Below are positions 1-30,585 of a stretch of 30,585 nucleotides of DNA, piece after piece. A program made the position numbers and the translations under genes. How positions within the stretch are numbered: position 1 is the first letter of the stretch; each line of letters starts with the position of its first letter. The stretch is from the IMG/VR virus record IMGVR_UViG_2728369593_000008, positions 1 through 30,585 of that record; one strand, 5' to 3'. The notes beneath the pieces were generated by a model. That model was not told the origin of the DNA. It ran no database searches and was given only the letters and a program-made list of their open reading frames with translations. This stretch comes from a virus (Duplodnaviria > Heunggongvirae > Uroviricota > Caudoviricetes).

Positions 1-795
1 GTCATTGATGGTATTGAAGTTCGTCGTGATGCTTATGGACGTTACAGCCTGAACGATCTGCATCGCGCAGCAGTAGCATCTGGTGCAAATGCCAGAACCA
101 AGGAGCCAGGAAAGTTTCTTTCCAGCCAACAAACTGTTGAGCTTGTTCATGAATTGACCAACACCCAGAATTTGGGTGTTGACCCGGTGAGTGTGATTCA
201 TGGGGGAAATGAACGGGGAACGTATGTCTGCAAGGAACTGGTGTATGCCTATGCAATGTGGATCAGCCCGTCATTCCATCTGAAGGTGATCCGTACTTTC
301 GATATGGTAACCAGCGCACCGGAAAAATTATCCGGGCAGGCTGCTGACAAGATGCAGGCTGGAGTGATTCTGCTGGACTTTATGCGCAGGGAGTTAAACC
401 TGTCTAACTCTTCAGTGCTTGGTGCCTGTCAGAAACTCCAGGAGGCTGTTGGCTTACCGAATCTGGCACCGCGCTATGCCATTGATGCTCCTGCTGATGC
501 ACTCGATGGCTCAAGCCGCCCTACGCTATCATTGAGTGCACTGCTGAAGCAGTATGGTATCCGCCTTACGGCTAATCAGGCATATCACCAGATGGTGAAG
601 CTGGGGATCGTCGAACAGCGCGAACGATACAGCCGTACCGCGATTAACAACATCAAAAAATTCTGGTCGCTGACAGCGAAAGGCTGCATGTTCGGCAAGA
701 ACATCACCAGTCCCGCAAATCCGCGCGAGACGCAGCCGCACTTCTTCGAATCCCGATTCCCTGAGCTGTTAAAGCTGCTCGATACCGTACATTGA
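1..795 (+). CDS. KilA-N domain protein (antirepressor-like), 5' partial
   Basis: Frame 1 is open from base 1; the translation VIDGIEVRRDAYGRYSLNDLHRAAVASG...ELVHEL has the KilA-N signature, so the gene starts at or just upstream of the window edge. Stop at 793-795. Confidence 0.6.
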   Translation, partial: VIDGIEVRRDAYGRYSLNDLHRAAVASGANARTKEPGKFLSSQQTVELVHELTNTQNLGVDPVSVIHGGNERGTYVCKELVYAYAMWISPSFHLKVIRTFDMVTSAPEKLSGQAADKMQAGVILLDFMRRELNLSNSSVLGACQKLQEAVGLPNLAPRYAIDAPADALDGSSRPTLSLSALLKQYGIRLTANQAYHQMVKLGIVEQRERYSRTAINNIKKFWSLTAKGCMFGKNITSPANPRETQPHFFESRFPELLKLLDTVH

Positions 796-796
796 G

Positions 797-1792
797 GTGA
801 CCGTGAGAGCACTACTGACCCCTGAAATTGCCCCACGTATGGGGATCGTATTGTTCAGACCAGGTTCAGAGCTGATGCCCCTGTTTATGCAGGGACGTGT
901 CCTGCTGGAGCCTGAGCCGGAACATTATTCATCTTTCGCCAGTGGTGCCGTTCCCGCGGCATCACAACCGCTGGCGGATGATCCTGCCGTTCGGGCCGTG
1001 TTCCGCAATGAGGCAGTGATTCGTCGTGCGGGTGGCGTGGAATGTCTTGAAAGCTGGTTACTTCGTGAAAAAGGCTGCCAGTGGCCTCATTCCGACTGGC
1101 ACAGCGAGAACATGACCACAATGCGACACGCGCCGGGCGCAATCCGTCTGTGCTGGCACTGCGATAACCAGCTGCGCGATCAGTTCACGGAACGGCTGGA
1201 ATCAATGGCAACGGATAACTGTACCCGCTGGGTGTTGTCTGTTGTGCGTCGGGATCTCGGTTTTGATGACAGTCACGTTGTGACAATGCCGGAACTGTGC
1301 TGGTGGCTGATTCGTAATGACCTGGCGGATGCCTTACCGGAAAGTGCAGCCCGTAAGGCACTGAGATTACCAAAGCCTGTTGTGCCGTCTGTCACCCGGG
1401 AAAGTGACCTTGTGCCTTCGGTTCCTGCCACCAGCATCATCCAGGATAAAGCGAAAAAGGTGCTGGCGCTGAAAGTGGATCCGGAGTCGCCGGAGTCTTT
1501 TATGTTACGCCCAAAACGTCGCCGCTGGGTTAATGAAAAGTACACGCGCTGGGTTAAGACACAGCCGTGTGCATGTTGTGGAAAGCCCGCTGATGATCCC
1601 CACCACCTGATAGGTCACGGTCAGGGTGGAATGGGAACAAAAGCGCATGACCTTTTTGTGTTGCCTTTGTGCAGAAAGCATCACGACGAGCTGCATGCGG
1701 ATACCGTGGCATTTGAAGATAAGTATGGCTCCCAGCTGGAGCTGATATTTCGTTTTATCGATCGTGCGCTGGCAATTGGCGTACTGGCGTAA
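797..1792 (+). CDS. DUF968-family phage protein with C-terminal Cys/His zinc-finger (HNH-like) motif
   Basis: 331-aa ORF; C-terminus PCACCGKPADDPHHLIGHGQGGMGTKAHDLFVLPLCRKHHDELH matches the conserved DUF968 block of lambdoid nin-region proteins. Start is uncertain (GTG at 797 or ATG at 839). Confidence 0.6.
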   Translation: MTVRALLTPEIAPRMGIVLFRPGSELMPLFMQGRVLLEPEPEHYSSFASGAVPAASQPLADDPAVRAVFRNEAVIRRAGGVECLESWLLREKGCQWPHSDWHSENMTTMRHAPGAIRLCWHCDNQLRDQFTERLESMATDNCTRWVLSVVRRDLGFDDSHVVTMPELCWWLIRNDLADALPESAARKALRLPKPVVPSVTRESDLVPSVPATSIIQDKAKKVLALKVDPESPESFMLRPKRRRWVNEKYTRWVKTQPCACCGKPADDPHHLIGHGQGGMGTKAHDLFVLPLCRKHHDELHADTVAFEDKYGSQLELIFRFIDRALAIGVLA

Positions 1793-1805
1793 GTGGAGAA
1801 CGAGC

Positions 1806-2558
1806 ATGAACCTTGAAGCCTTACCAAAATATTACTCCCCGAAATCTCCAAAACTGAGCGATGACGCACCGGCGACAGGCTCTGGTGGTTTAACGATTAC
1901 GGATGTGATGGCTGCGCAGGGGATGGTGCAGTCGAAAGCACCACTGGGTTTTGCCTTATTCCTGGCAAAAGTTGGTGTTCAGGATCCTCAGTTTGCGATT
2001 GAAGGTCTGCTCAATTACGCGATGGCACTGGATAACCCGACATTGAATAAATTGAGTGAAGAAACCCGGTTACAGATCATTCCTTACCTTGTGAATTTTG
2101 CCTTTGCTGATTATTCCAGGTCTGCGGCAAGTAAGGCTCGCTGTGAGCATTGTGCTGGTACTGGATTTCATAATGTATTGCGCGAAGTGGTGAAACACTC
2201 CAGAAGCGGGGAATCTGTTATCAAGGAAGAGTGGGTAAAGGAACTGTGTCAGCATTGCCATGGTAAGGGAGAAGTCAGCACAGCGTGCAGAGGGTGTAAG
2301 GGTAAAGGTATTGTCCTGGATGAACAAAGAACCCGGCTTCATGGCACGCCTGTTTATAAGACTTGTGGGCGTTGCAATGGAAACCGGTTTAGCCGTTTAC
2401 CGACTACACTGGCACGACGTCATGTCCAGAAGCTGGTTCCAGACCTGACTGATTATCAGTGGTACAAAGGATATGCAGACGTAATTGATAAACTAGTAAC
2501 AAAGTGCTGGCAGGAAGAAGCATATGCTGAAACACAATTGAGAAAGGTGACGAGATAA
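1806..2558 (+). CDS. Late-gene antitermination protein Q (long, Qin-prophage QuuQ-like type)
   Basis: Several CxxC pairs (CEHCAGTG, CQHCHGKG, CRGCKGKG, CGRCNG) typical of the phage Q family; position just upstream of the lysis cassette. ATG at 1806 is preceded by GGAG; the longer ORF begins at 1764. Confidence 0.7.
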   Translation: MNLEALPKYYSPKSPKLSDDAPATGSGGLTITDVMAAQGMVQSKAPLGFALFLAKVGVQDPQFAIEGLLNYAMALDNPTLNKLSEETRLQIIPYLVNFAFADYSRSAASKARCEHCAGTGFHNVLREVVKHSRSGESVIKEEWVKELCQHCHGKGEVSTACRGCKGKGIVLDEQRTRLHGTPVYKTCGRCNGNRFSRLPTTLARRHVQKLVPDLTDYQWYKGYADVIDKLVTKCWQEEAYAETQLRKVTR

Positions 2559-3126
2559 GTGATTTTCGCCGAAGATAGCGACATGAAGCTTGCATTTTTC
2601 AAAAAATATGGATAAGATTTTCTCAACGATGGGCTTTGTATGTCTGCCGTTGAGAATCTTCAAGAACCCGCCATCAAGTAGGTATTTTGTTATCCAAATA
2701 TCAGTTCTGAATAGTCTTAGTAGCTTCTTGATAAACATAAAAAAGTACTTGCTTTGAATGGCCGCCTTTTAGACAGGGCAGAGAGTACGATTGGTTGAAA
2801 AAAGCATAGTTCTTGGCGGTAGGTTTTATTTTAGTCTCTCATCTATGTATCTAGGGAAGTATGTGATTACCTTCAGGAATTATATCCTGTGTTTCATATG
2901 ATTACATGGGAGCAAGGGACGCCAACTTTATAACAATTCTTATGCCCAGCCACTATATATAGATAAAAAAAATCCGCATCATCCCGTATATTGTTTTTGA
3001 TTTCTTTTTGCTATATATGTTGTGTTTTTTATGCCTTTATTGCATATGTGATTAATGTGCTTGTTGTTATATTCAATACGATGCCAAGGGATTTGGGACG
3101 TGTATATCCAATAAATTGGCAGATTT
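2559..3126 (+). promoter_or_regulatory. ~570-bp AT-rich non-coding region downstream of Q; expected site of the late promoter/qut element and/or a promoter for the cargo cassette
   Basis: No convincing ORF; candidate -35/-10 pair TTGCAT-17 bp-TAAGAT near 2591-2619; inverted repeat CTCAACG/CGTTGAG at 2622-2654; A/T tracts and TATATA runs throughout. Confidence 0.3.
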
Positions 3127-3153
3127 TTGTTAATTACTTGGGTAGCGTATTGT

Positions 3154-3594
3154 ATGACTAAAAATGCACAGCAGGTTCTTGAAGACTCTGCCCAACAGAT
3201 TTTTCCCGATTATTTTCCTGCAGATGTTCCTCCAAAAGAGTCCTTGGATGCTGAAGGGGTTTTTTATCGCTTAGCCAGAAATAATCCACCTGGGAAAGCT
3301 TGTTTTTTAAACATGAAAGAAGAAAACCCAAAAAGAATGAAAAAGTTCCAAGGGTTACAATTGAAATGCTGCTATGGTGTTTCTATGTTCATGGACGAAA
3401 CATCACTGGTAAATGTATTTAATAAATTTCCTGAAGGAATAGGTGAAAGGTTTATTGCTAAAGGCGAGTTGAATCCACAGGATGGAAGAATGCTAAAAAC
3501 AGGAGCTCCTGATTCGACTCATTTTACCATTTGGCTTTGTAAAGATGCTCGAGTTCATGAAAAATTCACCTGTATAAGAGAGGTGGTTAGATGA
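3154..3594 (+). CDS. Hypothetical protein, cargo gene A of the Q-to-holin cassette (no recognisable family)
   Basis: ORF 3127..3594 with first ATG at 3154; visibly AT-rich and rich in Lys/Asn/Phe; stop overlaps the start of the next gene (ATGA at 3591-3594). Confidence 0.55.
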   Translation: MTKNAQQVLEDSAQQIFPDYFPADVPPKESLDAEGVFYRLARNNPPGKACFLNMKEENPKRMKKFQGLQLKCCYGVSMFMDETSLVNVFNKFPEGIGERFIAKGELNPQDGRMLKTGAPDSTHFTIWLCKDARVHEKFTCIREVVR

Positions 3595-4880
3595 GCAATA
3601 TTTTTTTGGAAGATAGTGTGTTCGGCACATTATATATGCAAAAAATTTATGAGTTCTTCGAAGAGCCAAAACTTTTCTCTGTGTCTAATGAAATAAATAG
3701 CATGTTTGTTGTCTATTGGATTGGCGACGAAGAAGATTATGATAAATGGATTATCATACCGATTTCAAAAGATAGGTTGGAGCACTTCGAGCGTAAAAGA
3801 ATTGATATTAGAAGTGTTTTAGTGTATCAAGAACAAAAGCTTTGCTATCAGTTTAATATTTACTATGAAGATAATCATGTTGATGAAATAAAAATAAATG
3901 TTTCTGAGTTAAATGAGAAGATAAAAATTCCAGAACCTAACTTATATATTAGTAGTGTTCTTCCTGTATTACCTAATGGTAAAATTGGAAAGGAGGTGGA
4001 ATTCTCTACGCATGAGATTCATGTGGAGAAAACAGCAACTTCTGTGGAACCCTTGGTTTTAAAAGGCGTCTCGAAGCTTTTTGAGTGTTTTAATGATTTC
4101 TATTCATCAATATTAGCTGCATTTGATGAAAAAGATGTAATGAGTCCAGTATCTGGACGTCCTGGTTCATTTGTTCTTTCATTCAAGGCAGATAAAATGC
4201 AGCAAATTGAACCATTGCTGAAAAAACTAAATGAGCTGATTCTATCAAGAAAAGATATTATTGGTTTTGTTAAACAGAATAATATCGATGTTCAGATGTT
4301 ATCTGCTTTATTTGAAAGTGTGATAGAGACAAGTTCATGTTTTGAACTAAAAAGTAATGTGACTGATGATGTTATTCTTAGAGTCAGAAAAACTGATGCT
4401 GAGTTCTATTCTGGCACATTGATTAAAATGGCTACTCAAGTTGTTAGTAGTTATCAGGTACCGCAGGCTAACCTAATTGAACAAGTGTTTAAGATAGTTG
4501 AATTAAAATGGCAAGAGAAGCATCTGAACCTGATTAGTACTGGTCTGGATAATCGACATATATTGTATTATATTCATGCGGCCAAAATACTTGGGTTACT
4601 AAATAGTAATGGTTCTGTTTCAGCTCTTGGTCAGCAATTGGTTGAATCTGACTATGATAAGAGACTAAGAATCGCTGCACGCGGTTTTGAAACAAGTCAT
4701 TGCGGGTGGGCGTGGATTACCTGGAGTCAAGCTAAAAATCTTTCTGAGCTCGATCCACTTACAGCTGAACGATTTTTGCAAGATAGATGTATATCTCTCA
4801 GCTCCAAAACAATAAAGAGAAGGGCTTCTACTTTAAGGCAGTGGTGTGAAAAATTGCAACCTGCTTATCAGGAGCTCTGA
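3591..4880 (+). CDS. Hypothetical 429-aa protein, cargo gene B (no recognisable family)
   Basis: Long uninterrupted AT-rich ORF; GAGGTGG RBS about 6 nt upstream of the ATG; translationally coupled to gene A; followed by two hairpins. Confidence 0.65.
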   Translation: MSNIFLEDSVFGTLYMQKIYEFFEEPKLFSVSNEINSMFVVYWIGDEEDYDKWIIIPISKDRLEHFERKRIDIRSVLVYQEQKLCYQFNIYYEDNHVDEIKINVSELNEKIKIPEPNLYISSVLPVLPNGKIGKEVEFSTHEIHVEKTATSVEPLVLKGVSKLFECFNDFYSSILAAFDEKDVMSPVSGRPGSFVLSFKADKMQQIEPLLKKLNELILSRKDIIGFVKQNNIDVQMLSALFESVIETSSCFELKSNVTDDVILRVRKTDAEFYSGTLIKMATQVVSSYQVPQANLIEQVFKIVELKWQEKHLNLISTGLDNRHILYYIHAAKILGLLNSNGSVSALGQQLVESDYDKRLRIAARGFETSHCGWAWITWSQAKNLSELDPLTAERFLQDRCISLSSKTIKRRASTLRQWCEKLQPAYQEL

Positions 4881-4953
4881 AGGATATGATGATTATCTTC
4901 TTTTTGGAAGAAGATAATGTAAATTTGATTTTATTATAACACTCTACCTAAAT

Positions 4954-4980
4954 AAAAGGCTCGCACAGGCGAGCCTTTTC
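4954..4980 (+). terminator. Rho-independent terminator after the cargo cassette (A-tract upstream, so possibly bidirectional)
   Basis: AAAAGGCTCGC-ACAG-GCGAGCCTTTTCC: 7-bp GC-rich stem, 4-nt loop, T-run. A second AT-rich hairpin (11-bp stem ATTATCTTCTT/AAGAAGATAAT) lies at 4892-4918. Confidence 0.6.
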
Positions 4981-5060
4981 CATGTCTCAATCTGATTCAA
5001 CTATTTTATTTAACTTTTTATATGTCGCCTGCATAACTTACGAGGTGAGAGACGATATTC

Positions 5061-5396
5061 ATGCCCCATAATCCAAACACATGGCCGGATTGGCTGGAGA
5101 TTTTCCAGAGCTGGTGGCGTGGAGATACGCCTCTTGGCGCAGTGATTATGTCGATCGTTATGGCTGGTTTGCGTATTGCTTATTTTGGTGGTGGTGGTGG
5201 CTGGAAACGAAAAACGCTCGAGATTTTGCTCTGTGGTGCTCTGACGCTGACTTTTGCATCCGCTCTTGAGTATGTCGGATGGCCTAAATCGCTTTCTGTT
5301 GCCATTGGTGGCGGCGTTGGGCTGATCGGTGTCGATGCTATTCGTGGGGCTGCAATGCGAGTAATCGGTAACAAATTTGGTAGCTCGAAGGAGTAA
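5061..5396 (+). CDS. Putative holin
   Basis: 111-aa protein with hydrophobic helices and a charged C-terminus, immediately upstream of the endolysin; GAGGTGAG RBS. Not lambda S-like in sequence. Confidence 0.6.
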   Translation: MPHNPNTWPDWLEIFQSWWRGDTPLGAVIMSIVMAGLRIAYFGGGGGWKRKTLEILLCGALTLTFASALEYVGWPKSLSVAIGGGVGLIGVDAIRGAAMRVIGNKFGSSKE

Positions 5397-5399
5397 TTT

Positions 5400-5876
5400 A
5401 TGCAGGAACTAAATCCCCAGCGTAAAGCTTTCCTAGATATGGTGGCCTGGTCAGAAGGAACGGATAACGGGCGACAACCGACACGTAACCACGGTTATGA
5501 TGTTATTGTCGGTGGTGAACTGTTTACTGATTACTCCGATCACCCTCGCAAACTTGTCACGCTAAACCCAAAACTCAAATCAACAGCAGCCGGACGTTAC
5601 CAGCTTCTTTCCCGTTGGTGGGATTCCTATCGTAAGCAGCTTGGCCTGAAAGACTTCTCTCCGAAAAGCCAAGACGCTGTGGCATTGCAGCAGATTAAAG
5701 AGCGTGGCGCTTTACCGATGATTGATCGCGGTGATATCCGTCAGGCTATCGATCGTTGCAGCAATATCTGGGCGTCGTTACCTGGTGCAGGTTATGGTCA
5801 GTATGAACATAAAATCAGTGACCTGATTTCCCGGTTTAAAGAGGCTGGTGGGGTGGTAAATGAAGTTGAGCTATAA
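5400..5876 (+). CDS. R: Endolysin, lambda R-type lytic transglycosylase
   Basis: Translation is close to the lambda R sequence as I recall it (NQRKAFLDM.AWSEGTDNGRQ.TRNHGYDVIVGGELFTDYSDHPRKLVTLNPKLKST.AGRYQLLSRWWD.YRKQLGLKDFSPKSQDAVALQQIKERGALPMIDRGDIRQAIDRCSNIWASLPGAGYGQ); GGAG RBS. Confidence 0.9.
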   Translation: MQELNPQRKAFLDMVAWSEGTDNGRQPTRNHGYDVIVGGELFTDYSDHPRKLVTLNPKLKSTAAGRYQLLSRWWDSYRKQLGLKDFSPKSQDAVALQQIKERGALPMIDRGDIRQAIDRCSNIWASLPGAGYGQYEHKISDLISRFKEAGGVVNEVEL

Positions 5877-6252
5877 GCTGGTTATCGCTGGTTTCTTCGT
5901 TACTGTCATTGGTTCTTTCATCTGGTCGGCCAACCACTACTACAGCAAATATCAGTACGAAAAGAAACGTGCTGATGAGGCTGTACGAAATGCTGAATCA
6001 GCAACTGCCATTACCAATAACGTCCTGCAATCACTGCAAATCGTCAATACAGTTCTGGAGGCTAACCAGCATGCAAAAGAGCAGATCGCACTGGAGTCAC
6101 AGAGAACCCAGGAAGATATCAAAGTGGCTGTTGCGGATGATGATTGTGCTTCACGTCCTGTTCCTGCTGCCGCTGCTGACCGGTTGCGGAAGTACGCGGA
6201 CAGTTTACGTGAACACTCCGGCGGTACCACTGCCAGCCAGCCTGACTTCTGA
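5860..6252 (+). CDS. Rz: Rz-type i-spanin
   Basis: N-terminal transmembrane anchor followed by a charged, helical periplasmic domain; start overlaps the endolysin 3' end. Confidence 0.75.
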   Translation: MKLSYKLVIAGFFVTVIGSFIWSANHYYSKYQYEKKRADEAVRNAESATAITNNVLQSLQIVNTVLEANQHAKEQIALESQRTQEDIKVAVADDDCASRPVPAAAADRLRKYADSLREHSGGTTASQPDF

Positions 6253-6388
6253 AACACCGATTCCAGTTGTACCTAGTCCACTGACATATGGTGCTAGCTT
6301 GGAACTGAATGCGAGTTTGTTATCTGCATTAGCGCAATGCAATAGAGATAAAAAGGATATTCTAAAAATAGGATATCAAAATGAATAA
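6137..6388 (+). CDS. Rz1: Rz1-type o-spanin lipoprotein (overlapped architecture)
   Basis: Begins in the +1 frame inside Rz with MMIVLHVLFLLPLLTGC (lipobox LLTGC); proline-rich mature part; extends past the Rz stop. Confidence 0.7.
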   Translation: MMIVLHVLFLLPLLTGCGSTRTVYVNTPAVPLPASLTSETPIPVVPSPLTYGASLELNASLLSALAQCNRDKKDILKIGYQNE

Positions 6389-6454
6389 ATATTTTCCGGA
6401 AAATGATTATAACTGTGCTATAAATATAATCACCAAATAATATAAAGGTGAGTT

Positions 6455-6964
6455 ATGGAAAGGTTTATAAAATCAATTGAATCTTCAATTGAAAGTGAGA
6501 ATTGGTTAGCGGCATTGTTTATGGCTCTTGCTATGCCTGATATTTGCAGGAGCGTTGAACGTCCCAAAATAGGTAAGGGTGAAACAGGGAAATGGTATAA
6601 AGATTGGGTTTCTCGTTATCTTGAAAATAAATATACATCCGGTACACATGAACAGTGTCGATTTTATGCGGATGATTTTTGGCTGTATCGTTGTTCTTGT
6701 TTACATGCTGGACAGGATCCAGAGAACAGGAAAAGAATGATGCAGTTTAATTTTACACCACCACCTAGGCAAAATTGCCAAGTGCATTTAAATCACTTAA
6801 ATGGCAAACTTCAGTTGCAAATAGATGTGTTTTGTCGAGACATGATTGAGGCAGTCAATCAATGGCGTACTGAGGTCGAGGATACGCCAGAAATTAAGGC
6901 TCGTATGGATTCTCTGATAAATATATCATTAGCATCTTTTGGAACATTCATTTCATTTGGTTAA
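6455..6964 (+). CDS. Hypothetical 169-aa protein, AT-rich moron between lysis and packaging genes (no recognisable family)
   Basis: Isolated ORF with AAAGGTGAG RBS, a candidate extended -10 (TGCTATAAA near 6416-6424) upstream and a hairpin downstream; AT-rich compared with flanking genes. Confidence 0.6.
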   Translation: MERFIKSIESSIESENWLAALFMALAMPDICRSVERPKIGKGETGKWYKDWVSRYLENKYTSGTHEQCRFYADDFWLYRCSCLHAGQDPENRKRMMQFNFTPPPRQNCQVHLNHLNGKLQLQIDVFCRDMIEAVNQWRTEVEDTPEIKARMDSLINISLASFGTFISFG

Positions 6965-6971
6965 ATATATT

Positions 6972-7015
6972 AATGAAGTGAATTTTACAGTGGGTACTAA
7001 AAGGTTCACTTCATT
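6972..7015 (+). terminator. Hairpin / putative terminator after the 6455..6964 moron
   Basis: 11-bp inverted repeat AATGAAGTGAA (6972-6982) / TTCACTTCATT (7005-7015); the loop is long, so stability is uncertain. Confidence 0.35.
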
Positions 7016-7069
7016 TAATGATTTCCCTAAAACAAATTTTTTTAGAGGAAACTATTTAGGACATTAATA

Positions 7070-7420
7070 ATGCCCCCTCGAACCCCAAAAGCCTGCCGCG
7101 TTCGCGGTTGCCGCCATACCACTACTGATCCGTCAGGCTACTGCGAAAGCCACAAAAGCGAAGGCTGGAAGCAATACAAGCCAGGTCAGTCCCGTCATCA
7201 GCGCGGTTATGGTTCGAAGTGGGACGGTATCCGCGTGCGCGTCCTGAAGCGTGACAAAGGTTTATGTCAGTTATGTCTGCGTGCTGGTGTGGTGCGTGAG
7301 GCGAAAACTGTTGACCACATCATCCCTAAAGCGCATGGCGGCACTGATGCCGACTGTAATCTGCAGAGTCTGTGCTGGCCGTGTCATAAGGCGAAGACGG
7401 CCCGTGAACGGTTGAAGTGA
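7070..7420 (+). CDS. HNH endonuclease (packaging-associated, HK97 gp74-like)
   Basis: Cys-rich N-terminus (CRVRGCRH...CESH) and HNH core (VDHIIPKAHGG...NLQSLCWPCHKAKT); sits directly upstream of the small terminase, as in HK97-like phages. Confidence 0.85.
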   Translation: MPPRTPKACRVRGCRHTTTDPSGYCESHKSEGWKQYKPGQSRHQRGYGSKWDGIRVRVLKRDKGLCQLCLRAGVVREAKTVDHIIPKAHGGTDADCNLQSLCWPCHKAKTARERLK

Positions 7421-7545
7421 TAATGATTCTCAACTGCCTGAGGGGAGGGGCGGGTCAAATCCCTGCGGCCTGACGTCTTCCGGACTGCCCGCCCCATCGT
7501 TTTTTTATACCCGCAAAAAATGAAATTTAACCAGGAGTGCCGCAT

Positions 7546-8040
7546 ATGGCTGGAACGGCGGGGCGTTCCGGGCGTCGCCCCAAGCCAACGGCGCGCAAGG
7601 CGCTGGCCGGAAACCCCGGCAAGCGAGCCCTGAACAAAGATGAACCTGTTTTTACGCCCATCAAAGGTGTTGAGCCACCGGAGTGGTTCGCAGAAGAAGA
7701 TCTCCATCTCGCCACGATCATGTGGCAACTGACAACCAAAGAACTCTGCGGTCAGGGCCTGCTGTGCGTGACTGACCTCGCGGTACTTGAGCGGTGGTGC
7801 GTGGCCTACGAGTTCTGGCGACGTGCCGTGAAAAATATTGCCAGACAGGGCAACACCATCACCGGTGCAATGGGCGGCAGGGTCAAAAACCCGGAGCTGA
7901 CCGCCAAGAAAGAACAGGAGTCCGAGATGAGCAGCACGGGGGCAATGCTCGGACTCGACCCCAGCAGCCGCCAGCGTCTGATAGGCCTGGCGGGGCAGAA
8001 GAAAGCCACTAACCCGTTTCTGAAAATCATCGAATCATGA
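7546..8040 (+). CDS. Terminase small subunit (P27 / HK97 gp1 family)
   Basis: Arg/Lys-rich N-terminus ([14 protein letters not shown]...); AGGAG RBS upstream of ATG 7546 (the ORF track begins at GTG 7537); stop overlaps the large-terminase start. Confidence 0.8.
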
Positions 8041-9770
8041 GCCGGAAATCTTACCCCAACGTAAATGCTGCCAATCAGTATGCCCGTGATGTCGTGCGGG
8101 GAAAGATTGTGGCCTGCCAGTTTGTGATTCAGGCCTGCCAGCGCCATCTTGATGACCTGATGGCGGAAAAAAGTAAGTCGTTTCGTTACCGCTTCGACAA
8201 GGACCTGGCTGAACGGGCCGCCAAATTTATTCAGCTGTTGCCGCACACCAAGGGTGAGTGGGCATTCAAAAGGATGCCCATCACGCTGGAGCCGTGGCAG
8301 CTCTTTGTGATCTGCTGCGCGTTTGGCTGGGTCAATAAAGGCTCCCGGCTGCGCCGCTTCCGTGAGGTGTATACCGAAATCCCCCGTAAGAACGGCAAAT
8401 CGGCAATCTCTGCCGGTGTCGCCCTGTATTGTTTTGCCTGTGATAACGAGTTTGGCGCGGAAGTGTATTCCGGTGCCACGACAGAGAAACAGGCGTGGGA
8501 AGTCTTTCGCCCGGCGCGACTGATGTGTAAACGCACACCCATGCTGACGGAAGCGTTCGGGATTGAGGTTAACGCCTCAAACATGAACCGTCCGGAGGAT
8601 GGCGCGCGGTTTGAACCGCTGATCGGCAACCCCGGTGATGGATCATCACCCCACTGTGCGGTGGTGGATGAATATCACGAGCACGCCACAGATGCGCTTT
8701 ACACCACGATGCTTACCGGGATGGGGGCGCGACGTCAGCCACTGATGTGGGCCATCACTACCGCCGGGTACAACATTGAGGGGCCGTGCTACGACAAACG
8801 GCGGGAAGTCATCGAGATGCTCAACGGCTCGGTACCCAACGATGAACTGTTCGGGATCATCTATACCGTTGACGAAGGTGACGACTGGACCGACCCGCAG
8901 GTGCTGGAAAAAGCCAATCCAAATATTGGCGTGTCGGTTTATCGCGAATTTTTGTTAAGTCAGCAGCAGCGTGCGAAAAATAACGCCCGTCTGGCAAACG
9001 TCTTTAAAACAAAACACCTCAATATCTGGGTGTCGGCGCGTTCGGCGTATTTCAACCTGGTGAGCTGGCAGAGCTGCGAGGATAAATCACTGACCCTTGA
9101 GCAATTCGAGGGGCAGCCGTGCATTCTGGCCTTTGACCTGGCGCGTAAACTGGATATGAACAGCATGGCGCGACTTTATACCCGCGAGATTGACGGTAAA
9201 ACGCATTACTACAGTGTGGCCCCGCGTTTCTGGGTACCGTATGACACGGTGTACAGCGTCGAGAAAAATGAAGATCGACGGACAGCCGAACGCTTTCAGA
9301 AATGGGTGGAAATGGGCGTCCTGACCGTTACCGATGGTGCAGAAGTGGATTATCGCTACATCCTCGAAGAGGCCAAAGCGGCGAACAAAATCAGCCCGGT
9401 CAGCGAGTCACCAATCGACCCCTTCGGGGCGACCGGGCTGTCACATGACCTTGCTGATGAAGACCTGAACCCCATCACTATCATCCAGAACTACACCAAC
9501 ATGTCCGACCCGATGAAAGAGCTGGAAGCAGCAATTGAATCGGGACGCTTTCATCATGACGGCAATCCCATCATGACCTGGTGTATCGGCAACGTGGTCG
9601 GCAAAAACATGCCGGGTAACGATGATGTGGTGAAACCCGTCAAAGAGCAGGCGGAAAACAAAATCGACGGTGCAGTTGCGCTGATTATGGCGGTTGGCAG
9701 AGCCATGCTGTACGAGAAAGAAGACACGCTGTCTGACCACATTGAGTCCTACGGGATCCGCTCGCTTTAA
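8037..9770 (+). CDS. Terminase large subunit (HK97-like)
   Basis: 577-aa protein with ATPase-type motifs ([19 protein letters not shown]) and a C-terminal nuclease-like region; start overlaps the small-terminase stop. Confidence 0.9.
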
Positions 9771-9781
9771 CTGAGGTAATT

Positions 9782-9964
9782 ATGATCATGCTGATTCTCG
9801 CGCCTCTGGTGGGCGTGCTGGGGGCGCTTTTGCTGGCGTATGGTGCCTGGCTGATTTATCCCCCGGCGGGGTTTGTTGTTGCCGGGGCGTTGTGCCTGTT
9901 CTGGTCGTGGCTGGTGGCGCGATATCTCGACCGTACACAGACGTCTGTCGGCGGAGGTAAATAG
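9782..9964 (+). CDS. Small membrane protein (two predicted transmembrane helices)
   Basis: 60-aa hydrophobic ORF with GAGGT RBS; fits exactly between the terminase stop and portal start, overlapping the portal start by 1 nt. Confidence 0.45.
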
Positions 9965-11205
9965 TGTTCTTTTCGGGATTATTTCAACGAAAAAGTGACG
10001 CACCGGTGACCACGCCAGCAGAGCTGGCGGAGGCTATCGGGCTGTCATACGACACCTATACCGGAAAGCAGATCAGCAGCCAGAGGGCCATGCGACTGAC
10101 GGCGGTTTTTTCCTGCGTCAGGGTGCTGGCAGAGTCGGTCGGGATGTTGCCCTGCAACCTGTATCACCTGAACGGCAGCCTGAAGCAGAGAGCCACCGGC
10201 GAACGTCTGCATAAGCTGATCTCCACGCATCCCAATGGCTATATGACGCCGCAGGAGTTCTGGGAGCTGGTGGTCACCTGTCTGTGCCTGCGGGGAAACT
10301 TTTACGCCTACAAAGTGAAAGCATTTGGCGAAGTGGCTGAACTGCTGCCCGTCGATCCCGGCTGTGTGGTACCGAAGCTTAACAGTAGCTGGGAGCCGGT
10401 CTATCAGGTCACATTCCCGGATGGCTCCACGGATGTACTGAGCCAGGAGGATATCTGGCATGTGCGCACGCTGACGCTGGACGGACTGGTGGGGCTGAAT
10501 CCCGTCGCCTATGCCCGCGAGGCAATATCGCTGGCAGCTGCGACCGAAGAGCACGGGGCCAGACTGTTCAGCAATGGCGCGGTGACGTCGGGTGTGTTGC
10601 GTACAGAGCAGACGCTGTCAGATCAGGCTTATGAGCGCCTGAAGAAAGATTTTGAGGAGCGTCACACCGGGCTTGGCAATGCTCACCGCCCGATGATCCT
10701 TGAGATGGGGCTGGACTGGAAGTCGATGGCGCTGAACGCCGAGGACAGCCAGTTCCTGGAAACCCGCAAGTTTCAGCTTGAAGAAATCTGTCGTCTGTTC
10801 CGGGTGCCGTTGCACATGGTGCAGAACACCGATCGCGCCACCTTCAACAATATCGAAGAGCTGGGGCTCGGATTTATCAACTATTCACTGGTGCCGTATC
10901 TGACCCGCATCGAACAGCGGATCAACACCGGACTGGTACGAAAAAGTAAGCAGGGCGTTTATTACGCCAAATTTAACACCGGGGCGTTACTGCGCGGGGA
11001 TATGAAGTCCCGTTTTGAAGCCTACGCCACCGGGATCAACTGGGGAATTTACTCTCCCAATGACTGCCGCGACCTGGAAGATATGAATCCGCGTCCCGGT
11101 GGTGATGTCTATCTCACACCGATGAACATGACCACGAAACCCTCCGATGGCAGTAAAGCCGGTAAGCAGAAGGATAACGCCAATGCAGACGAAACAACGT
11201 CTTGA
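9964..11205 (+). CDS. Portal protein (HK97 family)
   Basis: 413 aa; position after the large terminase; GTG start preceded by GGAGG; conserved portal-like blocks (e.g. FRVPLHMV, GDVYLTPMN). Confidence 0.85.
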   Translation: MFFSGLFQRKSDAPVTTPAELAEAIGLSYDTYTGKQISSQRAMRLTAVFSCVRVLAESVGMLPCNLYHLNGSLKQRATGERLHKLISTHPNGYMTPQEFWELVVTCLCLRGNFYAYKVKAFGEVAELLPVDPGCVVPKLNSSWEPVYQVTFPDGSTDVLSQEDIWHVRTLTLDGLVGLNPVAYAREAISLAAATEEHGARLFSNGAVTSGVLRTEQTLSDQAYERLKKDFEERHTGLGNAHRPMILEMGLDWKSMALNAEDSQFLETRKFQLEEICRLFRVPLHMVQNTDRATFNNIEELGLGFINYSLVPYLTRIEQRINTGLVRKSKQGVYYAKFNTGALLRGDMKSRFEAYATGINWGIYSPNDCRDLEDMNPRPGGDVYLTPMNMTTKPSDGSKAGKQKDNANADETTS

Positions 11206-11833
11206 TGTACCGCTGAGTCTGAAATCTGTCAGTGACTCCGGTGAGTTTGAAGGGTATGGCTCCGTCTTTGGTGTAAAGGACAGCCACGATGATGTGGTGA
11301 TGTCCGGGGCATTTGCTGCTTCCCTGCGGGCGTGGAGTGACAGAAAAGCGTTACCTGCGCTGCTCTGGCAGCACCGCATGGATGAACCCATCGGTGTTTA
11401 CACCGAAATGAAGGAAGACGATGTCGGGCTTTACGTCAGGGGACGGTTGCTCATTGATGATGATCCCCTCGCAAAACGCGCACATGCACACATGAAGGCC
11501 GGTTCGTTAACCGGCCTTTCTATTGGGTACGTCCTGAAAGACTGGGAATACGACCGGAGCAAAGAAGCCTTTCTGTTGAAAGAAATCGACCTCTGGGAAG
11601 TCAGCCTGGTGACGTTCCCGTCTAACGACGAGGCGCGGATCAGCGACGTCAAGAACGCACTGGCCCGCGGGGAAATCCCCGAACAGAAAAAAATCGAAAG
11701 AGTCCTGCGTGATGTCGGACTCTCCCGTACCCAGGCCAAAGCATTCATGGCCGGGGGCTATGGCGCACTGTCCCTGCGCGACGCTGAGGATGTGGGCTCT
11801 GCACTGAATGCACTGAAAAATCTGAACTTCTAA
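11183..11833 (+). CDS. Prohead protease (HK97 gp4 family)
   Basis: Protease-like motifs (EGYGSVFGVKDSHDDVV, LLWQH); ATG 11183 has an AAGGA RBS (the longer ORF begins at 11147); lies between portal and capsid. Confidence 0.8.
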   Translation: MQTKQRLDVPLSLKSVSDSGEFEGYGSVFGVKDSHDDVVMSGAFAASLRAWSDRKALPALLWQHRMDEPIGVYTEMKEDDVGLYVRGRLLIDDDPLAKRAHAHMKAGSLTGLSIGYVLKDWEYDRSKEAFLLKEIDLWEVSLVTFPSNDEARISDVKNALARGEIPEQKKIERVLRDVGLSRTQAKAFMAGGYGALSLRDAEDVGSALNALKNLNF

Positions 11834-11847
11834 TCAGGAGAAATACG

Positions 11848-13053
11848 ATGGCGGTAGATATTAAAGATGTCGAACAGGTCGCGCAGGAGCTGCAGCAGAA
11901 GTTTGACGACTTCAAAGCAAAGAACGACAAGCGCGTGGATGCGATTGAGCAGGAAAAAGGCAAGCTTGCCGGGCAGGTGGAAACCCTGAACGGAAAACTC
12001 AGCGAGCTGGAAAATCTCAAAAGCGACCTTGAAAAAGAGCTGCTTGAGCTGAAACGTCCGGCAGGTGGTGCGCAAAATAAACTGGCCACCGAGCATAAAG
12101 AAGCGTTTGTGGGCTTCCTGCGTAAAGGCCGTGAAGATGGTCTGCGCGATCTGGAGCGCAAGGCATTACAGGTGGGCACCGATGAAGACGGTGGCTATGC
12201 CGTGCCGGAAGCGCTGGATCGCAACATTCTGACCCTGCTGAAAGATGAAGTGGTGATGCGTCAGGAAGCCACGGTGATCACCGTTGGCGGTTCCGACTAC
12301 AAAAAACTGGTGAATCTGGGCGGTACGGCTTCCGGATGGGTGGGGGAAACGGATACGCGATCCCAGACTGCCACTTCCAGACTGGAGCTGATTGAACCTC
12401 TCATGGGGGAAATCTACGGCAACCCGCAGGCTACCCAGAAAATGCTGGACGATGCCTTCTTCAACGTGGAGGCCTGGATCAACAGCGAGCTGGCAACCGA
12501 ATTTGCCGAACAGGAAGAAATTGCCTTTACCTCAGGCGATGGCACCAAGAAGCCGAAAGGGTTCCTGGCGTATGAATCCACTGATGAAACCGACAAGGTC
12601 CGGGCGTTCGGCAAACTTCAGCATATTGTATCCGGCGAAGCGACCGCGGTGACCGCAGACGCCATTATCAAACTGATTTACACGCTGCGTAAGGCACACC
12701 GCACTGGCGCGAAGTTCATGATGAACAACAACAGCCTGTTTGCCATCCGTCTGCTGAAAGACACCGAGGGTAACTATCTGTGGCGTCCGGGGCTGGAACT
12801 GGGGCAGCCGTCCTCTCTGGCGGGTTACGGTATCGCTGAAAACGAACAGATGCCGGATATCGCCGCTGATGCGAAAGCCATTGCATTTGGTAACTTCAAG
12901 CGGGGTTACACCATCGTTGACCGTATCGGTACCCGCATTCTGCGTGATCCGTACACCAATAAACCATTTGTCGGTTTTTATACCACCAAGCGCACCGGCG
13001 GCATGCTGGTCGATTCGCAGGCCATCAAACTGCTGAAGATTGCAGCGGCGTAA
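11848..13053 (+). CDS. Major capsid protein (HK97 fold) with coiled-coil N-terminal delta domain
   Basis: 401 aa; heptad-like N-terminal ~100 aa; conserved capsid C-terminal region; AGGAG RBS. Confidence 0.9.
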   Translation: MAVDIKDVEQVAQELQQKFDDFKAKNDKRVDAIEQEKGKLAGQVETLNGKLSELENLKSDLEKELLELKRPAGGAQNKLATEHKEAFVGFLRKGREDGLRDLERKALQVGTDEDGGYAVPEALDRNILTLLKDEVVMRQEATVITVGGSDYKKLVNLGGTASGWVGETDTRSQTATSRLELIEPLMGEIYGNPQATQKMLDDAFFNVEAWINSELATEFAEQEEIAFTSGDGTKKPKGFLAYESTDETDKVRAFGKLQHIVSGEATAVTADAIIKLIYTLRKAHRTGAKFMMNNNSLFAIRLLKDTEGNYLWRPGLELGQPSSLAGYGIAENEQMPDIAADAKAIAFGNFKRGYTIVDRIGTRILRDPYTNKPFVGFYTTKRTGGMLVDSQAIKLLKIAAA

Positions 13054-13102
13054 TCATTCATGGGCGCGGAACCGCGCCCCCTGTTCTGAAGGGTGAAGAA
13101 TC

Positions 13103-13303
13103 ATGATCCTGAAACAAGATCTGAAATGGTCACCGGACGGTATGCGTGTTGAGGTCATTCGGGCCGGTGAGTATGACGACGGGGCGCTTCCTGCCCGGGT
13201 GCAGGAGATTGCACTTCAGGCCGGGTTAGCAGAGCGCGGAACCAGTGCAAAAAGCAGTAAAGCGACAAAAGAGAAAAAAGCCACGACCAGTAAAGAGGGC
13301 TGA
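13103..13303 (+). CDS. Small hypothetical head-module protein
   Basis: 66-aa ORF with GGTGA RBS filling the gap between capsid and connector genes; Lys/Ser/Thr-rich C-terminus. Confidence 0.4.
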   Translation: MILKQDLKWSPDGMRVEVIRAGEYDDGALPARVQEIALQAGLAERGTSAKSSKATKEKKATTSKEG

Positions 13304-13305
13304 GC

Positions 13306-13629
13306 ATGCTTCTGACAATGGAAGAGATTAAAGCCCAACTCCGGCTGGATGAGGATTTCGATACTGATGACCGCCATCTGCAACTGCTGGCCTGTGCGGC
13401 ACAAAAGCGGACGGAAACGTATCTGAACCGGAAGCTCTATGCACCGGATGAAACCATTCCGGACAGCGACCCGGACGGACTACACCTGCCGGATGATATT
13501 CGTCTGGGGATGCTGATGCTTATCAGCCATTTTTACGAAAACCGCTCGTCGGTTACGGAAGTGGAGAAACTCGACATGCCGCAGAGTTTTGGCTGGCTTG
13601 TCGGCCCGTACAGGTACTTTCCGCAATGA
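13306..13629 (+). CDS. Head-tail connector / DNA-packaging protein (phage gp6-like)
   Basis: 107 aa; MEEIKAQLRLDEDFDTDD... N-terminus typical of gp6-like adaptors; tightly spaced with neighbouring genes. Confidence 0.7.
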   Translation: MLLTMEEIKAQLRLDEDFDTDDRHLQLLACAAQKRTETYLNRKLYAPDETIPDSDPDGLHLPDDIRLGMLMLISHFYENRSSVTEVEKLDMPQSFGWLVGPYRYFPQ

Positions 13630-14036
13630 AAATTCGTCAGGCGCAGACCAGCGCAACCTACATTCTGCCGGACCCCGGTGAACTGAATAAACGCGTCCTG
13701 ATCCGCCAGCGGGTGGATATGCCCGCGGATAACTTTGGCGTGGAGTCTCAATACCCGGTTACGTTCCGGACATGGGCGAAGGTTATCCAGACCAGTGCCA
13801 CCACCTGGCAGGAAACCGCGCAGACCGGGGACGCCATCACCCATTACATCACCATTCGCTACCGCCGGGGGATCACCGCTGATTATGAGGTGGTCTGCGG
13901 TGACAGTGTGTACCGGGTGAAACGTCAGCGCGATCTGAACGGGGCGCGGCGCTTTCTGCTGCTGGAGTGTACGGAACTGGGCGAATTTACGCAGAGTCAC
14001 GGAGGCAGCAATGGCGACTTCCTTTTTTCACGTTGA
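13626..14036 (+). CDS. Head-tail joining / head closure protein
   Basis: 136 aa; position and size; start overlaps the previous stop (ATGA). Confidence 0.6.
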   Translation: MKIRQAQTSATYILPDPGELNKRVLIRQRVDMPADNFGVESQYPVTFRTWAKVIQTSATTWQETAQTGDAITHYITIRYRRGITADYEVVCGDSVYRVKRQRDLNGARRFLLLECTELGEFTQSHGGSNGDFLFSR

Positions 14037-14517
14037 TTTTCAGCAGCCCGCGGAGATGCGCTTTAACCGCGCCCGTGTCCGGCGGGCGTTTGTCACGATT
14101 GGTCAGCGTCATATGCGTGATGCCCGTCGGCTGGTGATGCGCCGTGCGCGGTCGGCACCGGGTGAAAACCCCGGTTATCAGACCGGACGCCTGGCACGTT
14201 CGATTGGTTATATGGTACCCAGAGCCAGTAAACATCGCCCCGGTTTTATGGCACGTATAGCCCCTAACCAGCGTAATGGTGAGGGAAACCGCCGCATCAC
14301 CGGTGATTTTTATCCGGCTTTTTTGTTCTATGGCGTGAGGCGAGGGGCAAAGCGTCGTCGCAGCCATCATCGTGGTGCATCCGGTGGCAGCGGCTGGCGG
14401 CTGGCTCCACGTAATAACTTTATGGTGGAAACGCTTCAAAAGAACCGCAGCTGGACACGCTATTTTCTGGCGCGGGAATTACGTAAATCACTGAAGCCGG
14501 AGCGACGACACAGATGA
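14011..14517 (+). CDS. Virion morphogenesis / tail-completion protein (HK97 gp10-like, Mu gp36-like)
   Basis: 168-aa basic protein; GGAGG RBS; position between head-closure and tail genes. Confidence 0.6.
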   Translation: MATSFFHVDFQQPAEMRFNRARVRRAFVTIGQRHMRDARRLVMRRARSAPGENPGYQTGRLARSIGYMVPRASKHRPGFMARIAPNQRNGEGNRRITGDFYPAFLFYGVRRGAKRRRSHHRGASGGSGWRLAPRNNFMVETLQKNRSWTRYFLARELRKSLKPERRHR

Positions 14518-15074
14518 AACTGACGCCTGTTATTGCTGCGCTGCGTGCCCGCTGCCCGTATTTTGAAAACCGGGTGGCAGGCGCGGCACAGTTCAAAAAT
14601 CTGCCGGAGGTCGGAAAGCTGAGACTCCCGGCGGCGTATGTGGTACCGGGTGATGATTCTCCGGGAGAAAATAAAAGCCAGACCGACTACTGGCAGGAGC
14701 TGAAAGAGGGTTTCTCCGTGGTTGTCATACTGAGTAACGGGCGTGATGAGCGCGGTCAGTTTGCCTCGTATGATGTGGTGGACGATGTCCGGCAGATGCT
14801 CTTTAAGGCTCTGCTGGGCTGGAACCCGGAGGCGTGCGGTAACCCGATTACCTATGACGGCGGCACGCTGCTGGATATGAATCGTCATGAGCTGATTTAT
14901 CAGTTCGATTTTTCGGTCATCAGCGAGCTGACTGAAGACGATACCCGCCAGCAGGATGACCTGAACAGTCTGGATGAACTGCGAACGCTGGCGATTGATG
15001 TTGATTATCTCGATCCCGGTAACGGGCCTGACGGCGATATCGAACATCACACCGAAATAACCCTTCCTTCCTGA
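14514..15074 (+). CDS. Tail terminator-like protein (Mu gp37-like)
   Basis: 186 aa; start overlaps the previous stop (ATGA); position two genes upstream of the sheath. Confidence 0.55.
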   Translation: MKLTPVIAALRARCPYFENRVAGAAQFKNLPEVGKLRLPAAYVVPGDDSPGENKSQTDYWQELKEGFSVVVILSNGRDERGQFASYDVVDDVRQMLFKALLGWNPEACGNPITYDGGTLLDMNRHELIYQFDFSVISELTEDDTRQQDDLNSLDELRTLAIDVDYLDPGNGPDGDIEHHTEITLPS

Positions 15075-15082
15075 GAATCTTC

Positions 15083-15253
15083 ATGTTTGTGAAACCTGTT
15101 AAAGGGCGGTCAGTGCCTGACCCTGCCCGCGGTGACCTTTTGCCCACCGAAGGGCGAAATGTTGACGAGAACAACTACTGGCTGCGCCGTGAAGCAGCGG
15201 GTGATATCCGGCGCGTGAATAAAAAGGTGAACACCGATGACGATAAGCTTTAA
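15083..15253 (+). CDS. Small conserved protein preceding the tail sheath (Mu gp38-like); absent from the supplied ORF track (<60 aa)
   Basis: 56 codons read manually (MFVKPVKGRSVPDPARGDLLPTEGRNVDENNYWLRREAAGDIRRVNKKVNTDDDKL); overlaps the sheath start by 17 nt. Confidence 0.45.
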   Translation: MFVKPVKGRSVPDPARGDLLPTEGRNVDENNYWLRREAAGDIRRVNKKVNTDDDKL

Positions 15254-16733
15254 CACCATTCCGTCGAATACGCTGGTTCCGCTGTTTTATGCGGAAATGG
15301 ATAACCAGGCGGCGAATACTGCACAGGACAGCGGAGCATCGCTGCTGATTGGTCATGCCAATAACGGTGCAGAGATTGTTGCCAACAGTCTGGTGCTGAT
15401 GCCATCGGCAGACTATGCACGCCAGATTTGTGGTGCGGGAAGTCAGCTGGCGCGTATGGTCGAGGCTTATCGCCAGACCGACCCGTTTGGTGAACTGTAT
15501 GTGATTGCCGTTCCGGAAGCCACAGGCGCGGCGGCAACAGTTACGCTGACGGTGACCGGCGAAGCAACCGAAACCGGCACGGTGAATGTCTATGTGGGAC
15601 GTACCCGCGTGCAGGCACCGGTGACCAACGGCGATAACGTCACGACGATTGCCAGCAGTATCAAAGATGCCATCAATGCCGTTCCGACCCTGCCGTTTAC
15701 AGCCTCATCTTCGGCTGGCGTGGTCACACTGACCGCGCGTCATAAGGGGCTTTGCGGGAATGAAATTCCTGTCAGCCTCAATTACTACGGCTTCGGTGGG
15801 GGCGAAGTACTGCCAGCGGGCGTACAGATTGCCGTGGCGACGGGGACCGCCGGAACGGGCGCTCCGGTTCTCACCGGCGCGGTGGCTGCAATGGCGGATG
15901 AGCCGTTTGATTATATCGGCCTGCCGTTCAACGACACGGCCTCCGTTAACACGCTGGTGACAGAGATGAACGATACCAGCGGTCGCTGGAGCTATGCGCG
16001 TCAGCTGTATGGTCATGTGTATACGGCAAAGACCGGCACACTGTCAGAACTGGTGAACGCAGGTGACCAGTTTAACCAGCAGCACATCACCCTGGCGGGA
16101 TACGAAAAAGAGACCCAGACGCCTGCCGACGAGCTGGCGGCAAGCCGTACCGCCCGCGCAGCGGTGTTTATCCGCAACGATCCGGCACGTCCCACGCAGA
16201 CCGGTGAGCTGGTGGGTATGTTGCCTGCGCCGAAGGGGAAACGGTTCACGATGACCGAGCAGCAGACCCTGCTGTCTCATGGCGTGGCAACGGCGTATGT
16301 CGAAAGCGGGGTGCTGCGCATTCAGCGTGATGTCACCACGTACAGGAAAAACGCTTACGGGGTTGCGGATAACAGCTACCTCGACAGCGAGACGCTGCAT
16401 ACCAGTGCGTATGTACTGCGCAAACTGAAATCCGTCATTACCAGTAAGTACGGGCGTCACAAGCTTGCCAGCGACGGTACCCGCTTTGGTCCCGGTCAGG
16501 CGATTGTCACCCCGGCGGTAATCAAAGGGGAACTGCTGGCAACCTACCGTCAGCTTGAGCGTGCGGGGATCGTGGAAAACTACGAACTGTTTAAGCAGTA
16601 CCTGGTTGTGGAGCGTGATGCCAGCGATCCGAACCGCCTGAACACGCTGTTCCCGCCTGACTATGTTAACCAGTTGCGTGTTTTTGCCGTGGTTAACCAG
16701 TTCCGTCTTCAGTATTCAGAGGAGTCTGCATAA
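15237..16733 (+). CDS. Contractile tail sheath protein (Mu gpL-like)
   Basis: 498 aa; sheath-typical size and sequence character; AAGGTGA RBS; followed directly by the tube gene. Confidence 0.85.
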   Translation: MTISFNTIPSNTLVPLFYAEMDNQAANTAQDSGASLLIGHANNGAEIVANSLVLMPSADYARQICGAGSQLARMVEAYRQTDPFGELYVIAVPEATGAAATVTLTVTGEATETGTVNVYVGRTRVQAPVTNGDNVTTIASSIKDAINAVPTLPFTASSSAGVVTLTARHKGLCGNEIPVSLNYYGFGGGEVLPAGVQIAVATGTAGTGAPVLTGAVAAMADEPFDYIGLPFNDTASVNTLVTEMNDTSGRWSYARQLYGHVYTAKTGTLSELVNAGDQFNQQHITLAGYEKETQTPADELAASRTARAAVFIRNDPARPTQTGELVGMLPAPKGKRFTMTEQQTLLSHGVATAYVESGVLRIQRDVTTYRKNAYGVADNSYLDSETLHTSAYVLRKLKSVITSKYGRHKLASDGTRFGPGQAIVTPAVIKGELLATYRQLERAGIVENYELFKQYLVVERDASDPNRLNTLFPPDYVNQLRVFAVVNQFRLQYSEESA

Positions 16734-17089
16734 TGGCCCGTATCGGGGGAACCTGTTATTTCAAAATTGACGGTCAGCAGCTATCGCTGACCGGCGGCAT
16801 TGAGGTGCCCATGAACAGGACGGTCAATGATGACATCATCGGCCTGGACGGTTCAGTGGACCGCAAGGAAACTCACCGTGCGCCTTATGTCAAAGGGACC
16901 TTCAAGGTGCCGAAGAATTTTCCGGTGAGCAAAATCACCTCGTCTGATGAGATGACCATCACTGCCGAGCTGGCGAACGGTCAGGTCTATGTATTGTCGT
17001 CCGCCTGGCTGCACGGAGAAGCGAACCATAATGCCGAAGAAGGCACGGTTGATCTTGAGTTCCACGGTGAAGAAGGGGATTACCAGTAA
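16733..17089 (+). CDS. Tail tube protein (Mu gpM-like)
   Basis: 118 aa; TAATG overlap with the sheath stop; GAGGAG RBS. Confidence 0.8.
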   Translation: MARIGGTCYFKIDGQQLSLTGGIEVPMNRTVNDDIIGLDGSVDRKETHRAPYVKGTFKVPKNFPVSKITSSDEMTITAELANGQVYVLSSAWLHGEANHNAEEGTVDLEFHGEEGDYQ

Positions 17090-17358
17090 TGAAAGAGCTT
17101 GAGTTAAAGAAACCGATTATCGCTCATGGTGAGACACTCTCCGTACTGGAGTTTGATGAACCCACCGGGAAGGATGTCCGCGAGCTGGGGTATCCCTACC
17201 AGATGAATCAGGATGAGTCCGTCAGACTTCTGGCGCATGTGGTGTCGAAATACATTGTGCGGCTGGCGAAAGTGCCGCAAAGCTCTGTCGACCAGATGTC
17301 TCCGGCAGACCTGAATGCAGCGGCGTGGCTTGTGGCTGGTTTTTTCCTCCAGGCCTGA
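17089..17358 (+). CDS. Tail assembly chaperone (short, in-frame product)
   Basis: 89 aa; directly upstream of the tape measure gene; ends 10 nt after a T_TTT_TTC slippery heptamer. Confidence 0.75.
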   Translation: MKELELKKPIIAHGETLSVLEFDEPTGKDVRELGYPYQMNQDESVRLLAHVVSKYIVRLAKVPQSSVDQMSPADLNAAAWLVAGFFLQA

Positions 17359-17507
17359 CGGCTGAATACCTCACTGATCGCTTCTTTGACTGCGCCAGCT
17401 ACTGGCGCATTAATCCCTTCGAATTGCTGAATATGCCGATCAGTGAAATTCCCTTGCTGGTCAGTCAGGCAAACAGGATAGAGCAGGAGAAACGCACACA
17501 TGGCTGA
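17089..17507 (+). CDS. Tail assembly chaperone, predicted -1 frameshift fusion product (lambda G/GT analogue)
   Basis: Slippery heptamer T TTT TTC at 17340-17346; the -1 frame is open from there to 17507 and ends 8 nt into the tape measure gene. Confidence 0.6.
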
Positions 17508-19281
17508 ATTTGAGCTTAAGGCGTTGATCACCGGTGTCGACAGGCTTTCTCCCGCGCTGTCGAAAATGCAAAAGAAAATCCGGGGATTTAAACGCCAGGC
17601 GGAAGAGGCGTCACAGGGTGGGCTGGCGCTTGGTGGCGGACTGGCAGCGGGGCTGACGCTTTCCCTGAAATCTTATGCCGATCAGGAAAACGCCGCTACC
17701 GGGCTGAAAGTCGCCATGATGGATGCGAACGGCGAGGTTGGAAAGAGCTTTCAGGACATCAATAAACTGGCTATTGGCCTGGGTAACCAGCTACCCGGTA
17801 CAACGGCTGATTTCCAGAACATGATGCAGATGCTGGTGCGTCAGGGGATCCCGGCAGAAAACATTCTGGGTGGTGTGGGTAAAGCGACAGCTTATCTTGC
17901 GGTACAACTGAAAAAAACACCGGAAGCGGCTGCCGAGTTTGCCGCAAAGATGCAGGATGCTACCGGAACGGCCTCAGAAGACATGATGGGGCTGTTCGAC
18001 ACAATTCAGAAGGCGTTTTATCTGGGCGTTGACGACACCAACATGCTGTCATTCTTCACTAAAACCAGCTCTGTTCTGAAGATGGTGAATAAGGACGGTC
18101 TTCAGGCTGCACAGAGTCTTGCCCCCATCAGTGTCATGATGGATCAGATGGGGATGAACGGGGAGTCGGCAGGTAATGCCCTGCGAAAAGTTATCCAGTC
18201 CGGATTAAGCGTTAAGAAAATCAGGGACGTCAATAAAATCATGGCCCGCCAGAAACTCGGGGTACAGCTCGATTTTACTGATGGCAAAGGGAGTTTTGGC
18301 GGTCTTGATAACATGTTCAGGCAACTGGCAAAGCTGCGAAAACTGACCGACGTTAAGCGAACCGGTGTACTTAAGGCAATATTTGGTGATGATGCCGAAA
18401 CCCTTCAGGTGGTCAATGCTCTGATCGATAAAGGAAAGGATGGTTACGATCAGATCCAGCAGAAGATGCATAAACAGGCCAGCCTGAATAAACGTGTTCA
18501 GGCACAGCTTGGTACGCTGTCCAACCTGTGGGAGGCAATGACGGGGACCGCAACTAACGGTCTTGCAGCTATTGGCGGCGCATTTTCTGGTGACGCTAAA
18601 AATATCACGCAATGGCTGGGGGAGTTGGGGGAAAAATTCACGAAGTTTGCGGATGAAAATCCCCGGGTTATTCGCGGCGTCGTCGGGCTTGCTGCCGGTC
18701 TTGCGATTCTGAAACTGGGATTGATGGGCGTGGGCAGTGCCATCAGCATTGTCAGCAGGATCATGTCGATGACGCCGATTGGCATGATTGCGACGGCGAT
18801 AGCCCTGGCTGCGGGATTAATTATCACTAACTGGGATGTTGTCGGACCTTATTTCAAGAAGCTCTGGGAAACCATTGGTCCTTATTTTGAGGCTGGCTGG
18901 GAACTCCTTAAGAAAGTTTTTGCCTGGTCGCCGCTGGGGATGGTGATCAATAACTGGGGGCCGGTTGTTAAGTGGTTTCAGGATATGTGGGACAAGCTGA
19001 AGCCAATTATTGAATGGTTTACTGATGGTGCCAGCGACACGGTGGTTGCAGCCAATGCGACTCAGTGGGGGGGCGGTGGCTATGGGGCGTACGGTACAGG
19101 CGTTTCTGCTCAGGGATACAATCCGTATCAGATAGTTCAGGCTGCGCCGAAGAAGGCTGAAGGCGAGATTACGGTCTCGTTTAAGGATGCGCCTCCCGGG
19201 ATGCGGGTGACCGATACCCGCTCCAGTGGTATCGACGTGAATCACGACGTTGGTTACACCCGGTTTGGTATGGGGGGCTAA
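17500..19281 (+). CDS. Tail tape measure protein
   Basis: 593 aa; Ala/Gly-rich helical N-terminal half, hydrophobic segment, Trp-rich C-terminus; position after the chaperone pair. Confidence 0.85.
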   Translation: MAEFELKALITGVDRLSPALSKMQKKIRGFKRQAEEASQGGLALGGGLAAGLTLSLKSYADQENAATGLKVAMMDANGEVGKSFQDINKLAIGLGNQLPGTTADFQNMMQMLVRQGIPAENILGGVGKATAYLAVQLKKTPEAAAEFAAKMQDATGTASEDMMGLFDTIQKAFYLGVDDTNMLSFFTKTSSVLKMVNKDGLQAAQSLAPISVMMDQMGMNGESAGNALRKVIQSGLSVKKIRDVNKIMARQKLGVQLDFTDGKGSFGGLDNMFRQLAKLRKLTDVKRTGVLKAIFGDDAETLQVVNALIDKGKDGYDQIQQKMHKQASLNKRVQAQLGTLSNLWEAMTGTATNGLAAIGGAFSGDAKNITQWLGELGEKFTKFADENPRVIRGVVGLAAGLAILKLGLMGVGSAISIVSRIMSMTPIGMIATAIALAAGLIITNWDVVGPYFKKLWETIGPYFEAGWELLKKVFAWSPLGMVINNWGPVVKWFQDMWDKLKPIIEWFTDGASDTVVAANATQWGGGGYGAYGTGVSAQGYNPYQIVQAAPKKAEGEITVSFKDAPPGMRVTDTRSSGIDVNHDVGYTRFGMGG

Positions 19282-19362
19282 TAGCCAGCTTAAGTACGGG
19301 TTTTGTCGTTTTGCTGATTCTTGGTAGGATTAGTCCGATTATTTAATGATGGGAATAGGGAT

Positions 19363-20040
19363 ATGAAAATTCTAACAGTTTATTCAGTTGTCGGCATGGC
19401 TCTTTTACTCGGGGGATGTACATCTCCAAAGTATAATTATTTACCAAAAACAGAAAGTTATAGTGAGCCTCCTGTAGGAAGCATTAATACAGCTTATGTC
19501 GGTGATTCGATGATTAAGCAGGGTGAGTCACAGAAGTTCGAAGGTTTGAAGGTTAATGCTCCCGCGAGAGTTTCCTGGGCTTATACGATTACTCCGGGGA
19601 TGCTGAAAAAGGTTGGTGAGGATAACAAGGCAGATTATTACTTTCTCACAAACGGTGCTGATTCAGCCAATGTGGAAAAGGCAGCTCTTGCCGATATGTG
19701 GCAGGGCATCATGGTAGAAAAGAAAAATAATGCCTTATGTGTAATAACAGTTTTTGGCGCTACCACCTGTGAAACCAACATGCCGATCGAAAAGGTTAAT
19801 CTGAACATCAGTGGTGACTCATCTTTCCAGCAAGCTCTGCTTTACAACGGAAGGGTCGGAAACAAAATCAACATTGGATATCGTGAATTTTCAGCGAATA
19901 CAGCGCGCCCGGCCTTCAACAACGATGTTGAGTATGATCTCGCGGAGTCTAAAACAATTGGCTATAAAGGCGCTAAATTCGAAGTACTTGATGCGAGTAA
20001 CCAAAGCATAAGGTATCGAGTAATAAGTAACTTTAGATAA
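19363..20040 (+). CDS. Putative lipoprotein, AT-rich moron inside the tail module (function unknown)
   Basis: Signal peptide MKILTVYSVVGMALLLGGC with lipobox LLGGC; AGGGA RBS (the ORF track begins at 19321); own downstream terminator; AT-rich relative to neighbours. Confidence 0.65.
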   Translation: MKILTVYSVVGMALLLGGCTSPKYNYLPKTESYSEPPVGSINTAYVGDSMIKQGESQKFEGLKVNAPARVSWAYTITPGMLKKVGEDNKADYYFLTNGADSANVEKAALADMWQGIMVEKKNNALCVITVFGATTCETNMPIEKVNLNISGDSSFQQALLYNGRVGNKINIGYREFSANTARPAFNNDVEYDLAESKTIGYKGAKFEVLDASNQSIRYRVISNFR

Positions 20041-20054
20041 TAGATAATTTATTA

Positions 20055-20079
20055 AAACCTGCTTCGGCGGGTTTTTTTA
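20055..20079 (+). terminator. Rho-independent terminator after the lipoprotein moron
   Basis: AAAACCTGCTTCGGCGGGTTTTTTT: GC stem (one mismatch), TTCG loop, 7-T run. Confidence 0.6.
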
Positions 20080-20093
20080 TATTCGGAGTTTAT

Positions 20094-21104
20094 ATGACGT
20101 GGAAAGACAGGCTTCAGGACGCGTCATTTCGCGGCGTACCGTTTAAGGTTGAAGAAGAAAGTGCGGGAACCGGTCGCCGTGTGGAAACACATGAATACCC
20201 GAACCGCGACAAGCCCTATACCGAAGATCTGGGAAAAGTCACTTTCCGCCCGTCCATCACAGCTTATGTGGTAGGAGATGACTGCTTTGACCAGCGCGAT
20301 CGCCTGATTGAAGCGCTGAATAAACCCGGTCCCGGCACGCTTGTCCACCCGACATATGGTGAGCTGAAAGTCTGTGTTGACGGAGAGGTTCGGGTCAGCA
20401 CATCGAAAAGTGAAGGGCGTATTGTCCGCTTTGACCTGAAGTTTGTCGAAGCAGGAGAACTCTCTTACCCCACATCAGGTGCGGCGACGGCGCAGACGCT
20501 GATGTCATCCTGTTCTGCACTGGATGACTGCATTAGTGACAGCTTCAGCGGTTTCAGTATCGATGGTGTGGCGGATTTCGTGCAGAACGACGTTATCGGT
20601 AATGCCAGCATAATGCTGGGGTATGTTTCTGATGCGATGAAAGTGGTGGATTCTGCCGTATCGGATGCCGCCAGGCTGTTGCAGGGGGATATCTCGGTAC
20701 TTCTGCCGCCGCCATCGTCAGGCAAAAATTTCGTTGAGCAGGTGCAGAAAATGTGGCGTACCGGGAAACGCCTTTATGGTAACGCTAGCGACCTGGTTAC
20801 CATGATCAAAACGCTTTCCGGTGTCAGCCTCGGCAGCGATCTGCAACCGCGCGGCGTCTGGAAAACGGACAGTAAAACCACCGCCACGGCGACGCAGCAG
20901 CGTAACGTGGTTGCCAGCACCCTTCGTACGACCGCAATCAGCGAAGTGGCGTATGCCGTCACCCCGATTGCCTGCGCCAACAACTTCCGCGGTGATGCAG
21001 AATGCCGCAGTGGGGCAGGCAACAACAGCTGCACAGAGCACCGGCTGGCCTTCCGTCACGCATCCGGCACTGAACAATGCACCGGCGGTGAAAAACACGG
21101 TTGA
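20094..21104 (+). CDS. DNA circularisation protein (Mu gpN-like), N-terminal reading frame
   Basis: GGAG RBS; N-terminus resembles the DNA-circulation N-terminal domain; the frame closes at 21104 while the apparent C-terminal part continues in another frame. Confidence 0.6.
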   Translation: MTWKDRLQDASFRGVPFKVEEESAGTGRRVETHEYPNRDKPYTEDLGKVTFRPSITAYVVGDDCFDQRDRLIEALNKPGPGTLVHPTYGELKVCVDGEVRVSTSKSEGRIVRFDLKFVEAGELSYPTSGAATAQTLMSSCSALDDCISDSFSGFSIDGVADFVQNDVIGNASIMLGYVSDAMKVVDSAVSDAARLLQGDISVLLPPPSSGKNFVEQVQKMWRTGKRLYGNASDLVTMIKTLSGVSLGSDLQPRGVWKTDSKTTATATQQRNVVASTLRTTAISEVAYAVTPIACANNFRGDAECRSGAGNNSCTEHRLAFRHASGTEQCTGGEKHG

Positions 21105-21423
21105 CCTGCCGACGTGGGAAGAACTGACTGACATTCGCGACACACTGAATACGGCAATTGATAAGGAGTTGTCCCGTACAACCAGTGATGCGCTGTTTCT
21201 GGCGCTGCGCCGGGTGAAAGCAGATCTGAATGCGGATATCAACACGCGCCTTGAACAGTCTGCACGGATCATTCAGCGCACACCGGATGAGGTTTTACCC
21301 GCGCTGGTGCTGGCGGCGACCTGGTTTGATAACGCGGCGCGTGACGCGGACATTATCCGGCGTAATGCCATTACGCATCCCGGCTTTGTGCCGGTGATCC
21401 CTCTGAAGGTGCCAGTGCAATGA
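21034..21423 (+). pseudogene. C-terminal part of the gpN-like gene in a shifted frame (frameshifted gene or assembly error)
   Basis: ORF 20821..21423 in frame 1 reads as natural protein from about 20990 onward and ends with an ATGA overlap onto the next baseplate gene; combined span 20094..21423 (~443 codons) approaches gpN size. Confidence 0.4.
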
Positions 21424-22511
21424 ACGACAATGTCACGCTACGGGTAAATGGCCGGGAGTGGAATGGCTGGACATCGGTGCGCATCGGTGCCGGTATTGAA
21501 CGGCTGGCGCGGGATTTCAGTGTGGAGATCACCCGCCAGTGGCCGGGAGATGAGGGTATCACCACGCTTCAGCCGCGCATTAAAAACGGTTCAAAAGTGG
21601 AAGTGCTGATTGGTGATGAGCTGGTGATCACCGGCTGGGTGGAGGCGACGCCCGTTCGTTACGATGCCCGTTCGGTCAGCACCGGTATTGCCGGACGCAG
21701 TCTGACCGCTGACCTGATTGACTGTGCAGCCGAACCGACACAGTTTAACGGACGATCACTGGTACAGATAGCGCAGGCGCTTGCTGCGCCTTTCGGCATT
21801 GAGGTGGTGAACAACGGTGCGCCGTCGGGTGTTATTCCTGACGTCCAGCCTGATCACGGTGAAACGGTGATTGAGGTAATCAACAAAATACTCGGTCAGC
21901 AGCAGGCACTGGCTTACGACGACCCGCACGGCAGGCTGGTGATTGGCGGTATTGGCTCAACGCGGGCACATACTGCGCTGGTACTCGGGGAAAACATCCT
22001 TTCCTGCGATACGGAGAAGAGTATCCGGGAGCGGTTTTCTGTTTACCAGGTGGCGGGGCAGCGTGCCGGAAACGACGATGATTTCGGTGAGGCCACCACC
22101 ACCGCGCTGCGGGCCCGCACAGAGGACGCATTTATTGCCCGTTACCGTCCGATGTATATCAGGCAGACAGGGCAGGCTACGGGGGCAGGCTGTATTGCCC
22201 GTGCGGACTTTGAAGCCAGACAACGGGCGGCGCGGACGGATGAAACCACCTATGTGGTGCAGGGCTGGCGACAGGGTAACGGTACGCTGTGGCAGCCCAA
22301 CCAGCGGGTGATTGTCTTTGATCCGGTCTGTGGTTTCGACAATACCGAACTGCTTGTTTCGGAAGTCACGTTTACTCAGGACCAGAACGGCACCCTGACG
22401 GAAATCCGTGTCGGCCCACCTGATGCTTATCTGCCTGAACCCGAAGCCCCCGGCGCGCGGAAAAAGAAAAAGCCAGAGTACAGGAGGACCCGTTCTGATG
22501 AGGACGATTGA
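21420..22511 (+). CDS. Baseplate hub / tail protein (Mu gpP-like, P2 gpD-like)
   Basis: 363 aa; position after the gpN-like gene; ATGA coupling. Confidence 0.7.
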   Translation: MNDNVTLRVNGREWNGWTSVRIGAGIERLARDFSVEITRQWPGDEGITTLQPRIKNGSKVEVLIGDELVITGWVEATPVRYDARSVSTGIAGRSLTADLIDCAAEPTQFNGRSLVQIAQALAAPFGIEVVNNGAPSGVIPDVQPDHGETVIEVINKILGQQQALAYDDPHGRLVIGGIGSTRAHTALVLGENILSCDTEKSIRERFSVYQVAGQRAGNDDDFGEATTTALRARTEDAFIARYRPMYIRQTGQATGAGCIARADFEARQRAARTDETTYVVQGWRQGNGTLWQPNQRVIVFDPVCGFDNTELLVSEVTFTQDQNGTLTEIRVGPPDAYLPEPEAPGARKKKKPEYRRTRSDEDD

Positions 22512-23046
22512 AGCCATGCAGCGACAACTCCTCGGCCTGATTGGGCGGGCAGTGGTGAAAAGCATCAGTGCCGCCACGAAATGTCAGACCGTGGATGTGT
22601 CCCTGATTGCCGGTGAACCCAAAGCCGGGGTTGAACATCTTGAACCCTACGGTTTTACCGCAAGGGCAAACAGCGGTGCGGAAGCGGTGGTGTTGTTTCC
22701 GGATGGCGACCGTTCTCATGCGGTGGTTGTTACGGTGTCGGACCGGCGCTACCGCCTGAAAGGGTTGCAGACGGGTGAGGTGGCTGTCTATGACGATCAG
22801 GGGCAGTCCGTGACGCTGACCCGGGAGGGGATCGTGGTGGACGGTGCAGGTAAAACGATCACGTTTCGCAATTCACCTAAAGCACGTTTTGAAATGGACC
22901 TGGAAGTGACAGGACAGGTGAAAGACCTGTGCGACTCCGGCGGCACCACCATGTCAGCGATGCGGCTTGCCTATAACGGGCATCGTCACAGAGAGAACGG
23001 TCAGGGCAGTAACACCGACAAACCTGATAAAGCGATGGAGGCATGA
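22498..23046 (+). CDS. Baseplate spike/assembly protein (Mu gp45-like, gpV-like)
   Basis: ATG 22498 preceded by AGGAGG (the longer ORF begins at 22408 inside the previous gene); position in the baseplate cluster. Confidence 0.65.
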   Translation: MRTIEAMQRQLLGLIGRAVVKSISAATKCQTVDVSLIAGEPKAGVEHLEPYGFTARANSGAEAVVLFPDGDRSHAVVVTVSDRRYRLKGLQTGEVAVYDDQGQSVTLTREGIVVDGAGKTITFRNSPKARFEMDLEVTGQVKDLCDSGGTTMSAMRLAYNGHRHRENGQGSNTDKPDKAMEA

Positions 23047-23471
23047 TGGAACTGTGGCTGACGGTGAACGGTAAACGCACCTGCGCCAGCGCACCGCTGG
23101 ATCCGCTGACCCGCGCCGTGGTGATTTCCCTGTTTACCTGGCGGCGGGCGGAGCCTGATGACAACGCCGACGTCCCGATGGGATGGTGGGGGGATACCTG
23201 GCCTGCGGTACAGAATGACCGTTACGGCTCCCGACTGTGGCTGCTTCAGCGCAGCAAACTGACCAATCAGCTGGTGCAGACGGTAAGGGGATATATCCGC
23301 GAATGCCTGCAATGGATGATTGATGACGGCGTGGTGTCCCGTATTGATCTGGATATCCGCCGCACCGGGATTAATGAACTGGGTAACAGTATCACTCTCT
23401 GGCGTCGTGACGGACCGGTAATGATTTCTTTTGATGATCTGTGGAGTGCGATAACGCATGGCGGACAGTGA
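23043..23471 (+). CDS. Baseplate protein (Mu gp46-like)
   Basis: 142 aa; ATGA overlap with the previous gene; position. Confidence 0.65.
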   Translation: MMELWLTVNGKRTCASAPLDPLTRAVVISLFTWRRAEPDDNADVPMGWWGDTWPAVQNDRYGSRLWLLQRSKLTNQLVQTVRGYIRECLQWMIDDGVVSRIDLDIRRTGINELGNSITLWRRDGPVMISFDDLWSAITHGGQ

Positions 23472-24516
23472 ATTTCAGCGCCCGACGCTGGCAGAAAATA
23501 TCAGTATGCTCCGTAACGATTTATTCGCCAGGCTGGACGTCAGCGACACGCTCCGGCGCATGGATGAAGACGTGCGGGCAAAGGTGTATGCGGCGGCGCT
23601 GCATACGGTTTACGGGTACATCGATTATCTGGCAATGAACATGCTGCCTGACCTGTGCGATGAGTCCTGGCTGGCGCGACATGCTGCGATGAAACGGTGT
23701 CCGCGCAAGGGGGCCACGGCTGCCAGCGGGTATATGCGCTGGGAAGGTGTCAGCGATGGCCTGAAGGTGACTGCCGGGAGCGTGATTCAGCGCGATGACC
23801 TGGTTCAGTACACGGCAACTGCCGATGCAACCAGCACCGGTGGTGTCCTGCGTGTGCCGATCGCCTGCTCAAGTGCAGGCGCGGTCGGTAACGCTGACGA
23901 CGGTACGTCATTAATCCTGGTCACGCCGGTTAATGGTCTGCCGTCTTCCGGCGTGGCAGATACCCTGACAGGTGGATTTGATACTGAAGAGCTGGAAACG
24001 TGGCGCGCCCGCGTCATTGAGCGGTATTACTGGACGCCTCAGGGCGGGGCTGACGGGGACTATGTCGTCTGGGCTAAAGAAGTGCCCGGCATTACCCGCG
24101 CATGGACATACCGTCACTGGATGGGAACGGGAACTGTCGGTGTGATGATTGCCAGCAGTGACCTGATTAATCCCATTCCGGAAGAATCAACGGAAACGGC
24201 GGCAAGACAACACATTGAGCCACTGGCCCCGGTGGCAGGCTCTGATTTGTATGTATTCAGGCCGGTGGCACATACGGTGGATTTTCATATCCGCGTGACG
24301 CCGGACACACCAGAAATACGGGCTGCCATTACCGCGGAGTTGCGTTCGTTCCTGCTGCGTGATGGTTATCCGCAGGGAGAACTGAAGGTATCGCGTATCA
24401 GTGAGGCGATTTCCGGTGCGAACGGGGAATACAGCCATCAGTTGCTTGCACCGGTGGACAATATCTCCATTGCGAAAAATGAGCTGGCGGTTCTGGGGAC
24501 GATTTCATGGACGTGA
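23458..24516 (+). CDS. Baseplate J-like protein (Mu gp47-like)
   Basis: 352 aa; size and position typical of baseplate J family proteins. Confidence 0.7.
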
Positions 24517-25091
24517 CAAACGATGATTACATCCGCCTGTTATCGGCACTGTTGCCGCCCGGTCCTGCATGGTCAGCCAGCGATCCGGCGATTGCCGGTG
24601 CGGCACCGTCATTAACCCGCGTTCATCAGCGTGCGGATGCCCTGATGCGGGAGCTGGATCCGCGCACCACCACTGAACTGATAAACCGCTGGGAGCGTCT
24701 GTGCGGTCTGCCGGATGAATGTATTCCGGCGGGAACGCAGACCCTTCGCCAGCGTCAGCAACGGCTGGATGCGAAGGTTAACCTGGCGGGCGGCATCAAC
24801 GAGGATTTTTATCTTGCACAGCTTGCTGCCCTGGGCAGACCAGATGCCACCATCACGCGATACGACAAAAGCACGTTCACCTGCTCATCGGCCTGTACTG
24901 ACGCGGTGAATGCGCCGGAATGGCGGTATTACTGGCAGGTCAACATGCCAACCACCACCAACACCACCTGGATGACATGTGGCGATCCCTGTGATTCCGC
25001 ACTGCGTATCTGGGGTGACACCGTTGTCGAGTGTGTGCTTAACAAACTCTGCCCGTCGCATACCTACGTAATTTTTAAATATCCGGAGTAA
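24507..25091 (+). CDS. Tail protein (Mu gp48-like, upstream of the tail fibre)
   Basis: 194 aa; overlaps the previous gene; position. Confidence 0.6.
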
Positions 25092-25094
25092 TCC

Positions 25095-25886
25095 ATGCAT
25101 CGTATAGACACGAAAACCGCGCAGAAGGATAAGTTCGGCGCGGGTAAGAACGGTTTTACCCGTGGTAACCCCCAGACTGGCACGCCTGCCACCGATCTGG
25201 ATGATGACTACTTTGATATGTTGCAGGAAGAACTCTGCAGCGTGGTGGAGGCATCCGGTGCCAGCCTGGAGAAAGGGCGGCATGACCAGCTGCTTACCGC
25301 ACTTCGTGCGCTGCTGTTAAGCCGCAAGAATCCGTTTGGCGATATCAAATCGGATGGCACAGTGCAAACGGCTCTCGAAAACCTTGGTTTAGGAGAAGCG
25401 GCGAAAAGGGATGTGGGCACGACAGTCGGAACCGTTGCCGCTGGTGATGATTTACGCATAACAGGAGCACTTCAAAAGGCAAATAATCTTTATGAGTTAA
25501 CAAATAAATCTGACGCAAGAGCTAATCTTGGGTTAGGAACCGTTGCAACAAAAAACGTGGGAAATAGTGCTGGGCAAATACCTGATATGTCTTACTGGTC
25601 TTCACCGGCAGGCGGAATTAATTTCCCGAATGGATTCCAGATGCGATTCGGTGCTATCGCTGGTAATGGTGGAAAATTATTTTCTACGCCATTTACAAAT
25701 CAGTGCTATGGCATTGTTTTCGGACAAACATATGCAGCCAACTACTGGATATTCAGCCCAATGTACAGAGCATCTGATCTGAGTAATACCGGTTTTGCAT
25801 TCATTAACAAAGCCTGGTCTGGAATTCCGGGGACAGGTGCTCAGGACGCTGGTGAATCAGTTTTTTATATTGCAGTAGGGTATTAA
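25095..25886 (+). CDS. Tail fibre protein: constant N-terminal part (to ~25385) fused to the variable C-terminal part currently in the expressed orientation
   Basis: 263 aa; a 26-bp gix/hix-like recombination site lies inside the gene at 25372-25397; followed by a tail-fibre assembly gene. Confidence 0.8.
25372..25397 (+). repeat. Left recombination site of the invertible segment (gix/hix/pix-like, 26 bp)
   Basis: CTCTCGAAAACC-TT-GGTTTAGGAGAA; the reverse complement TTCTCCTAAACC-AA-GGTTTTCGAGAG resembles the gix consensus as I recall it; core TT at 25384-25385. Confidence 0.65.
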
Positions 25887-25887
25887 T

Positions 25888-26331
25888 ATGGAAATGGTTT
25901 ATAGCGCCTCAAAAAATAGTTTTTTCGCTAAAAATGATGTGGCGAAATATGAACAGGCCGGATGGGAACTTGCTGATGTTGTCGAAGTGACATATGACAC
26001 TTACCTGGAATTTATTGAAGACAGAACGTTGCAAGGGAAAGTACGCATCGCGGGTGATGATGGCCTTCCCACCTGGGGGGAAATTCCACCGCCAACTCAT
26101 GAGGAACAAATTGCCGCAGCCGAACTGGAAAAGCAGCAATTGATTAATCAGGTCAACGAATACATAAACAGTAAGCAATGGCCTGGTAAAGCAGCGATTG
26201 GTCGCCTAAAAGGTGAGGAACTGGCGCAATATAATTTGTGGCTGGATTATCTGGACGCACTGGAGCTGGTCGATACTTCCGGTGCGCCAGATATTGAATG
26301 GCCTACGCCTCCGGCAGTTCAGGCCAGATGA
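25888..26331 (+). CDS. Tail fibre assembly protein (Tfa, expressed orientation)
   Basis: 147 aa; C-terminus ...LDYLDALELVDTSGAPDIEWPTPP is the Tfa motif and is shared with the inverted copy. Confidence 0.8.
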   Translation: MEMVYSASKNSFFAKNDVAKYEQAGWELADVVEVTYDTYLEFIEDRTLQGKVRIAGDDGLPTWGEIPPPTHEEQIAAAELEKQQLINQVNEYINSKQWPGKAAIGRLKGEELAQYNLWLDYLDALELVDTSGAPDIEWPTPPAVQAR

Positions 26332-26896
26332 CGTCCGGCGCTGTGCTGGTATCTGTTGCCGTCACCGCGTCAATATAATCCAGCACAGCGTTAAGTCGGG
26401 TGTTTTCTGGCTGCGTCAGCTTCCGCCCGGCCTGTAATTTCAGTTGAATCAGACTGATGGAAGCCATTGCAGCATCAATCAGCGACTGGCGCTGTGCTTC
26501 TGCCGCTTCTACTGCGGCGCTATGCTGTGCCTCGGTATCCGTCACCCATTTCTCACCATCCCATTTATCGTATGGCGTTAACGGTGAAAGCGTGACATAA
26601 CCGTCTTTGATGGCACCGATATAATCCACTGTAACAGCTGCGCCATTTTCAGTTGAGTAAACGGTCTCATTGCGATGGTCTTCTTCATGGCTCCATCCCT
26701 TACCCGTAAATACTGCCACTTTTCCCGGAATGTTTTCGCTCGGGTCAATACCAGTGGAACAGGCGGGCATACTTACGCCAGTATTAATATATTCATCAGA
26801 CCAGCCGGTATATTCATACGTTACTGCATTATAATAAAAACAACGCATATCGCCCGGCACTGTAGCCAGCCCATTTTCATCAAAAACAGGTTTCAT
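26303..26896 (-). CDS. Alternative tail fibre assembly protein (Tfa', silent orientation)
   Basis: 197 aa on the - strand, converging on tfa; C-terminus ...LDYIDAVTATDTSTAPDVIWPELPEA matches the Tfa motif. Confidence 0.8.
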   Translation of the reverse strand: MKPVFDENGLATVPGDMRCFYYNAVTYEYTGWSDEYINTGVSMPACSTGIDPSENIPGKVAVFTGKGWSHEEDHRNETVYSTENGAAVTVDYIGAIKDGYVTLSPLTPYDKWDGEKWVTDTEAQHSAAVEAAEAQRQSLIDAAMASISLIQLKLQAGRKLTQPENTRLNAVLDYIDAVTATDTSTAPDVIWPELPEA

Positions 26897-27425
26897 TATT
26901 TAGCCCTCACCAGAAAGTTAAATGCAATATTTCGTGGACGGGTTTCTGTACCTACATTTCCACTAATTTCACCATAACGTTTAACACTACGAGAGCTAAG
27001 AGCTCGTAGTGAGGAAGGCACCTTAAGACCGGGTTCGTCCGTTTTAACTATTCCCCCGTCACCATATGTAGCCAGTATTCCTGGGTTTACTCCTTCCCGT
27101 GCACTTCCTGCGGCAAGCCCGCCCCCGTCCACAATTCCATATTGTGTGCATGATCCATAATTGTGTGTGATTGCCCTGAAAGTAGGGTACGTCCGACATC
27201 AATCCCGCGCCCGTCATCCCAGATACGAATGAAATCACCGCGTGCGTCAGGTAATGCCAGCGCCGGAAACACTTTCGCCAGCACAGGGTAATCAGTGGCA
27301 GAGAATTTCGCGCCGTTGAACTTCAAAAACACCATACTGGACCAGCTATCGATTACGGTATCTGGCATTGCAGCGGACGGCCAGAAGAACGGAACGCCAA
27401 TAGCTGGAGCTCCTTCTCCCAAACC
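26896..27425 (-). pseudogene. Alternative tail-fibre variable C-terminal segment; promoterless and apparently frameshifted
   Basis: Two overlapping - strand ORFs in different frames (27087..27422 and 26896..27132); the first begins exactly at the recombination site (LGEGAPAIG...GRGIDVGR...HTIMDHAHN), the second ends ...ETRPRNIAFNFLVRAK; frame break near 27090-27150. Confidence 0.55.
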
Positions 27426-27439
27426 AACCTTTCAAATAT
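27414..27439 (+). repeat. Right recombination site of the invertible segment (inverted relative to the left site)
   Basis: TTCTCCCAAACC-AA-CCTTTCAAATAT; the inner half-site matches the left site's inner half 11/12 in inverted orientation; the outer half is degenerate. Confidence 0.6.
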
Positions 27440-27498
27440 TTTTCTGAATCAGGTGATATTTCGCCTCTTCTCCTGTTTTTACAACAGGAGAAGCACTC

Positions 27499-28062
27499 AT
27501 GATTTACGGGTATGTTCGTGTATCAACAAATCATCAGGATACAGAGTTGCAACGTCTTGCACTTGAGTCAGCTGGCTGTGAGCGAATTTATGAAGAATAT
27601 GCCAGTGGCAGAACAGCTAATCGCCCTGTGTTAAAGGAATTAATTACGGTGATGAAAAGTGGAGATGAGTTGATTGTCTGGAAGTTAGATCGGATAGGGA
27701 GAAATGTGCTGCATGCGCTATTGATGTTTCAAAATCTGCACGAAAAAGGTGTTAATTTTCGGAGTATTACAGATGGCGTAGACCTGAAAACAGCAAGTGG
27801 TCGCTATAATTTCCGTAATATTCTTTCTGCTGCGCAGTATGAATCTGATTTGAATAGCGAGCGAACTTTAGCTGGTTTGGCTATTGCCAGATCCAAAGGC
27901 CGGATTGGTGGGCGTAGACCGAAGTTTAGCGACGAGCAGTGGCAACAGATGGGAGCGCTCATAGCGGCAGGGAAATCACGGCGTTATGTTGCACGTATCT
28001 ATAACGTTGGGCTATCAACCCTATATAAACGATTTCCTGTTACTGGCATTCAAACGAAATAA
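27499..28062 (+). CDS. Serine-recombinase DNA invertase (Pin/Gin/Hin/Cin family)
   Basis: N-terminus MIYGYVRVSTNHQDTELQR with the catalytic Ser in the YxRVST motif; ...WKLDRIGRN...; C-terminal HTH (GLSTLYKRF); closely resembles e14 Pin as I recall it. Confidence 0.9.
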   Translation: MIYGYVRVSTNHQDTELQRLALESAGCERIYEEYASGRTANRPVLKELITVMKSGDELIVWKLDRIGRNVLHALLMFQNLHEKGVNFRSITDGVDLKTASGRYNFRNILSAAQYESDLNSERTLAGLAIARSKGRIGGRRPKFSDEQWQQMGALIAAGKSRRYVARIYNVGLSTLYKRFPVTGIQTK

Positions 28063-28205
28063 TTTAAAAGCAATTTAAAGAGTTATTTGTCTAATGTTGG
28101 AAGCCGCAGCCACGTCGTATGCAAGAACGTGCTGCGGCTGGCTGGCGAACTTTCGATAGTGCGAGTATTGAATGATTTCCAGCCGTTACCGATTTTACGT
28201 ATTAA

Positions 28206-28454
28206 TTAGTGAACAAACCACTCGTCAGCAGATTCCCAGGTATCTTTCAGAGTCTCCTGAACAAAAGTTTTTGCAGAATCCTTATCTGTGGTGCGTGTAA
28301 CAGAAAGGCCATCGTTGCTGGTGGCTTTTACGATCACCTCTACATCGTCATAACGTTTACTGATGCGTCGGGTTAATTCTTCCTTTAACGCATCCACAGC
28401 ACCGGTTGGCATTTTAGTCATTTTTTCTTTGGCTATGCAGATTTCAATACGCAT
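28206..28454 (-). CDS. DinI-family protein (DNA-damage-inducible protein I-like)
   Basis: 82 aa; [11 protein letters not shown]...[11 protein letters not shown]...[14 protein letters not shown] aligns with E. coli DinI as I recall it. Confidence 0.8.
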
Positions 28455-28515
28455 AAAAGTCCCTCTATACTGTGTTTGTATACAGTATTATTTTTAACTG
28501 TATGGATAAACAGTG

Positions 28516-29613
28516 TCAAGAGGTCTTATTTCTGCTCCTTTGGAGCTCTTCAAAACGATTATGTAAAGATTTCGGATACAGTTCGGTATATACCTGCCAT
28601 AGCACGTTTAATGAACGATGCCCTGTAACCTGGGCGACTTCCTCAATACTAAAACCAGCCTCAAATAAGCGACTTGCCCCTTCTCTACGCAAATCATGGT
28701 ATCGCAGATCTTTAATACCTAATTTGCTTCTTACCCTCTGGAATCCCGCAGTAACAGAAGTGCTGTTATATGGAAAAATGAATTCTGATTTTTTGGGTTG
28801 TCGTTGGACGATATCCCAGGCTTCCCCAAGCAAGGCTACTTTCATATGGTTGCCTTCCTTTTTACGTGGATCTTTCCTGTCTCTTACGAGTATGGATTTT
28901 TGTTCCTGATCGAGATCCTCCCATCGTAATCGGCATACTTCACCGATTCGCATACATGACCACACAGAAAATTTGAGGATATCAACGAACGGAATTTTTG
29001 AGCATTTATGTGTAGATCGTTGTTGAAGACCTTCAATGAGCATGTCCAGTTCATCAGATGCCGGTCTACGATTACGACGATTTGATTTACCAATTAAACC
29101 AAGTTTAAGTAGATATGGACGAGCGGCTTTTGCTGGGTTTGATGTGTAATTAATTCCATATACAGGTTTGGCAGCATCCAGAACACTGCCAAGATAACTA
29201 ACATCGTGGCTAACTGTAGCTGGACCTGCACCAGCGTTGTTTCTTAGCCTGCAATGTTCAATTACGTCATTTTCTGTCAGTTCAGATAGTTTGATCGCGG
29301 AGATGTCACTATCCATAAGCAGTTCCAGCACATATCTTTTAGTACGGCCTGCTTTACCTCCGGCATTTGGGTCATTTAAATATTTGTGTAGTAAGTCACG
29401 GACTGTAAGTCCGTCAACTGCATTTGATGATGGAATGCCATATAGATCTAATTCCATCACTTTCTGTGTGCCCCATGTTTTGGCATGAGCATGTTTAGGG
29501 AATGTTTTGCTTTCCCTGTAAGTGATAACACCTTTTTCTTTGATAATCACATTACAGCGATAGCGTGGTGTGCCATCGGATTTTAGTCGTTTCTCTATGT
29601 TATAGTACGCCAT
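28516..29613 (-). CDS. int: Tyrosine integrase (dusA-associated integrase type)
   Basis: 365 aa; C-terminal catalytic region with HDLRREGASRL...VTGHRSLNVLWQVYTELY (His/Arg/Tyr of the tyrosine-recombinase fold); adjacent to the dusA 5' end. Confidence 0.9.
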   Translation of the reverse strand: MAYYNIEKRLKSDGTPRYRCNVIIKEKGVITYRESKTFPKHAHAKTWGTQKVMELDLYGIPSSNAVDGLTVRDLLHKYLNDPNAGGKAGRTKRYVLELLMDSDISAIKLSELTENDVIEHCRLRNNAGAGPATVSHDVSYLGSVLDAAKPVYGINYTSNPAKAARPYLLKLGLIGKSNRRNRRPASDELDMLIEGLQQRSTHKCSKIPFVDILKFSVWSCMRIGEVCRLRWEDLDQEQKSILVRDRKDPRKKEGNHMKVALLGEAWDIVQRQPKKSEFIFPYNSTSVTAGFQRVRSKLGIKDLRYHDLRREGASRLFEAGFSIEEVAQVTGHRSLNVLWQVYTELYPKSLHNRFEELQRSRNKTS

Positions 29614-29701
29614 TACACGACCTCGTTATTTCGGGTTCCCATAAAACGTGGGAACCTGTGCGGGAACCTAACGCGAGAAAAATAGCCTGAAATGTTCAAA
29701 A

Positions 29702-30585
29702 ATGCACGATAATCATGAAACACAAAAAATTAATCAAACCAGCGTGATGCCTGAAAAAACTGGTGTTTACTGGAATTCTCGGTTTAGCATTGCTCCTATG
29801 CTTGACTGGACGGACAGACATTGCCGTTATTTCTTGCGTCTGCTTTCCCGCAATACGTTGCTGTATACCGAAATGGTGACCACAGGGGCGATTATTCACG
29901 GTAAAGGTGATTACCTGGCGTACAGTGAAGAAGAACATCCGGTAGCGTTGCAACTCGGGGGTAGCGATCCGGCGGCGCTGGCACAGTGTGCGAAGCTGGC
30001 AGAAGCGCGTGGATACGATGAGATCAACCTGAATGTCGGCTGCCCGTCTGACCGGGTGCAGAACGGCATGTTTGGTGCGTGTCTGATGGGTAATGCGCAG
30101 CTGGTTGCCGACTGCGTGAAAGCGATGCGCGATGTGGTGTCGATTCCGGTGACGGTGAAAACGCGTATTGGCATCGATGATCAGGACAGCTATGAATTTC
30201 TCTGCGATTTCATCAACACCGTTTCCGGCAAAGGTGAGTGTGAGATGTTCATCATCCACGCACGTAAAGCCTGGCTTTCTGGGTTAAGTCCGAAAGAAAA
30301 CCGTGAGATCCCGCCGCTCGATTATCCGCGTGTGTATCAACTGAAGCGTGACTTTCCGCATCTGACGATGTCGATTAACGGTGGTATCAAGTCGCTGGAA
30401 GAAGCTAAAGCGCATTTGCAACATATGGATGGCGTGATGGTCGGGCGCGAGGCGTATCAGAATCCGGGTATTCTGGCGGCGGTAGACCGAGAGATTTTTG
30501 GTTCCTCGGATACTGATGCTGATCCGGTGGCGGTAGTGCGCGCCATGTATCCGTACATTGAGCGTGAACTCAGCCAGGGTACGTA
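29702..30585 (+). CDS. dusA: tRNA-dihydrouridine synthase A, 3' partial (host gene, runs off the window)
   Basis: In-frame translation [44 protein letters not shown]...[11 protein letters not shown]...[31 protein letters not shown] matches E. coli DusA. Not in the ORF track because it has no stop in the window; the true start may be the in-frame ATG at 29747. Confidence 0.9.

Follow-up and report, generated by a model that had tools for sequence, protein, structure and literature searches.

Results

Gene order and extent of the gap downstream of Q

The window, by which the whole analyzed stretch of 30,585 nucleotides is meant (IMG/VR record IMGVR_UViG_2728369593_000008), represents a lambdoid prophage of E. 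coli, in which the Q gene is followed by a long gap, two cargo genes, holin, endolysin and Rz, in this order. The Q antiterminator (250 aa; 1806-2558, plus strand) was recognized by its Pfam matches (PF03589, 5e-54; PF00684) as well as by PGAP annotation. It shares 35% identity with lambda Q (BLASTP, E 1e-43), with a 48-aa insertion which corresponds to a DnaJ-type zinc-finger segment (PF00684). The cargo genes A (3154-3594) and B (3591-4880), likewise on the plus strand, overlap by ATGA (3591-3594) and were identified with PADLOC and Pfam: gene A matches PD-T4-10_A (PDLC04023, 2.9e-10) and gene B both PD-T4-10_B (PDLC04024, 9.8e-8) and DUF6575 (7.8e-37). Judged by these model matches, which are distant, the cargo is a PD-T4-10-like defence pair of antitoxin (A) and toxin (B). 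In the matched passages of Vassallo et al. (2022; PMC9519451) PD-T4-10 is presented as a toxin (B)/antitoxin (A) system of abortive infection against T-even phages, in which deletion of the antitoxin A was impossible, so that an A/B pair of this kind would need to be expressed in the lysogen. The cargo is closed by a strong intrinsic terminator on the plus strand (4954-4980; -17.6 kcal/mol, z -5.3, 0 of 200 shuffles), and a comparable terminator was present shortly after gene B in 13 of the 13 loci examined.

Between the stop codon of Q at 2558 and gene A lies a non-coding gap of 595 bp (2559-3153). The start of gene A was set at ATG 3154, which is both the PGAP call and the position at which the N-termini of orthologues align, and TTG 3127 was rejected as a start on the same grounds. 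The preliminary description had assumed about 570 bp without a credible ORF, ending at 3126; the absence of such an ORF was confirmed, as stop-free stretches in the six frames do not exceed 70 aa and lack any Pfam or PHROG match, but the length had to be corrected. Genes for tRNA or tmRNA were not found within the window. With a G+C content of 0.35 the gap departs from the upstream phage genes (0.47-0.59), and since G+C remains low through the whole cargo up to about 5060 (0.27-0.42 for 2560-5060 versus about 0.5-0.59 in the flanks), the low value characterizes the whole cassette rather than just the leader. Silencing of the AT-rich gap by H-NS would fit this composition and appears plausible. 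Across 2500-3200, G exceeds C.

The A/T tracts and TATATA runs reported earlier were recovered (CTATATATAG, 2953-2962; GCTATATATG, 3010-3019; A8, 2965-2972), as was an inverted repeat formerly placed at 2622-2654, which proved to be perfect with 9-bp arms at 2620-2628 and 2648-2656. An alleged wealth of promoter-like hexamers did not hold: a consensus scan of 2300-3400 returned one site, situated outside the gap, compared to 3.5 +/- 1.6 in shuffled sequences. Equally, nothing was found in favour of the small RNA that had been considered, as a search of 2300-3400 with the Rfam covariance models at E up to 10 produced chance-level matches only (all E >= 1.5), the best scores staying far below threshold (22.6 bits versus 70; 18.5 versus 90), and as the folding of the spacer described below gave no signal. 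The only short RNA to be expected here is the PR'-to-tR' transcript of related phages, the terminator of which has been lost in this lineage.

By comparison with related sequences, the gap is composed of three parts, namely a late control module, a spacer, and the promoter and leader of the cargo. The proposition that the late promoter and Q site are combined with regulatory DNA derived from the cargo was borne out by the alignment of 2588-2640 with lambda PR' and by the conservation of 2946-3153 in front of cargo copies. Two observations go beyond it: the terminator tR' is inactivated, and 43% of the gap (2691-2945) is part of neither element.

The late control module

The late control module occupies the start of the gap (2588-2690; about 130 bp together with the Q-proximal DNA) and is carried by 2457 of the 5426 complete E. 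coli genomes. Its predicted PR'-like promoter (2590-2618, plus strand), consisting of a -35 TTGCAT (2590-2595), a spacer of 17 nt and a -10 TAAGAT (2613-2618), was recognized by alignment with lambda PR' and by conservation in seven relatives, SfV, Ayreon, ATCC 11775, 720R4 and F1055 among them, in which the module is almost unchanged despite a variable end of Q. The alignment with lambda (2588-2640) covers the -10 region and the pause element, GGATAAGATTTTCTCAACGATGGGC matching lambda GGGTAAATTTGACTCAACGATGGGT. Both this promoter and that of the cargo fail a simple -35/-10 consensus scan; they were proposed from comparison with related sequences, not from hexamer scores. The PR'-like promoter is presumably active, with a start at about 2625/2626.

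At this predicted transcript start a lambda-identical sigma-70-dependent pause element, AACGATGGG, is located (2625-2633, plus strand); the identity of its CAACGATGGG with lambda PR' is one of sequence, and the element is also present in the cargo loci L014 and L018. The role of such sigma-dependent pause elements has been described, as have the parts of a Q cassette, i.e. Q gene, PR', pause element, Q-binding element and terminator (PMC9388147). A candidate for the Q-binding element is 2596-2612, which is conserved in SfV-type phages and differs from lambda. The inverted repeat (2620-2656, plus strand) belongs to the initially transcribed region of PR', and the portion of it that is transcribed can form a small hairpin of the leader (2625-2651), which is likewise predicted in SfV and ATCC 11775.

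Degeneration of the terminator tR'

In the relatives, the PR' leader is closed about 40-65 nt from its start by an intrinsic terminator of the form AACCCGCC-N5-6-GCGGGTTTTT, also written AACCCGCC-N5-6-GCGGGTTTTTTT, and the records of SfV and Ayreon annotate this tR' as a terminator. Its counterpart in the window (2665-2689, plus strand) is degenerate according to hairpin energy, alignment and folds of the whole leader. The left arm AACCCGCC is intact and the remainder reads ATCAAGTAGGTATTTTG, the right arm being GTAGGT versus GCGGGT and the U tract being broken (ATTTTG). The hairpin reaches -2.2 kcal/mol, compared to -8.7 to -13.0 in 11 relatives, and the whole leader folds with -11.5 kcal/mol, compared to -21.8 and -21.3 in two relatives. 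With this energy and this U tract, the window lacks the intrinsic terminator that belongs to a lambda-type Q cassette.

The defect is common to 11 of 11 members of the lineage and coincides exactly with the end of homology to other phages, and the sequence of the junction between tR' and the spacer occurs only together with this cargo. In a second lineage (L014/L015), which possesses the same PR' type, no tR' is present before the cargo leader. Measured against its relatives, tR' is inactivated in the lineage of the window. Two scans of the plus strand between 2690 and 3153 revealed no canonical terminator, and a hairpin at 2874-2889, followed by TGTTTCAT, is weakly terminator-like. As a consequence of the degenerate tR', the first strong terminator is encountered 2.3 kb downstream, after the cargo (4954-4980). 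Remnants of the proteins that follow tR' in related phages were not found in the gap.

An orphan spacer

The AT-rich stretch of 255 bp at 2691-2945 is an orphan without relatives, ORF match, Rfam match or fold signal. Related DNA was absent from E. coli genomes, plasmids and phages, from the neighbouring phages and from the rest of the window, and exact-word scans of IMG/VR retrieved only eight contigs, all of the same lineage. Folding of both strands gave no signal (z -1.25, +1.0 and +1.9); the minus strand carries a hairpin (2788-2745) with a T run behind it.

Predicted promoter and leader of the cargo

Relatives of the cargo were gathered from IMG/VR, genomes, metagenomes and assemblies and comprise 16 distinct leader variants, the A proteins of which are 47-74% identical. 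The genome and metagenome scans yielded only few extra cargo loci, and of the 2457 E. coli genomes with this Q/PR' module, 3 carry the cargo together with the leader. Conservation upstream of the diverged cargo copies is strongest at 3062-3123 and follows a constant order: TGnTATATT, 7-8 nt, ATGCC(A)A, a variable interior of 26-51 nt, and (U)UGGCAG, to which 3065-3073, 3081-3087 and 3116-3122 correspond in the window. The first of these motifs, TGTTATATT on the plus strand, is a predicted extended -10, of which TG and TATATT are invariant in 16 of 16 variants, the degenerate middle base varying between T, C and A. Its distance to ATGCC is fixed at the 7-8 nt mentioned in all 16 variants. The promoter is likely to be active, and transcription probably starts at G3080 or A3081, about 73 nt before gene A.

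Further upstream, a distal leader on the plus strand (2946-3061) with weakly conserved TATAT boxes (2953-2962, 2984-2993, 3010-3019) can be aligned with a subset of the diverged loci and is missing from L078, L071 and L072; in these, a terminator precedes the -10 by about 60-95 nt. The leader motif also precedes cassettes not adjoining Q, as in L071 (AAA_13 gene) and L076 (TIR gene), and a Proteus-type sub-branch is devoid of it. A covariance model of the leader (R1) returned one match per cargo locus and none elsewhere in 198 kb, which included the rest of the window and cargo-free relatives. The matched passages of PMC9519451 do not mention the motif. Most Q-linked cargo loci carry an intact tR' 25-110 nt upstream of the cargo leader, from which it follows that the cassette must own a promoter in order to be expressed in the lysogen.

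The transcript predicted from this promoter would begin with a conserved 5' element (3081-3128, plus strand), composed of ATGCCAA (3081-3087), a stem, an invariant G and a U run (3124-3128). The stem, in which UGCCAA (3082-3087) pairs with UUGGCA (3116-3121), begins 1-2 nt from the predicted 5' end in 16 of 16 variants, and on folding of the isolated segment the closing stem was formed in 15 of them. In the stem alignment 88% of cells are paired, with weak covariation (observed score reached by 20 of 500 shuffles); one pair is represented twelve times by AU and once each by CG, GU and UA, and the exchanges within the stem as a whole comprise G.U in L078, U.G in L036 and a compensatory C-G in L061. 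The folding energy of the stem-loop in single sequences is no better than that of shuffles. Together with the subsequent GAUUUUUG, the stem (3082-3121) resembles a weak terminator (-9.7 kcal/mol). An alternative hairpin of -14.8 kcal/mol (3098-3148, plus strand) recruits the 3' arm and extends over the weak Shine-Dalgarno region; it is restricted to the clade of the window and shows one exchange of A.U to G.C with respect to L014, L076 and L078. The segment 2653-2671 is complementary in 17 of 19 positions to codons 6-12 of the antitoxin gene in an ungapped test, and duplex folding of the PR' leader with the cargo mRNA gave long internal loops.

Several other interpretations of the leader were discarded. 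The notion that the leader occludes the ribosome-binding site throughout the family gained no support (mean z -0.34). A leaderless mini-ORF (ATG-CCN) at the predicted transcript start, with a variable third codon base, would vary in length between 4 and more than 26 codons, and the conserved GGAYUG motif next to it shifts its frame between lineages. A sigma-54 promoter at TTGGCAG was dismissed because, by eye, no conserved -12 element follows it, and a conserved palindromic operator upstream of the -10 because the palindromes are lineage-specific and inconsistent between lineages.

Discussion

Proposed expression of the cassette in the lysogen and after induction

The comparisons presented here lead us to regard the gap as a composite, in which a self-contained cassette with its own promoter has joined a late control module and read-through from PR' extends to 4954-4980 owing to the dead tR'; we assign this reading a probability of roughly 60%. 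It builds on homology, conservation, the loss of hairpin stability and the terminators present in all loci examined, from which we infer active promoters, the positions of their starts, transcription past tR' and what the stem-loop does. As a unit of predicted promoter, genes and own terminator set into a late operon, the cassette can be read as a moron, and an own terminator, a deviant composition and a presence/absence polymorphism among related phages were all found. Cassettes of this kind were met immediately behind Q genes from at least two Pfam families (PF03589, PF06323).

The lambda PR' is constitutive and needs no Q, which is carried over to this phage by inference. In the lysogen, the cassette would be transcribed from its own extended -10 promoter and probably also be reached by read-through from the Q-independent PR', because with tR' dead the PR' transcripts probably run on through the cargo. 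Both kinds of transcripts would stop at 4954-4980, where the terminator of the cassette would take over the task of tR' and the lysis genes would stay silent. After induction, Q-modified polymerase would pass all terminators. The decay of tR' in the lineage of the window and its absence in L014/L015 fit the notion that tR' was made dispensable by the cassette terminator: the second lineage suggests a loss that is tolerated because termination is taken care of behind the cargo.

The read-through itself, deduced from the state of the terminators, is called into question by the hairpins at 2874-2889 and 3082-3121 and by possible stops due to Rho or H-NS, either of which could halt PR' transcripts in an untranslated stretch of 530 nt. 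It might even be that all PR' transcripts still end before the cargo, at the 2665-2689 hairpin, at hairpins of the spacer, at the leader stem with its U run or through Rho or H-NS, in which case the own promoter would be the sole source of cargo expression and the decay of tR' would be without consequence. Besides the two terminator-like sites and the long untranslated leader with 35% G+C, the retention of an intact tR' in most cargo-bearing phages speaks for such an early stop, as it means that the cargo does not need read-through from PR'. However, the residual tR' hairpin, at only -2.2 kcal/mol and with its interrupted U tract, would be a poor stop. The remaining hairpins combine low stability with large loops and do not outdo shuffled sequences, and L014/L015 have lost tR' entirely, which suggests a tolerated loss. 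Rho rut sites are disfavoured where G exceeds C, so that the composition of 2500-3200 would be unfavourable for the loading of Rho. An early stop is hence considered unlikely, but a possibility to be reckoned with.

Possible functions of the conserved stem-loop

For the stem-loop we envisage a role in mRNA stabilisation or translational control, as opposed to one as an operator. The promoters of classical type II toxin-antitoxin systems are autoregulated via operators, and TGCCAA...TTGGCA and the TATAT boxes could correspondingly be DNA sites for the antitoxin or the toxin-antitoxin complex. This would agree with the behaviour of PD-T4-10 as a toxin-antitoxin pair (matched passages of PMC9519451), with the conservation of both arms in sequence and not just in pairing, with the unexceptional folding energies of the stem and with the lineage-specific palindromes upstream of the -10 in several loci. 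However, these palindromes are absent in L054, L061 and L064, Pfam reveals no DNA-binding domain in the A protein, and an arm spacing of 26-51 nt is hard to square with a fixed dimeric site. The exchanges in L078, L036 and L061 suit an RNA and not the symmetry of a DNA site, and this, in conjunction with the variable spacing, favours RNA over a DNA operator, which we deem rather improbable.

A more far-reaching scheme, in which the late control cassette was rewired through the loss of tR', is put forward as a speculation with little likelihood. The toxin-antitoxin operon would then be part of a constitutive and Q-independent PR' transcript, the counterpart of which would be the lambda 6S RNA, with the cassette terminator as the new tR', and mRNAs from PR' and from the cassette promoter might be translated differently. 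The antitoxin-complementary segment 2653-2671 may be carried only by the long PR' transcript, and the conserved 5' stem and the hairpin 3098-3148 could form a two-state switch on the antitoxin ribosome-binding site. If this were true, the late promoter of a prophage would be coupled to the way in which antitoxin and toxin are balanced in a system of abortive infection.

That a separate small RNA or small protein is encoded in the gap, to which the stop-free stretches of up to 70 aa, the mini-ORF and the minus-strand hairpin with its T run might point, is hardly credible in view of Rfam scores nowhere near threshold, fold z-scores of -1.25 to +1.9, the missing Pfam and PHROG matches, the erratic length and frame of the mini-ORF and a spacer without relatives that might show conservation.

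Comparison with known systems

All components of the locus are of known kinds, i.e. a lambda-type Q cassette, a moron and a PD-T4-10-like system. As in the late cassette of lambda, a Q homologue lies directly upstream, a predicted promoter is found at an equal relative position and CAACGATGGG is identical, and the relatives resemble lambda (PR', tR', 6S RNA; PMC9388147) in having an intrinsic terminator at the end of a short transcript. Unlike in lambda, Q contains the extra zinc-finger segment of 48 aa, the spacer at the place of the lambda Q-binding element differs in sequence, the leader of the relatives measures about 65 nt instead of 194 nt, and the terminator is degenerate in the lineage of the window. 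A Q cassette which lacks the very terminator that belongs to it is new.

Morons of lambdoid phages are units of promoter, gene and terminator, such as bor and lom of lambda (Hendrix and colleagues). The present cassette shares with them the deviant composition, the presence/absence polymorphism, an own promoter motif and an own terminator, but it is inserted directly between PR' and the lysis genes, and, rather than following tR', the insert has displaced or replaced this terminator in the lineage of the window. Shiga toxin phages use this slot between Q and the lysis genes for stx, and how a cargo in this position can be expressed in a quiet prophage without leaking into the lysis genes is a practical question. 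One solution is suggested here: the cargo supplies its own promoter and terminator, and the tR' of the phage may then decay or be deleted, as in the two lineages described, since the lysis genes would be shielded by the terminator of the cargo. Likewise new is that a defence cassette is repeatedly found right behind Q, in combination with at least two Pfam families of Q genes. The general picture of Q antitermination and of morons is unchanged by these findings.

With PD-T4-10, as presented in the matched passages of PMC9519451, the cargo has in common two overlapping ORFs, A corresponding to the antitoxin and B to the toxin model, and the location in a prophage; it differs in that the PADLOC matches are only distant (E 1e-10 and 1e-7). 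New for this PD-T4-10-like family is the conserved leader motif (extended -10, ATGCCAA...TTGGCAG), which offers a testable handle on the regulation of a little-studied toxin-antitoxin defence family. Stem-loops at the 5' terminus of the ompA type stabilise mRNAs of E. coli. The stem of the cargo is comparable to these in beginning 1-2 nt from the predicted 5' end in 16 variants, but it is short (6-8 bp), encloses a large interior and adjoins a 5' end which is a predicted one, and its two arms show a conservation of sequence that goes beyond the demands of a purely structural role.

Position of the defence cassette

The defence cassette, a PD-T4-10-like toxin-antitoxin pair with its own leader, lies directly 3' of Q genes that belong to different families, PF03589 and PF06323 (L069 from Hafnia, L072, L077, L078 and L018-L024 among the loci compared), and the types of the late promoter PR' that precede it differ among these Q-linked loci. 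It was also found outside prophage late regions, where it adjoins AAA_13 or TIR genes. The slot behind Q looks like a recurrent landing site of the cassette. In the window, a second island of low G+C content (0.28-0.41) follows the Rz/Rz1 lysis genes at 6300-7050 and harbors a hypothetical protein gene (about 6493-7047), in place of which the related prophage of NZ_LR882050 carries a gene for a GrlR-family regulator in the equivalent slot; this region is probably a further exchangeable cargo slot.

Predicted RNA structures

In the leader of the cassette, the stem's 3' arm is predicted, for the clade of the window, to be able to pair instead with UUGUUAAUU downstream of it, and UAUCCAA could pair with the Shine-Dalgarno-like UUGGGUA in the same alternative hairpin (3098-3148, predicted -14.8 kcal/mol). 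Comparison with the cargo loci L014, L076 and L078 revealed a single A.U to G.C exchange between lineages in this hairpin, and a second clade (L016, L018) possesses an analogous helix, CUUAYU/ARUAAG, surrounding the UUGGCAG element. With these alternative pairings, the leader might form a pseudoknot or work as a two-state switch.

Further upstream, the part of the PR' leader directly before the dead terminator (2653-2671, AGAATCTTCAAGAACCCGC) is complementary at 17 of 19 positions to GCAGGTTCTTGAAGACTCT (3171-3189), a segment of the same strand that lies 499 nt further downstream and falls in codons 6-12 of gene A, which encodes the antitoxin. None of 300 shuffles matched this value, and ten other cargo loci reached only 13-15 of 19. 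Both segments could pair inside a PR' read-through transcript, or their complementarity could be the remnant of a recombination event.

In Salmonella phage F1055 (L007) the first annotated ORF after Q (2709-3782) starts within the conserved PR' leader, and its product therefore matched window 2608-2691 spuriously in the protein comparison; the annotated start of this ORF is probably wrong.

Comparison with lambda Q

The Q protein of the window (1806-2558) contains an insertion of 48 amino acids with CxxCxGxG zinc-finger repeats, which matches the DnaJ central domain and occupies the position of the zinc ribbon in lambda Q.

Follow-up and report, generated by a model that had tools for sequence, protein, structure and literature searches.

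An AT-rich gene pair in the Q-to-holin slot of an Escherichia coli prophage as a distant relative of the PD-T4-10 anti-phage system

The interval between the Q antiterminator gene and the lysis genes carries late-region cargo in lambdoid prophages, for example stx in Stx phages. The 30,585-nucleotide stretch of prophage DNA analysed here (the window) holds in this slot, where Shiga toxin sits elsewhere, an AT-rich cassette of two genes, designated A and B. Which kind of cargo this pair represents, and what it may do for the prophage or its host, is the question addressed below. The features on which the answer draws are collected in Table 1.

Table 1. Coordinates of the cassette, its parts and the borders of its slot within the window
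Feature	Position	Strand	Remarks
Q antiterminator (left slot border)	1764..2558	+	PF03589, E 6.7e-54; phrog_127
Post-Q region common to related prophages	2559..2690	+	87% identical to L002 up to 2690
Variable AT-rich cargo block, acquired unit, 2.35 kb	2691..5040	+	Homology borders; 34.9% G+C
Cassette-proximal leader, travels with A	3041..3134	+	72% identity to L033/L034 upstream region
Gene A, 146 aa	3154..3594	+	PD-T4-10A antitoxin homologue; predicted ADP-ribosyltransferase-like fold
Gene B, 429 aa	3591..4880	+	DUF6575 + DUF7226; Pfam PF20215, PF23871; AlphaFold2
B N-terminal domain (aa 1-115)	3591..3935	+	Common with PD-T4-10B; always alongside A
B middle domain (aa 140-283)	4008..4439	+	Family-specific, no recognised fold
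B C-terminal module (aa 286-427)	4446..4871	+	Predicted winged helix + helical bundle (DUF7226)
AT-rich hairpin 1, 12-bp stem	4892..4918	+	dG -11.3 kcal/mol, z -3.3
G+C-rich hairpin 2, inside cargo block	4954..4983 (also 4954..4979)	+	dG -17.6 kcal/mol, z -4.8
Lambda-type holin (right slot border)	5061..5396	+	PF05106, E 2.2e-27

An acquired block between Q and holin

Profile matches on both sides confirmed the placement between Q and holin that a preliminary description had proposed. Homology to related prophages ends at 2690 and restarts at 5041, which sets the borders of the cargo block. The AT-richness earlier judged by eye is borne out by windowed composition: G+C is 34.9% in the block and 50.9% in the window as a whole, and of all 2350-bp segments of the 30.6 kb, the one starting at 2601 is lowest in G+C. 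GC3 amounts to 0.29 in A and 0.28 in B, compared with 0.66 in the large terminase. In related prophages the slot contains a DNA methyltransferase and a small ORF instead, and over 2,600 E. coli genomes have other cargo there. The block itself was found in 3 of 5,426 complete E. coli genomes, and its 463-bp non-coding upstream part occurs only in these three. Slot comparison, the different cargo there and this rarity support the view, already put forward for the locus, that the variable Q-to-holin slot received the cassette by horizontal transfer, as a module. Prophage slots holding the pair include, besides this one, a post-lysis/pre-terminase position and a P2-like position near gpA. The pair also occurs on plasmids, in integrase-adjacent islets and in a three-gene chromosomal islet, and tblastn with either protein returned none of the 50,697 deposited phage genomes. 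A Stx-like or other known cargo was rejected, as Pfam, PHROG and NCBIfam give A and B only DUFs.

The non-coding DNA upstream of A, previously put at about 570 bp, measures 595 bp (2559..3153), and its first ~130 bp are a conserved post-Q region outside the insert. Within this region, positions 2570-2637 are also conserved in L033, L034 and L047. It contains a 9-bp hairpin (2620-2628/2648-2656) and a weak candidate late promoter, read by eye as TTGCAT (2590-2595), 17 nt and TAAGAT (2613-2618), which falls under the threshold of the promoter scan. The cassette-proximal leader is shared with another prophage (L033/L034), whose A gene is 59% identical at the protein level; it includes a perfectly conserved block, CTTGTTGTTATATT, and a candidate extended -10 promoter, TGtTATATT, at 3065-3073. 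In consensus scans for sigma-70 promoters and terminators, promoter-like sites were scarcer than in shuffled controls and neither downstream hairpin was detected, and the promoters are therefore kept as candidates. The two hairpins noticed earlier behind the cassette are supported by their folding energies and z-scores (Table 1). Hairpin 2, with an A-run before it and a T-run after it, looks like a bidirectional intrinsic terminator. Searches of the 595-bp leader and of the DNA between the hairpins for tRNA genes and known RNAs yielded none, with sub-threshold Rfam noise over the hairpins.

The two proteins and their kinship with PD-T4-10

The cassette does consist of two overlapping genes of the lengths first described. 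The ORF of A has possible starts at 3127 (TTG) and 3154 (ATG) and ends at 3594, and the ATG is backed by RefSeq and by 146-aa homologues. At the junction, GAGGTGgttagATGA, the stop codon of A and the start codon of B overlap as ATGA (3591-3594), with a Shine-Dalgarno-like GAGGTG 5 nt ahead of the B start. Of 84 related loci encoding a B homologue, 83 have an A homologue directly 5' of it, the sole unpaired locus being a truncated contig, and the adjacency is kept in Acidobacteria, in which a helicase is fused to the DUF6575 N-terminal domain. Furthermore, dN/dS is ~0.1-0.18 (computable in four of eight comparisons, with dS saturated in all). Purifying selection acts on both genes, and pairing and dN/dS together show that the pair is conserved beyond chance.

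Contrary to the first impression that neither protein belongs to a recognisable family, B is composed of DUF6575 and DUF7226: PF20215 (DUF6575) matches residues 3-223 (E 7.8e-37) and PF23871 scores 26.9 bits. An AlphaFold2 model of B has a pLDDT of 88.6. The PADLOC model PD-T4-10_B (PDLC04024), 353 positions long, matches residues 23-120 through its positions 26-120 (E 9.8e-8), and eight of ten diverse members of the ~430-aa B family match it, all by the N-terminal part only. A homologue search with the N-terminal-domain profile gave short fragments only; 2,375 representative proteins match the B profile at E <= 1e-3. The middle domain has no significant PDB match in Foldseek, and G192 and S193 alone are widely conserved in it. 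The C-terminal module is the best-conserved part of the wider family, with Arg, Tyr and Trp residues that are invariant, and its winged helix is predicted from the model to bind nucleic acid. Catalytic residues, an endonuclease motif or a nuclease fold were not detected in B, and neither A nor B could be linked at sequence level to solved structures.

An R-x6-H spacing in B had been likened, weakly, to a HEPN motif. The spacing is present (R322..H329), but it lies on the recognition helix of the winged helix and is therefore not HEPN; the family motif around R322 is R-Q-x-x-Y-Y, position 323 (His here) is Gln in 87% of the wider family, and H329 stays below 70% identity across it. HEPN models did not match B. 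That B is a HEPN-type RNase toxin was accordingly rejected as next to impossible.

Protein A matches PD-T4-10_A (PDLC04023) over nearly the whole model, with residues 24-144 on positions 24-147 of 148 (E 2.9e-10), and A homologues from every lineage tested match the same model. Its family has no Pfam match at E up to 10 (16 diverse members) and no PDB sequence match. Fold searches with the predicted structure give consistent matches to the ADP-ribosyltransferase (ART) fold, and A is thus predicted to be a small ART-like protein. Its conserved residues are R39, G75-x-S77 and H123-x-T125-x-W127; R39 and S77 are 98% conserved and H123 is invariant, whereas E82 and D120 are not universal. Set against the ART triad (R/H - S/Y - E(D/Q)), with residues assigned to triad positions from secondary structure, A has no conserved acidic residue at the third position, and the invariant His-x-Thr-x-Trp appears to take the place of the catalytic Glu.

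PD-T4-10 is a validated abortive-infection toxin-antitoxin system of E. coli ECOR65 (Vassallo 2022, Nat Microbiol). It protects against T-even phages; PD-T4-10B is toxic and is neutralised by PD-T4-10A, which cannot be deleted, deletion of B abolishes resistance to T4, and DUF6575 was listed among new defence domains (Vassallo 2022). A 2024 survey still gives the system as of 'unknown function'. The canonical system was not found among phages and plasmids by tblastn with A. On the strength of the profile matches, the PD-T4-10 pair is one part of a far more extensive family of modular make-up, and the cassette is a distant relative with a different, predicted DNA-binding C-terminal part. The homology of B covers about 100 N-terminal residues rather than most of PD-T4-10B. 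Because the likeness is limited to the N-terminal domain, toxicity and defence are not simply transferable to the cassette, and because B has another module in its C-terminal two-thirds, it may lack the part that makes PD-T4-10B toxic. The earlier guess of an anti-phage abortive-infection or toxin pair thus fits the homology, as both proteins match PADLOC PD-T4-10, with the reservation that B does so by one domain. Coverage-based defence callers probably miss the cassette.

A proposed anti-phage role and its alternatives

At about even odds (roughly 0.5), the cassette would be a horizontally acquired prophage anti-phage module of the PD-T4-10 superfamily, working as toxin-antitoxin-like abortive infection; given its distant kinship with the laboratory-proven PD-T4-10, it would most likely protect the lysogen from other phages. 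B would be the effector, presumably toxic, with its N-terminal DUF6575 domain serving as docking or control domain for A, and its middle domain and C-terminal winged helix acting on nucleic acid, most likely DNA. In the lysogen, transcription would probably start at the pair's own promoter just upstream of A, and A would hold B inactive by binding its N-terminal domain or else by modifying it. A second, high-level transcription of A and B would probably come with the Q-dependent late transcript. An incoming lytic phage, T-even-like by analogy, may remove or override A, upon which B would act, harming the cell or the invading phage, and the infection would abort.

Several observations were counted for this explanation: both PADLOC matches in the right gene order, the PD-T4-10 phenotype, the 83/84 pairing, the A-model matches, dN/dS and the prophage cargo slots, together with AT-richness, rarity, the conserved leader, the hairpins, the winged helix and the ART-fold matches. 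Counted against it were the N-terminal-only match of B, the lack of catalytic residues or a nuclease fold, the weak promoter matches, and the methyltransferase present in many relatives, a restriction-like logic that a simple toxin-antitoxin pair does not explain.

This last point concerns environmental relatives, many of which have a conserved N6-adenine DNA methyltransferase as third gene beside A-B; by tblastn, such an enzyme is absent from the window and from the 26.8-kb L001 prophage stretch. Methyltransferases of several families adjoin A-B or proteins with the C-terminal module of B. PF01555 enzymes occur in Vibrio-like loci and beside P0194, P0161, P0171 and P0186, Dam (PF05869) in Psychromonas and an MmeI-like enzyme in Acidobacteria, and restriction-type genes (methyltransferase, helicase, T5orf172) accompany distant relatives. 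Among themselves the linked PF01555 enzymes share 64-74% identity, compared with 34-61% for the C-terminal modules of their partners. In a reverse test, 97 methyltransferase loci with full flanks were binned by similarity rank, and A-B was adjacent in 12/20, 6/20, 2/20, 0/20 and 0/17. The 28 A-B-linked loci (29 B-like proteins in 21 clusters below 70% identity) have two gene orders, 17 co-directional and 11 convergent, and the 3' ends overlap in most of the convergent pairs listed. The linked enzyme is a beta-class DPPY methyltransferase, kin of M.MboIIA, CcrM and DpnA. A methyltransferase adjacency upstream in Klebsiella was not counted as independent evidence because a methyltransferase is the usual slot occupant there. 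Small partner genes in other architectures (L087, L088, L092, L093) are not A homologues and fall into no Pfam family.

Such linkage would be expected if the pair were not an abortive toxin-antitoxin but a restriction-like system that discriminates by methylation. The winged helix of B would read a normally N6-adenine-methylated site, B would attack or block unmethylated incoming DNA, and A would be its partner for safety or regulation; the two-gene form of enterobacteria would then have lost the methyltransferase and use host or prophage methylation, or A alone. The range of adjoining methyltransferase families, the identity of the linked enzymes relative to that of their partners, the association of A-B with the top-ranked enzymes, the 3' overlaps, seen in many Type II systems, and the DPPY class of the enzyme argue for this possibility. 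The missing methyltransferase in the window and L001, the missing endonuclease fold or motif in B and the possibly coincidental Klebsiella case argue against it, as does the fact that PD-T4-10 works with two genes, without a methyltransferase, by abortive infection (Vassallo 2022). It is considered unlikely. At similarly low odds, A-B may be a stripped-down form of a widespread three-gene DNA-surveillance system that combines a beta-class N6-adenine methyltransferase with an ART-fold partner and a DUF6575/DUF7226 effector. In that arrangement, the DUF7226 winged helix would read the methylation state of a specific DNA site, and the ART-fold protein would exert enzymatic control over the effector, ADP-ribosylation and sensing of NAD+/ADP-ribose being examples. 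If true, this would be an undescribed system, part restriction-modification and part enzyme-antitoxin (type VII-like) toxin-antitoxin, whose N-terminal control domain and small partners could be swapped.

T4 Alt and Mod enzymes have the ART fold, and the predicted ART-like fold of A could likewise belong to an accessory module that the phage expresses late for host takeover or counter-defence; A would then modify a protein of the host or of a rival, and B would be a DNA-binding regulator during lytic growth. The placement of the pair, with the Q-dependent late promoter region before it and the lysis genes behind, suits such a role, and so does the frequent neighbourhood of phage methyltransferases that protect phage DNA. 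An accessory of this kind is hard to reconcile with the empty search of deposited phage genomes, the occurrence of the pair outside prophages, its own conserved leader and terminator-like hairpin, and the homology to a host-protective system, and it is regarded as very improbable. Somewhat less far-fetched, yet still improbable, is a selfish addiction module that stabilises the prophage or its own cargo block by post-segregational killing and has no anti-phage role. Its toxin-antitoxin-like layout with overlapping genes, its travel on mobile elements (prophages, plasmids, integrase-adjacent islets) and its homology to a pair whose small protein is undeletable (Vassallo 2022) are consistent with addiction. 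The only tested relative, however, protects against T-even phages (Vassallo 2022), the pair recurs in prophage cargo slots, and distant relatives are linked to methyltransferase, helicase and T5orf172 genes.

Comparison with known systems

PD-T4-10 is a validated E. coli defence system whose mechanism is still obscure, and the cassette widens its family. Both consist of two overlapping ORFs with the smaller in front, and both were found on mobile DNA of E. coli; the A model is covered almost completely by A, and B, which contains DUF6575, aligns with the B model through its N-terminal domain. In contrast to PD-T4-10B, B has 429 aa against a 353-position model, with its middle domain and winged-helix/DUF7226 module in place of the C-terminal two-thirds. 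The cassette is an example of a defence-type pair likely overlooked by coverage-based annotation tools, and it offers three leads: an 'antitoxin' with a predicted ADP-ribosyltransferase-like fold and a conserved Arg/Ser/His set, a conserved core of B predicted to be a winged-helix nucleic-acid reader and not an obvious enzyme, and the association of many relatives with a single conserved DNA adenine methyltransferase, suggesting DNA as the target.

In type VII toxin-antitoxin systems, an enzyme antitoxin chemically modifies the toxin, as in MntA/HepT. As putative neutralising partner, A likewise has a predicted enzyme-like fold instead of a fold made for simple binding or for DNA binding. Catalysis by A and modification of B are hypothetical; the literature searched contained no ART-fold antitoxin. 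Compared with the ART-fold toxins RES/ParT/MbcT, Rhs TreX/TreTu and DarT, and with KptA/Tpt1, A has no sequence-profile similarity, and in the tested relative PD-T4-10 it is the neutralising partner, not the toxin. As in Type II restriction-modification, a DPPY methyltransferase makes up a tight three-gene unit with the pair in many relatives, often in convergent orientation with 3' overlap, and the large protein has a winged helix resembling a sequence reader. Unlike those systems, the cassette in the window has no methyltransferase, B has no recognisable nuclease domain and an extra small ART-like partner is obligatory.

The cassette also shares with lambdoid 'morons' a variable Q-to-lysis slot, foreign composition, a terminator-like hairpin of its own and, as a candidate, a promoter, and it is swapped for other cargo in sister prophages. 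Relative to Stx phages it has neither tRNA genes nor Stx similarity, in agreement with the earlier remark that the proteins do not resemble Stx A/B, and its cargo is a defence-type gene pair.

The acquired unit between Q and the holin

Genes A and B, encoding proteins of 146 and 429 aa, lie between the Q antiterminator and a lambda-type holin, which is followed by lysozyme and Rz genes. The reading frame of A spans 155 codons from a TTG at 3127, and the in-frame ATG at 3154 is the likely start, since it is used by RefSeq and most homologues have 146 aa. As read from the junction sequence, GAGGTGgttagATGA, the A stop codon is overlapped by the B start codon, and a Shine-Dalgarno-like sequence for B lies within the 3' end of A.

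Homology to the sister prophage of E. coli 442/2 stops at 2690 and picks up again at 5041, which delimits the cargo block. Its G+C content is 34.9%, against 50.9% for the whole window, and no other stretch of 2.35 kb in the 30.6 kb has a lower value; GC3 falls to 0.29 in A and 0.28 in B but reaches 0.66 in the large terminase gene. This composition supports a foreign origin. The AT-rich insert noticed by eye in the preliminary description was thus confirmed, and it is absent from the sister prophage, where a 67-aa ORF and a 350-aa PF01555 DNA methyltransferase (3292-4874 of that locus) fill the slot in place of A-B. Going by the matches listed, the same two genes usually occupy the slot in related prophages, including those of most of the remaining ~2,680 E. 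coli genomes with a match. In Klebsiella prophages A-B is inserted downstream of the slot methyltransferase without replacing it, and in one further locus (L050) B comes first and the enzyme follows it. The 2.8-kb query (window 2400-5200) matches 2,682 of 5,426 complete E. coli genomes, nearly all through the Q and holin flanks, and the cassette itself is present in only three. The E. coli strain 998 record is identical over this query and is annotated as a prophage whose regulation is lambdoid, whose head is of the HK97 type and whose tail is contractile.

Features of the window and of protein B
Feature	Position	Strand	Remarks
Q antiterminator	1764..2558	+	PF03589; left of cassette
Promoter-like pair TTGCAT-17-TAAGAT	in 2559-2690	+	weak; not listed by consensus scan
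Inverted repeat	2620-2656		perfect, 9 bp
Cargo block	2691..5040
A	3154..3594	+	146 aa; likely start
B	3591..4880	+	429-codon frame
Hairpin 1	4892-4918	+	z -3.3 vs shuffled controls
Hairpin 2	4954-4979	+	z -4.8 vs shuffled controls; A-run before, T-run after
Lambda-type holin	5061..5396	+	PF05106; right of cassette
169-aa gene	6455..6964	+	phrog_18591 only (unknown function)
HNH endonuclease gene	7070-7420		immediately upstream of small and large terminase genes
B, N-terminal domain	~residues 1-115		beta-rich; structure model
B, middle domain	~residues 140-283		alpha/beta; structure model
B, C-terminal module	~residues 286-427		helical; structure model

The first ~130 bp 3' of Q (2559-2690) belong to the phage backbone and are likely the late-promoter region, kept as a candidate only because the consensus scan did not list the promoter-like pair. 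Two bases past its candidate -10 begins the inverted repeat (TTCTCAACG / CGTTGAGAA, 19-nt loop), which is kept in Klebsiella prophages (L005, L049) and may be part of a Q-utilisation or early-terminator region. The 463-bp non-coding part of the cargo was seen only together with the cassette. Its ~95 bp nearest to A are 72% conserved in another prophage whose A protein is only 59% identical, and contain a perfectly kept CTTGTTGTTATATT that reads as an extended -10 element, so a candidate promoter of A-B's own, active in the lysogen, is plausible. Both hairpins described earlier downstream of B are present and fold better than shuffled controls, the second resembling a bidirectional intrinsic terminator. 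No tRNA gene or known RNA family was found in the scanned non-coding parts (leader and hairpin region).

A second AT-rich island (6251-7000; G+C 0.375, GC3 0.29) immediately follows the Rz/Rz1 lysis genes and is itself followed by the HNH and terminase genes. Its 169-aa product has no Pfam, PADLOC or NCBIfam match; the gene occurs in 19 of the 5,426 E. coli genomes, and the otherwise near-identical strain 998 prophage carries a different 184-aa gene at this place. As the same post-lysis slot holds A-B in other prophages, the gene is a candidate second cargo or defence gene. The adjoining HNH gene next to the terminases is ordinary, being the usual HK97-like packaging-module layout.

Protein families, pairing and modularity

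Both proteins match PADLOC models of PD-T4-10, a two-gene abortive-infection toxin-antitoxin system, in line with the earlier guess of a defence or toxin/effector pair, B doing so only N-terminally. A matches PD-T4-10_A at E 2.9e-10 (model positions 24-147 of 148), with no Pfam, PHROG or NCBIfam family match. Across 54 unique A sequences, acidobacterial ones included, the near-invariant residues are R39 in the first core strand, G75-x-S77 in the second, G104, G111, T116, H123-x-T125-x-W127 and F138, whereas some members lack E82, D120 or the cysteines. A looks like R-S-E type ADP-ribosyltransferases (ARTs) in its Arg and Ser, with His at the place of the catalytic Glu. Since these triad places were assigned from secondary-structure order and no sequence profile links A to any ART family, its predicted fold is called only ART-like.

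B contains DUF6575 (residues 3-223, E 8e-37) and DUF7226 (residues 319-420; 26.9 bits, just under the cutoff of 27), and matches PD-T4-10_B at E 9.8e-8 over only model positions 26-120 of 353. Eight of ten diverse ~430-aa family members also match that model, all N-terminally only. The structure model (pLDDT 88.6) has three parts, and the best-conserved positions among 148 family members (P291 Q292 A293, R322, Y326 Y327, W375, F395, T407, R410 R411, W418) all fall in the C-terminal module, a pattern read as a nucleic-acid-binding rather than catalytic signature. The R-x6-H spacing once thought weakly reminiscent of HEPN is R322..H329, on the winged-helix helix 321-333; as conservation across the wider family does not extend to H329, and 87% of members have Gln in place of H323, a HEPN identity was rejected and is given practically no probability.

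Homologues form 63 clusters for B (27-100% identity; Enterobacterales and one Vibrio) and 26 for A. An exhaustive search with the B profile yielded 2,375 representative proteins (threshold E <= 1e-3), of which some 70 show the complete ~430-aa architecture. Of the loci gathered from reference genomes, IMG/VR viral contigs and public assemblies, 84 encode a B homologue, and in 83 of these B is directly preceded by an A homologue, the single exception being a contig that ends inside B. Judging from substitution rates, A and B are both under purifying selection, with dN of 0.18-0.29 against orthologues at 59-74% protein identity and dN/dS of about 0.1-0.18 (computable in four of eight comparisons; dS saturated). 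The pair recurs at three prophage positions (Q-to-holin, between the lysis genes and the small terminase, and close to gpA in P2-like elements), on two plasmids and beside integrases; searches of 50,697 deposited phage genomes turned up neither protein.

The DUF6575 N-terminal domain is the part common to PD-T4-10B and is always accompanied by A. Acidobacteria have the domain fused to a DEAD/ResIII helicase instead, still with an A homologue in front of it. The B middle and C-terminal module also occur behind other N-terminal regions, one a pentapeptide repeat, where the small upstream partners are not A homologues. The simplest reading is that A and the DUF6575 domain form a control pair and what follows is a swappable effector.

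Several variants were observed besides. In three acidobacterial genome bins (L022, L023, L025; about 3800-10600), four genes form an operon: they encode a 924-aa MmeI-like methyltransferase, a 131-aa A homologue, the 809-aa DUF6575-helicase fusion and a 442-aa T5orf172/MUG113 protein. This operon looks like a larger defence system around A and the N-terminal domain. The pentapeptide-repeat protein (659 aa; L088, L089, L090; about 4469-11342 in L088) is preceded and overlapped by a 179-aa gene of unknown family, and a PF01555 methyltransferase and an HsdR-like helicase of 1,131 aa (DUF4145, ResIII, SWI2_SNF2, EcoEI_R_C) come after it, the locus adjoining an integrase and an Abi_2 gene. Other members have a tandem double DUF6575 domain (P0210, P0142) or stand alone as N-terminal-domain (100-200 aa) or C-terminal-module (140-190 aa) proteins.

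Methyltransferase linkage and interpretation

A PF01555 methyltransferase of 237 aa lies about 46-54 bp upstream of A in loci of Vibrio, Photobacterium and Rheinheimera and in a genome bin from Bacteriovoracaceae; in Psychromonas a Dam-family enzyme takes this place. Four proteins with the B C-terminal module behind other N-terminal regions are each beside a PF01555 enzyme, one co-directional (P0194) and three convergent with overlapping 3' ends (P0161, P0171, P0186); one of these four loci is a three-gene islet amid housekeeping genes. The linked methyltransferases have DPPY and FxGxG motifs in beta-class order, are related to M.MboIIA, CcrM and DpnA, and are 64-74% mutually identical, against 34-61% for the partner C-terminal modules. 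Conversely, 160 loci of this methyltransferase family were collected from metagenomes and viral contigs. In the 97 with at least 1.5 kb on both flanks, an adjacent B-like gene was found, by similarity rank to the query profile, in 12/20, 6/20, 2/20, 0/20 and 0/17, and A was also present in 19 of the 20 loci with such a gene. The 29 B-like proteins encoded in the full set of 160 loci represent 21 clusters with less than 70% identity, and linked loci are co-directional in 17 cases and convergent in 11. A neighbour kept through such gene-order changes argues for a functional three-gene unit of methyltransferase, A and B. The Klebsiella arrangement in the Q-to-holin slot is weaker evidence for the linkage, because its 349-aa enzyme is the usual slot occupant anyway. 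The unit, with a ~220-250-aa DPPY beta-class enzyme, an A homologue and a ~425-aa DUF6575/DUF7226 protein, recurs widely in metagenome and IMG/VR loci (L100-L121, L158, L170, L181-L195, L223, L258; also L006, L018-L021), often with overlapping 3' ends in the convergent order.

Altogether, we put at about one in two the chance that the cassette is a defence module of the PD-T4-10 superfamily, a toxin-antitoxin-like abortive system. A would restrain B through the shared N-terminal domain, and the middle and winged-helix part of B would be the effector, acting on DNA. Of this, homology, pairing, selection, mobile context and folds are shown by the analysis; toxicity, trigger, target and promoter we infer. 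Its main rival, a restriction-like mechanism that discriminates by methylation, draws on the methyltransferase linkage in relatives and is appreciably less probable, because no homologue of the linked enzyme exists in the cassette or its 26.8-kb prophage neighbourhood, B lacks any nuclease signature and PD-T4-10 behaves as a two-gene abortive system. That the pair is a purely selfish addiction module seems improbable, and a late-lytic takeover or counter-defence function slightly more so.

Comparison with PD-T4-10

In the library searched, no paper dealt with DUF7226, the Vassallo paper and its preprint were the sole mentions of DUF6575, and neither the three-gene methyltransferase form nor an ART-fold antitoxin was found described; absence there does not prove that no description exists. 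PD-T4-10 comes from E. coli ECOR65, where its two ORFs overlap. B is toxic and neutralised by A, A could not be deleted, and deletion of B removes T4 resistance; protection works through abortive infection and is strong against T-even phages, and neither protein had a predicted function (Vassallo et al., 2022). A 2024 survey still gives the function as unknown. The present cassette shares the A component and the control domain with PD-T4-10, but its B lacks full-length homology to PD-T4-10B, a defining feature, and it is therefore not a strict member of that system.

Follow-up and report, generated by a model that had tools for sequence, protein, structure and literature searches.

A probable programmed -1 ribosomal frameshift in the tail assembly chaperone gene of an SfV/SfII-like Escherichia coli prophage

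In the DNA analysed here (the window: all 30,585 nucleotides of IMG/VR virus record IMGVR_UViG_2728369593_000008), 141 nt without an annotated gene separate the stop codon of a small tail assembly chaperone gene from the ATG of the tape measure gene. The locus raises the question of what this stretch is: a non-coding spacer, a small gene with its own start, or the second part of the chaperone gene, entered by a change of reading frame shortly before the chaperone stop. Judged on sequence comparisons, the last of these is very probably correct, in the form of a programmed -1 ribosomal frameshift of the type used by tail assembly chaperones (lambda G/GT, P2 E/E+E').

Tail module, slip site and reading frames

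The window corresponded to an SfV/SfII-like E. coli prophage with a contractile tail module of the Mu type, in which the genes followed the order sheath, tube, PF10109 chaperone and tape measure (Table 1). Prophages of the SfV/SfII/SfI group in E. coli and Shigella matched the region at 99-100% identity; the chaperone region matched 1,085 of 5,426 complete E. coli genomes, and was also present in the Shigella serotype-converting phages SfV, SfII, SfI and SfIV, in ST64B and in phiP27. The stop codon of the tube gene overlapped the chaperone ATG. The chaperone product scored 56.7 bits against PF10109 (cut-off 25; E=2.4e-15; residues 4-86 on model positions 2-78/79), the family of P2 gpE, named "Phage tail assembly chaperone proteins, E, or 41 or 14" in Pfam; it also matched phrog_166 (tail protein), and all nine aligned relatives gave a PF10109 match. 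The chaperone pair was located between the tube and tape measure genes, which is the position characteristic of the G/GT type.

Table 1. Features of the tail module and of the proposed slip site (positions in the window).
Feature	Position	Strand	Basis
Tail sheath gene	15237-16733		PF04984, PF17482, PF17481
Tail tube gene, 118 aa	16733..17089	+	PF10618 Tail_tube, E=2.4e-33
Chaperone 0-frame product ("G", P2 gpE equivalent), 89 aa	17089..17358	+	PF10109 Phage_TAC_7
Slippery heptamer T_TTT_TTC (P-site TTT 17341-17343, A-site TTC 17344-17346)	17340..17346	+	Sequence, phase, conservation
Predicted -1 extension ("T", P2 E' equivalent), 53 codons (PPGLTAEY...EKRTHG) + TGA	17346..17507	+	Translation, codon periodicity, homology
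GC-rich hairpin UGCGCCAG-CUA-CUGGCGCA, perfect over 8 bp, within the extension and 44 nt past the heptamer	17391..17409	+	RNA fold
Putative Shine-Dalgarno AGGAG for the tape measure gene, inside the -1 extension, 10 nt before ATG 17500	17485..17489	+	Read from sequence; inferred
Tape measure gene, 593 aa	17500..19281	+	PF10145 PhageMin_Tail, E=1.2e-26

The first-pass annotation had placed a T_TTT_TTC heptamer in the chaperone ORF, 10 nt ahead of the stop of this 89-aa frame, and had described the -1 frame as open from there to 17507, across the tape measure start; all three claims were borne out by direct reading. The 0-frame codons, counted from the ATG at 17089, were GGT (17338-17340), TTT, TTC, CTC, CAG, GCC and TGA (17356-17358), with the heptamer in the X_XXY_YYZ phase. 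Three codons (9 nt) lay between the heptamer and the 0-frame stop, which began 10 nt past the last heptamer base. The -1 frame was open from 17217 to the TGA at 17505-17507; it overlapped the chaperone ORF by 142 nt, and its stop overlapped the tape measure ATG by 8 nt (ATGGCTGA). The +1 frame was closed 7 nt past the 0-frame stop. A -1 slip at the heptamer would yield a predicted fusion of 86 + 53 = 139 aa, join(17089..17346,17346..17507). The predicted tryptic peptides of the extension include FFDCASYWR and INPFELLNMPISEIPLLVSQANR, the predicted junction peptide is VPQSSVDQMSPADLNAAAWLVAGFFPPGLTAEYLTDR, and the short form is predicted to end in ...LVAGFFLQA.

According to the proposed mechanism, most ribosomes would make the 89-aa chaperone and terminate at the TGA at 17356. 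In a minority, the tRNA-Phe on TTT (P site) and TTC (A site) would re-pair one base back on T_TTT_TTC; these ribosomes would go on to read 53 more codons in the -1 frame, up to the stop that overlaps the tape measure start, and would release the 139-aa fusion, having its first 86 residues in common with the short form. By analogy with lambda and P2, the shared N-terminal part would coat the tape measure protein and the extension would recruit the tube protein; the ratio of long to short form would be fixed and low, set by the efficiency of the slip, as tail assembly needs, and neither form would end up in the virion. We infer the ribosomal nature of the slippage, its efficiency and the functions of both proteins.

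Conservation of the slip site and coding in the -1 frame

Heptamers of the form XXXYYYN occurred 142 times in the 30.6 kb of the window, giving an expectation of about 0.2 in-phase heptamers per 142-nt overlap; T6 runs were scarcer (about 18 on the + strand). A single in-phase heptamer is not rare by chance, and the case therefore rests on the relatives. These were collected from a phage collection (blastn and tblastn), from one scan of species-representative bacterial genomes (5-sequence alignment) and from P2 itself, and amounted to 26 distinct sequences; the closest were near-identical and the most remote had about 30% protein identity. They came from Escherichia/Shigella, Edwardsiella, Pantoea, Citrobacter, Kluyvera, Salmonella, Arsenophonus, Symbiopectobacterium, Sodalis, Burkholderia, Pseudomonas/Stutzerimonas and Bordetella, together with an alphaproteobacterial MAG and P2.

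An in-phase slippery heptamer was present at the homologous codon in every one of the 26 sequences: TTTTTTC in 13, TTTTTTT in nine, TTTTTTG in three and GGGTTTT in one. This is far beyond chance, since the same in-phase heptamer recurs at the same codon in 26 distinct sequences. The residue ahead of Phe-Phe/Leu varied (G, R, S, V, N, P or D), and the third base of its codon completed the heptamer in all cases; the middle codon was TTT throughout, never TTC. From the start of the heptamer to the 0-frame stop the distance ranged from 16 to 70 nt among relatives, so the close stop seen in the window does not belong to any conserved signal. Family-wide, the change of frame was bounded on one side by the latest -1-frame stop upstream and on the other by the earliest stop of the 0 frame, which left a 25-nt interval from -9 to +16 nt of the heptamer start. 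In most relatives, the end of the -1 ORF overlapped the tape measure start in an ATGnnTGA/TAA arrangement.

The -1 extension is also under protein-coding selection. In a gap-free alignment of 12 SfV-clade sequences, the columns variable at first, second and third codon positions numbered 29/80, 18/80 and 71/80 in the 0 frame upstream of the heptamer, and 26/47, 14/47 and 39/47 in the -1 frame past the 0-frame stop; at the slip site, the frame in which third positions were the variable ones changed from 0 to -1. The three synonymous sites in GGT TTT TTC were invariant in these 12 sequences; upstream, 89% of third positions varied. The motif A-x-[YF]-[WF]-[RK]-[ILV]-[ND]-P-x-E was kept in the extension in all clades, and the extension matched phrog_32181 at E=4e-40. 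Divergent phages gave two-piece tblastn matches with 35-45% identity, and protein identity in distant phages was 30-45%. No NCBIfam model matched the fusion or the extension, and a PDB sequence search with the family profile returned no relative with a solved structure.

Several other copies departed from this pattern. Paraburkholderia phage IPK (L009:1189-1760, an UNVERIFIED record) encoded a chaperone homologue with the conserved -1 extension and no heptamer: its Phe-Phe codons were TTC TTC, and its -1 frame opened about 10 nt before the 0-frame stop (...GAG GGC GCG TAA), which implies that either the slip takes place elsewhere or the record is faulty; this relative counts against the proposed signal. 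Chaperone copies from Pantoea bathycoeliae and Arsenophonus endosymbiont contigs (L032, L034 and L035) were degraded: close to the T-run or upstream of it, their frames were fused or broken, consistent with prophage decay in insect endosymbionts. An insertion of 1 nt directly at the slip site (GGTTTTTTT or GGGTTTTTT; T7 or GGG+T6) was seen in three public assemblies, of which two were E. coli genomes and the third a metagenome contig (L039, L040 and L041, each at 844-880). In these, the exact 139-aa fusion was a single-frame gene annotated as an ordinary protein (KDU40741.1, STK26617.1); because the insertion joins the frames, these copies would yield the long form only, unless the insertions are homopolymer sequencing errors.

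Two further observations were made downstream of the tape measure gene in the window. A 239-aa ORF with a lipoprotein-like N-terminus (...LLLGGC...) occupied positions 19321-20040, between the tape measure and DNA circulation genes, which are just 45 nt apart in SfV. Its GC content was 41-45% vs. about 53% in the flanks, neither Pfam nor a megablast search of the phage collection gave a match, and the ORF has the look of a moron (cargo) gene. In the DNA circulation gene (20094-21423; a homologue of Mu N and SfV orf15, 447 aa), a C-run at about 20962-20965 had one C too many (CACCCCG in the window vs. CACCCG in SfV), which divided the gene between two frames; the gene is either a pseudogene in a decaying prophage or the product of a sequencing error. 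Given this 1-nt insertion the prophage may be decaying, and the frameshift signal in this copy may therefore no longer be in use.

Stimulatory elements and rival explanations

The first-pass annotation had proposed a search for a stem-loop 5-9 nt past the heptamer, and here the outcome was negative: in folds of 17347-17430 and 17300-17520, the only structure 5 nt downstream was a mini-stem of 3-4 bp, which was not conserved. When the 50 nt after the heptamer were folded in 14 family members, z-scores ranged from -1.2 to +1.3, no better than shuffles, and RNAalifold on 10 SfV-clade sequences found only a 3-bp mini-stem nearby. No Shine-Dalgarno-like stimulator was present in the 20 nt before the heptamer in any clade, and an Rfam scan of 17200-17620 returned only a sub-threshold chance match. 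The absence of a stem-loop was not counted against a frameshift, since the P2 site is also reported to lack a downstream hairpin (PMC3091744).

The perfect hairpin inside the extension (Table 1) was invariant in the 12 SfV-clade sequences, where it formed the longest invariant block of the gene. It occurred once in the window and was missing from the SfIV/ST64B clade, and its excess of synonymous conservation was not significant (scan permutation p=0.30). As a functional element it was left unsupported by its distance from the heptamer, the lack of an SfIV/ST64B copy and this p value; it is probably a by-product of the peptide motif CASYWR, which is conserved. A helix that may enclose it (17371-17377/17440-17446) showed a few compensatory changes.

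The motif U_UU.U_UU.Y is among the efficient -1 motifs in E. coli (PMC4066793), and frameshifting on UUUUUUC in reporters was 0.12% for the bare heptamer, rising to 0.89% when the IS911 stimulator was present and to 7.6% when the IS3 pseudoknot was (PMC4066793, Table S3). The low value for the bare heptamer weighs against the proposed frameshift. The same value for U_UUU_UUC (about 0.1% in E. coli reporters), taken together with the lack of a conserved hairpin, pseudoknot or Shine-Dalgarno-like element, is the ground for a reading in which the slip in the SfV clade would depend on a kind of stimulator unrecognised for tail chaperone frameshifts. Candidates would be the hairpin at 17391-17409, perhaps within the helix 17371-17377/17440-17446, or the nascent peptide; another possibility under the same reading is substantial transcriptional slippage on the T6-T8 run. 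Taken as a whole, this reading seems to us unlikely.

A conserved chaperone frameshift of the G/GT type, as originally suggested for this locus, was supported by where the gene lies, by the conserved heptamer, by selection on the -1 frame as coding sequence and by the similarity of the extension to its homologue P2 E'. The same 139-aa fusion would also arise if RNA polymerase added one U at the T6 run in some mRNAs. The conserved element was indeed a homopolymer (T6-T8) in 25 of the 26 sequences, with T7 or T8 in some relatives, and E. coli genes avoid UUUUUUU whatever its phase, a bias partly ascribed to transcriptional slippage (PMC4066793). However, productive transcriptional slippage in bacteria is described for runs of about nine A or T (PMC5009743), and the run in the window has six; the homologous event in P2 is described in the literature as a translational frameshift (PMC3091744, PMC3931495; RefSeq). 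The G_GGT_TTT of the alphaproteobacterial relative (L030), with only four T's, is a good tandem-slip heptamer and a poor slip site for polymerase, and retains the logic of tandem slippage, which argues for the ribosome over RNA polymerase. Transcriptional slippage is decidedly unlikely as the source of the fusion.

The -1 ORF might instead be a separate small gene of 60 aa, initiated independently at GTG 17325 and running to 17507. Such an ORF does open at this GTG, it is annotated in SfII and vB_EcoM-689R6, several GenBank records call it a hypothetical protein, and a PHROG family (phrog_32181) exists for it; however, no Shine-Dalgarno precedes the GTG, and in 19 of the 26 relatives the open -1 stretch upstream of the heptamer contained no ATG, GTG or TTG, which excludes a conserved independent start. 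In several relatives the -1 frame opened as late as 9-24 nt ahead of the heptamer, and the homologous P2 E', which overlaps gene T, is reported to have no ribosome binding site and to be made only as E+E' (PMC3931495). A gene with its own initiation is accordingly a very improbable account of the extension. The last alternative supposes that nothing happens at this site, the heptamer being a by-product of Gly-Phe-Phe and the 141-nt stretch a non-coding spacer. RefSeq/PGAP and most GenBank records do leave the stretch unannotated, and one in-phase heptamer in an overlap of this length is no statistical rarity, as seen above; but a mere spacer would not be expected to show -1 codon periodicity, 30-45% protein identity in distant phages and profile homology to P2 E', nor a base before TTT TTY that is T (or completes GGG) whatever the residue encoded, next to a middle codon that is never TTC. 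We consider this alternative extremely unlikely.

Annotation and comparison with known systems

Neither the 139-aa fusion nor the shift was annotated in any of the 13 GenBank/RefSeq records of the chaperone family inspected, which either leave a 141-nt "intergenic" gap or call a 60-aa hypothetical protein; the P2 record annotates its own fusion. Sharma et al. (2014), who surveyed heptamers across E. coli, listed five prophage clusters, and the present one is not among them. The 60-aa ORF at 17325-17507 (phrog_32181, "unknown function") is most likely the frameshift extension of the chaperone and not a gene of its own, and recognising the shift would give this orphan family a function, as the T/E' domain of the tail assembly chaperone. 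Both the phenomenon and the signal in this chaperone family are already well known and constitute an ordinary phage feature; the main value of the result is for annotation, and current understanding is unchallenged.

In lambda, gpG and gpGT are produced by a -1 frameshift at G_GGA_AAG (Levin et al. 1993; Xu, Hendrix & Duda 2004, 2013, 2014, as summarised in PMC5009743). There the shared part binds the tape measure protein, the extension recruits the tube protein and neither product is found in the virion, and weak frameshifting without strong stimulators is usual for G/GT (PMC5009743). Lambda and the window have in common a chaperone encoded between a major tail gene and the gene for the tape measure, a short product of the 0 frame accompanied by a rarer -1 fusion (predicted, in the window) with the same N-terminus, the lack of a strong RNA stimulator, and a presumed role in providing a fixed ratio of two assembly chaperones. 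They differ in that there is no detectable sequence similarity between them, the heptamers are different, and the lambda tail is non-contractile whereas that of the window is contractile; the function has been demonstrated experimentally in lambda, and for the window it would follow by analogy.

P2 is reported to shift -1 at TTTTTTG to give E (91 aa) and E+E' (142 aa) (PMC3091744; RefSeq annotation), a frameshift in the FETUD tail operon for which Christie et al. (2002) is cited in PMC3091744 and PMC3931495. Nine fusion proteins, combined into a profile, aligned with P2 E+E' over both halves (hhalign: probability 94%, E=9.5e-8, 123 columns), placing GFF|PPG of the window on GFL|VAE of P2, with the slip site in the same column. 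The PF10109 model (position 78/79) ended at residue 86 in the window and at residue 85 in P2, in each case the last residue before the shift. The alignment of both halves and the end of PF10109 at the slip site indicate that the window carries a homologue of the P2 signal at the homologous site. The two also shared PF10109 as the family of the 0-frame part, a T6N heptamer after GGT at the homologous column, products of nearly equal size (89/139 aa in the window), an 8-nt overlap of the extension stop with the tape measure start (in P2, from the start of T at 851 to the end of E+E' at 858, on locus L037) and the lack of a downstream hairpin. As for differences, the heptamer ends in C in the window and in G in P2, and the 0-frame stop follows after 9 nt vs. 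18 nt. The window extension was below the threshold of PF06528 (Phage_P2_GpE), with no match at E<=0.01 alone or at E<=1 within the 139-aa fusion; one relative gave a weak match (E=0.064), and the link of the window extension to PF06528 is by profile comparison only. The tail genes around the chaperone were Mu-like (tube PF10618, homologue of DNA circulation protein N), not P2-like.

Mu and the window share the layout of the tail module (in Mu: L sheath, M tube, chaperone, gp42 tape measure, N), with the chaperone in the same position. The Mu chaperone gp41, however, is reported to be extended by a -2 frameshift (Xu et al. 2004, as cited in PMC2628397 and PMC5009743), whereas the extension in the window lies in the -1 frame and the +1/-2 frame is closed after 7 nt. 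Mu gp41 (144 aa) matched PF23746 (Gp41_Mu) at E=9e-35 and resembled PF10109 weakly (24.7 bits); the Pfam scan of the window chaperone gave no match to PF23746, PF10109 being its sole domain. The lack of PF23746 and the extension in the -1 frame point to a Mu-type module with a P2-type chaperone signal in the window, and suggest that a tail module of the Mu type can carry a -1 T-run signal of the P2 type.

What the first reader, a model, noticed from the sequence alone, without database searches (positions are those of the whole stretch)
19282..20080. Lipoprotein moron inserted inside the tail module
An AT-rich gene encoding a predicted lipoprotein (lipobox LLGGC, Cys at residue 19 from Met 19363) with its own terminator (20055-20079) interrupts the otherwise tightly packed, overlapping tail genes between the tape measure and the gpN-like gene. 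Prophage-encoded lipoproteins in such positions are often superinfection-exclusion, receptor-masking or serum-resistance factors.
Basis: partly seen in the sequence, partly recalled or inferred. Interest (0 to 1): 0.5.

Follow-up and report, generated by a model that had tools for sequence, protein, structure and literature searches.

The report
Mobile lipoprotein gene in prophage tail
An extra, horizontally acquired gene for a predicted outer-membrane lipoprotein of an uncharacterised family sits between two tail genes of an E. coli prophage; it is a classic optional add-on ("moron") whose function, most likely protection at the cell envelope, is untested.

Summary
Window 19363..20040 (+) encodes a 225-aa protein with a textbook lipoprotein signal (Cys19). 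It is AT-rich (GC 0.42 against 0.51 for the rest of the window). A hairpin plus T-run terminator follows at 20054-20079. The gene lies between the tape measure gene and a Mu gpN-like gene.

It is not a tail part. About 1,100 of 5,426 complete E. coli genomes carry this tail junction. The slot is empty in 532. It holds a Sec-signal protein in 84, a membrane-anchored OB-fold protein in 54-79, and this lipoprotein in 54-55.

Relatives form a large unnamed family: 3,051 clusters at 50% identity, with no Pfam, NCBIfam or PADLOC match and only PHROG 1353 ("unknown function"). They occur across diderm phyla. The gene is AT-richer than its flanks in 70 of 72 loci and has no conserved partner gene. It sits next to tape measure genes of at least 8 unrelated types, in the P2 gpA-portal hotspot, in an ICE and beside integrases.

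The AlphaFold model is confident (pLDDT 88.7) and all-beta, with no structural relative. The gene is under purifying selection (dN/dS 0.05-0.11).

"Lipoprotein moron" is well supported. Superinfection exclusion is the best guess at function but is only inferred.

The parts
17500..19281 (+). Tail tape measure protein gene. It forms the left border of the cargo slot. Only its last 3-4 codons (..FGMGG*) co-vary with the cassette.
   Evidence: Pfam PF10145 at 1.2e-26 and PHROG tape measure families. Comparison of the C-termini. Homology break-points.
19282..19362 (+). Non-coding leader of the cassette. The segment from about 19300 to 19362 is conserved with the gene in other phage backgrounds. It holds a weak promoter candidate: -35-like TTGTCG at 19303-19308, a 16-nt spacer and -10-like TAGGAT at 19325-19330. 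A purine-rich ribosome-binding stretch lies at 19351-19361.
   Evidence: Alignment of seven upstream regions: TAGGATTAGTCCGAT...GGGAATAGGGATATG is shared by the window, L016, L022, L023 and L070, while sequence further upstream is unrelated. The candidate matches only 8 of 12 positions and was not reported by the promoter scan. The promoter assignment is inference.
19363..20040 (+). Gene for a 225-aa prolipoprotein. The signal peptide is residues 1-18 (19363-19416). The lipobox is L-G-G-C with Cys19 (19417-19419). The +2 residue is Thr. The mature protein is 207 aa and all-beta, with conserved Cys126 and Cys136 and a highly conserved C-terminal 70 aa.
   Evidence: ORF. PS51257 rule met. Family alignment. 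PHROG 1353 at E 8.5e-97. AlphaFold2 model with pLDDT 88.7 and pTM 0.70. dN/dS 0.05-0.11.
20054..20079 (+). Intrinsic-terminator-like hairpin (AAAACCTGC-TTCG-GCGGGTTTT) plus a T-run, starting 13 nt after the stop codon. It marks the right end of the cassette.
   Evidence: Terminator scan. Homology to prophages with an empty slot or other cargo resumes at 20055-20090.
20094..21423 (+). Mu gpN-like DNA-circularisation / baseplate-hub gene. It forms the right border of the slot. In this window an extra C at about 20962 splits it into two ORFs.
   Evidence: Pfam PF07157 and PHROG 184 / 17109. Alignment with the intact 443-aa gene of NZ_CP075462.

Best explanation
The segment from about 19268 to 20090 is a self-contained, horizontally mobile accessory cassette (a 'moron') in the variable slot between the tape measure gene and the gpN-like gene of a prophage. 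That prophage combines a lambdoid early region, an HK97-type head and a Mu-like contractile tail.

The cassette encodes a prolipoprotein. I expect it to be exported by Sec, lipidated at Cys19, cleaved by signal peptidase II and sorted by Lol to the outer membrane, because the +2 residue is Thr and not Asp. It belongs to a large, unnamed, stand-alone family with an all-beta fold that has no known structural relative. It is not part of the virion tail.

Most likely (inferred, not shown) it acts at the cell envelope of the lysogen, or of the infected cell, as an entry or superinfection-exclusion factor. It would block adsorption or genome delivery by incoming phages or other mobile elements. This would be functionally analogous to HK97 gp15, Cor, Llp, Ltp and TraT.
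For: **Shown.**
- Gene, lipobox and terminator are present.
- The AT-rich composition holds here and in 70 of 72 loci in other species, with a median of -7.4 GC points against the flanks.
- About 1,100 of 5,426 E. coli genomes carry the same TMP/gpN junction. The slot is empty in 532. It holds a 164-aa Sec-signal protein in 84, a TM-anchored OB-fold protein in 54-79, a bPH protein plus IS1 in at least one, and this lipoprotein in 54-55.
- The upstream leader travels with the gene.
- dN/dS is 0.05-0.11.
- The lipobox Cys is conserved: 208 of 238 homologues pass the strict rule and 229 of 238 a relaxed one. None has Asp at +2.
- A conserved Cys126/Cys136 pair lies on adjacent strands of a beta-hairpin.
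- No conserved neighbouring gene was found in 80 species-level loci.

**Context pointing to a role in conflict between mobile elements.**
- Homologues occupy the gpA-portal hotspot of P2-like phages, next to a retron in Klebsiella phage 4LV2017. That site is a known defence hotspot (PMC9519451).
- In an ICE the gene lies in the cargo region, about 1.4 kb from a Shedu SduA gene.
- In a Geobacter island it sits directly after an integrase, with a reverse transcriptase in the same island.
- It lies beside HicAB and an AAA_15 ATPase in a Providencia prophage.
- Some flanking genes match Old/AriA, DRT and PDC models.
- In viral contigs, 54 of 80 loci have a tape measure gene within 2.5 kb, on the same strand in 53. 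These represent at least 8 TMP clusters below 40% identity. The intervening small ORFs are themselves signal-peptide or TM proteins.

**Precedents.** The HK97 gp15 moron lies between the tail chaperone and tape measure genes and excludes phages at DNA entry (PMC3594210). The Ltp lipoprotein blocks infection by binding the incoming tape measure protein (PMC3952083).
Against: - No promoter passing the scan threshold lies upstream, so expression from the repressed prophage is unproven.
- Known receptor-masking lipoproteins are, from my own knowledge, small and host-specific. This 207-aa mature protein keeps 45-50% identity across phyla whose surface receptors differ, which argues against masking one particular receptor.
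- Many family members lie between housekeeping genes with no phage genes nearby, so the ancestral role may be unrelated to phages.
Confidence: 0.4

Rival explanations
1. It is a general envelope fitness factor unrelated to phage entry. Examples would be an orphan immunity protein or an inhibitor of periplasm-acting toxins (peptidoglycan hydrolases, T6SS or bacteriocin effectors), or a stress-protective outer-membrane lipoprotein. On this reading mobile elements carry it simply because it benefits the host.
For: - The family is widespread in diderm phyla and often lies between housekeeping genes such as PEP carboxylase, ribonucleotide reductase, topoisomerase IV, aconitase and GcpE.
- Conservation is high, with many invariant polar residues in the C-terminal 70 aa (YRE, ARPAF, VEYD). 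That suggests a conserved ligand or target rather than a fast-evolving receptor mask.
- No phage-specific partner gene was found.
Against: - No cognate toxin or effector gene is ever adjacent.
- The family is strongly and recurrently placed in phage tail-module cargo slots and known defence hotspots.
- No similarity was found to any solved structure. Known inhibitor folds such as MliC, PliC and Ivy should be among these, but I did not check them individually.
Confidence: 0.3
2. It serves the phage's own lytic cycle. Transcribed late by Q-antiterminated read-through, it would modify the envelope of the infected cell, for example by inactivating the phage's receptor on debris so that progeny are not lost. 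This is the second role described for T5 Llp (from my own knowledge).
For: - The gene has the same orientation as the late tail operon, and no strong promoter of its own was detected.
- The prophage encodes a Q antiterminator, which would read through the terminators.
- The empty slot also carries a terminator within the operon, so late transcription must pass such sites anyway.
Against: - This overlaps mechanistically with exclusion and cannot be separated from it by sequence.
- Homologues in P2-like phages lie in the early-region gpA-portal hotspot rather than the late operons, and others lie in non-phage islands where no late phage transcription exists.
Confidence: 0.12
3. It is a lysogenic-conversion virulence factor that confers serum or complement resistance or host interaction, as Bor/Iss and TraT do.
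For: - It is an outer-membrane lipoprotein encoded by a prophage.
- Its precursor is similar in size to TraT (225 aa against 243 aa).
- Related prophages carry iss elsewhere.
Against: - hhalign against F TraT and lambda Bor aligns only the signal peptide, and there is no Pfam hit.
- The family occurs in Geobacter, Thiobacillus, Nitrospirota, Omnitrophota, Planctomycetota and marine Gammaproteobacteria, none of which meets serum.
Confidence: 0.06
4. It is a structural or assembly component of the contractile tail, encoded where tail genes are expected.
For: Its position between the tape measure and baseplate-hub genes, and its recurrent adjacency to tape measure genes.
Against: - In 532 E. coli genomes the same tape measure and gpN genes are directly adjacent, and other genomes have unrelated cargo there.
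- The lipoprotein signal peptide would export it out of the cytoplasm, where tails assemble.
- Homologues occur outside phages.
Confidence: 0.02

Closest known systems
HK97 gp15 moron (Juhala et al. 2000; Cumby et al. 2012, as summarised in PMC3594210)
   Same: It is an optional, compositionally deviant gene inside the tail operon directly beside the tape measure gene. It encodes an envelope-targeted protein, and its homologues also occur outside prophages. In siphoviral relatives this lipoprotein gene occupies the same chaperone-to-tape-measure slot.
   Different: According to PMC3594210, gp15 is a small inner-membrane protein of the YebO family confined to Enterobacteriaceae. The present protein is a 207-aa mature lipoprotein, predicted to be in the outer membrane, of an unrelated family that spans several phyla. 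In this window it lies after the tape measure gene, not before it. Its exclusion activity is untested.
Phage superinfection-exclusion lipoproteins Llp (T5), Cor (phi80/N15/HK022) and Ltp (TP-J34)
   Same: All are phage-encoded lipoproteins that act at the envelope to stop infection. Ltp acts by binding the tape measure protein of the incoming phage. Cor is described as blocking FhuA function.
   Different: No sequence or fold similarity was detected in PHROG, Pfam or PDB searches. The protein is much larger and far more conserved across taxa than Llp or Cor (their sizes are from my own knowledge). Ltp is a helical-repeat protein of Gram-positive hosts. I did not compare Llp or Cor sequences directly.
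TraT (F-plasmid surface exclusion and complement resistance lipoprotein) and Bor/Iss
   Same: They are outer-membrane lipoproteins carried by mobile elements, and TraT has a similar precursor length (243 aa). TraT excludes incoming related elements.
   Different: hhalign aligns only the first 24-25 residues, which are the signal peptide. The Pfam TraT and Bor models do not match. The protein is not a member of either family.
PHROG 1353 (unknown function)
   Same: Full-length match at E 8.5e-97 over 227 of 230 profile positions. This is the one catalogued family to which the protein belongs.
   Different: The PHROG carries no functional annotation, so membership adds no mechanism.

Membership tests
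Phage moron (Hendrix/Juhala definition, as restated in PMC3594210) | Present in one phage genome but absent from close relatives ('more DNA') | tested here: met
   The same TMP/gpN junction is empty in 532 E. coli genomes, holds other cargo in more than 130, and holds this gene in 54-55.
Phage moron (Hendrix/Juhala definition, as restated in PMC3594210) | Nucleotide composition differs from the surrounding genes | tested here: met
   GC is 0.42 against 0.52-0.61 in the flanks. The gene is lower than its flanks in 70 of 72 other loci.
Phage moron (Hendrix/Juhala definition, as restated in PMC3594210) | Own factor-independent terminator downstream | tested here: met
   Hairpin at 20054-20075 plus a T-run.
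Phage moron (Hendrix/Juhala definition, as restated in PMC3594210) | Own promoter upstream | tested here: inconclusive
   No site reaches 9 of 12 in the scan. A conserved leader holds a TTGTCG-N16-TAGGAT candidate matching 8 of 12.
Phage moron (Hendrix/Juhala definition, as restated in PMC3594210) | Expressed from the repressed prophage | not testable with these tools
   This needs RNA-seq or 5'-RACE of a lysogen.
Bacterial lipoprotein (PROSITE PS51257; Lol sorting rule) | Lys/Arg in the first 7 residues, an uncharged hydrophobic stretch, and a lipobox [LIVMFWSTAG](2)-[LIVMFYSTAGCQ]-[AGS]-C with Cys at position 15-35 | tested here: met
   The rule is met with Cys19. It is also met by 208 of 238 full-length homologues, and by 229 of 238 with relaxed criteria.
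Bacterial lipoprotein (PROSITE PS51257; Lol sorting rule) | Outer-membrane sorting: no Asp at position +2 | tested here: met
   The +2 residue is Thr here. It is A, T, V, S or G in homologues, and Asp in none of 208. Actual localisation has not been measured.
TraT family (Pfam PF05818) | Sequence similarity of the mature domain to TraT | tested here: not met
   No Pfam hit. hhalign against F TraT aligns 24 signal-peptide columns only, with probability 17%.
Bor/Iss family (Pfam Lambda_Bor) | Sequence similarity of the mature domain to Bor | tested here: not met
   No Pfam hit. hhalign against lambda Bor aligns 25 signal-peptide columns only.
Known anti-phage defence proteins (PADLOC-DB 2.0.0) | Match to any of the 5,027 models | tested here: not met
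   No families at E up to 1.
Superinfection-exclusion protein (functional class) | Reduces infection by other phages when expressed, at the stage of adsorption or DNA entry | not testable with these tools
   Only the context is suggestive.
Tail structural protein | Conserved presence and synteny in all phages that have this tail module | tested here: not met
   Absent from most prophages with the same module.
PHROG 1353 | Full-length profile match | tested here: met
   E 8.5e-97, with residues 1-225 matching profile positions 1-227 of 230.

The most novel reading that the evidence does not exclude
The gene could represent a large, so far unnamed family of stand-alone outer-membrane lipoproteins with a previously unseen all-beta fold. 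On this reading the family is a broadly distributed entry-exclusion system of mobile elements: phages, P2 hotspots, ICEs and integrase islands. It would target a conserved step of genome delivery across the periplasm, possibly the ejected tape measure or channel, rather than a specific receptor. That would explain both its unusual cross-phylum conservation and its recurrent linkage to tape measure genes of at least 8 unrelated types.
Probability: 0.25. Interest if true: 0.75.

Novelty: new variant of a known kind. Interest (0 to 1): 0.45.

Why it matters
Prophage morons that encode envelope proteins are a main route by which lysogens gain phage resistance or virulence traits. Only a handful of such proteins have known mechanisms: gp15, Cor, Llp, Ltp, SieA, Bor and TraT.

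This one belongs to a family of thousands of sequence clusters that no curated database names. It has a confident predicted fold without relatives, and it recurs in cargo slots next to tape measure genes and in defence hotspots.

If it proves to be an exclusion factor, it would add a widespread single-gene defence that current defence-finding tools (PADLOC) miss. It would also offer a way into a conserved step of phage DNA entry in diderm bacteria. If it does not, it is one more ordinary accessory gene. The slot between the tape measure and gpN genes in this common E. coli prophage remains a convenient natural cargo site for comparing alternative envelope proteins.

Tried and rejected
**Searches that found no relative or no function.**
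- Pfam, NCBIfam and PADLOC scans gave no real match. The two NCBIfam hits, at E 0.008 and 0.15, fall far below their cut-offs.
- PDB sequence searches with the single protein and with a 50-sequence profile gave only chance hits at E about 0.7-0.9.
- Foldseek against BFVD and the PDB gave nothing below E 0.01 and TM-scores of 0.16 or less.
- The afdb50 library was unavailable.

**Conserved partner gene.** None was found by all-against-all clustering of ORFs in 80 loci or by Pfam counts.

**Co-variation of the tape measure C-terminus with the cargo.** Rejected. Only the last 3-4 codons travel with the cassette. The 20-aa deletion in this window's tape measure protein is independent of the cargo.

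**Literature.** Searches on accession numbers, STM2726, the PHROG id, and combinations of prophage, lipoprotein and exclusion found no study of this family. A toxicogenomics paper lists STM2726-STM2728 of Fels-2 as a differentially expressed predicted operon. This is too indirect to use. The 'lipoprotein' defence hit mentioned by Vassallo et al. could not be identified in the supplements held. Ours matches no PADLOC model in any case.

**Other scans.** An Rfam scan of the whole window gave no RNA family. The alternative TTG start at 19321 (239 aa) was rejected: homologues align from the ATG, and the signal peptide begins there.

Full report
**1. The observation**

The sequence shows an ORF on the + strand from ATG 19363 to TAA 20038-20040, encoding 225 aa. 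The product begins MKILTVYSVVGMALLLGGC. It meets the PROSITE PS51257 prokaryotic-lipoprotein rule with the lipidated cysteine at residue 19.

GC content drops to 0.41-0.43 over the gene, against 0.52-0.61 in the tail genes on either side. Over the whole gene it is 0.419, against 0.511 for the rest of the window.

Thirteen bases after the stop codon lies a nine-pair hairpin followed by a T-run (20054-20079). It is the only terminator-like site found in 18800-20500.

The upstream gene (17500-19281) is a tape measure protein (PF10145). The downstream gene (from 20094) carries the N-terminal domain of Mu gpN, the DNA circularisation / baseplate hub protein (PF07157). The neighbouring tail genes abut or overlap, whereas this gene has gaps of 81 and 53 nt.

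The one thing not seen is a convincing sigma-70 promoter upstream.

**2. It is optional cargo, not a tail part**

The window is about 97% identical to a prophage in E. coli NT1F10. That prophage has lambdoid early genes, an HK97-type head and a Mu-like contractile tail. The gene is annotated there as 'hypothetical protein'.

A probe spanning the tape measure end, the gene and the gpN start matches 1,097 of 5,426 complete E. coli genomes, but only 47 of them over 80% or more of its length. Inspection of representatives and targeted probes shows that the slot between the two tail genes varies.

| Slot content | Genomes |
|---|---|
| Empty: 60-nt spacer with its own hairpin terminator | 532 |
| 164-aa protein with a Sec signal peptide | 84 |
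| 147-aa membrane-anchored OB-fold protein, opposite strand | 54-79 |
| bPH-domain gene plus IS1 | at least one |
| This lipoprotein, including a 94-95% identical variant | 54-55 |

All of these cargos are AT-rich, with GC 0.33-0.42.

Homology between the window and the other versions breaks near the very end of the tape measure gene and resumes at 20055-20090. Only the last three or four tape measure codons differ together with the cassette.

A virion component would not be dispensable in this way. A lipoprotein signal would also remove the protein from the cytoplasm, where tails assemble.

**3. The cassette moves as a unit**

About 45-65 nt upstream of the ATG (TAGGATTAGTCCGAT...GGGAATAGGGATATG) is conserved together with the gene in Pseudocitrobacter, Citrobacter and Erwinia prophages. 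Their sequence further upstream is unrelated to the E. coli tape measure gene.

This leader contains a weak promoter candidate: TTGTCG at 19303-19308, a 16-nt spacer and TAGGAT at 19325-19330. It matches only 8 of 12 positions. I regard an autonomous promoter as possible, not shown.

The prophage has a Q antiterminator. Late transcription can therefore be expected to read through the cassette and its terminator, as it must through the terminator in the empty slot.

**4. The protein family**

The protein matches PHROG 1353 ('unknown function') over its full length, at E 8.5e-97. It matches nothing in Pfam, NCBIfam or PADLOC.

It has 1,068 relatives among clusters at 90% identity. A profile search finds 3,051 clusters at 50% identity with E up to 0.001. 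Every named member is called 'hypothetical protein' or 'lipoprotein'.

Members are about 225 aa long. The lipobox cysteine is essentially universal, and the residue after it is never Asp. By the established Lol rule this predicts outer-membrane sorting. Two further cysteines (126 and 136) are invariant and lie on adjacent strands of a hairpin in the model, which fits a disulfide in the periplasm. The C-terminal 70 residues are highly conserved.

Codon comparisons give dN/dS of 0.05-0.11, so the gene is maintained by selection.

Direct profile comparison with F-plasmid TraT and lambda Bor aligns only the signal peptides.

**5. Where the family lives**

*In annotated phages.* Homologues lie near the tape measure gene in Acinetobacter Vieuvirus and among tail genes in a Moraxella phage. 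In Fels-2 and the Klebsiella P2-like phages they lie between gpA and the portal gene, next to a retron in phage 4LV2017. That P2 site is a recognised defence hotspot (PMC9519451).

*In other genomes.* The gene follows an integrase in a Geobacter island that also holds a reverse transcriptase. It sits in ICE cargo about 1.4 kb from a Shedu gene. It lies near TelA and PLD genes in Photobacterium. In Klebsiella aerogenes it lies between an Arc/antirepressor island and the tape measure gene. In Providencia it lies directly after the tape measure gene, beside HicAB.

*Across species.* A scan of one genome per species found it in Gamma-, Beta- and Alphaproteobacteria, Desulfuromonadota, Nitrospirota, Planctomycetota, Verrucomicrobiota, Omnitrophota and Gemmatimonadota. 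In 70 of 72 of these loci the gene is AT-richer than its surroundings, with a median of -7.4 GC points.

*Neighbours.* No neighbouring gene family recurs: the commonest, an integrase, is in 10 of 80 loci. The 143 nearest flanking proteins of at least 150 aa belong to 121 Pfam families. These include phage, defence-like and plain housekeeping genes.

*In viral contigs.* Of the 192 viral contigs that encode a relative, the best 80 were examined. In 54 of these loci a tape measure gene lies within 2.5 kb, on the same strand in 53. These represent at least eight tape measure clusters that share less than 40% identity. The small ORFs lying between the two genes are themselves signal-peptide or transmembrane proteins.

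The flanks of tape measure genes thus act as a general cargo site for envelope proteins. The first described moron, HK97 gene 15, illustrates this (PMC3594210).

**6. How it most likely works**

*Shown.* The segment is a mobile, selected, stand-alone cassette that encodes a predicted outer-membrane lipoprotein and is not a tail component.

*Inferred.* It is exported by Sec, lipidated, and sorted by Lol to the outer membrane, where it changes what happens to incoming elements at the envelope.

I rank entry or superinfection exclusion first, at about 0.4. The reasons are the company the gene keeps: cargo slots filled with envelope proteins, the P2 hotspot, an ICE cargo region that also holds a defence gene, and integrase islands. 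There are also the precedents of gp15, Cor, Llp, Ltp and TraT.

The main argument against simple receptor masking is the 45-50% identity retained across phyla. This points to a conserved target.

That same point, together with the many chromosomal copies among housekeeping genes, supports the chief rival, at about 0.3: a general envelope-protective or inhibitor/immunity protein that mobile elements carry because it helps the host.

A role in the phage's own lytic cycle (about 0.12) cannot be separated from exclusion by sequence. Serum resistance (about 0.06) is unlikely given the family's environmental distribution. A structural role (about 0.02) is effectively excluded.

**7. Comparison with what is known, and novelty**

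By the classical definition this is a moron. Three criteria are met, one (own promoter) is inconclusive, and one (expression in the lysogen) cannot be tested here.

In kind it resembles the gp15, Cor, Llp, Ltp, TraT and Bor group. It is not a member of the TraT or Bor families, where a direct test failed. It belongs to no family with a solved structure and matches no PADLOC defence model; Cor and Llp were not compared directly. I therefore class it as a new variant of a known kind.

It is a solid, well-defined candidate rather than a surprise. Its interest lies in the size and anonymity of the family, the apparently new fold, and the recurrent linkage to tape measure genes.

**8. Other things seen**

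- Between the Q antiterminator and the lysis genes the window carries a two-gene unit (3127-4880) with weak but paired matches to the PD-T4-10 defence system.
- The gpN-like gene of this window is broken by one extra C at about 20962, relative to the intact gene in a 97%-identical prophage.

Noticed in passing
window 3127-4880 (+): Two overlapping genes (155 aa and 429 aa; the second has Pfam DUF6575 + DUF7226) lie between the Q antiterminator (1764-2558) and the lysis cassette. They match PADLOC PD-T4-10_A (3.4e-10) and PD-T4-10_B (9.8e-8), so they are a PD-T4-10-like defence candidate in the classic Q-to-holin moron slot. The region does not align with the otherwise 97%-identical prophage of NZ_CP075462.
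   Followed up: partly
window about 20962 (gene 20094-21423): The Mu gpN-like DNA-circularisation / baseplate-hub gene is split into two overlapping ORFs (20094..21104 and 20821..21423). The cause is one extra C in a C-run, relative to the intact 443-aa gene of NZ_CP075462. This is either a real inactivating frameshift (a defective prophage) or a homopolymer sequencing error.
   Followed up: partly
L012-L015 (E. coli IHE3034, 181.1, L725, 2196), the site equivalent to window 19282-20093: The same inter-tail-gene slot holds alternative AT-rich cargo. One is a 164-aa Sec-signal protein with no Pfam or PADLOC match (84 genomes). Another is a TM-anchored tRNA_anti-like OB-fold protein on the opposite strand (54-79 genomes). 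A third is a bPH_1 gene truncated beside IS1. The slot is empty, with its own terminator, in 532 genomes.
   Followed up: partly
L110, L114, L126, L135, L142 (viral contigs), between the lipoprotein gene and the tape measure gene: The small ORFs lying between the lipoprotein gene and the tape measure gene in unrelated siphovirus-like contigs all begin with signal peptides or transmembrane segments. One has a zinc ribbon plus a TM segment. Tape-measure-flanking slots therefore seem to collect envelope-targeted accessory proteins in general.
   Followed up: no
window 26303-28062: A Pin/Hin-type resolvase-invertase gene (27499-28062) lies next to an oppositely oriented tail-fibre assembly gene (26303-26896, minus strand). 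This looks like an invertible tail-fibre host-range switch, as annotated (pinE/tfaE) in the related prophage.
   Followed up: no
window 19040-19130 (tape measure C-terminal region): The tape measure protein of this window and of NZ_CP075462 lacks about 20 residues of a Gly/Tyr/Pro-rich low-complexity stretch. That stretch is present in the versions from IHE3034, 181.1, L725, 2196 and GN06156. The difference is independent of which cargo follows.
   Followed up: partly
NZ_CP104632.1 (hit H11), 94760-95571: One 100%-identical copy of the cassette lies on a 100,861-bp record classed as a plasmid of E. coli AHM21C2872I. This may be a phage-plasmid or an assembly artefact.
   Followed up: no
L009 (Photobacterium sp. 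TLY01), 11547-20361: Next to a chromosomal family member lies a minus-strand cluster encoding TelA, a PLD-like protein, a 1,623-aa DUF3686/DUF7902/AAA protein and a 695-aa protein with no recorded Pfam hit. It resembles a conflict system.
   Followed up: no

Follow-up and report, generated by a model that had tools for sequence, protein, structure and literature searches.

Does the tail-fibre region of this prophage still act as a switch between two fibres, and would both of its orientations yield a usable product? The region lies in a window of 30,585 nucleotides (the whole stretch of DNA analysed), which is a single whole contig of the draft WGS assembly AKYH01000030.1 and represents one Mu-tailed, e14/SfV-like prophage inserted at dusA. 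Upstream of the fibre gene, Pfam identifies the Mu-type baseplate genes gp46, gp47, and gp48; with its head, lysis, and tail genes the prophage looks complete and is collinear with the dusA prophage of ETEC H10407 and with Escherichia phage SKA5. It is no cryptic remnant. Invertible tail-fibre segments have been textbook material since the Mu G and e14 P segments, and the region described here is such an ordinary, well-known phage device, a Gin/Pin-type tail-fibre switch. In all likelihood, it serves as a host-range switch of the prophage that flips about 2.04 kb and whose silent face is broken by a one-base deletion.

Two fibre cassettes between inverted sites

The elements of the switch are located in the window as follows:

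25095-25385, + strand: Sc, constant fibre N-terminus (codons 1-97), outside the invertible segment; ORF 25095-25886
25372-25397, no strand: left 26-bp recombination site, CTCTCGAAAACC-TT-GGTTTAGGAGAA; crossover dinucleotide 25384-25385
25384-27427, no strand: invertible segment, 2044 bp including both core dinucleotides; 2016 bp between the 26-bp sites
25386-25886, + strand: Sv, variable C-terminus now expressed; whole fibre 263 aa
25888-26331, + strand: tfa, tail-fibre assembly chaperone, 147 aa, co-expressed with Sv; Pfam Caudo_TAP, E = 6.9e-31
26303-26896, - strand: tfa', silent alternative chaperone, 197 aa, intact; Pfam Caudo_TAP, E = 1.2e-27
26896-27425, - strand: Sv', silent alternative fibre C-terminus of the tail-collar type; frame interrupted by a 1-nt deletion
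27414-27439, no strand: right 26-bp recombination site, TTCTCCCAAACC-AA-CCTTTCAAATAT; crossover dinucleotide 27426-27427
27467-27493, + strand: hairpin in the invertase leader, 11-bp stem, predicted -15.4 kcal/mol; includes the Shine-Dalgarno sequence AGGAG (27486-27490)
27499-28062, + strand: serine DNA invertase, 187 aa, PinL-like clade; Pfam Resolvase, E = 3.3e-36, and HTH_7, E = 7.3e-12

Inside the segment, the cassettes Sv-tfa and tfa'-Sv' converge, and the invertase gene is situated just outside. The two fibre C-termini are unrelated, one being gp53-like by RefSeq naming and the other of the tail-collar type, and each is followed by its own chaperone gene (two convergent Caudo_TAP genes). 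Over residues 1-103, the fibre shares 95-99% identity with e14 StfP and with the prophage fibres of H10407, CX15, and ML775. The Sv cassette is rare: ungapped full-length matches are found in PT62 (97%) and in a silent copy in ML775 (95%), and only 4 of 5426 genomes cover it to at least 80%; the ML775 homologue of tfa shares 97% identity. A full-length match to the native 3.3-kb region was absent from 5426 complete E. coli genomes, in which the cassette combination of the window is thus unrepresented. An Rfam search of the window gave no match, and a promoter/terminator scan of it performed no better than on shuffles.

A reading made earlier from the sequence alone had proposed a gix/hix-like 26-bp site at 25372-25397 (CTCTCGAAAACCTTGGTTTAGGAGAA) and had suggested alignment with Gin/Hin-family sites. 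With the comparison sites read from the MG1655 and Mu records, this alignment confirmed the proposal: the left site is identical to the left site of e14 at 25 of 26 positions and the right site to its e14 counterpart at 20 of 26, while 19 (left) and 15 (right) positions agree with Mu gix. The inner half-site had further been said to recur inverted at 27414-27425. It does recur, but the restriction to a half-site did not hold, since a complete 26-bp site, inverted relative to the left one, occupies 27414-27439 (TTCTCCCAAACCAACCTTTCAAATAT). The central dinucleotides TT and AA match, as is needed for inverted sites, and G-L-G-E is encoded at both sites, each in its own fibre frame, in agreement with the peptide junction noted earlier. 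The outer half of the right site (ATATTTGAAAGG vs the usual ...AAACC) is poor, with an in-frame TGA inside it. The right site is identical in H10407, EC-07, phage SKA5, M8/SK6988, and phi80, and its asymmetric core AAACC-AA-CCTTT is kept in other genera. The 15-mer TTGGTTTRGGAGAAG occurs in exactly two copies in the window, one per strand, and was matched in 0 of 100 shuffles, which rules out a chance inverted repeat; a repeat search returned the site pair as a 20-nt inverted repeat with 85% complementarity. A multi-site, shufflon-like system is also ruled out, as there are two good sites only and further matches are poor.

When the segment is inverted in silico, the constant part joins Sv' in frame, and 19 complete E. 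coli genomes carry this fused junction as one uninterrupted stretch; the prediction that inversion attaches the constant N-terminus to an alternative C-terminus therefore stands. The reading as a tail-fibre switch is supported, with every structural element of the Gin/Pin type present. In the mechanism proposed, the small serine recombinase would bind as dimers to both 26-bp sites, cut them at the central TT/AA, rotate the ends, and religate them, leaving the roughly 2.04 kb flipped. In the present orientation, the late operon would read the fibre head (aa 1-97), Sv, completing the 263-aa fibre, and then tfa; after inversion, the fibre head would join Sv' at the common G-L-G-E, followed by tfa'. 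In Mu and P1, the orientation of the fibre segment sets the host range; by analogy, different host ranges would be expected from the two orientations here.

The missing base in the silent cassette

The silent chaperone gene tfa', which overlaps tfa by 29 nt, is intact as had been claimed, with a 100% identical RefSeq homologue in L003. Sv' is split into two frames because a base is missing between G 27121 and C 27122 on the + strand, where the window reads GCCCGCCCCCGTCC and intact copies read GCCCGTCCCCCGTCC; the lesion falls inside the bracket of 27090-27150 predicted for the frame break. This deletion is missing from three intact Sv' copies compared base by base, and intact copies are present in 60 genomes. 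Sixty-one E. coli records cover the Sv' cassette, and the 30 listed each span one base more than the query; the exact deletion-bearing sequence found no match in 185,579 representative genomes. A programmed frameshift is ruled out, since one-frame intact copies are the rule.

Because of the missing base, the fibre of the flipped state is predicted to comprise 209 aa instead of 273 and to lack the last 75 residues, so that the locus does not hold two complete fibre reading frames. The truncated fibre is very probably non-functional. The switch would still turn, with one working face only. The parallel once drawn with a broken cassette in cryptic e14 had to be dropped: the stfE cassette of e14 is an uninterrupted reading frame and is termed a pseudogene solely for want of the constant N-terminus.

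As the deletion is known only from a draft contig, either a mutation private to this strain or an error in the consensus could explain it. In the latter case, the switch would be functional in both orientations, a conceivable if not the favoured outcome. The window being a whole contig of a draft assembly would fit such an error, as would the position of the deletion, which has a G5 run on one side and a G3 run on the other (minus strand), the extra base in all 30 listed best E. coli matches, the unmatched deletion sequence, and the otherwise intact module. However, an A/T base with G/C runs on either side was lost, whereas the commonest type of error alters the length of a homopolymer. Silent cassettes are moreover without selection while silent, so that private frameshifts are expected, and other parts of the module have decayed in relatives (the invertases of ML775, PT62, and the second prophage of H10407). 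A real mutation, leaving a switch with a single working face, is the preferred reading.

Inversion in relatives and kinship with known switches

Near-isogenic genomes provide direct views of both orientations. Strain M8 and SK6988/RSHH22 (M8 and SK6988 being mouse E. coli) show one 1827-bp stretch between the same sites in opposite, exactly inverted orientations, with 0 mismatches inside it and a single SNP in the flanks, and all carry an invertase (WP_000639149.1), leader, and right site identical to those of the window. Another invertase working in trans may account for the M8/SK6988 flip; such action in trans is described for PinQ on e14 (PMC12529663). The H10407 dusA prophage is collinear with the window in both flanks (97.9% and 99.3% identity), whereas window positions 26143-27427 match it in reverse; the breakpoints of this orientation change lie at 25398 and 27413-27427, on the two sites. 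The tfa'-Sv' module of H10407 is intact and in the expressed orientation, and its second cassette differs from that of the window. An in-silico inverted copy of the H10407 segment, used as a query, retrieved no clonal partner. A PinE-type relative offers a further case: isolates CX15 and CX07 have records of the same length and show no flank difference over 7.5 kb of comparison, yet an exact inversion of 1845 bp, at homologous sites, separates them. As read from the genomes of M8/SK6988 and H10407, inversion at these sites is seen to occur in nature. Among relatives, the invertase is truncated in ML775 and PT62 and frameshifted in the second prophage of H10407.

It is improbable that the element is a frozen relic whose segment no longer inverts here, e.g. 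owing to weak expression of the invertase or to degeneracy of the outer half-site. Such a state would agree with the strong predicted hairpin that buries the ribosome-binding site of the invertase, the lack of a promoter-like site in the scan, the departure of the right outer half-site from the AAACC consensus, and the existence of a truncated relic of the same module in phi80. Against it, an identical invertase, leader, and right site go together with the exact inversion between M8 and SK6988/RSHH22, the conservation of the AAACC-AA-CCTTT core and the hairpin across genera argues for function, and the invertase reading frame is unbroken and matches that of SKA5, an isolated phage, at 100% identity.

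Among known systems, the e14 P segment with PinE of E. coli K-12 (stfP-tfaP / tfaE-stfE, pinE) has the gene order of the window, namely ymfQ, fibre, tfa, tfa', Sv', and invertase. The constant part of the fibre is 95% identical, the inner half of the right site is identical, and the crossover junction is the same G-L-G-E. In contrast, PinE shares only 54% identity with the window invertase, the variable cassettes are unlike, the right site departs from that of e14 in its outer half, where the window has a stop codon, and the silent cassette is open in e14 but frameshifted in the window; e14 is a cryptic remnant at icd, whereas the window prophage resides at dusA and is apparently complete. Experiments have documented inversion of the e14 P segment between TTGGTTTGGGAGAAGG and CCTTCTCCCAAACCAA, an active process with complete chimeric genes as its products (PMC12529663; PMC4272514).

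In e14, PinQ and StfE2 reportedly set a precedent for a fibre fragment that blocks adsorption (PMC12529663), and the host could likewise have co-opted the present module as a recombinase-activated anti-phage system, in which a chimeric fibre fragment keeps other phages from adsorbing. The near identity of the constant region and left site to those of e14, whose inverted P segment reportedly gives T2 resistance (PMC12529663), points in this direction. This is nevertheless highly improbable: e14 StfE2 starts from a short invertase-side leader, MPFACYFFIFINVGLGE, but the corresponding frame in the window offers no ATG and is stopped by a TGA two codons ahead of G-L-G-E, so that a StfE2 equivalent cannot be made that way, and a prophage of complete appearance, collinear with H10407 and SKA5, is no cryptic remnant. 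A host-range switch of the prophage remains the preferred reading.

The Mu G segment with Gin resembles the window in its layout of Sc plus Sv-U and U'-Sv', with gin outside the segment, and in its 26-bp sites with an AAACC-NN-GGTTT core. It differs in that Gin is 50% identical, the gix sites form perfect inverted repeats around a GA core, and the 3-kb G segment carries larger fibre modules unrelated to those of the window. The H10407 dusA prophage and phage SKA5 are closer, with identical invertase protein, right site, and leader, the same integration module (DinI, integrase, dusA), and flanks 98-99% identical; SKA5 and EC-07 carry other Sv cassettes than the window. In phi80, a pinL relic is adjoined by dinL, and its right site, leader, and IR3 hairpin are identical to those of the window. 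PinL shares 80% identity across 172 aa and has the helix-E signature of the window enzyme, but the phi80 invertase ends before the end of the HTH and a single cassette fragment is left, hence no invertible segment. The flagellar switch of Salmonella (Hin/hix) shares the enzyme family and the logic of 26-bp sites, and Hin is the reference for the mechanism, with a Fis/enhancer invertasome and subunit rotation (PMC3798978, PMC4513852). Hin flips a promoter, whereas the window segment flips coding cassettes.

The PinL-like invertase and its control

The window enzyme retains the catalytic Ser9, which Gin and PinE share in the alignment, as well as the invariant Arg/Asp residues. Its best relative of solved structure is Gin (E = 1.2e-56, residues 1-181), against E = 1e-21 for gamma-delta resolvase; judged by such sequence matches, the enzyme is closer to invertases than to resolvases. 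It is 100% identical to the H10407/M8 protein and to that of SKA5. No sigma-70-like promoter for the invertase was found in the promoter scan of the window. The leader hairpin, annotated as IR3 in phi80, shows one compensatory pair change in other genera.

The regulatory helix E deviates from that of classical enzymes. There, a hydrophobic switch F-F-F-H-V-M corresponds to Hin F104-M109 (PMC4513852). The window enzyme reads Y-N-F-R-N-I instead, with Asn, Arg, and Ile at the equivalents of Hin F105, H107, and M109, so that of the switch nothing but the counterpart of the essential Hin F106 remains. This motif is invariant in 115/115 members of the PinL-like clade, sampled as representatives of clusters, which share 77-99% identity and come from a wide range of enterobacterial genera; the extended signature is Y-N-F-R-N-I...A..Y vs F-F-F-H-V-M...L..M. 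The PinL-like Asn aligns with Hin F105, and the Hin F105N variant is faster than the wild type, Fis-independent, and SOS-inducing.

Hin K47, R48, K51, Q151, R154, and L155 are reported to be conserved in DNA invertases alone and to serve Fis/enhancer activation (PMC3798978). At these positions, the window enzyme has K46, E47, T50, Q150, A153, and L154, thus keeping 3/6 and lacking the basic residues equivalent to Hin R48, K51, and R154, whereas Gin and PinE keep 6/6. Hin numbering is taken here to be Gin numbering plus one, which fits Gin K46/R47/K50. Of the 115 clade members, only 8 have a basic residue at position 50, and the residues at 150, 153, and 154 vary. Since several residues of Fis/enhancer activation in Hin, Gin, and Cin are absent, regulation of the invertase may differ.

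Whether the PinL-like enzymes form a distinct, widespread, and uncharacterised subfamily, with a control that departs from the Fis/enhancer paradigm of Hin/Gin/Cin/Pin, is doubtful at present. The invariant helix-E signature, the Asn at the position of Hin F105, the loss of two of the three enhancer-contacting basic residues of helix B in the window enzyme, the lack of conservation of the proposed Fis-contacting residues across the clade, and the conserved, asymmetric core AAACC-AA-CCTTT of the invertase-side site would speak for it; the strong hairpin over the ribosome-binding site would then limit activity at the level of expression instead. A degenerate Fis-motif scan gave no strict match in the window, and no validated pattern in gin or pinE either. 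Synonymous-site conservation in the clade is raised over nt 1-54 and weakly over 145-180, and the Gin/Pin control profile is similar; given this resemblance, an enhancer embedded in the 5' part of the gene may still exist in the PinL-like clade. A literature search found no paper on pinL or on dusA prophage invertases.

As a tail-fibre switch, the locus offers nothing conceptually new, the same module being annotated in hundreds of E. coli genomes. Its practical use is that annotators of this contig now have the precise crossover points and the single-base lesion, and that near-isogenic strains among public complete genomes form natural "before and after" inversion pairs that demonstrate activity. 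The only mildly new point is the conserved, uncharacterised PinL-like clade with a regulatory helix unlike that of Gin, Hin, and Pin. It could be used to test how Fis/enhancer dependence evolved, and could supply differently regulated small invertases for engineering.

Prophage context and layout of the switch

The window corresponds to the entire 30,585-bp contig AKYH01000030.1 of the draft assembly GCA_001605745.1. It is identified as a temperate phage of the Mu-tailed, e14/SfV-like type, integrated in dusA, because it ends in dusA preceded by an integrase gene, carries Mu-type baseplate genes (gp45, gp46, Baseplate_J/gp47, and gp48/YmfQ) upstream of the fibre switch and the integration genes, and shows mosaic collinearity with the dusA prophage of ETEC H10407 and the isolated Escherichia phage SKA5. 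Three blocks (2652-7067, 9690-13503, and 17124-20117) yield no or weak matches (83-84%, short stretches) to the H10407 prophage, which outside them is 96-99% identical to the window. These blocks appear to fall in the lysis, head, and tape-measure parts and represent ordinary phage mosaicism. The features of the switch and its surroundings are the following:

Fibre codons 1-97, constant head, outside the segment
25386-25886, plus strand, expressed variable fibre C-terminus (Sv), inside the segment
25888-26331, plus strand, chaperone gene tfa (Caudo_TAP), inside the segment
26303-26896, minus strand, silent chaperone gene tfa' (Caudo_TAP), inside the segment
26896-27425, minus strand, silent variable C-terminus (Sv'), inside the segment
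27499-28062, invertase gene (Resolvase and HTH_7 domains), outside the segment
28206-28454, minus strand, DinI-like gene, before dusA
28516-29613, minus strand, tyrosine integrase, before dusA
29702 onward, 5' part of dusA, right end of the window

The invertible segment measures 2044 bp with both cores counted, and the crossover lies at Leu97 of the fibre. Compared with homologues, the 263-aa expressed fibre and the products of tfa and tfa' are full length, in agreement with the sequence-only reading, which had described the silent tfa' as intact. The two chaperone genes are convergent and overlap by 29 nt (26303-26331). The inverted repeats at mid-segment (26241-26258 / 26367-26384) are not recombination sites; they are explained by the conserved motifs at the chaperone C-termini, LDYLDA and LDYIDA, whose coding sequences lie on opposite strands. 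Another prophage (L019, on a Logan SRR6361986 contig) encodes the rare 263-aa fibre residue for residue, together with a PinE-type invertase (184-aa) and a different silent cassette; cassettes pass between switches run by different invertase clades.

The left site (25372-25397, CTCTCGAAAACCTTGGTTTAGGAGAA) is identical to the e14 site of MG1655 at 25/26 positions and to Mu gix at 19/26, both taken directly from the public records, confirming the gix/hix-like site of the sequence-only reading. Its inverted counterpart, noted at 27414-27425, is likewise real but was only half described: a full 26-bp site is present (27414-27439, TTCTCCCAAACCAACCTTTCAAATAT), of which it makes up the inner half. 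This right site shares 20/26 positions with e14, its inner half being identical, and 15/26 with gix. The central dinucleotides, TT on the left and AA on the right, fit the requirement for inverted orientation. The 15-mer common to both sites, TTGGTTTRGGAGAAG, has two copies in the window, one on each strand, and was matched in 0 of 100 shuffles. As had been read, each site encodes G-L-G-E in its respective fibre frame. For the e14 P segment, 16-nt repeats have been published (TTGGTTTGGGAGAAGG / CCTTCTCCCAAACCAA; PMC12529663), and the window agrees with the left one at 14/16 positions and with the right one at 16/16. A further 16-nt stretch (27459-27474) lies beyond the segment, in the interval that separates the right site from the invertase. 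It complements the opening codons of the expressed Sv (25391-25406, AGGAGAAGCGGCGAAA) at 15/16 positions and resembles the remnant of a former inner half-site with the beginning of a cassette, the estimated chance expectation being ~0.1 for such a match in that region.

Inversion among relatives

Compared with the H10407 dusA prophage, which encodes a 100% identical invertase, the window aligns forward at 20118-25398 (97.9%) and 27413-30585 (99.3%) and in reverse at 26143-27427 (97.3%), the change of orientation being bounded exactly by the left and right sites. The predicted fusion of the constant N-terminus to the alternative C-terminus (Sv'), made in silico, has a junction that is contiguous DNA in 19 complete genomes. 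In the mouse E. coli strains M8, SK6988, and RSHH22, the dusA prophage encodes the same invertase protein (WP_000639149.1) and has an identical right site. An exact inversion of 1827 bp between the sites separates M8 from SK6988 and RSHH22, and the 8 kb compared show 0 mismatches within the segment and a single flanking SNP. In a PinE-type element, CX15 and CX07 are distinguished by an exact 1845-bp inversion at homologous sites, with equal record lengths and identical flanks (7.5 kb compared); the search tables suggest a like split among the 0H isolates. Inversion of the e14 segment was shown experimentally (PMC4272514; PMC12529663). Taken together, these comparisons make it very likely that the window's enzyme and sites are competent for inversion. 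An invertase acting in trans might also account for flips seen in relatives, with a precedent in PinQ, which acts on e14 (PMC12529663). In H10407, the 1.9-kb invertible segments of the dusA prophage and of a prophage at 2.95 Mb with a frameshifted invertase of its own (L004 and L006) are 99.9% identical, which suggests recent segment exchange or one invertase serving both in trans.

The silent cassette

The alternative segment had been read as split into two frames, and the cause was located: one T is missing on the plus strand between 27121 and 27122, giving GGACGGGGGCGGGC on the minus strand versus GGACGGGGGACGGGC in all three intact copies aligned (one each from an e14-like and a P2-like prophage, and one from H10407, where the phage is of a third type). 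The Sv' cassette is present in 60 complete genomes, and each of the 30 best matches listed spans one base more than the query; the exact deletion-bearing sequence was absent from 185,579 representative genomes scanned. In silico, inversion yields a fibre of 209 aa that ends in 11 out-of-frame residues, the last 75 residues being lost, and restoring the base gives a 273-aa protein, as in H10407. One cassette is thus apparently inactivated by a single-base deletion, either a private mutation or a consensus error, which a draft contig does not distinguish.

The analogy drawn to e14 for this broken cassette is incorrect, because the stfE frame is uninterrupted and its pseudogene label is due solely to the want of a constant head. 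The anti-phage role claimed for StfE2, the e14 inversion product, relies on a short leader ORF starting on the invertase side (PMC12529663). Whereas this 17-codon leader (MPFACYFFIFINVGLGE) is open in e14-type elements, the window has a TGA in that frame two codons before G-L-G-E (27428-27433, outer half of the right site, minus-strand frame). The silent cassette is therefore unreadable from the invertase side, and a StfE2-like route is closed.

The invertase clade and its control

The invertase is 54% identical to PinE and 50% to Gin. Its identity rises to 80% with the truncated PinL of phi80, a phage whose right site and leader are the same as the window's, and to 100% with the SKA5 enzyme. 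Of the 701 relatives that a database search returned (E <= 1e-40), the best 115 full-length cluster representatives, which come from Escherichia, Salmonella, Citrobacter, Klebsiella, Enterobacter, Serratia, Kluyvera, and others, were taken as the PinL-like clade. All 115 carry Y103-N104-F105-R106-N107-I108...A111...Y114, whereas Gin and PinE have F-F-F-H-V-M...L...M. In Hin, the residues at these helix-E positions keep the dimer inactive, and the F105N variant is hyperactive, works independently of Fis, and induces SOS (PMC4513852). Among the residues reported as uniquely conserved in DNA invertases for enhancer/Fis activation (basic Hin 47/48/51; Q151/R154/L155; PMC3798978), the window enzyme keeps 3/6, and they vary across the clade. 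A Fis-motif scan for an enhancer gave no informative pattern. Synonymous-site conservation in the clade has a peak at nt 1-54 and a weak one at 145-180, with similar peaks in a small Gin/Pin control set. Regulation that differs from that of classical invertases is possible for the clade, but with a low probability.

In other genera, the invertase-side site retains the asymmetric core AAACC-AA-CCTTT, with an inverted partner 1.7-3.4 kb upstream at 4/9 loci examined (two Morganella species, Erwinia tracheiphila, and Kluyvera intermedia). The catalytic serine codon is TCA in 20/20 invertase genes compared (window 27519-27531 and homologous positions in 19 others), and the synonymous sites of GTATCAACAAA around it hardly vary in either the PinL-like or the Gin/Pin clade. 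This pattern hints that a cis-acting constraint applies to the first 55 nt of the gene, possibly part of an enhancer. Just upstream of the ATG, a hairpin (27467-27493; 11-bp stem, CTTCTCCTGTT / TTTAC / AACAGGAGAAG, -15.4 kcal/mol), annotated as IR3 in phi80, buries the Shine-Dalgarno sequence. In relatives from Kluyvera, Trabulsiella, Shimwellia, and Apirhabdus, a single pair of the stem has changed in a compensatory manner (C-G to T-A). The hairpin probably holds translation of the invertase at a low level. The DinI-like gene adjoins the invertase, as in dinL-pinL of phi80 (L017), near which LexA sites are annotated. As SOS is induced by Hin F105N, the clade might conceivably be linked in function to a RecA modulator.

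The whole element is a real, ordinary Gin/Pin-type tail-fibre inversion switch, as the sequence-only reading had interpreted it. It is closely related to the e14 P segment, lies in a dusA prophage, and is run by a less-studied invertase paralogue.

Follow-up and report, generated by a model that had tools for sequence, protein, structure and literature searches.

Integration of mobile elements into dusA is well described, and the dusA-associated integrases were defined by Farrugia et al. 2015, who showed that the dusA 5' end of a lysogen comes from the element (PMC4482086). Balasubramanian et al. 2019 reported that phage 1720a-02 integrates 100 bp into dusA at a seven-base core, that it carries an in-frame phage dusA' ORF and that attP formation is int-dependent, and they assigned its integrase to the Farrugia family (PMC6328086). 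Excision as a circle with restoration of the native dusA gene has been observed experimentally both for 1720a-02 (PMC6328086) and for other members of the family (PMC4482086). Rivard et al. 2021 (PMC8409611) identified the PrtN-like protein RdfN as the excision factor of dusA-specific integrases, and showed that the element gives dusA a new promoter and a new N-terminus.

The DNA analysed here (the window; 30,585 nucleotides of IMG/VR record IMGVR_UViG_2728369593_000008) spans roughly the right 29.8 kb of a prophage, and its right end is very likely the attR site of a ~40-kb temperate phage with an SfI/SfII-like myovirus structural module, inserted into codons 33-35 of dusA, with a lambda-Int-like integrase and a surrogate dusA start. 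Because integration of 1720a-02 into dusA was shown in 2019 and the integrase family was described in 2015, integration into dusA at this locus is not new, having been reported even for the identical integrase and attP, and on its own it matters little, as one more lysogen in a well-described system. The interest lies in what accompanies it, namely a five-site map of attP in which the repeated motif covaries with the N-terminal domain of the integrase, and a likely mobile-element origin of the common E. coli dusA start.

The junction is compact. The dusA-specific tyrosine integrase gene (28516-29613, - strand; 365 aa) was recognised as an open reading frame with a match to Pfam Phage_integrase; the last base of its start codon is 29613, and immediately downstream is a DinI-like gene (28206-28454, - strand; Pfam DinI). 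An 88-bp spacer (29614-29701) separates int from dusA, lies within the P arm of attP, is identical in sequence in the attP sites of mEp460 and SKA5, and contains the int ribosome-binding site (GAGG) together with three candidate arm-type sites. The phage-supplied dusA 5' end follows (29702-29797, + strand) and comprises 32 codons beginning with the ATG at 29702-29704; mEp460 and SKA5 also carry it as free phages, and in their genomes it bears the annotation of a 123-nt 'tRNA-dihydrouridine' ORF. The crossover core ATGCTTGA (29798-29805, + strand) encodes the M-L-D of APMLDWTD, is the sole block common to attP, attB, attL and attR, and forms the start of a ~21-bp semi-conserved att repeat. From codon 36 onward (29806-30585, + strand) the gene is host dusA, near-identical to that of ATCC 25922 and K-12, and its frame runs off the end of the window. 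From MLDWTD on, the protein is 100% identical to DusA of both K-12 and ATCC 25922 (262 aa), and the nucleotide identity of positions 29798-30585 is 99.2% to ATCC 25922 dusA and 96.6% to K-12. To the left of the core, the N-terminus differs from that of K-12 (MHGNSEMQKINQTSAMPEKTDVHWSGRFSVAP) in 9 of 32 residues (81% nucleotide identity over 96 nt), and comparison of the sequences shows it to be unrelated to the ATCC 25922 5' end. The 99.2% match to ATCC 25922 and the T variant of the core indicate that the host has a B2-like dusA background.

The closest relatives of the module are in 1720a-02 (Phi-stx2dact, KF030445), whose integrase is 100% identical over 364 aa with 99.7% nucleotide identity across the module, and in mEp460 (98-99% and 97% respectively); both share with the window the P arm, the phage dusA' ORF, the core and the linked dinI, and the published 1720a-02 attP primer GGGTTCCCATAAAACGTGGG (PMC6328086) corresponds to window positions 29633-29652. 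The int-dinI pair is found in mEp460, 1720a-02, and loci of Cronobacter and Serratia. Beyond the module these phages differ: 1720a-02 and mEp460 are lambdoid siphoviruses (one with Stx2), whereas the window has an SfI/SfII-like contractile-tail module, as does SKA5, which also shares an invertible tail-fibre segment. We note that the int-dinI-attP module thereby sits on unrelated backbones, the lambda-like siphoviruses (gpJ tail) being represented by the FDAARGOS_1300 prophage and mEp460, and the SfI/SfII-like type by the window (1-28000) and SKA5. Judged by sequence comparison, the integration module is a mobile cassette. The probable invertible segment of the window (25888-28062) contains a resolvase-family DNA invertase gene (27499-28062) adjoining two opposed tail-fibre assembly genes (25888-26331, + strand, and 26303-26896, - strand) and a partial tail-fibre C-terminus (27087-27422, - strand); no long crossover repeats were found around this segment with the search settings used. 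A locus in Cronobacter sakazakii (GCA_016076815.1) encodes a DusA with exactly the 32-residue N-terminus of the window, preceded by a 365-aa integrase gene and dinI, which indicates that the int module integrates outside Escherichia too.

More widely, we retrieved 52 loci whose integrases are related to this one (44-99% identity), and in 32 of these 52 homologous loci from other genera dusA lies directly upstream. The locus has the organisation of the described family, with no difference in kind: int is divergent from the dusA 5' end at a distance of 88 bp; repeats of ~21 bp lie in the APMLDWTD-coding region, attL being judged from EC-07 and FDAARGOS_1300; and the element provides an in-frame replacement of the dusA 5' end. 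The PrtN-like RDF that the family encodes across attP would lie at the prophage end outside the window. Homology to the family is likewise evident from the 32/52 loci at dusA and the 100% identity to the 1720a-02 integrase, a comparison that rested on 1720a-02 and the 52 loci. The ICE SXT/R391, which inserts into the 5' end of prfC, differs in integrase family, target gene and type of element.

Pfam Phage_integrase spans residues 189-346 of the integrase, corresponding to the catalytic domain, and in an alignment of 60 homologues R222, H332 and Y342 are invariant, with H306 and R309 nearly so. No arm-binding domain was identified in the integrase by Pfam, NCBIfam or PDB sequence searches. The AlphaFold model (mean pLDDT 86) has three domains, an N-domain (residues 2-58), a core-binding domain (71-171) and a catalytic domain (186-364), with a flexible linker between the N-domain helix and the core-binding domain. 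The N-domain is predicted to have a beta3-alpha fold, with strands at 2-10, 16-26 and 29-38 packed on a helix at 41-58 (pLDDT ~90), and full-length lambda Int chains align end to end with the integrase over 357-372 columns.

The three candidate arm-type sites in the spacer are copies of GGGAACC: P-a (29634-29640, - strand) is inverted and has a counterpart in the same place in diverged loci, and P-b (29650-29656, + strand) and P-c (29662-29668, + strand) are direct and form a tandem pair with 12-bp spacing, P-c being assigned from the motif and from the layout in relatives. The total number of copies in the window is unremarkable (5 observed vs 3.5 expected); the window-wide probability of finding three of them within 35 nt is about 3e-4 (Poisson estimate). 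In the attP of mEp460 the P-arm pair GTGGGAACCTGTGCGGGAACC is matched by GTGGGAGCCTATTGGGAACC in the P' arm, 199 bp away, and five GGGA(A/G)CC copies in all start at -164 (inverted), -148, -136, +51 and +62 relative to the first base of the core. Two attP variants from E. coli diverge directly after the final P' copy, which fits that copy as the functional edge of attP. The preliminary description had recognised two direct and one inverted copy in the spacer, correctly apart from 8-nt intervals that were each about one base off, and had put them forward as candidate arm-type integrase sites or int promoter elements; the arm-type suggestion gains comparative support from the P' copies and from a layout that covaries among relatives.

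That layout was assessed in the first 80 nt upstream of int in 32 diverged dusA-linked loci, using shuffled sequences as controls. A tandem pair spaced by 11-12 bp (12 in all but one) together with an inverted copy is present in 21 of the 32 loci, compared with 8 of 3200 shuffles, and the motif itself differs by lineage: GGGAACC in Escherichia, Kosakonia, Phytobacter and Pluralibacter; GGGGTGC in Izhakiella, Mixta, several Xenorhabdus and Sodalis; GGTGTAC in another group of Xenorhabdus and in Plesiomonas; GGTGTCC in Rosenbergiella, Proteus and Aeromonas; and GGATACC in Shewanella. Where the attP of a phage is intact or can be reconstructed, the motif of its lineage is repeated as a tandem pair 45-70 bp past the core, as with two copies of GGGGTGCT in Yersinia YeP1, GGGGTGCT and GGTGTCCT in Morganella IME1369_02, GGGGTTCT and GGGGTCCT in Klebsiella Kp4882-1, and two copies of GTAGCAA in both Burkholderia BcepIL02 and Pseudomonas JBD90. 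Residues 5, 7, 21-24 and 29-33 of Int covary with the motif class and not with the host genus, even inside one host genus, and in the AlphaFold model they are placed in the three N-terminal strands. We propose that the GGGAACC repeats are most likely arm-type sites of the integrase, and that Int is most likely the protein that binds them. Klebsiella phage Kp4882-1, whose integrase is 52% identical, has the tandem layout on both arms (GGGGTGCT and GGGGTTCT/GGGGTCCT), and because no dusA-like sequence was found in its attachment region this relative appears to use another target.

Any promoter or operator of int has to lie in the region occupied by the three spacer copies, 20-55 nt before the int start codon, and the copies could instead be operator or promoter elements for int (or dusA) bound by another phage regulator or by RdfN; in a prophage int is severed from the early operon and requires a promoter of its own, and Pint of a related island is active by itself (PMC8409611). 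We consider this an unlikely explanation of the repeats, as the motif pair is found again on the opposite arm, ~50-70 bp past the core and far from any int promoter, in six independent lineages with their own motifs, and the motif class follows the sequence of the Int N-domain. A regulatory role for int may coexist with an arm-site role, the two not being mutually exclusive. It is still less probable that the inverted and first direct copies act as an RNA or DNA hairpin in the int/dusA leader, with a function in attenuation, processing or stability. A stem of 10-11 bp is predicted (-24.5 kcal/mol, z = -1.95) and lineage changes on both of its arms would resemble compensatory changes, but the z-score is of marginal strength, since 11 of 200 shuffles fold equally well, and no Rfam family matches or comes near threshold; since the third copy at a fixed 12-bp spacing and the two P' copies are left unexplained, a pure hairpin role seems very unlikely.

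With the repeats taken as arm-type sites, both arms of attP carry repeated sites that are distinct from the core, as expected of a lambda-Int-type system, and the resemblance to lambda extends to the predicted three-domain fold of the integrase, an attP of ~240 bp, arm sites ~130-165 bp from the core on one side and 50-70 bp on the other, and an IHF-like site between the core and the P' sites. This last is a single one-mismatch match to the IHF consensus at +28 from the core, there being no exact match in attP. The module departs from lambda in that no sequence relationship between the N-domains is detectable, the arm motif is different, int and the RDF are on opposite sides of attP, and the P arm doubles as the coding 5' end, and as the predicted promoter, of a host gene. 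The term arm-type site is absent from Farrugia et al. 2015 (PMC4482086), and such sites are not mentioned in the available portions of Rivard et al. 2021 (PMC8409611); the covarying five-site layout may therefore be an undescribed detail.

Alignment of attR (the window) with attP (mEp460 and SKA5), attL (EC-07 and FDAARGOS_1300) and the empty attB sites of a K-12 derivative and ATCC 25922 shows that attP consists of the left part of attR and the right part of attL, and attB of the left part of attL and the right part of attR, with only ATGCTYGA, inside dusA, common to all four. This is clean four-way site-specific recombination at ATGCTYGA in dusA, and the window to the left of the core is phage DNA throughout, with the start codon and the 32 codons of dusA included. 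A perfect inverted repeat (TCCTAT-GCTCG-ATAGGA) brackets the core in attP, and imperfect similarity between attP and attB continues for ~20 bp rightward of the core, which fits the published 21-bp semi-conserved repeat (PMC4482086). In both lysogens, EC-07 with a K-12-like and FDAARGOS_1300 with a B2-like background, the displaced native dusA 5' end is found at attL, and in EC-07 this orphan is labelled in RefSeq as a truncated tRNA-dihydrouridine synthase ~39.6 kb from dusA. In a megablast search of phage genomes, int, the spacer and the dusA 5' end were matched in 1720a-02, mEp460, SKA5, Lys8385Vzw and others, each match ending at window positions 29802-29807. Among 5426 complete E. coli genomes the dusA part is matched in every one (5426/5426), and int with the window 5' end in 742; in genomes without the int junction the match begins either just before the ATG (~94% identity) or at 29789 (98-99%), and in the sampled matches the window-type 5' end is always accompanied by the integrase.

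Although the resident dusA 5' ends of E. coli are of two strongly differing kinds, there is next to no likelihood that the 5' end in the window is ordinary host allelic variation with an integrase adjacent by chance or attached elsewhere, a reading refuted by the attP alignment and by phage-genome matches that end at the core, as the 5' end and spacer occur verbatim in free phages, the displaced host 5' end sits at the other end of the prophage, and the window-type 5' end was sampled only together with the integrase.

These alignments bear out the view, advanced in the preliminary description, of dusA-targeted integration with a surrogate 5' end. Its distance of 88 bp between int and the dusA frame is exact (29614-29701); its interval of 29614-29800 captures the junction, with the core (29798-29805) at and just past the end of that interval; and its account of ~20 divergent codons followed by a close match to K-12 holds as to the pattern (9/32 residues differ, the rest being 100% identical), the phage part extending to 32 codons. 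It had further proposed that alignment with a prophage-free dusA allele would locate the attR core, which it does, at 29798-29805, and had named as grounds for rejection a window-type 5' end in prophage-free strains with no duplicated core at the other prophage end; sampled matches have that 5' end only with the integrase, and the duplicated core is seen in EC-07 and FDAARGOS_1300. The attL of this prophage lies outside the window, in which a search for attL or P' arm sequence gave just one chance match with two mismatches. In the source genome attL would be expected to comprise a native dusA 5' end of the short B2-like type, ATGCTCGA, and then TAGGATGTACCG...GGGAGCCTATTGGGAACC.

In B2-like hosts the cores are not identical, attB being ATGCTTGA and attP ATGCTCGA, and attL retains the phage C while attR has the host T (window 29803; FDAARGOS_1300 locus ~47240; ATCC 25922 locus 3015). 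Strand exchange consequently either tolerates this mismatch in the 8-bp core or takes place to the left of it.

We envisage that the catalytic and core-binding domains of Int would act at the ATGCTYGA core, with the N-terminal beta3-alpha domain most likely binding the GGGA(A/G)CC arm-type sites. The stretch of P arm from these sites to the core is the surrogate dusA start, providing 32 codons and probably a promoter. Integration joins codons 1-32 of the phage in frame to the host gene from codon 33 on, DusA being kept whole by this fusion, and strands the native dusA 5' end as an orphan at attL. Excision should need RdfN, a PrtN-like directionality factor whose gene would be on the far side of attP, at the opposite end of the prophage; PrtN-family genes are present near attL in EC-07 and FDAARGOS_1300 and beside attP in mEp460, these being counterparts in other genomes of the prophage end beyond this window.

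Because the prophage leaves nothing host-derived upstream of dusA, the promoter of the chimeric gene must be phage DNA, and an element-supplied dusA promoter has been shown for a related island (PMC8409611). A strict scan found no sigma-70 promoter in the 88-bp spacer. By its match to the consensus, TGTTATAGT (29598-29606, + strand), antisense to int codons 3-5, is a candidate extended -10 element for chimeric dusA, and a profile of P arms picks out TGnTATAGT elements like it ahead of the native dusA of ATCC 25922 and K-12, facing dusA at ~2907-2915 of the ATCC 25922 locus and ~1412-1420 of the K-12 derivative locus. The position of the promoter is something we infer, as is the present-day activity of this prophage, and TGTTATAGT is a consensus-level lead, confounded in that the integrase has a conserved MAYY start. 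The DNA around the element-supplied start, AAAATGCACGAAAAT (window 29699-29713, encoding M-H-E/G/D/Q-N), is conserved across genera, as is an A-rich block, GATAAAGAAAAAATA, before the dusA start; both are conserved far more than the codons that follow.

The DusA proteins of Enterobacterales fall into two N-terminal classes, a short class with 14-19 residues before MLDWTD and a long class with exactly 32. The short class follows host relationships, and the long class usually starts MH.N. Short-type starts include MPAESHTVYPAYRF in ATCC 25922, MMSESTPTAFAAHRF in Klebsiella, MTSTSRNAFPAHRF in Cronobacter, and MQPETQSSAFPAYRF at a locus presumed from its zur/TraF_2 neighbourhood to be Salmonella, and the short type of E. 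coli (MPAESHTVYPAYRF...) resembles those of Salmonella, Citrobacter-like, Klebsiella and Cronobacter genomes. An integrase gene is directly upstream in 4/4 context look-ups of long-type DusA and in 0/2 of the short type, and every long MH.N DusA sampled in other genera has either an integrase or a decayed integrase start directly upstream. DusA of K-12 (MHGNSEMQ..., 32 residues) is of the long type, without an integrase. The preliminary description had used this K-12 N-terminus as its prophage-free reference, a choice that does not stand since K-12 itself falls in the element-supplied class and the host of the window has the other, B2-like, background. Decay of such elements can be seen at other loci: in Salmonella bongori (locus 2880-3110) a relic upstream of dusA retains an integrase start with an in-frame stop and two copies of GGGAGCC, one inverted and the other direct, and the ATG of its element-type dusA has become AAG, the annotated protein beginning further in; a locus of S. 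enterica subsp. diarizonae retains only ~30 integrase codons.

Complete E. coli genomes split exactly into those with the K-12-type 5' end (4303/5426) and those with the short type (1123/5426). The 5' ends compared are at 1504-1599 of the K-12 derivative locus, 2956-3009 of the ATCC 25922 locus and 29702-29797 of the window. From the core on, K-12 and ATCC 25922 are 96.8% identical, every codon just to the left of the core differs, and synonymous-site similarity between the K-12 and short alleles disappears completely, exactly at the att core. Between zur and dusA K-12 also has an additional ~1.7 kb, within which lies a frameshifted DUF2713 gene that we take, from the K-12 map, to be yjbL/yjbM. 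We think it probable that the K-12 DusA start is not ancestral, and that it is the fixed fossil of an old dusA-integrating element, which suggests that in ~79% of E. coli genomes the start of dusA is a fossil derived from an element. The support for this reading comes from the coding 5' end, from the break at the core and from the pattern seen across relatives, as tblastn and blastn searches for a remnant of the integrase ahead of K-12 dusA matched nothing but the coding 5' end, and no arm-site relics were found between zur and dusA; nor was an orphan B2-type 5' end found in K-12. An nhmmer profile of 24 P arms matched just the TATGnTATAGTA element in K-12, which we do not take as homology: because the profile also matched the ATCC 25922 intergenic region twice, once facing zur, matches of the TATGnTATAGTA type are read as promoter-like extended -10 sequences. 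Rivard et al. 2021 remarked that the N-terminus supplied by a Vibrio island is 'of identical length' to that of K-12, which they took to be native (PMC8409611).

The pairing of repeat motif with N-domain sequence constitutes a natural data set for the recognition code of the predicted arm-binding domain, and the five-site, ~240-bp attP map of the enterobacterial dusA integrases can guide the construction of minimal attP sites and swaps of specificity. If the K-12 dusA start is a fossil of the kind we propose, then the N-terminus and promoter that have been studied in K-12 derive from a mobile element, with a bearing on how DusA expression and N-terminal numbering are read, and the gene would be an example of a host permanently adopting a gene start supplied by an element.
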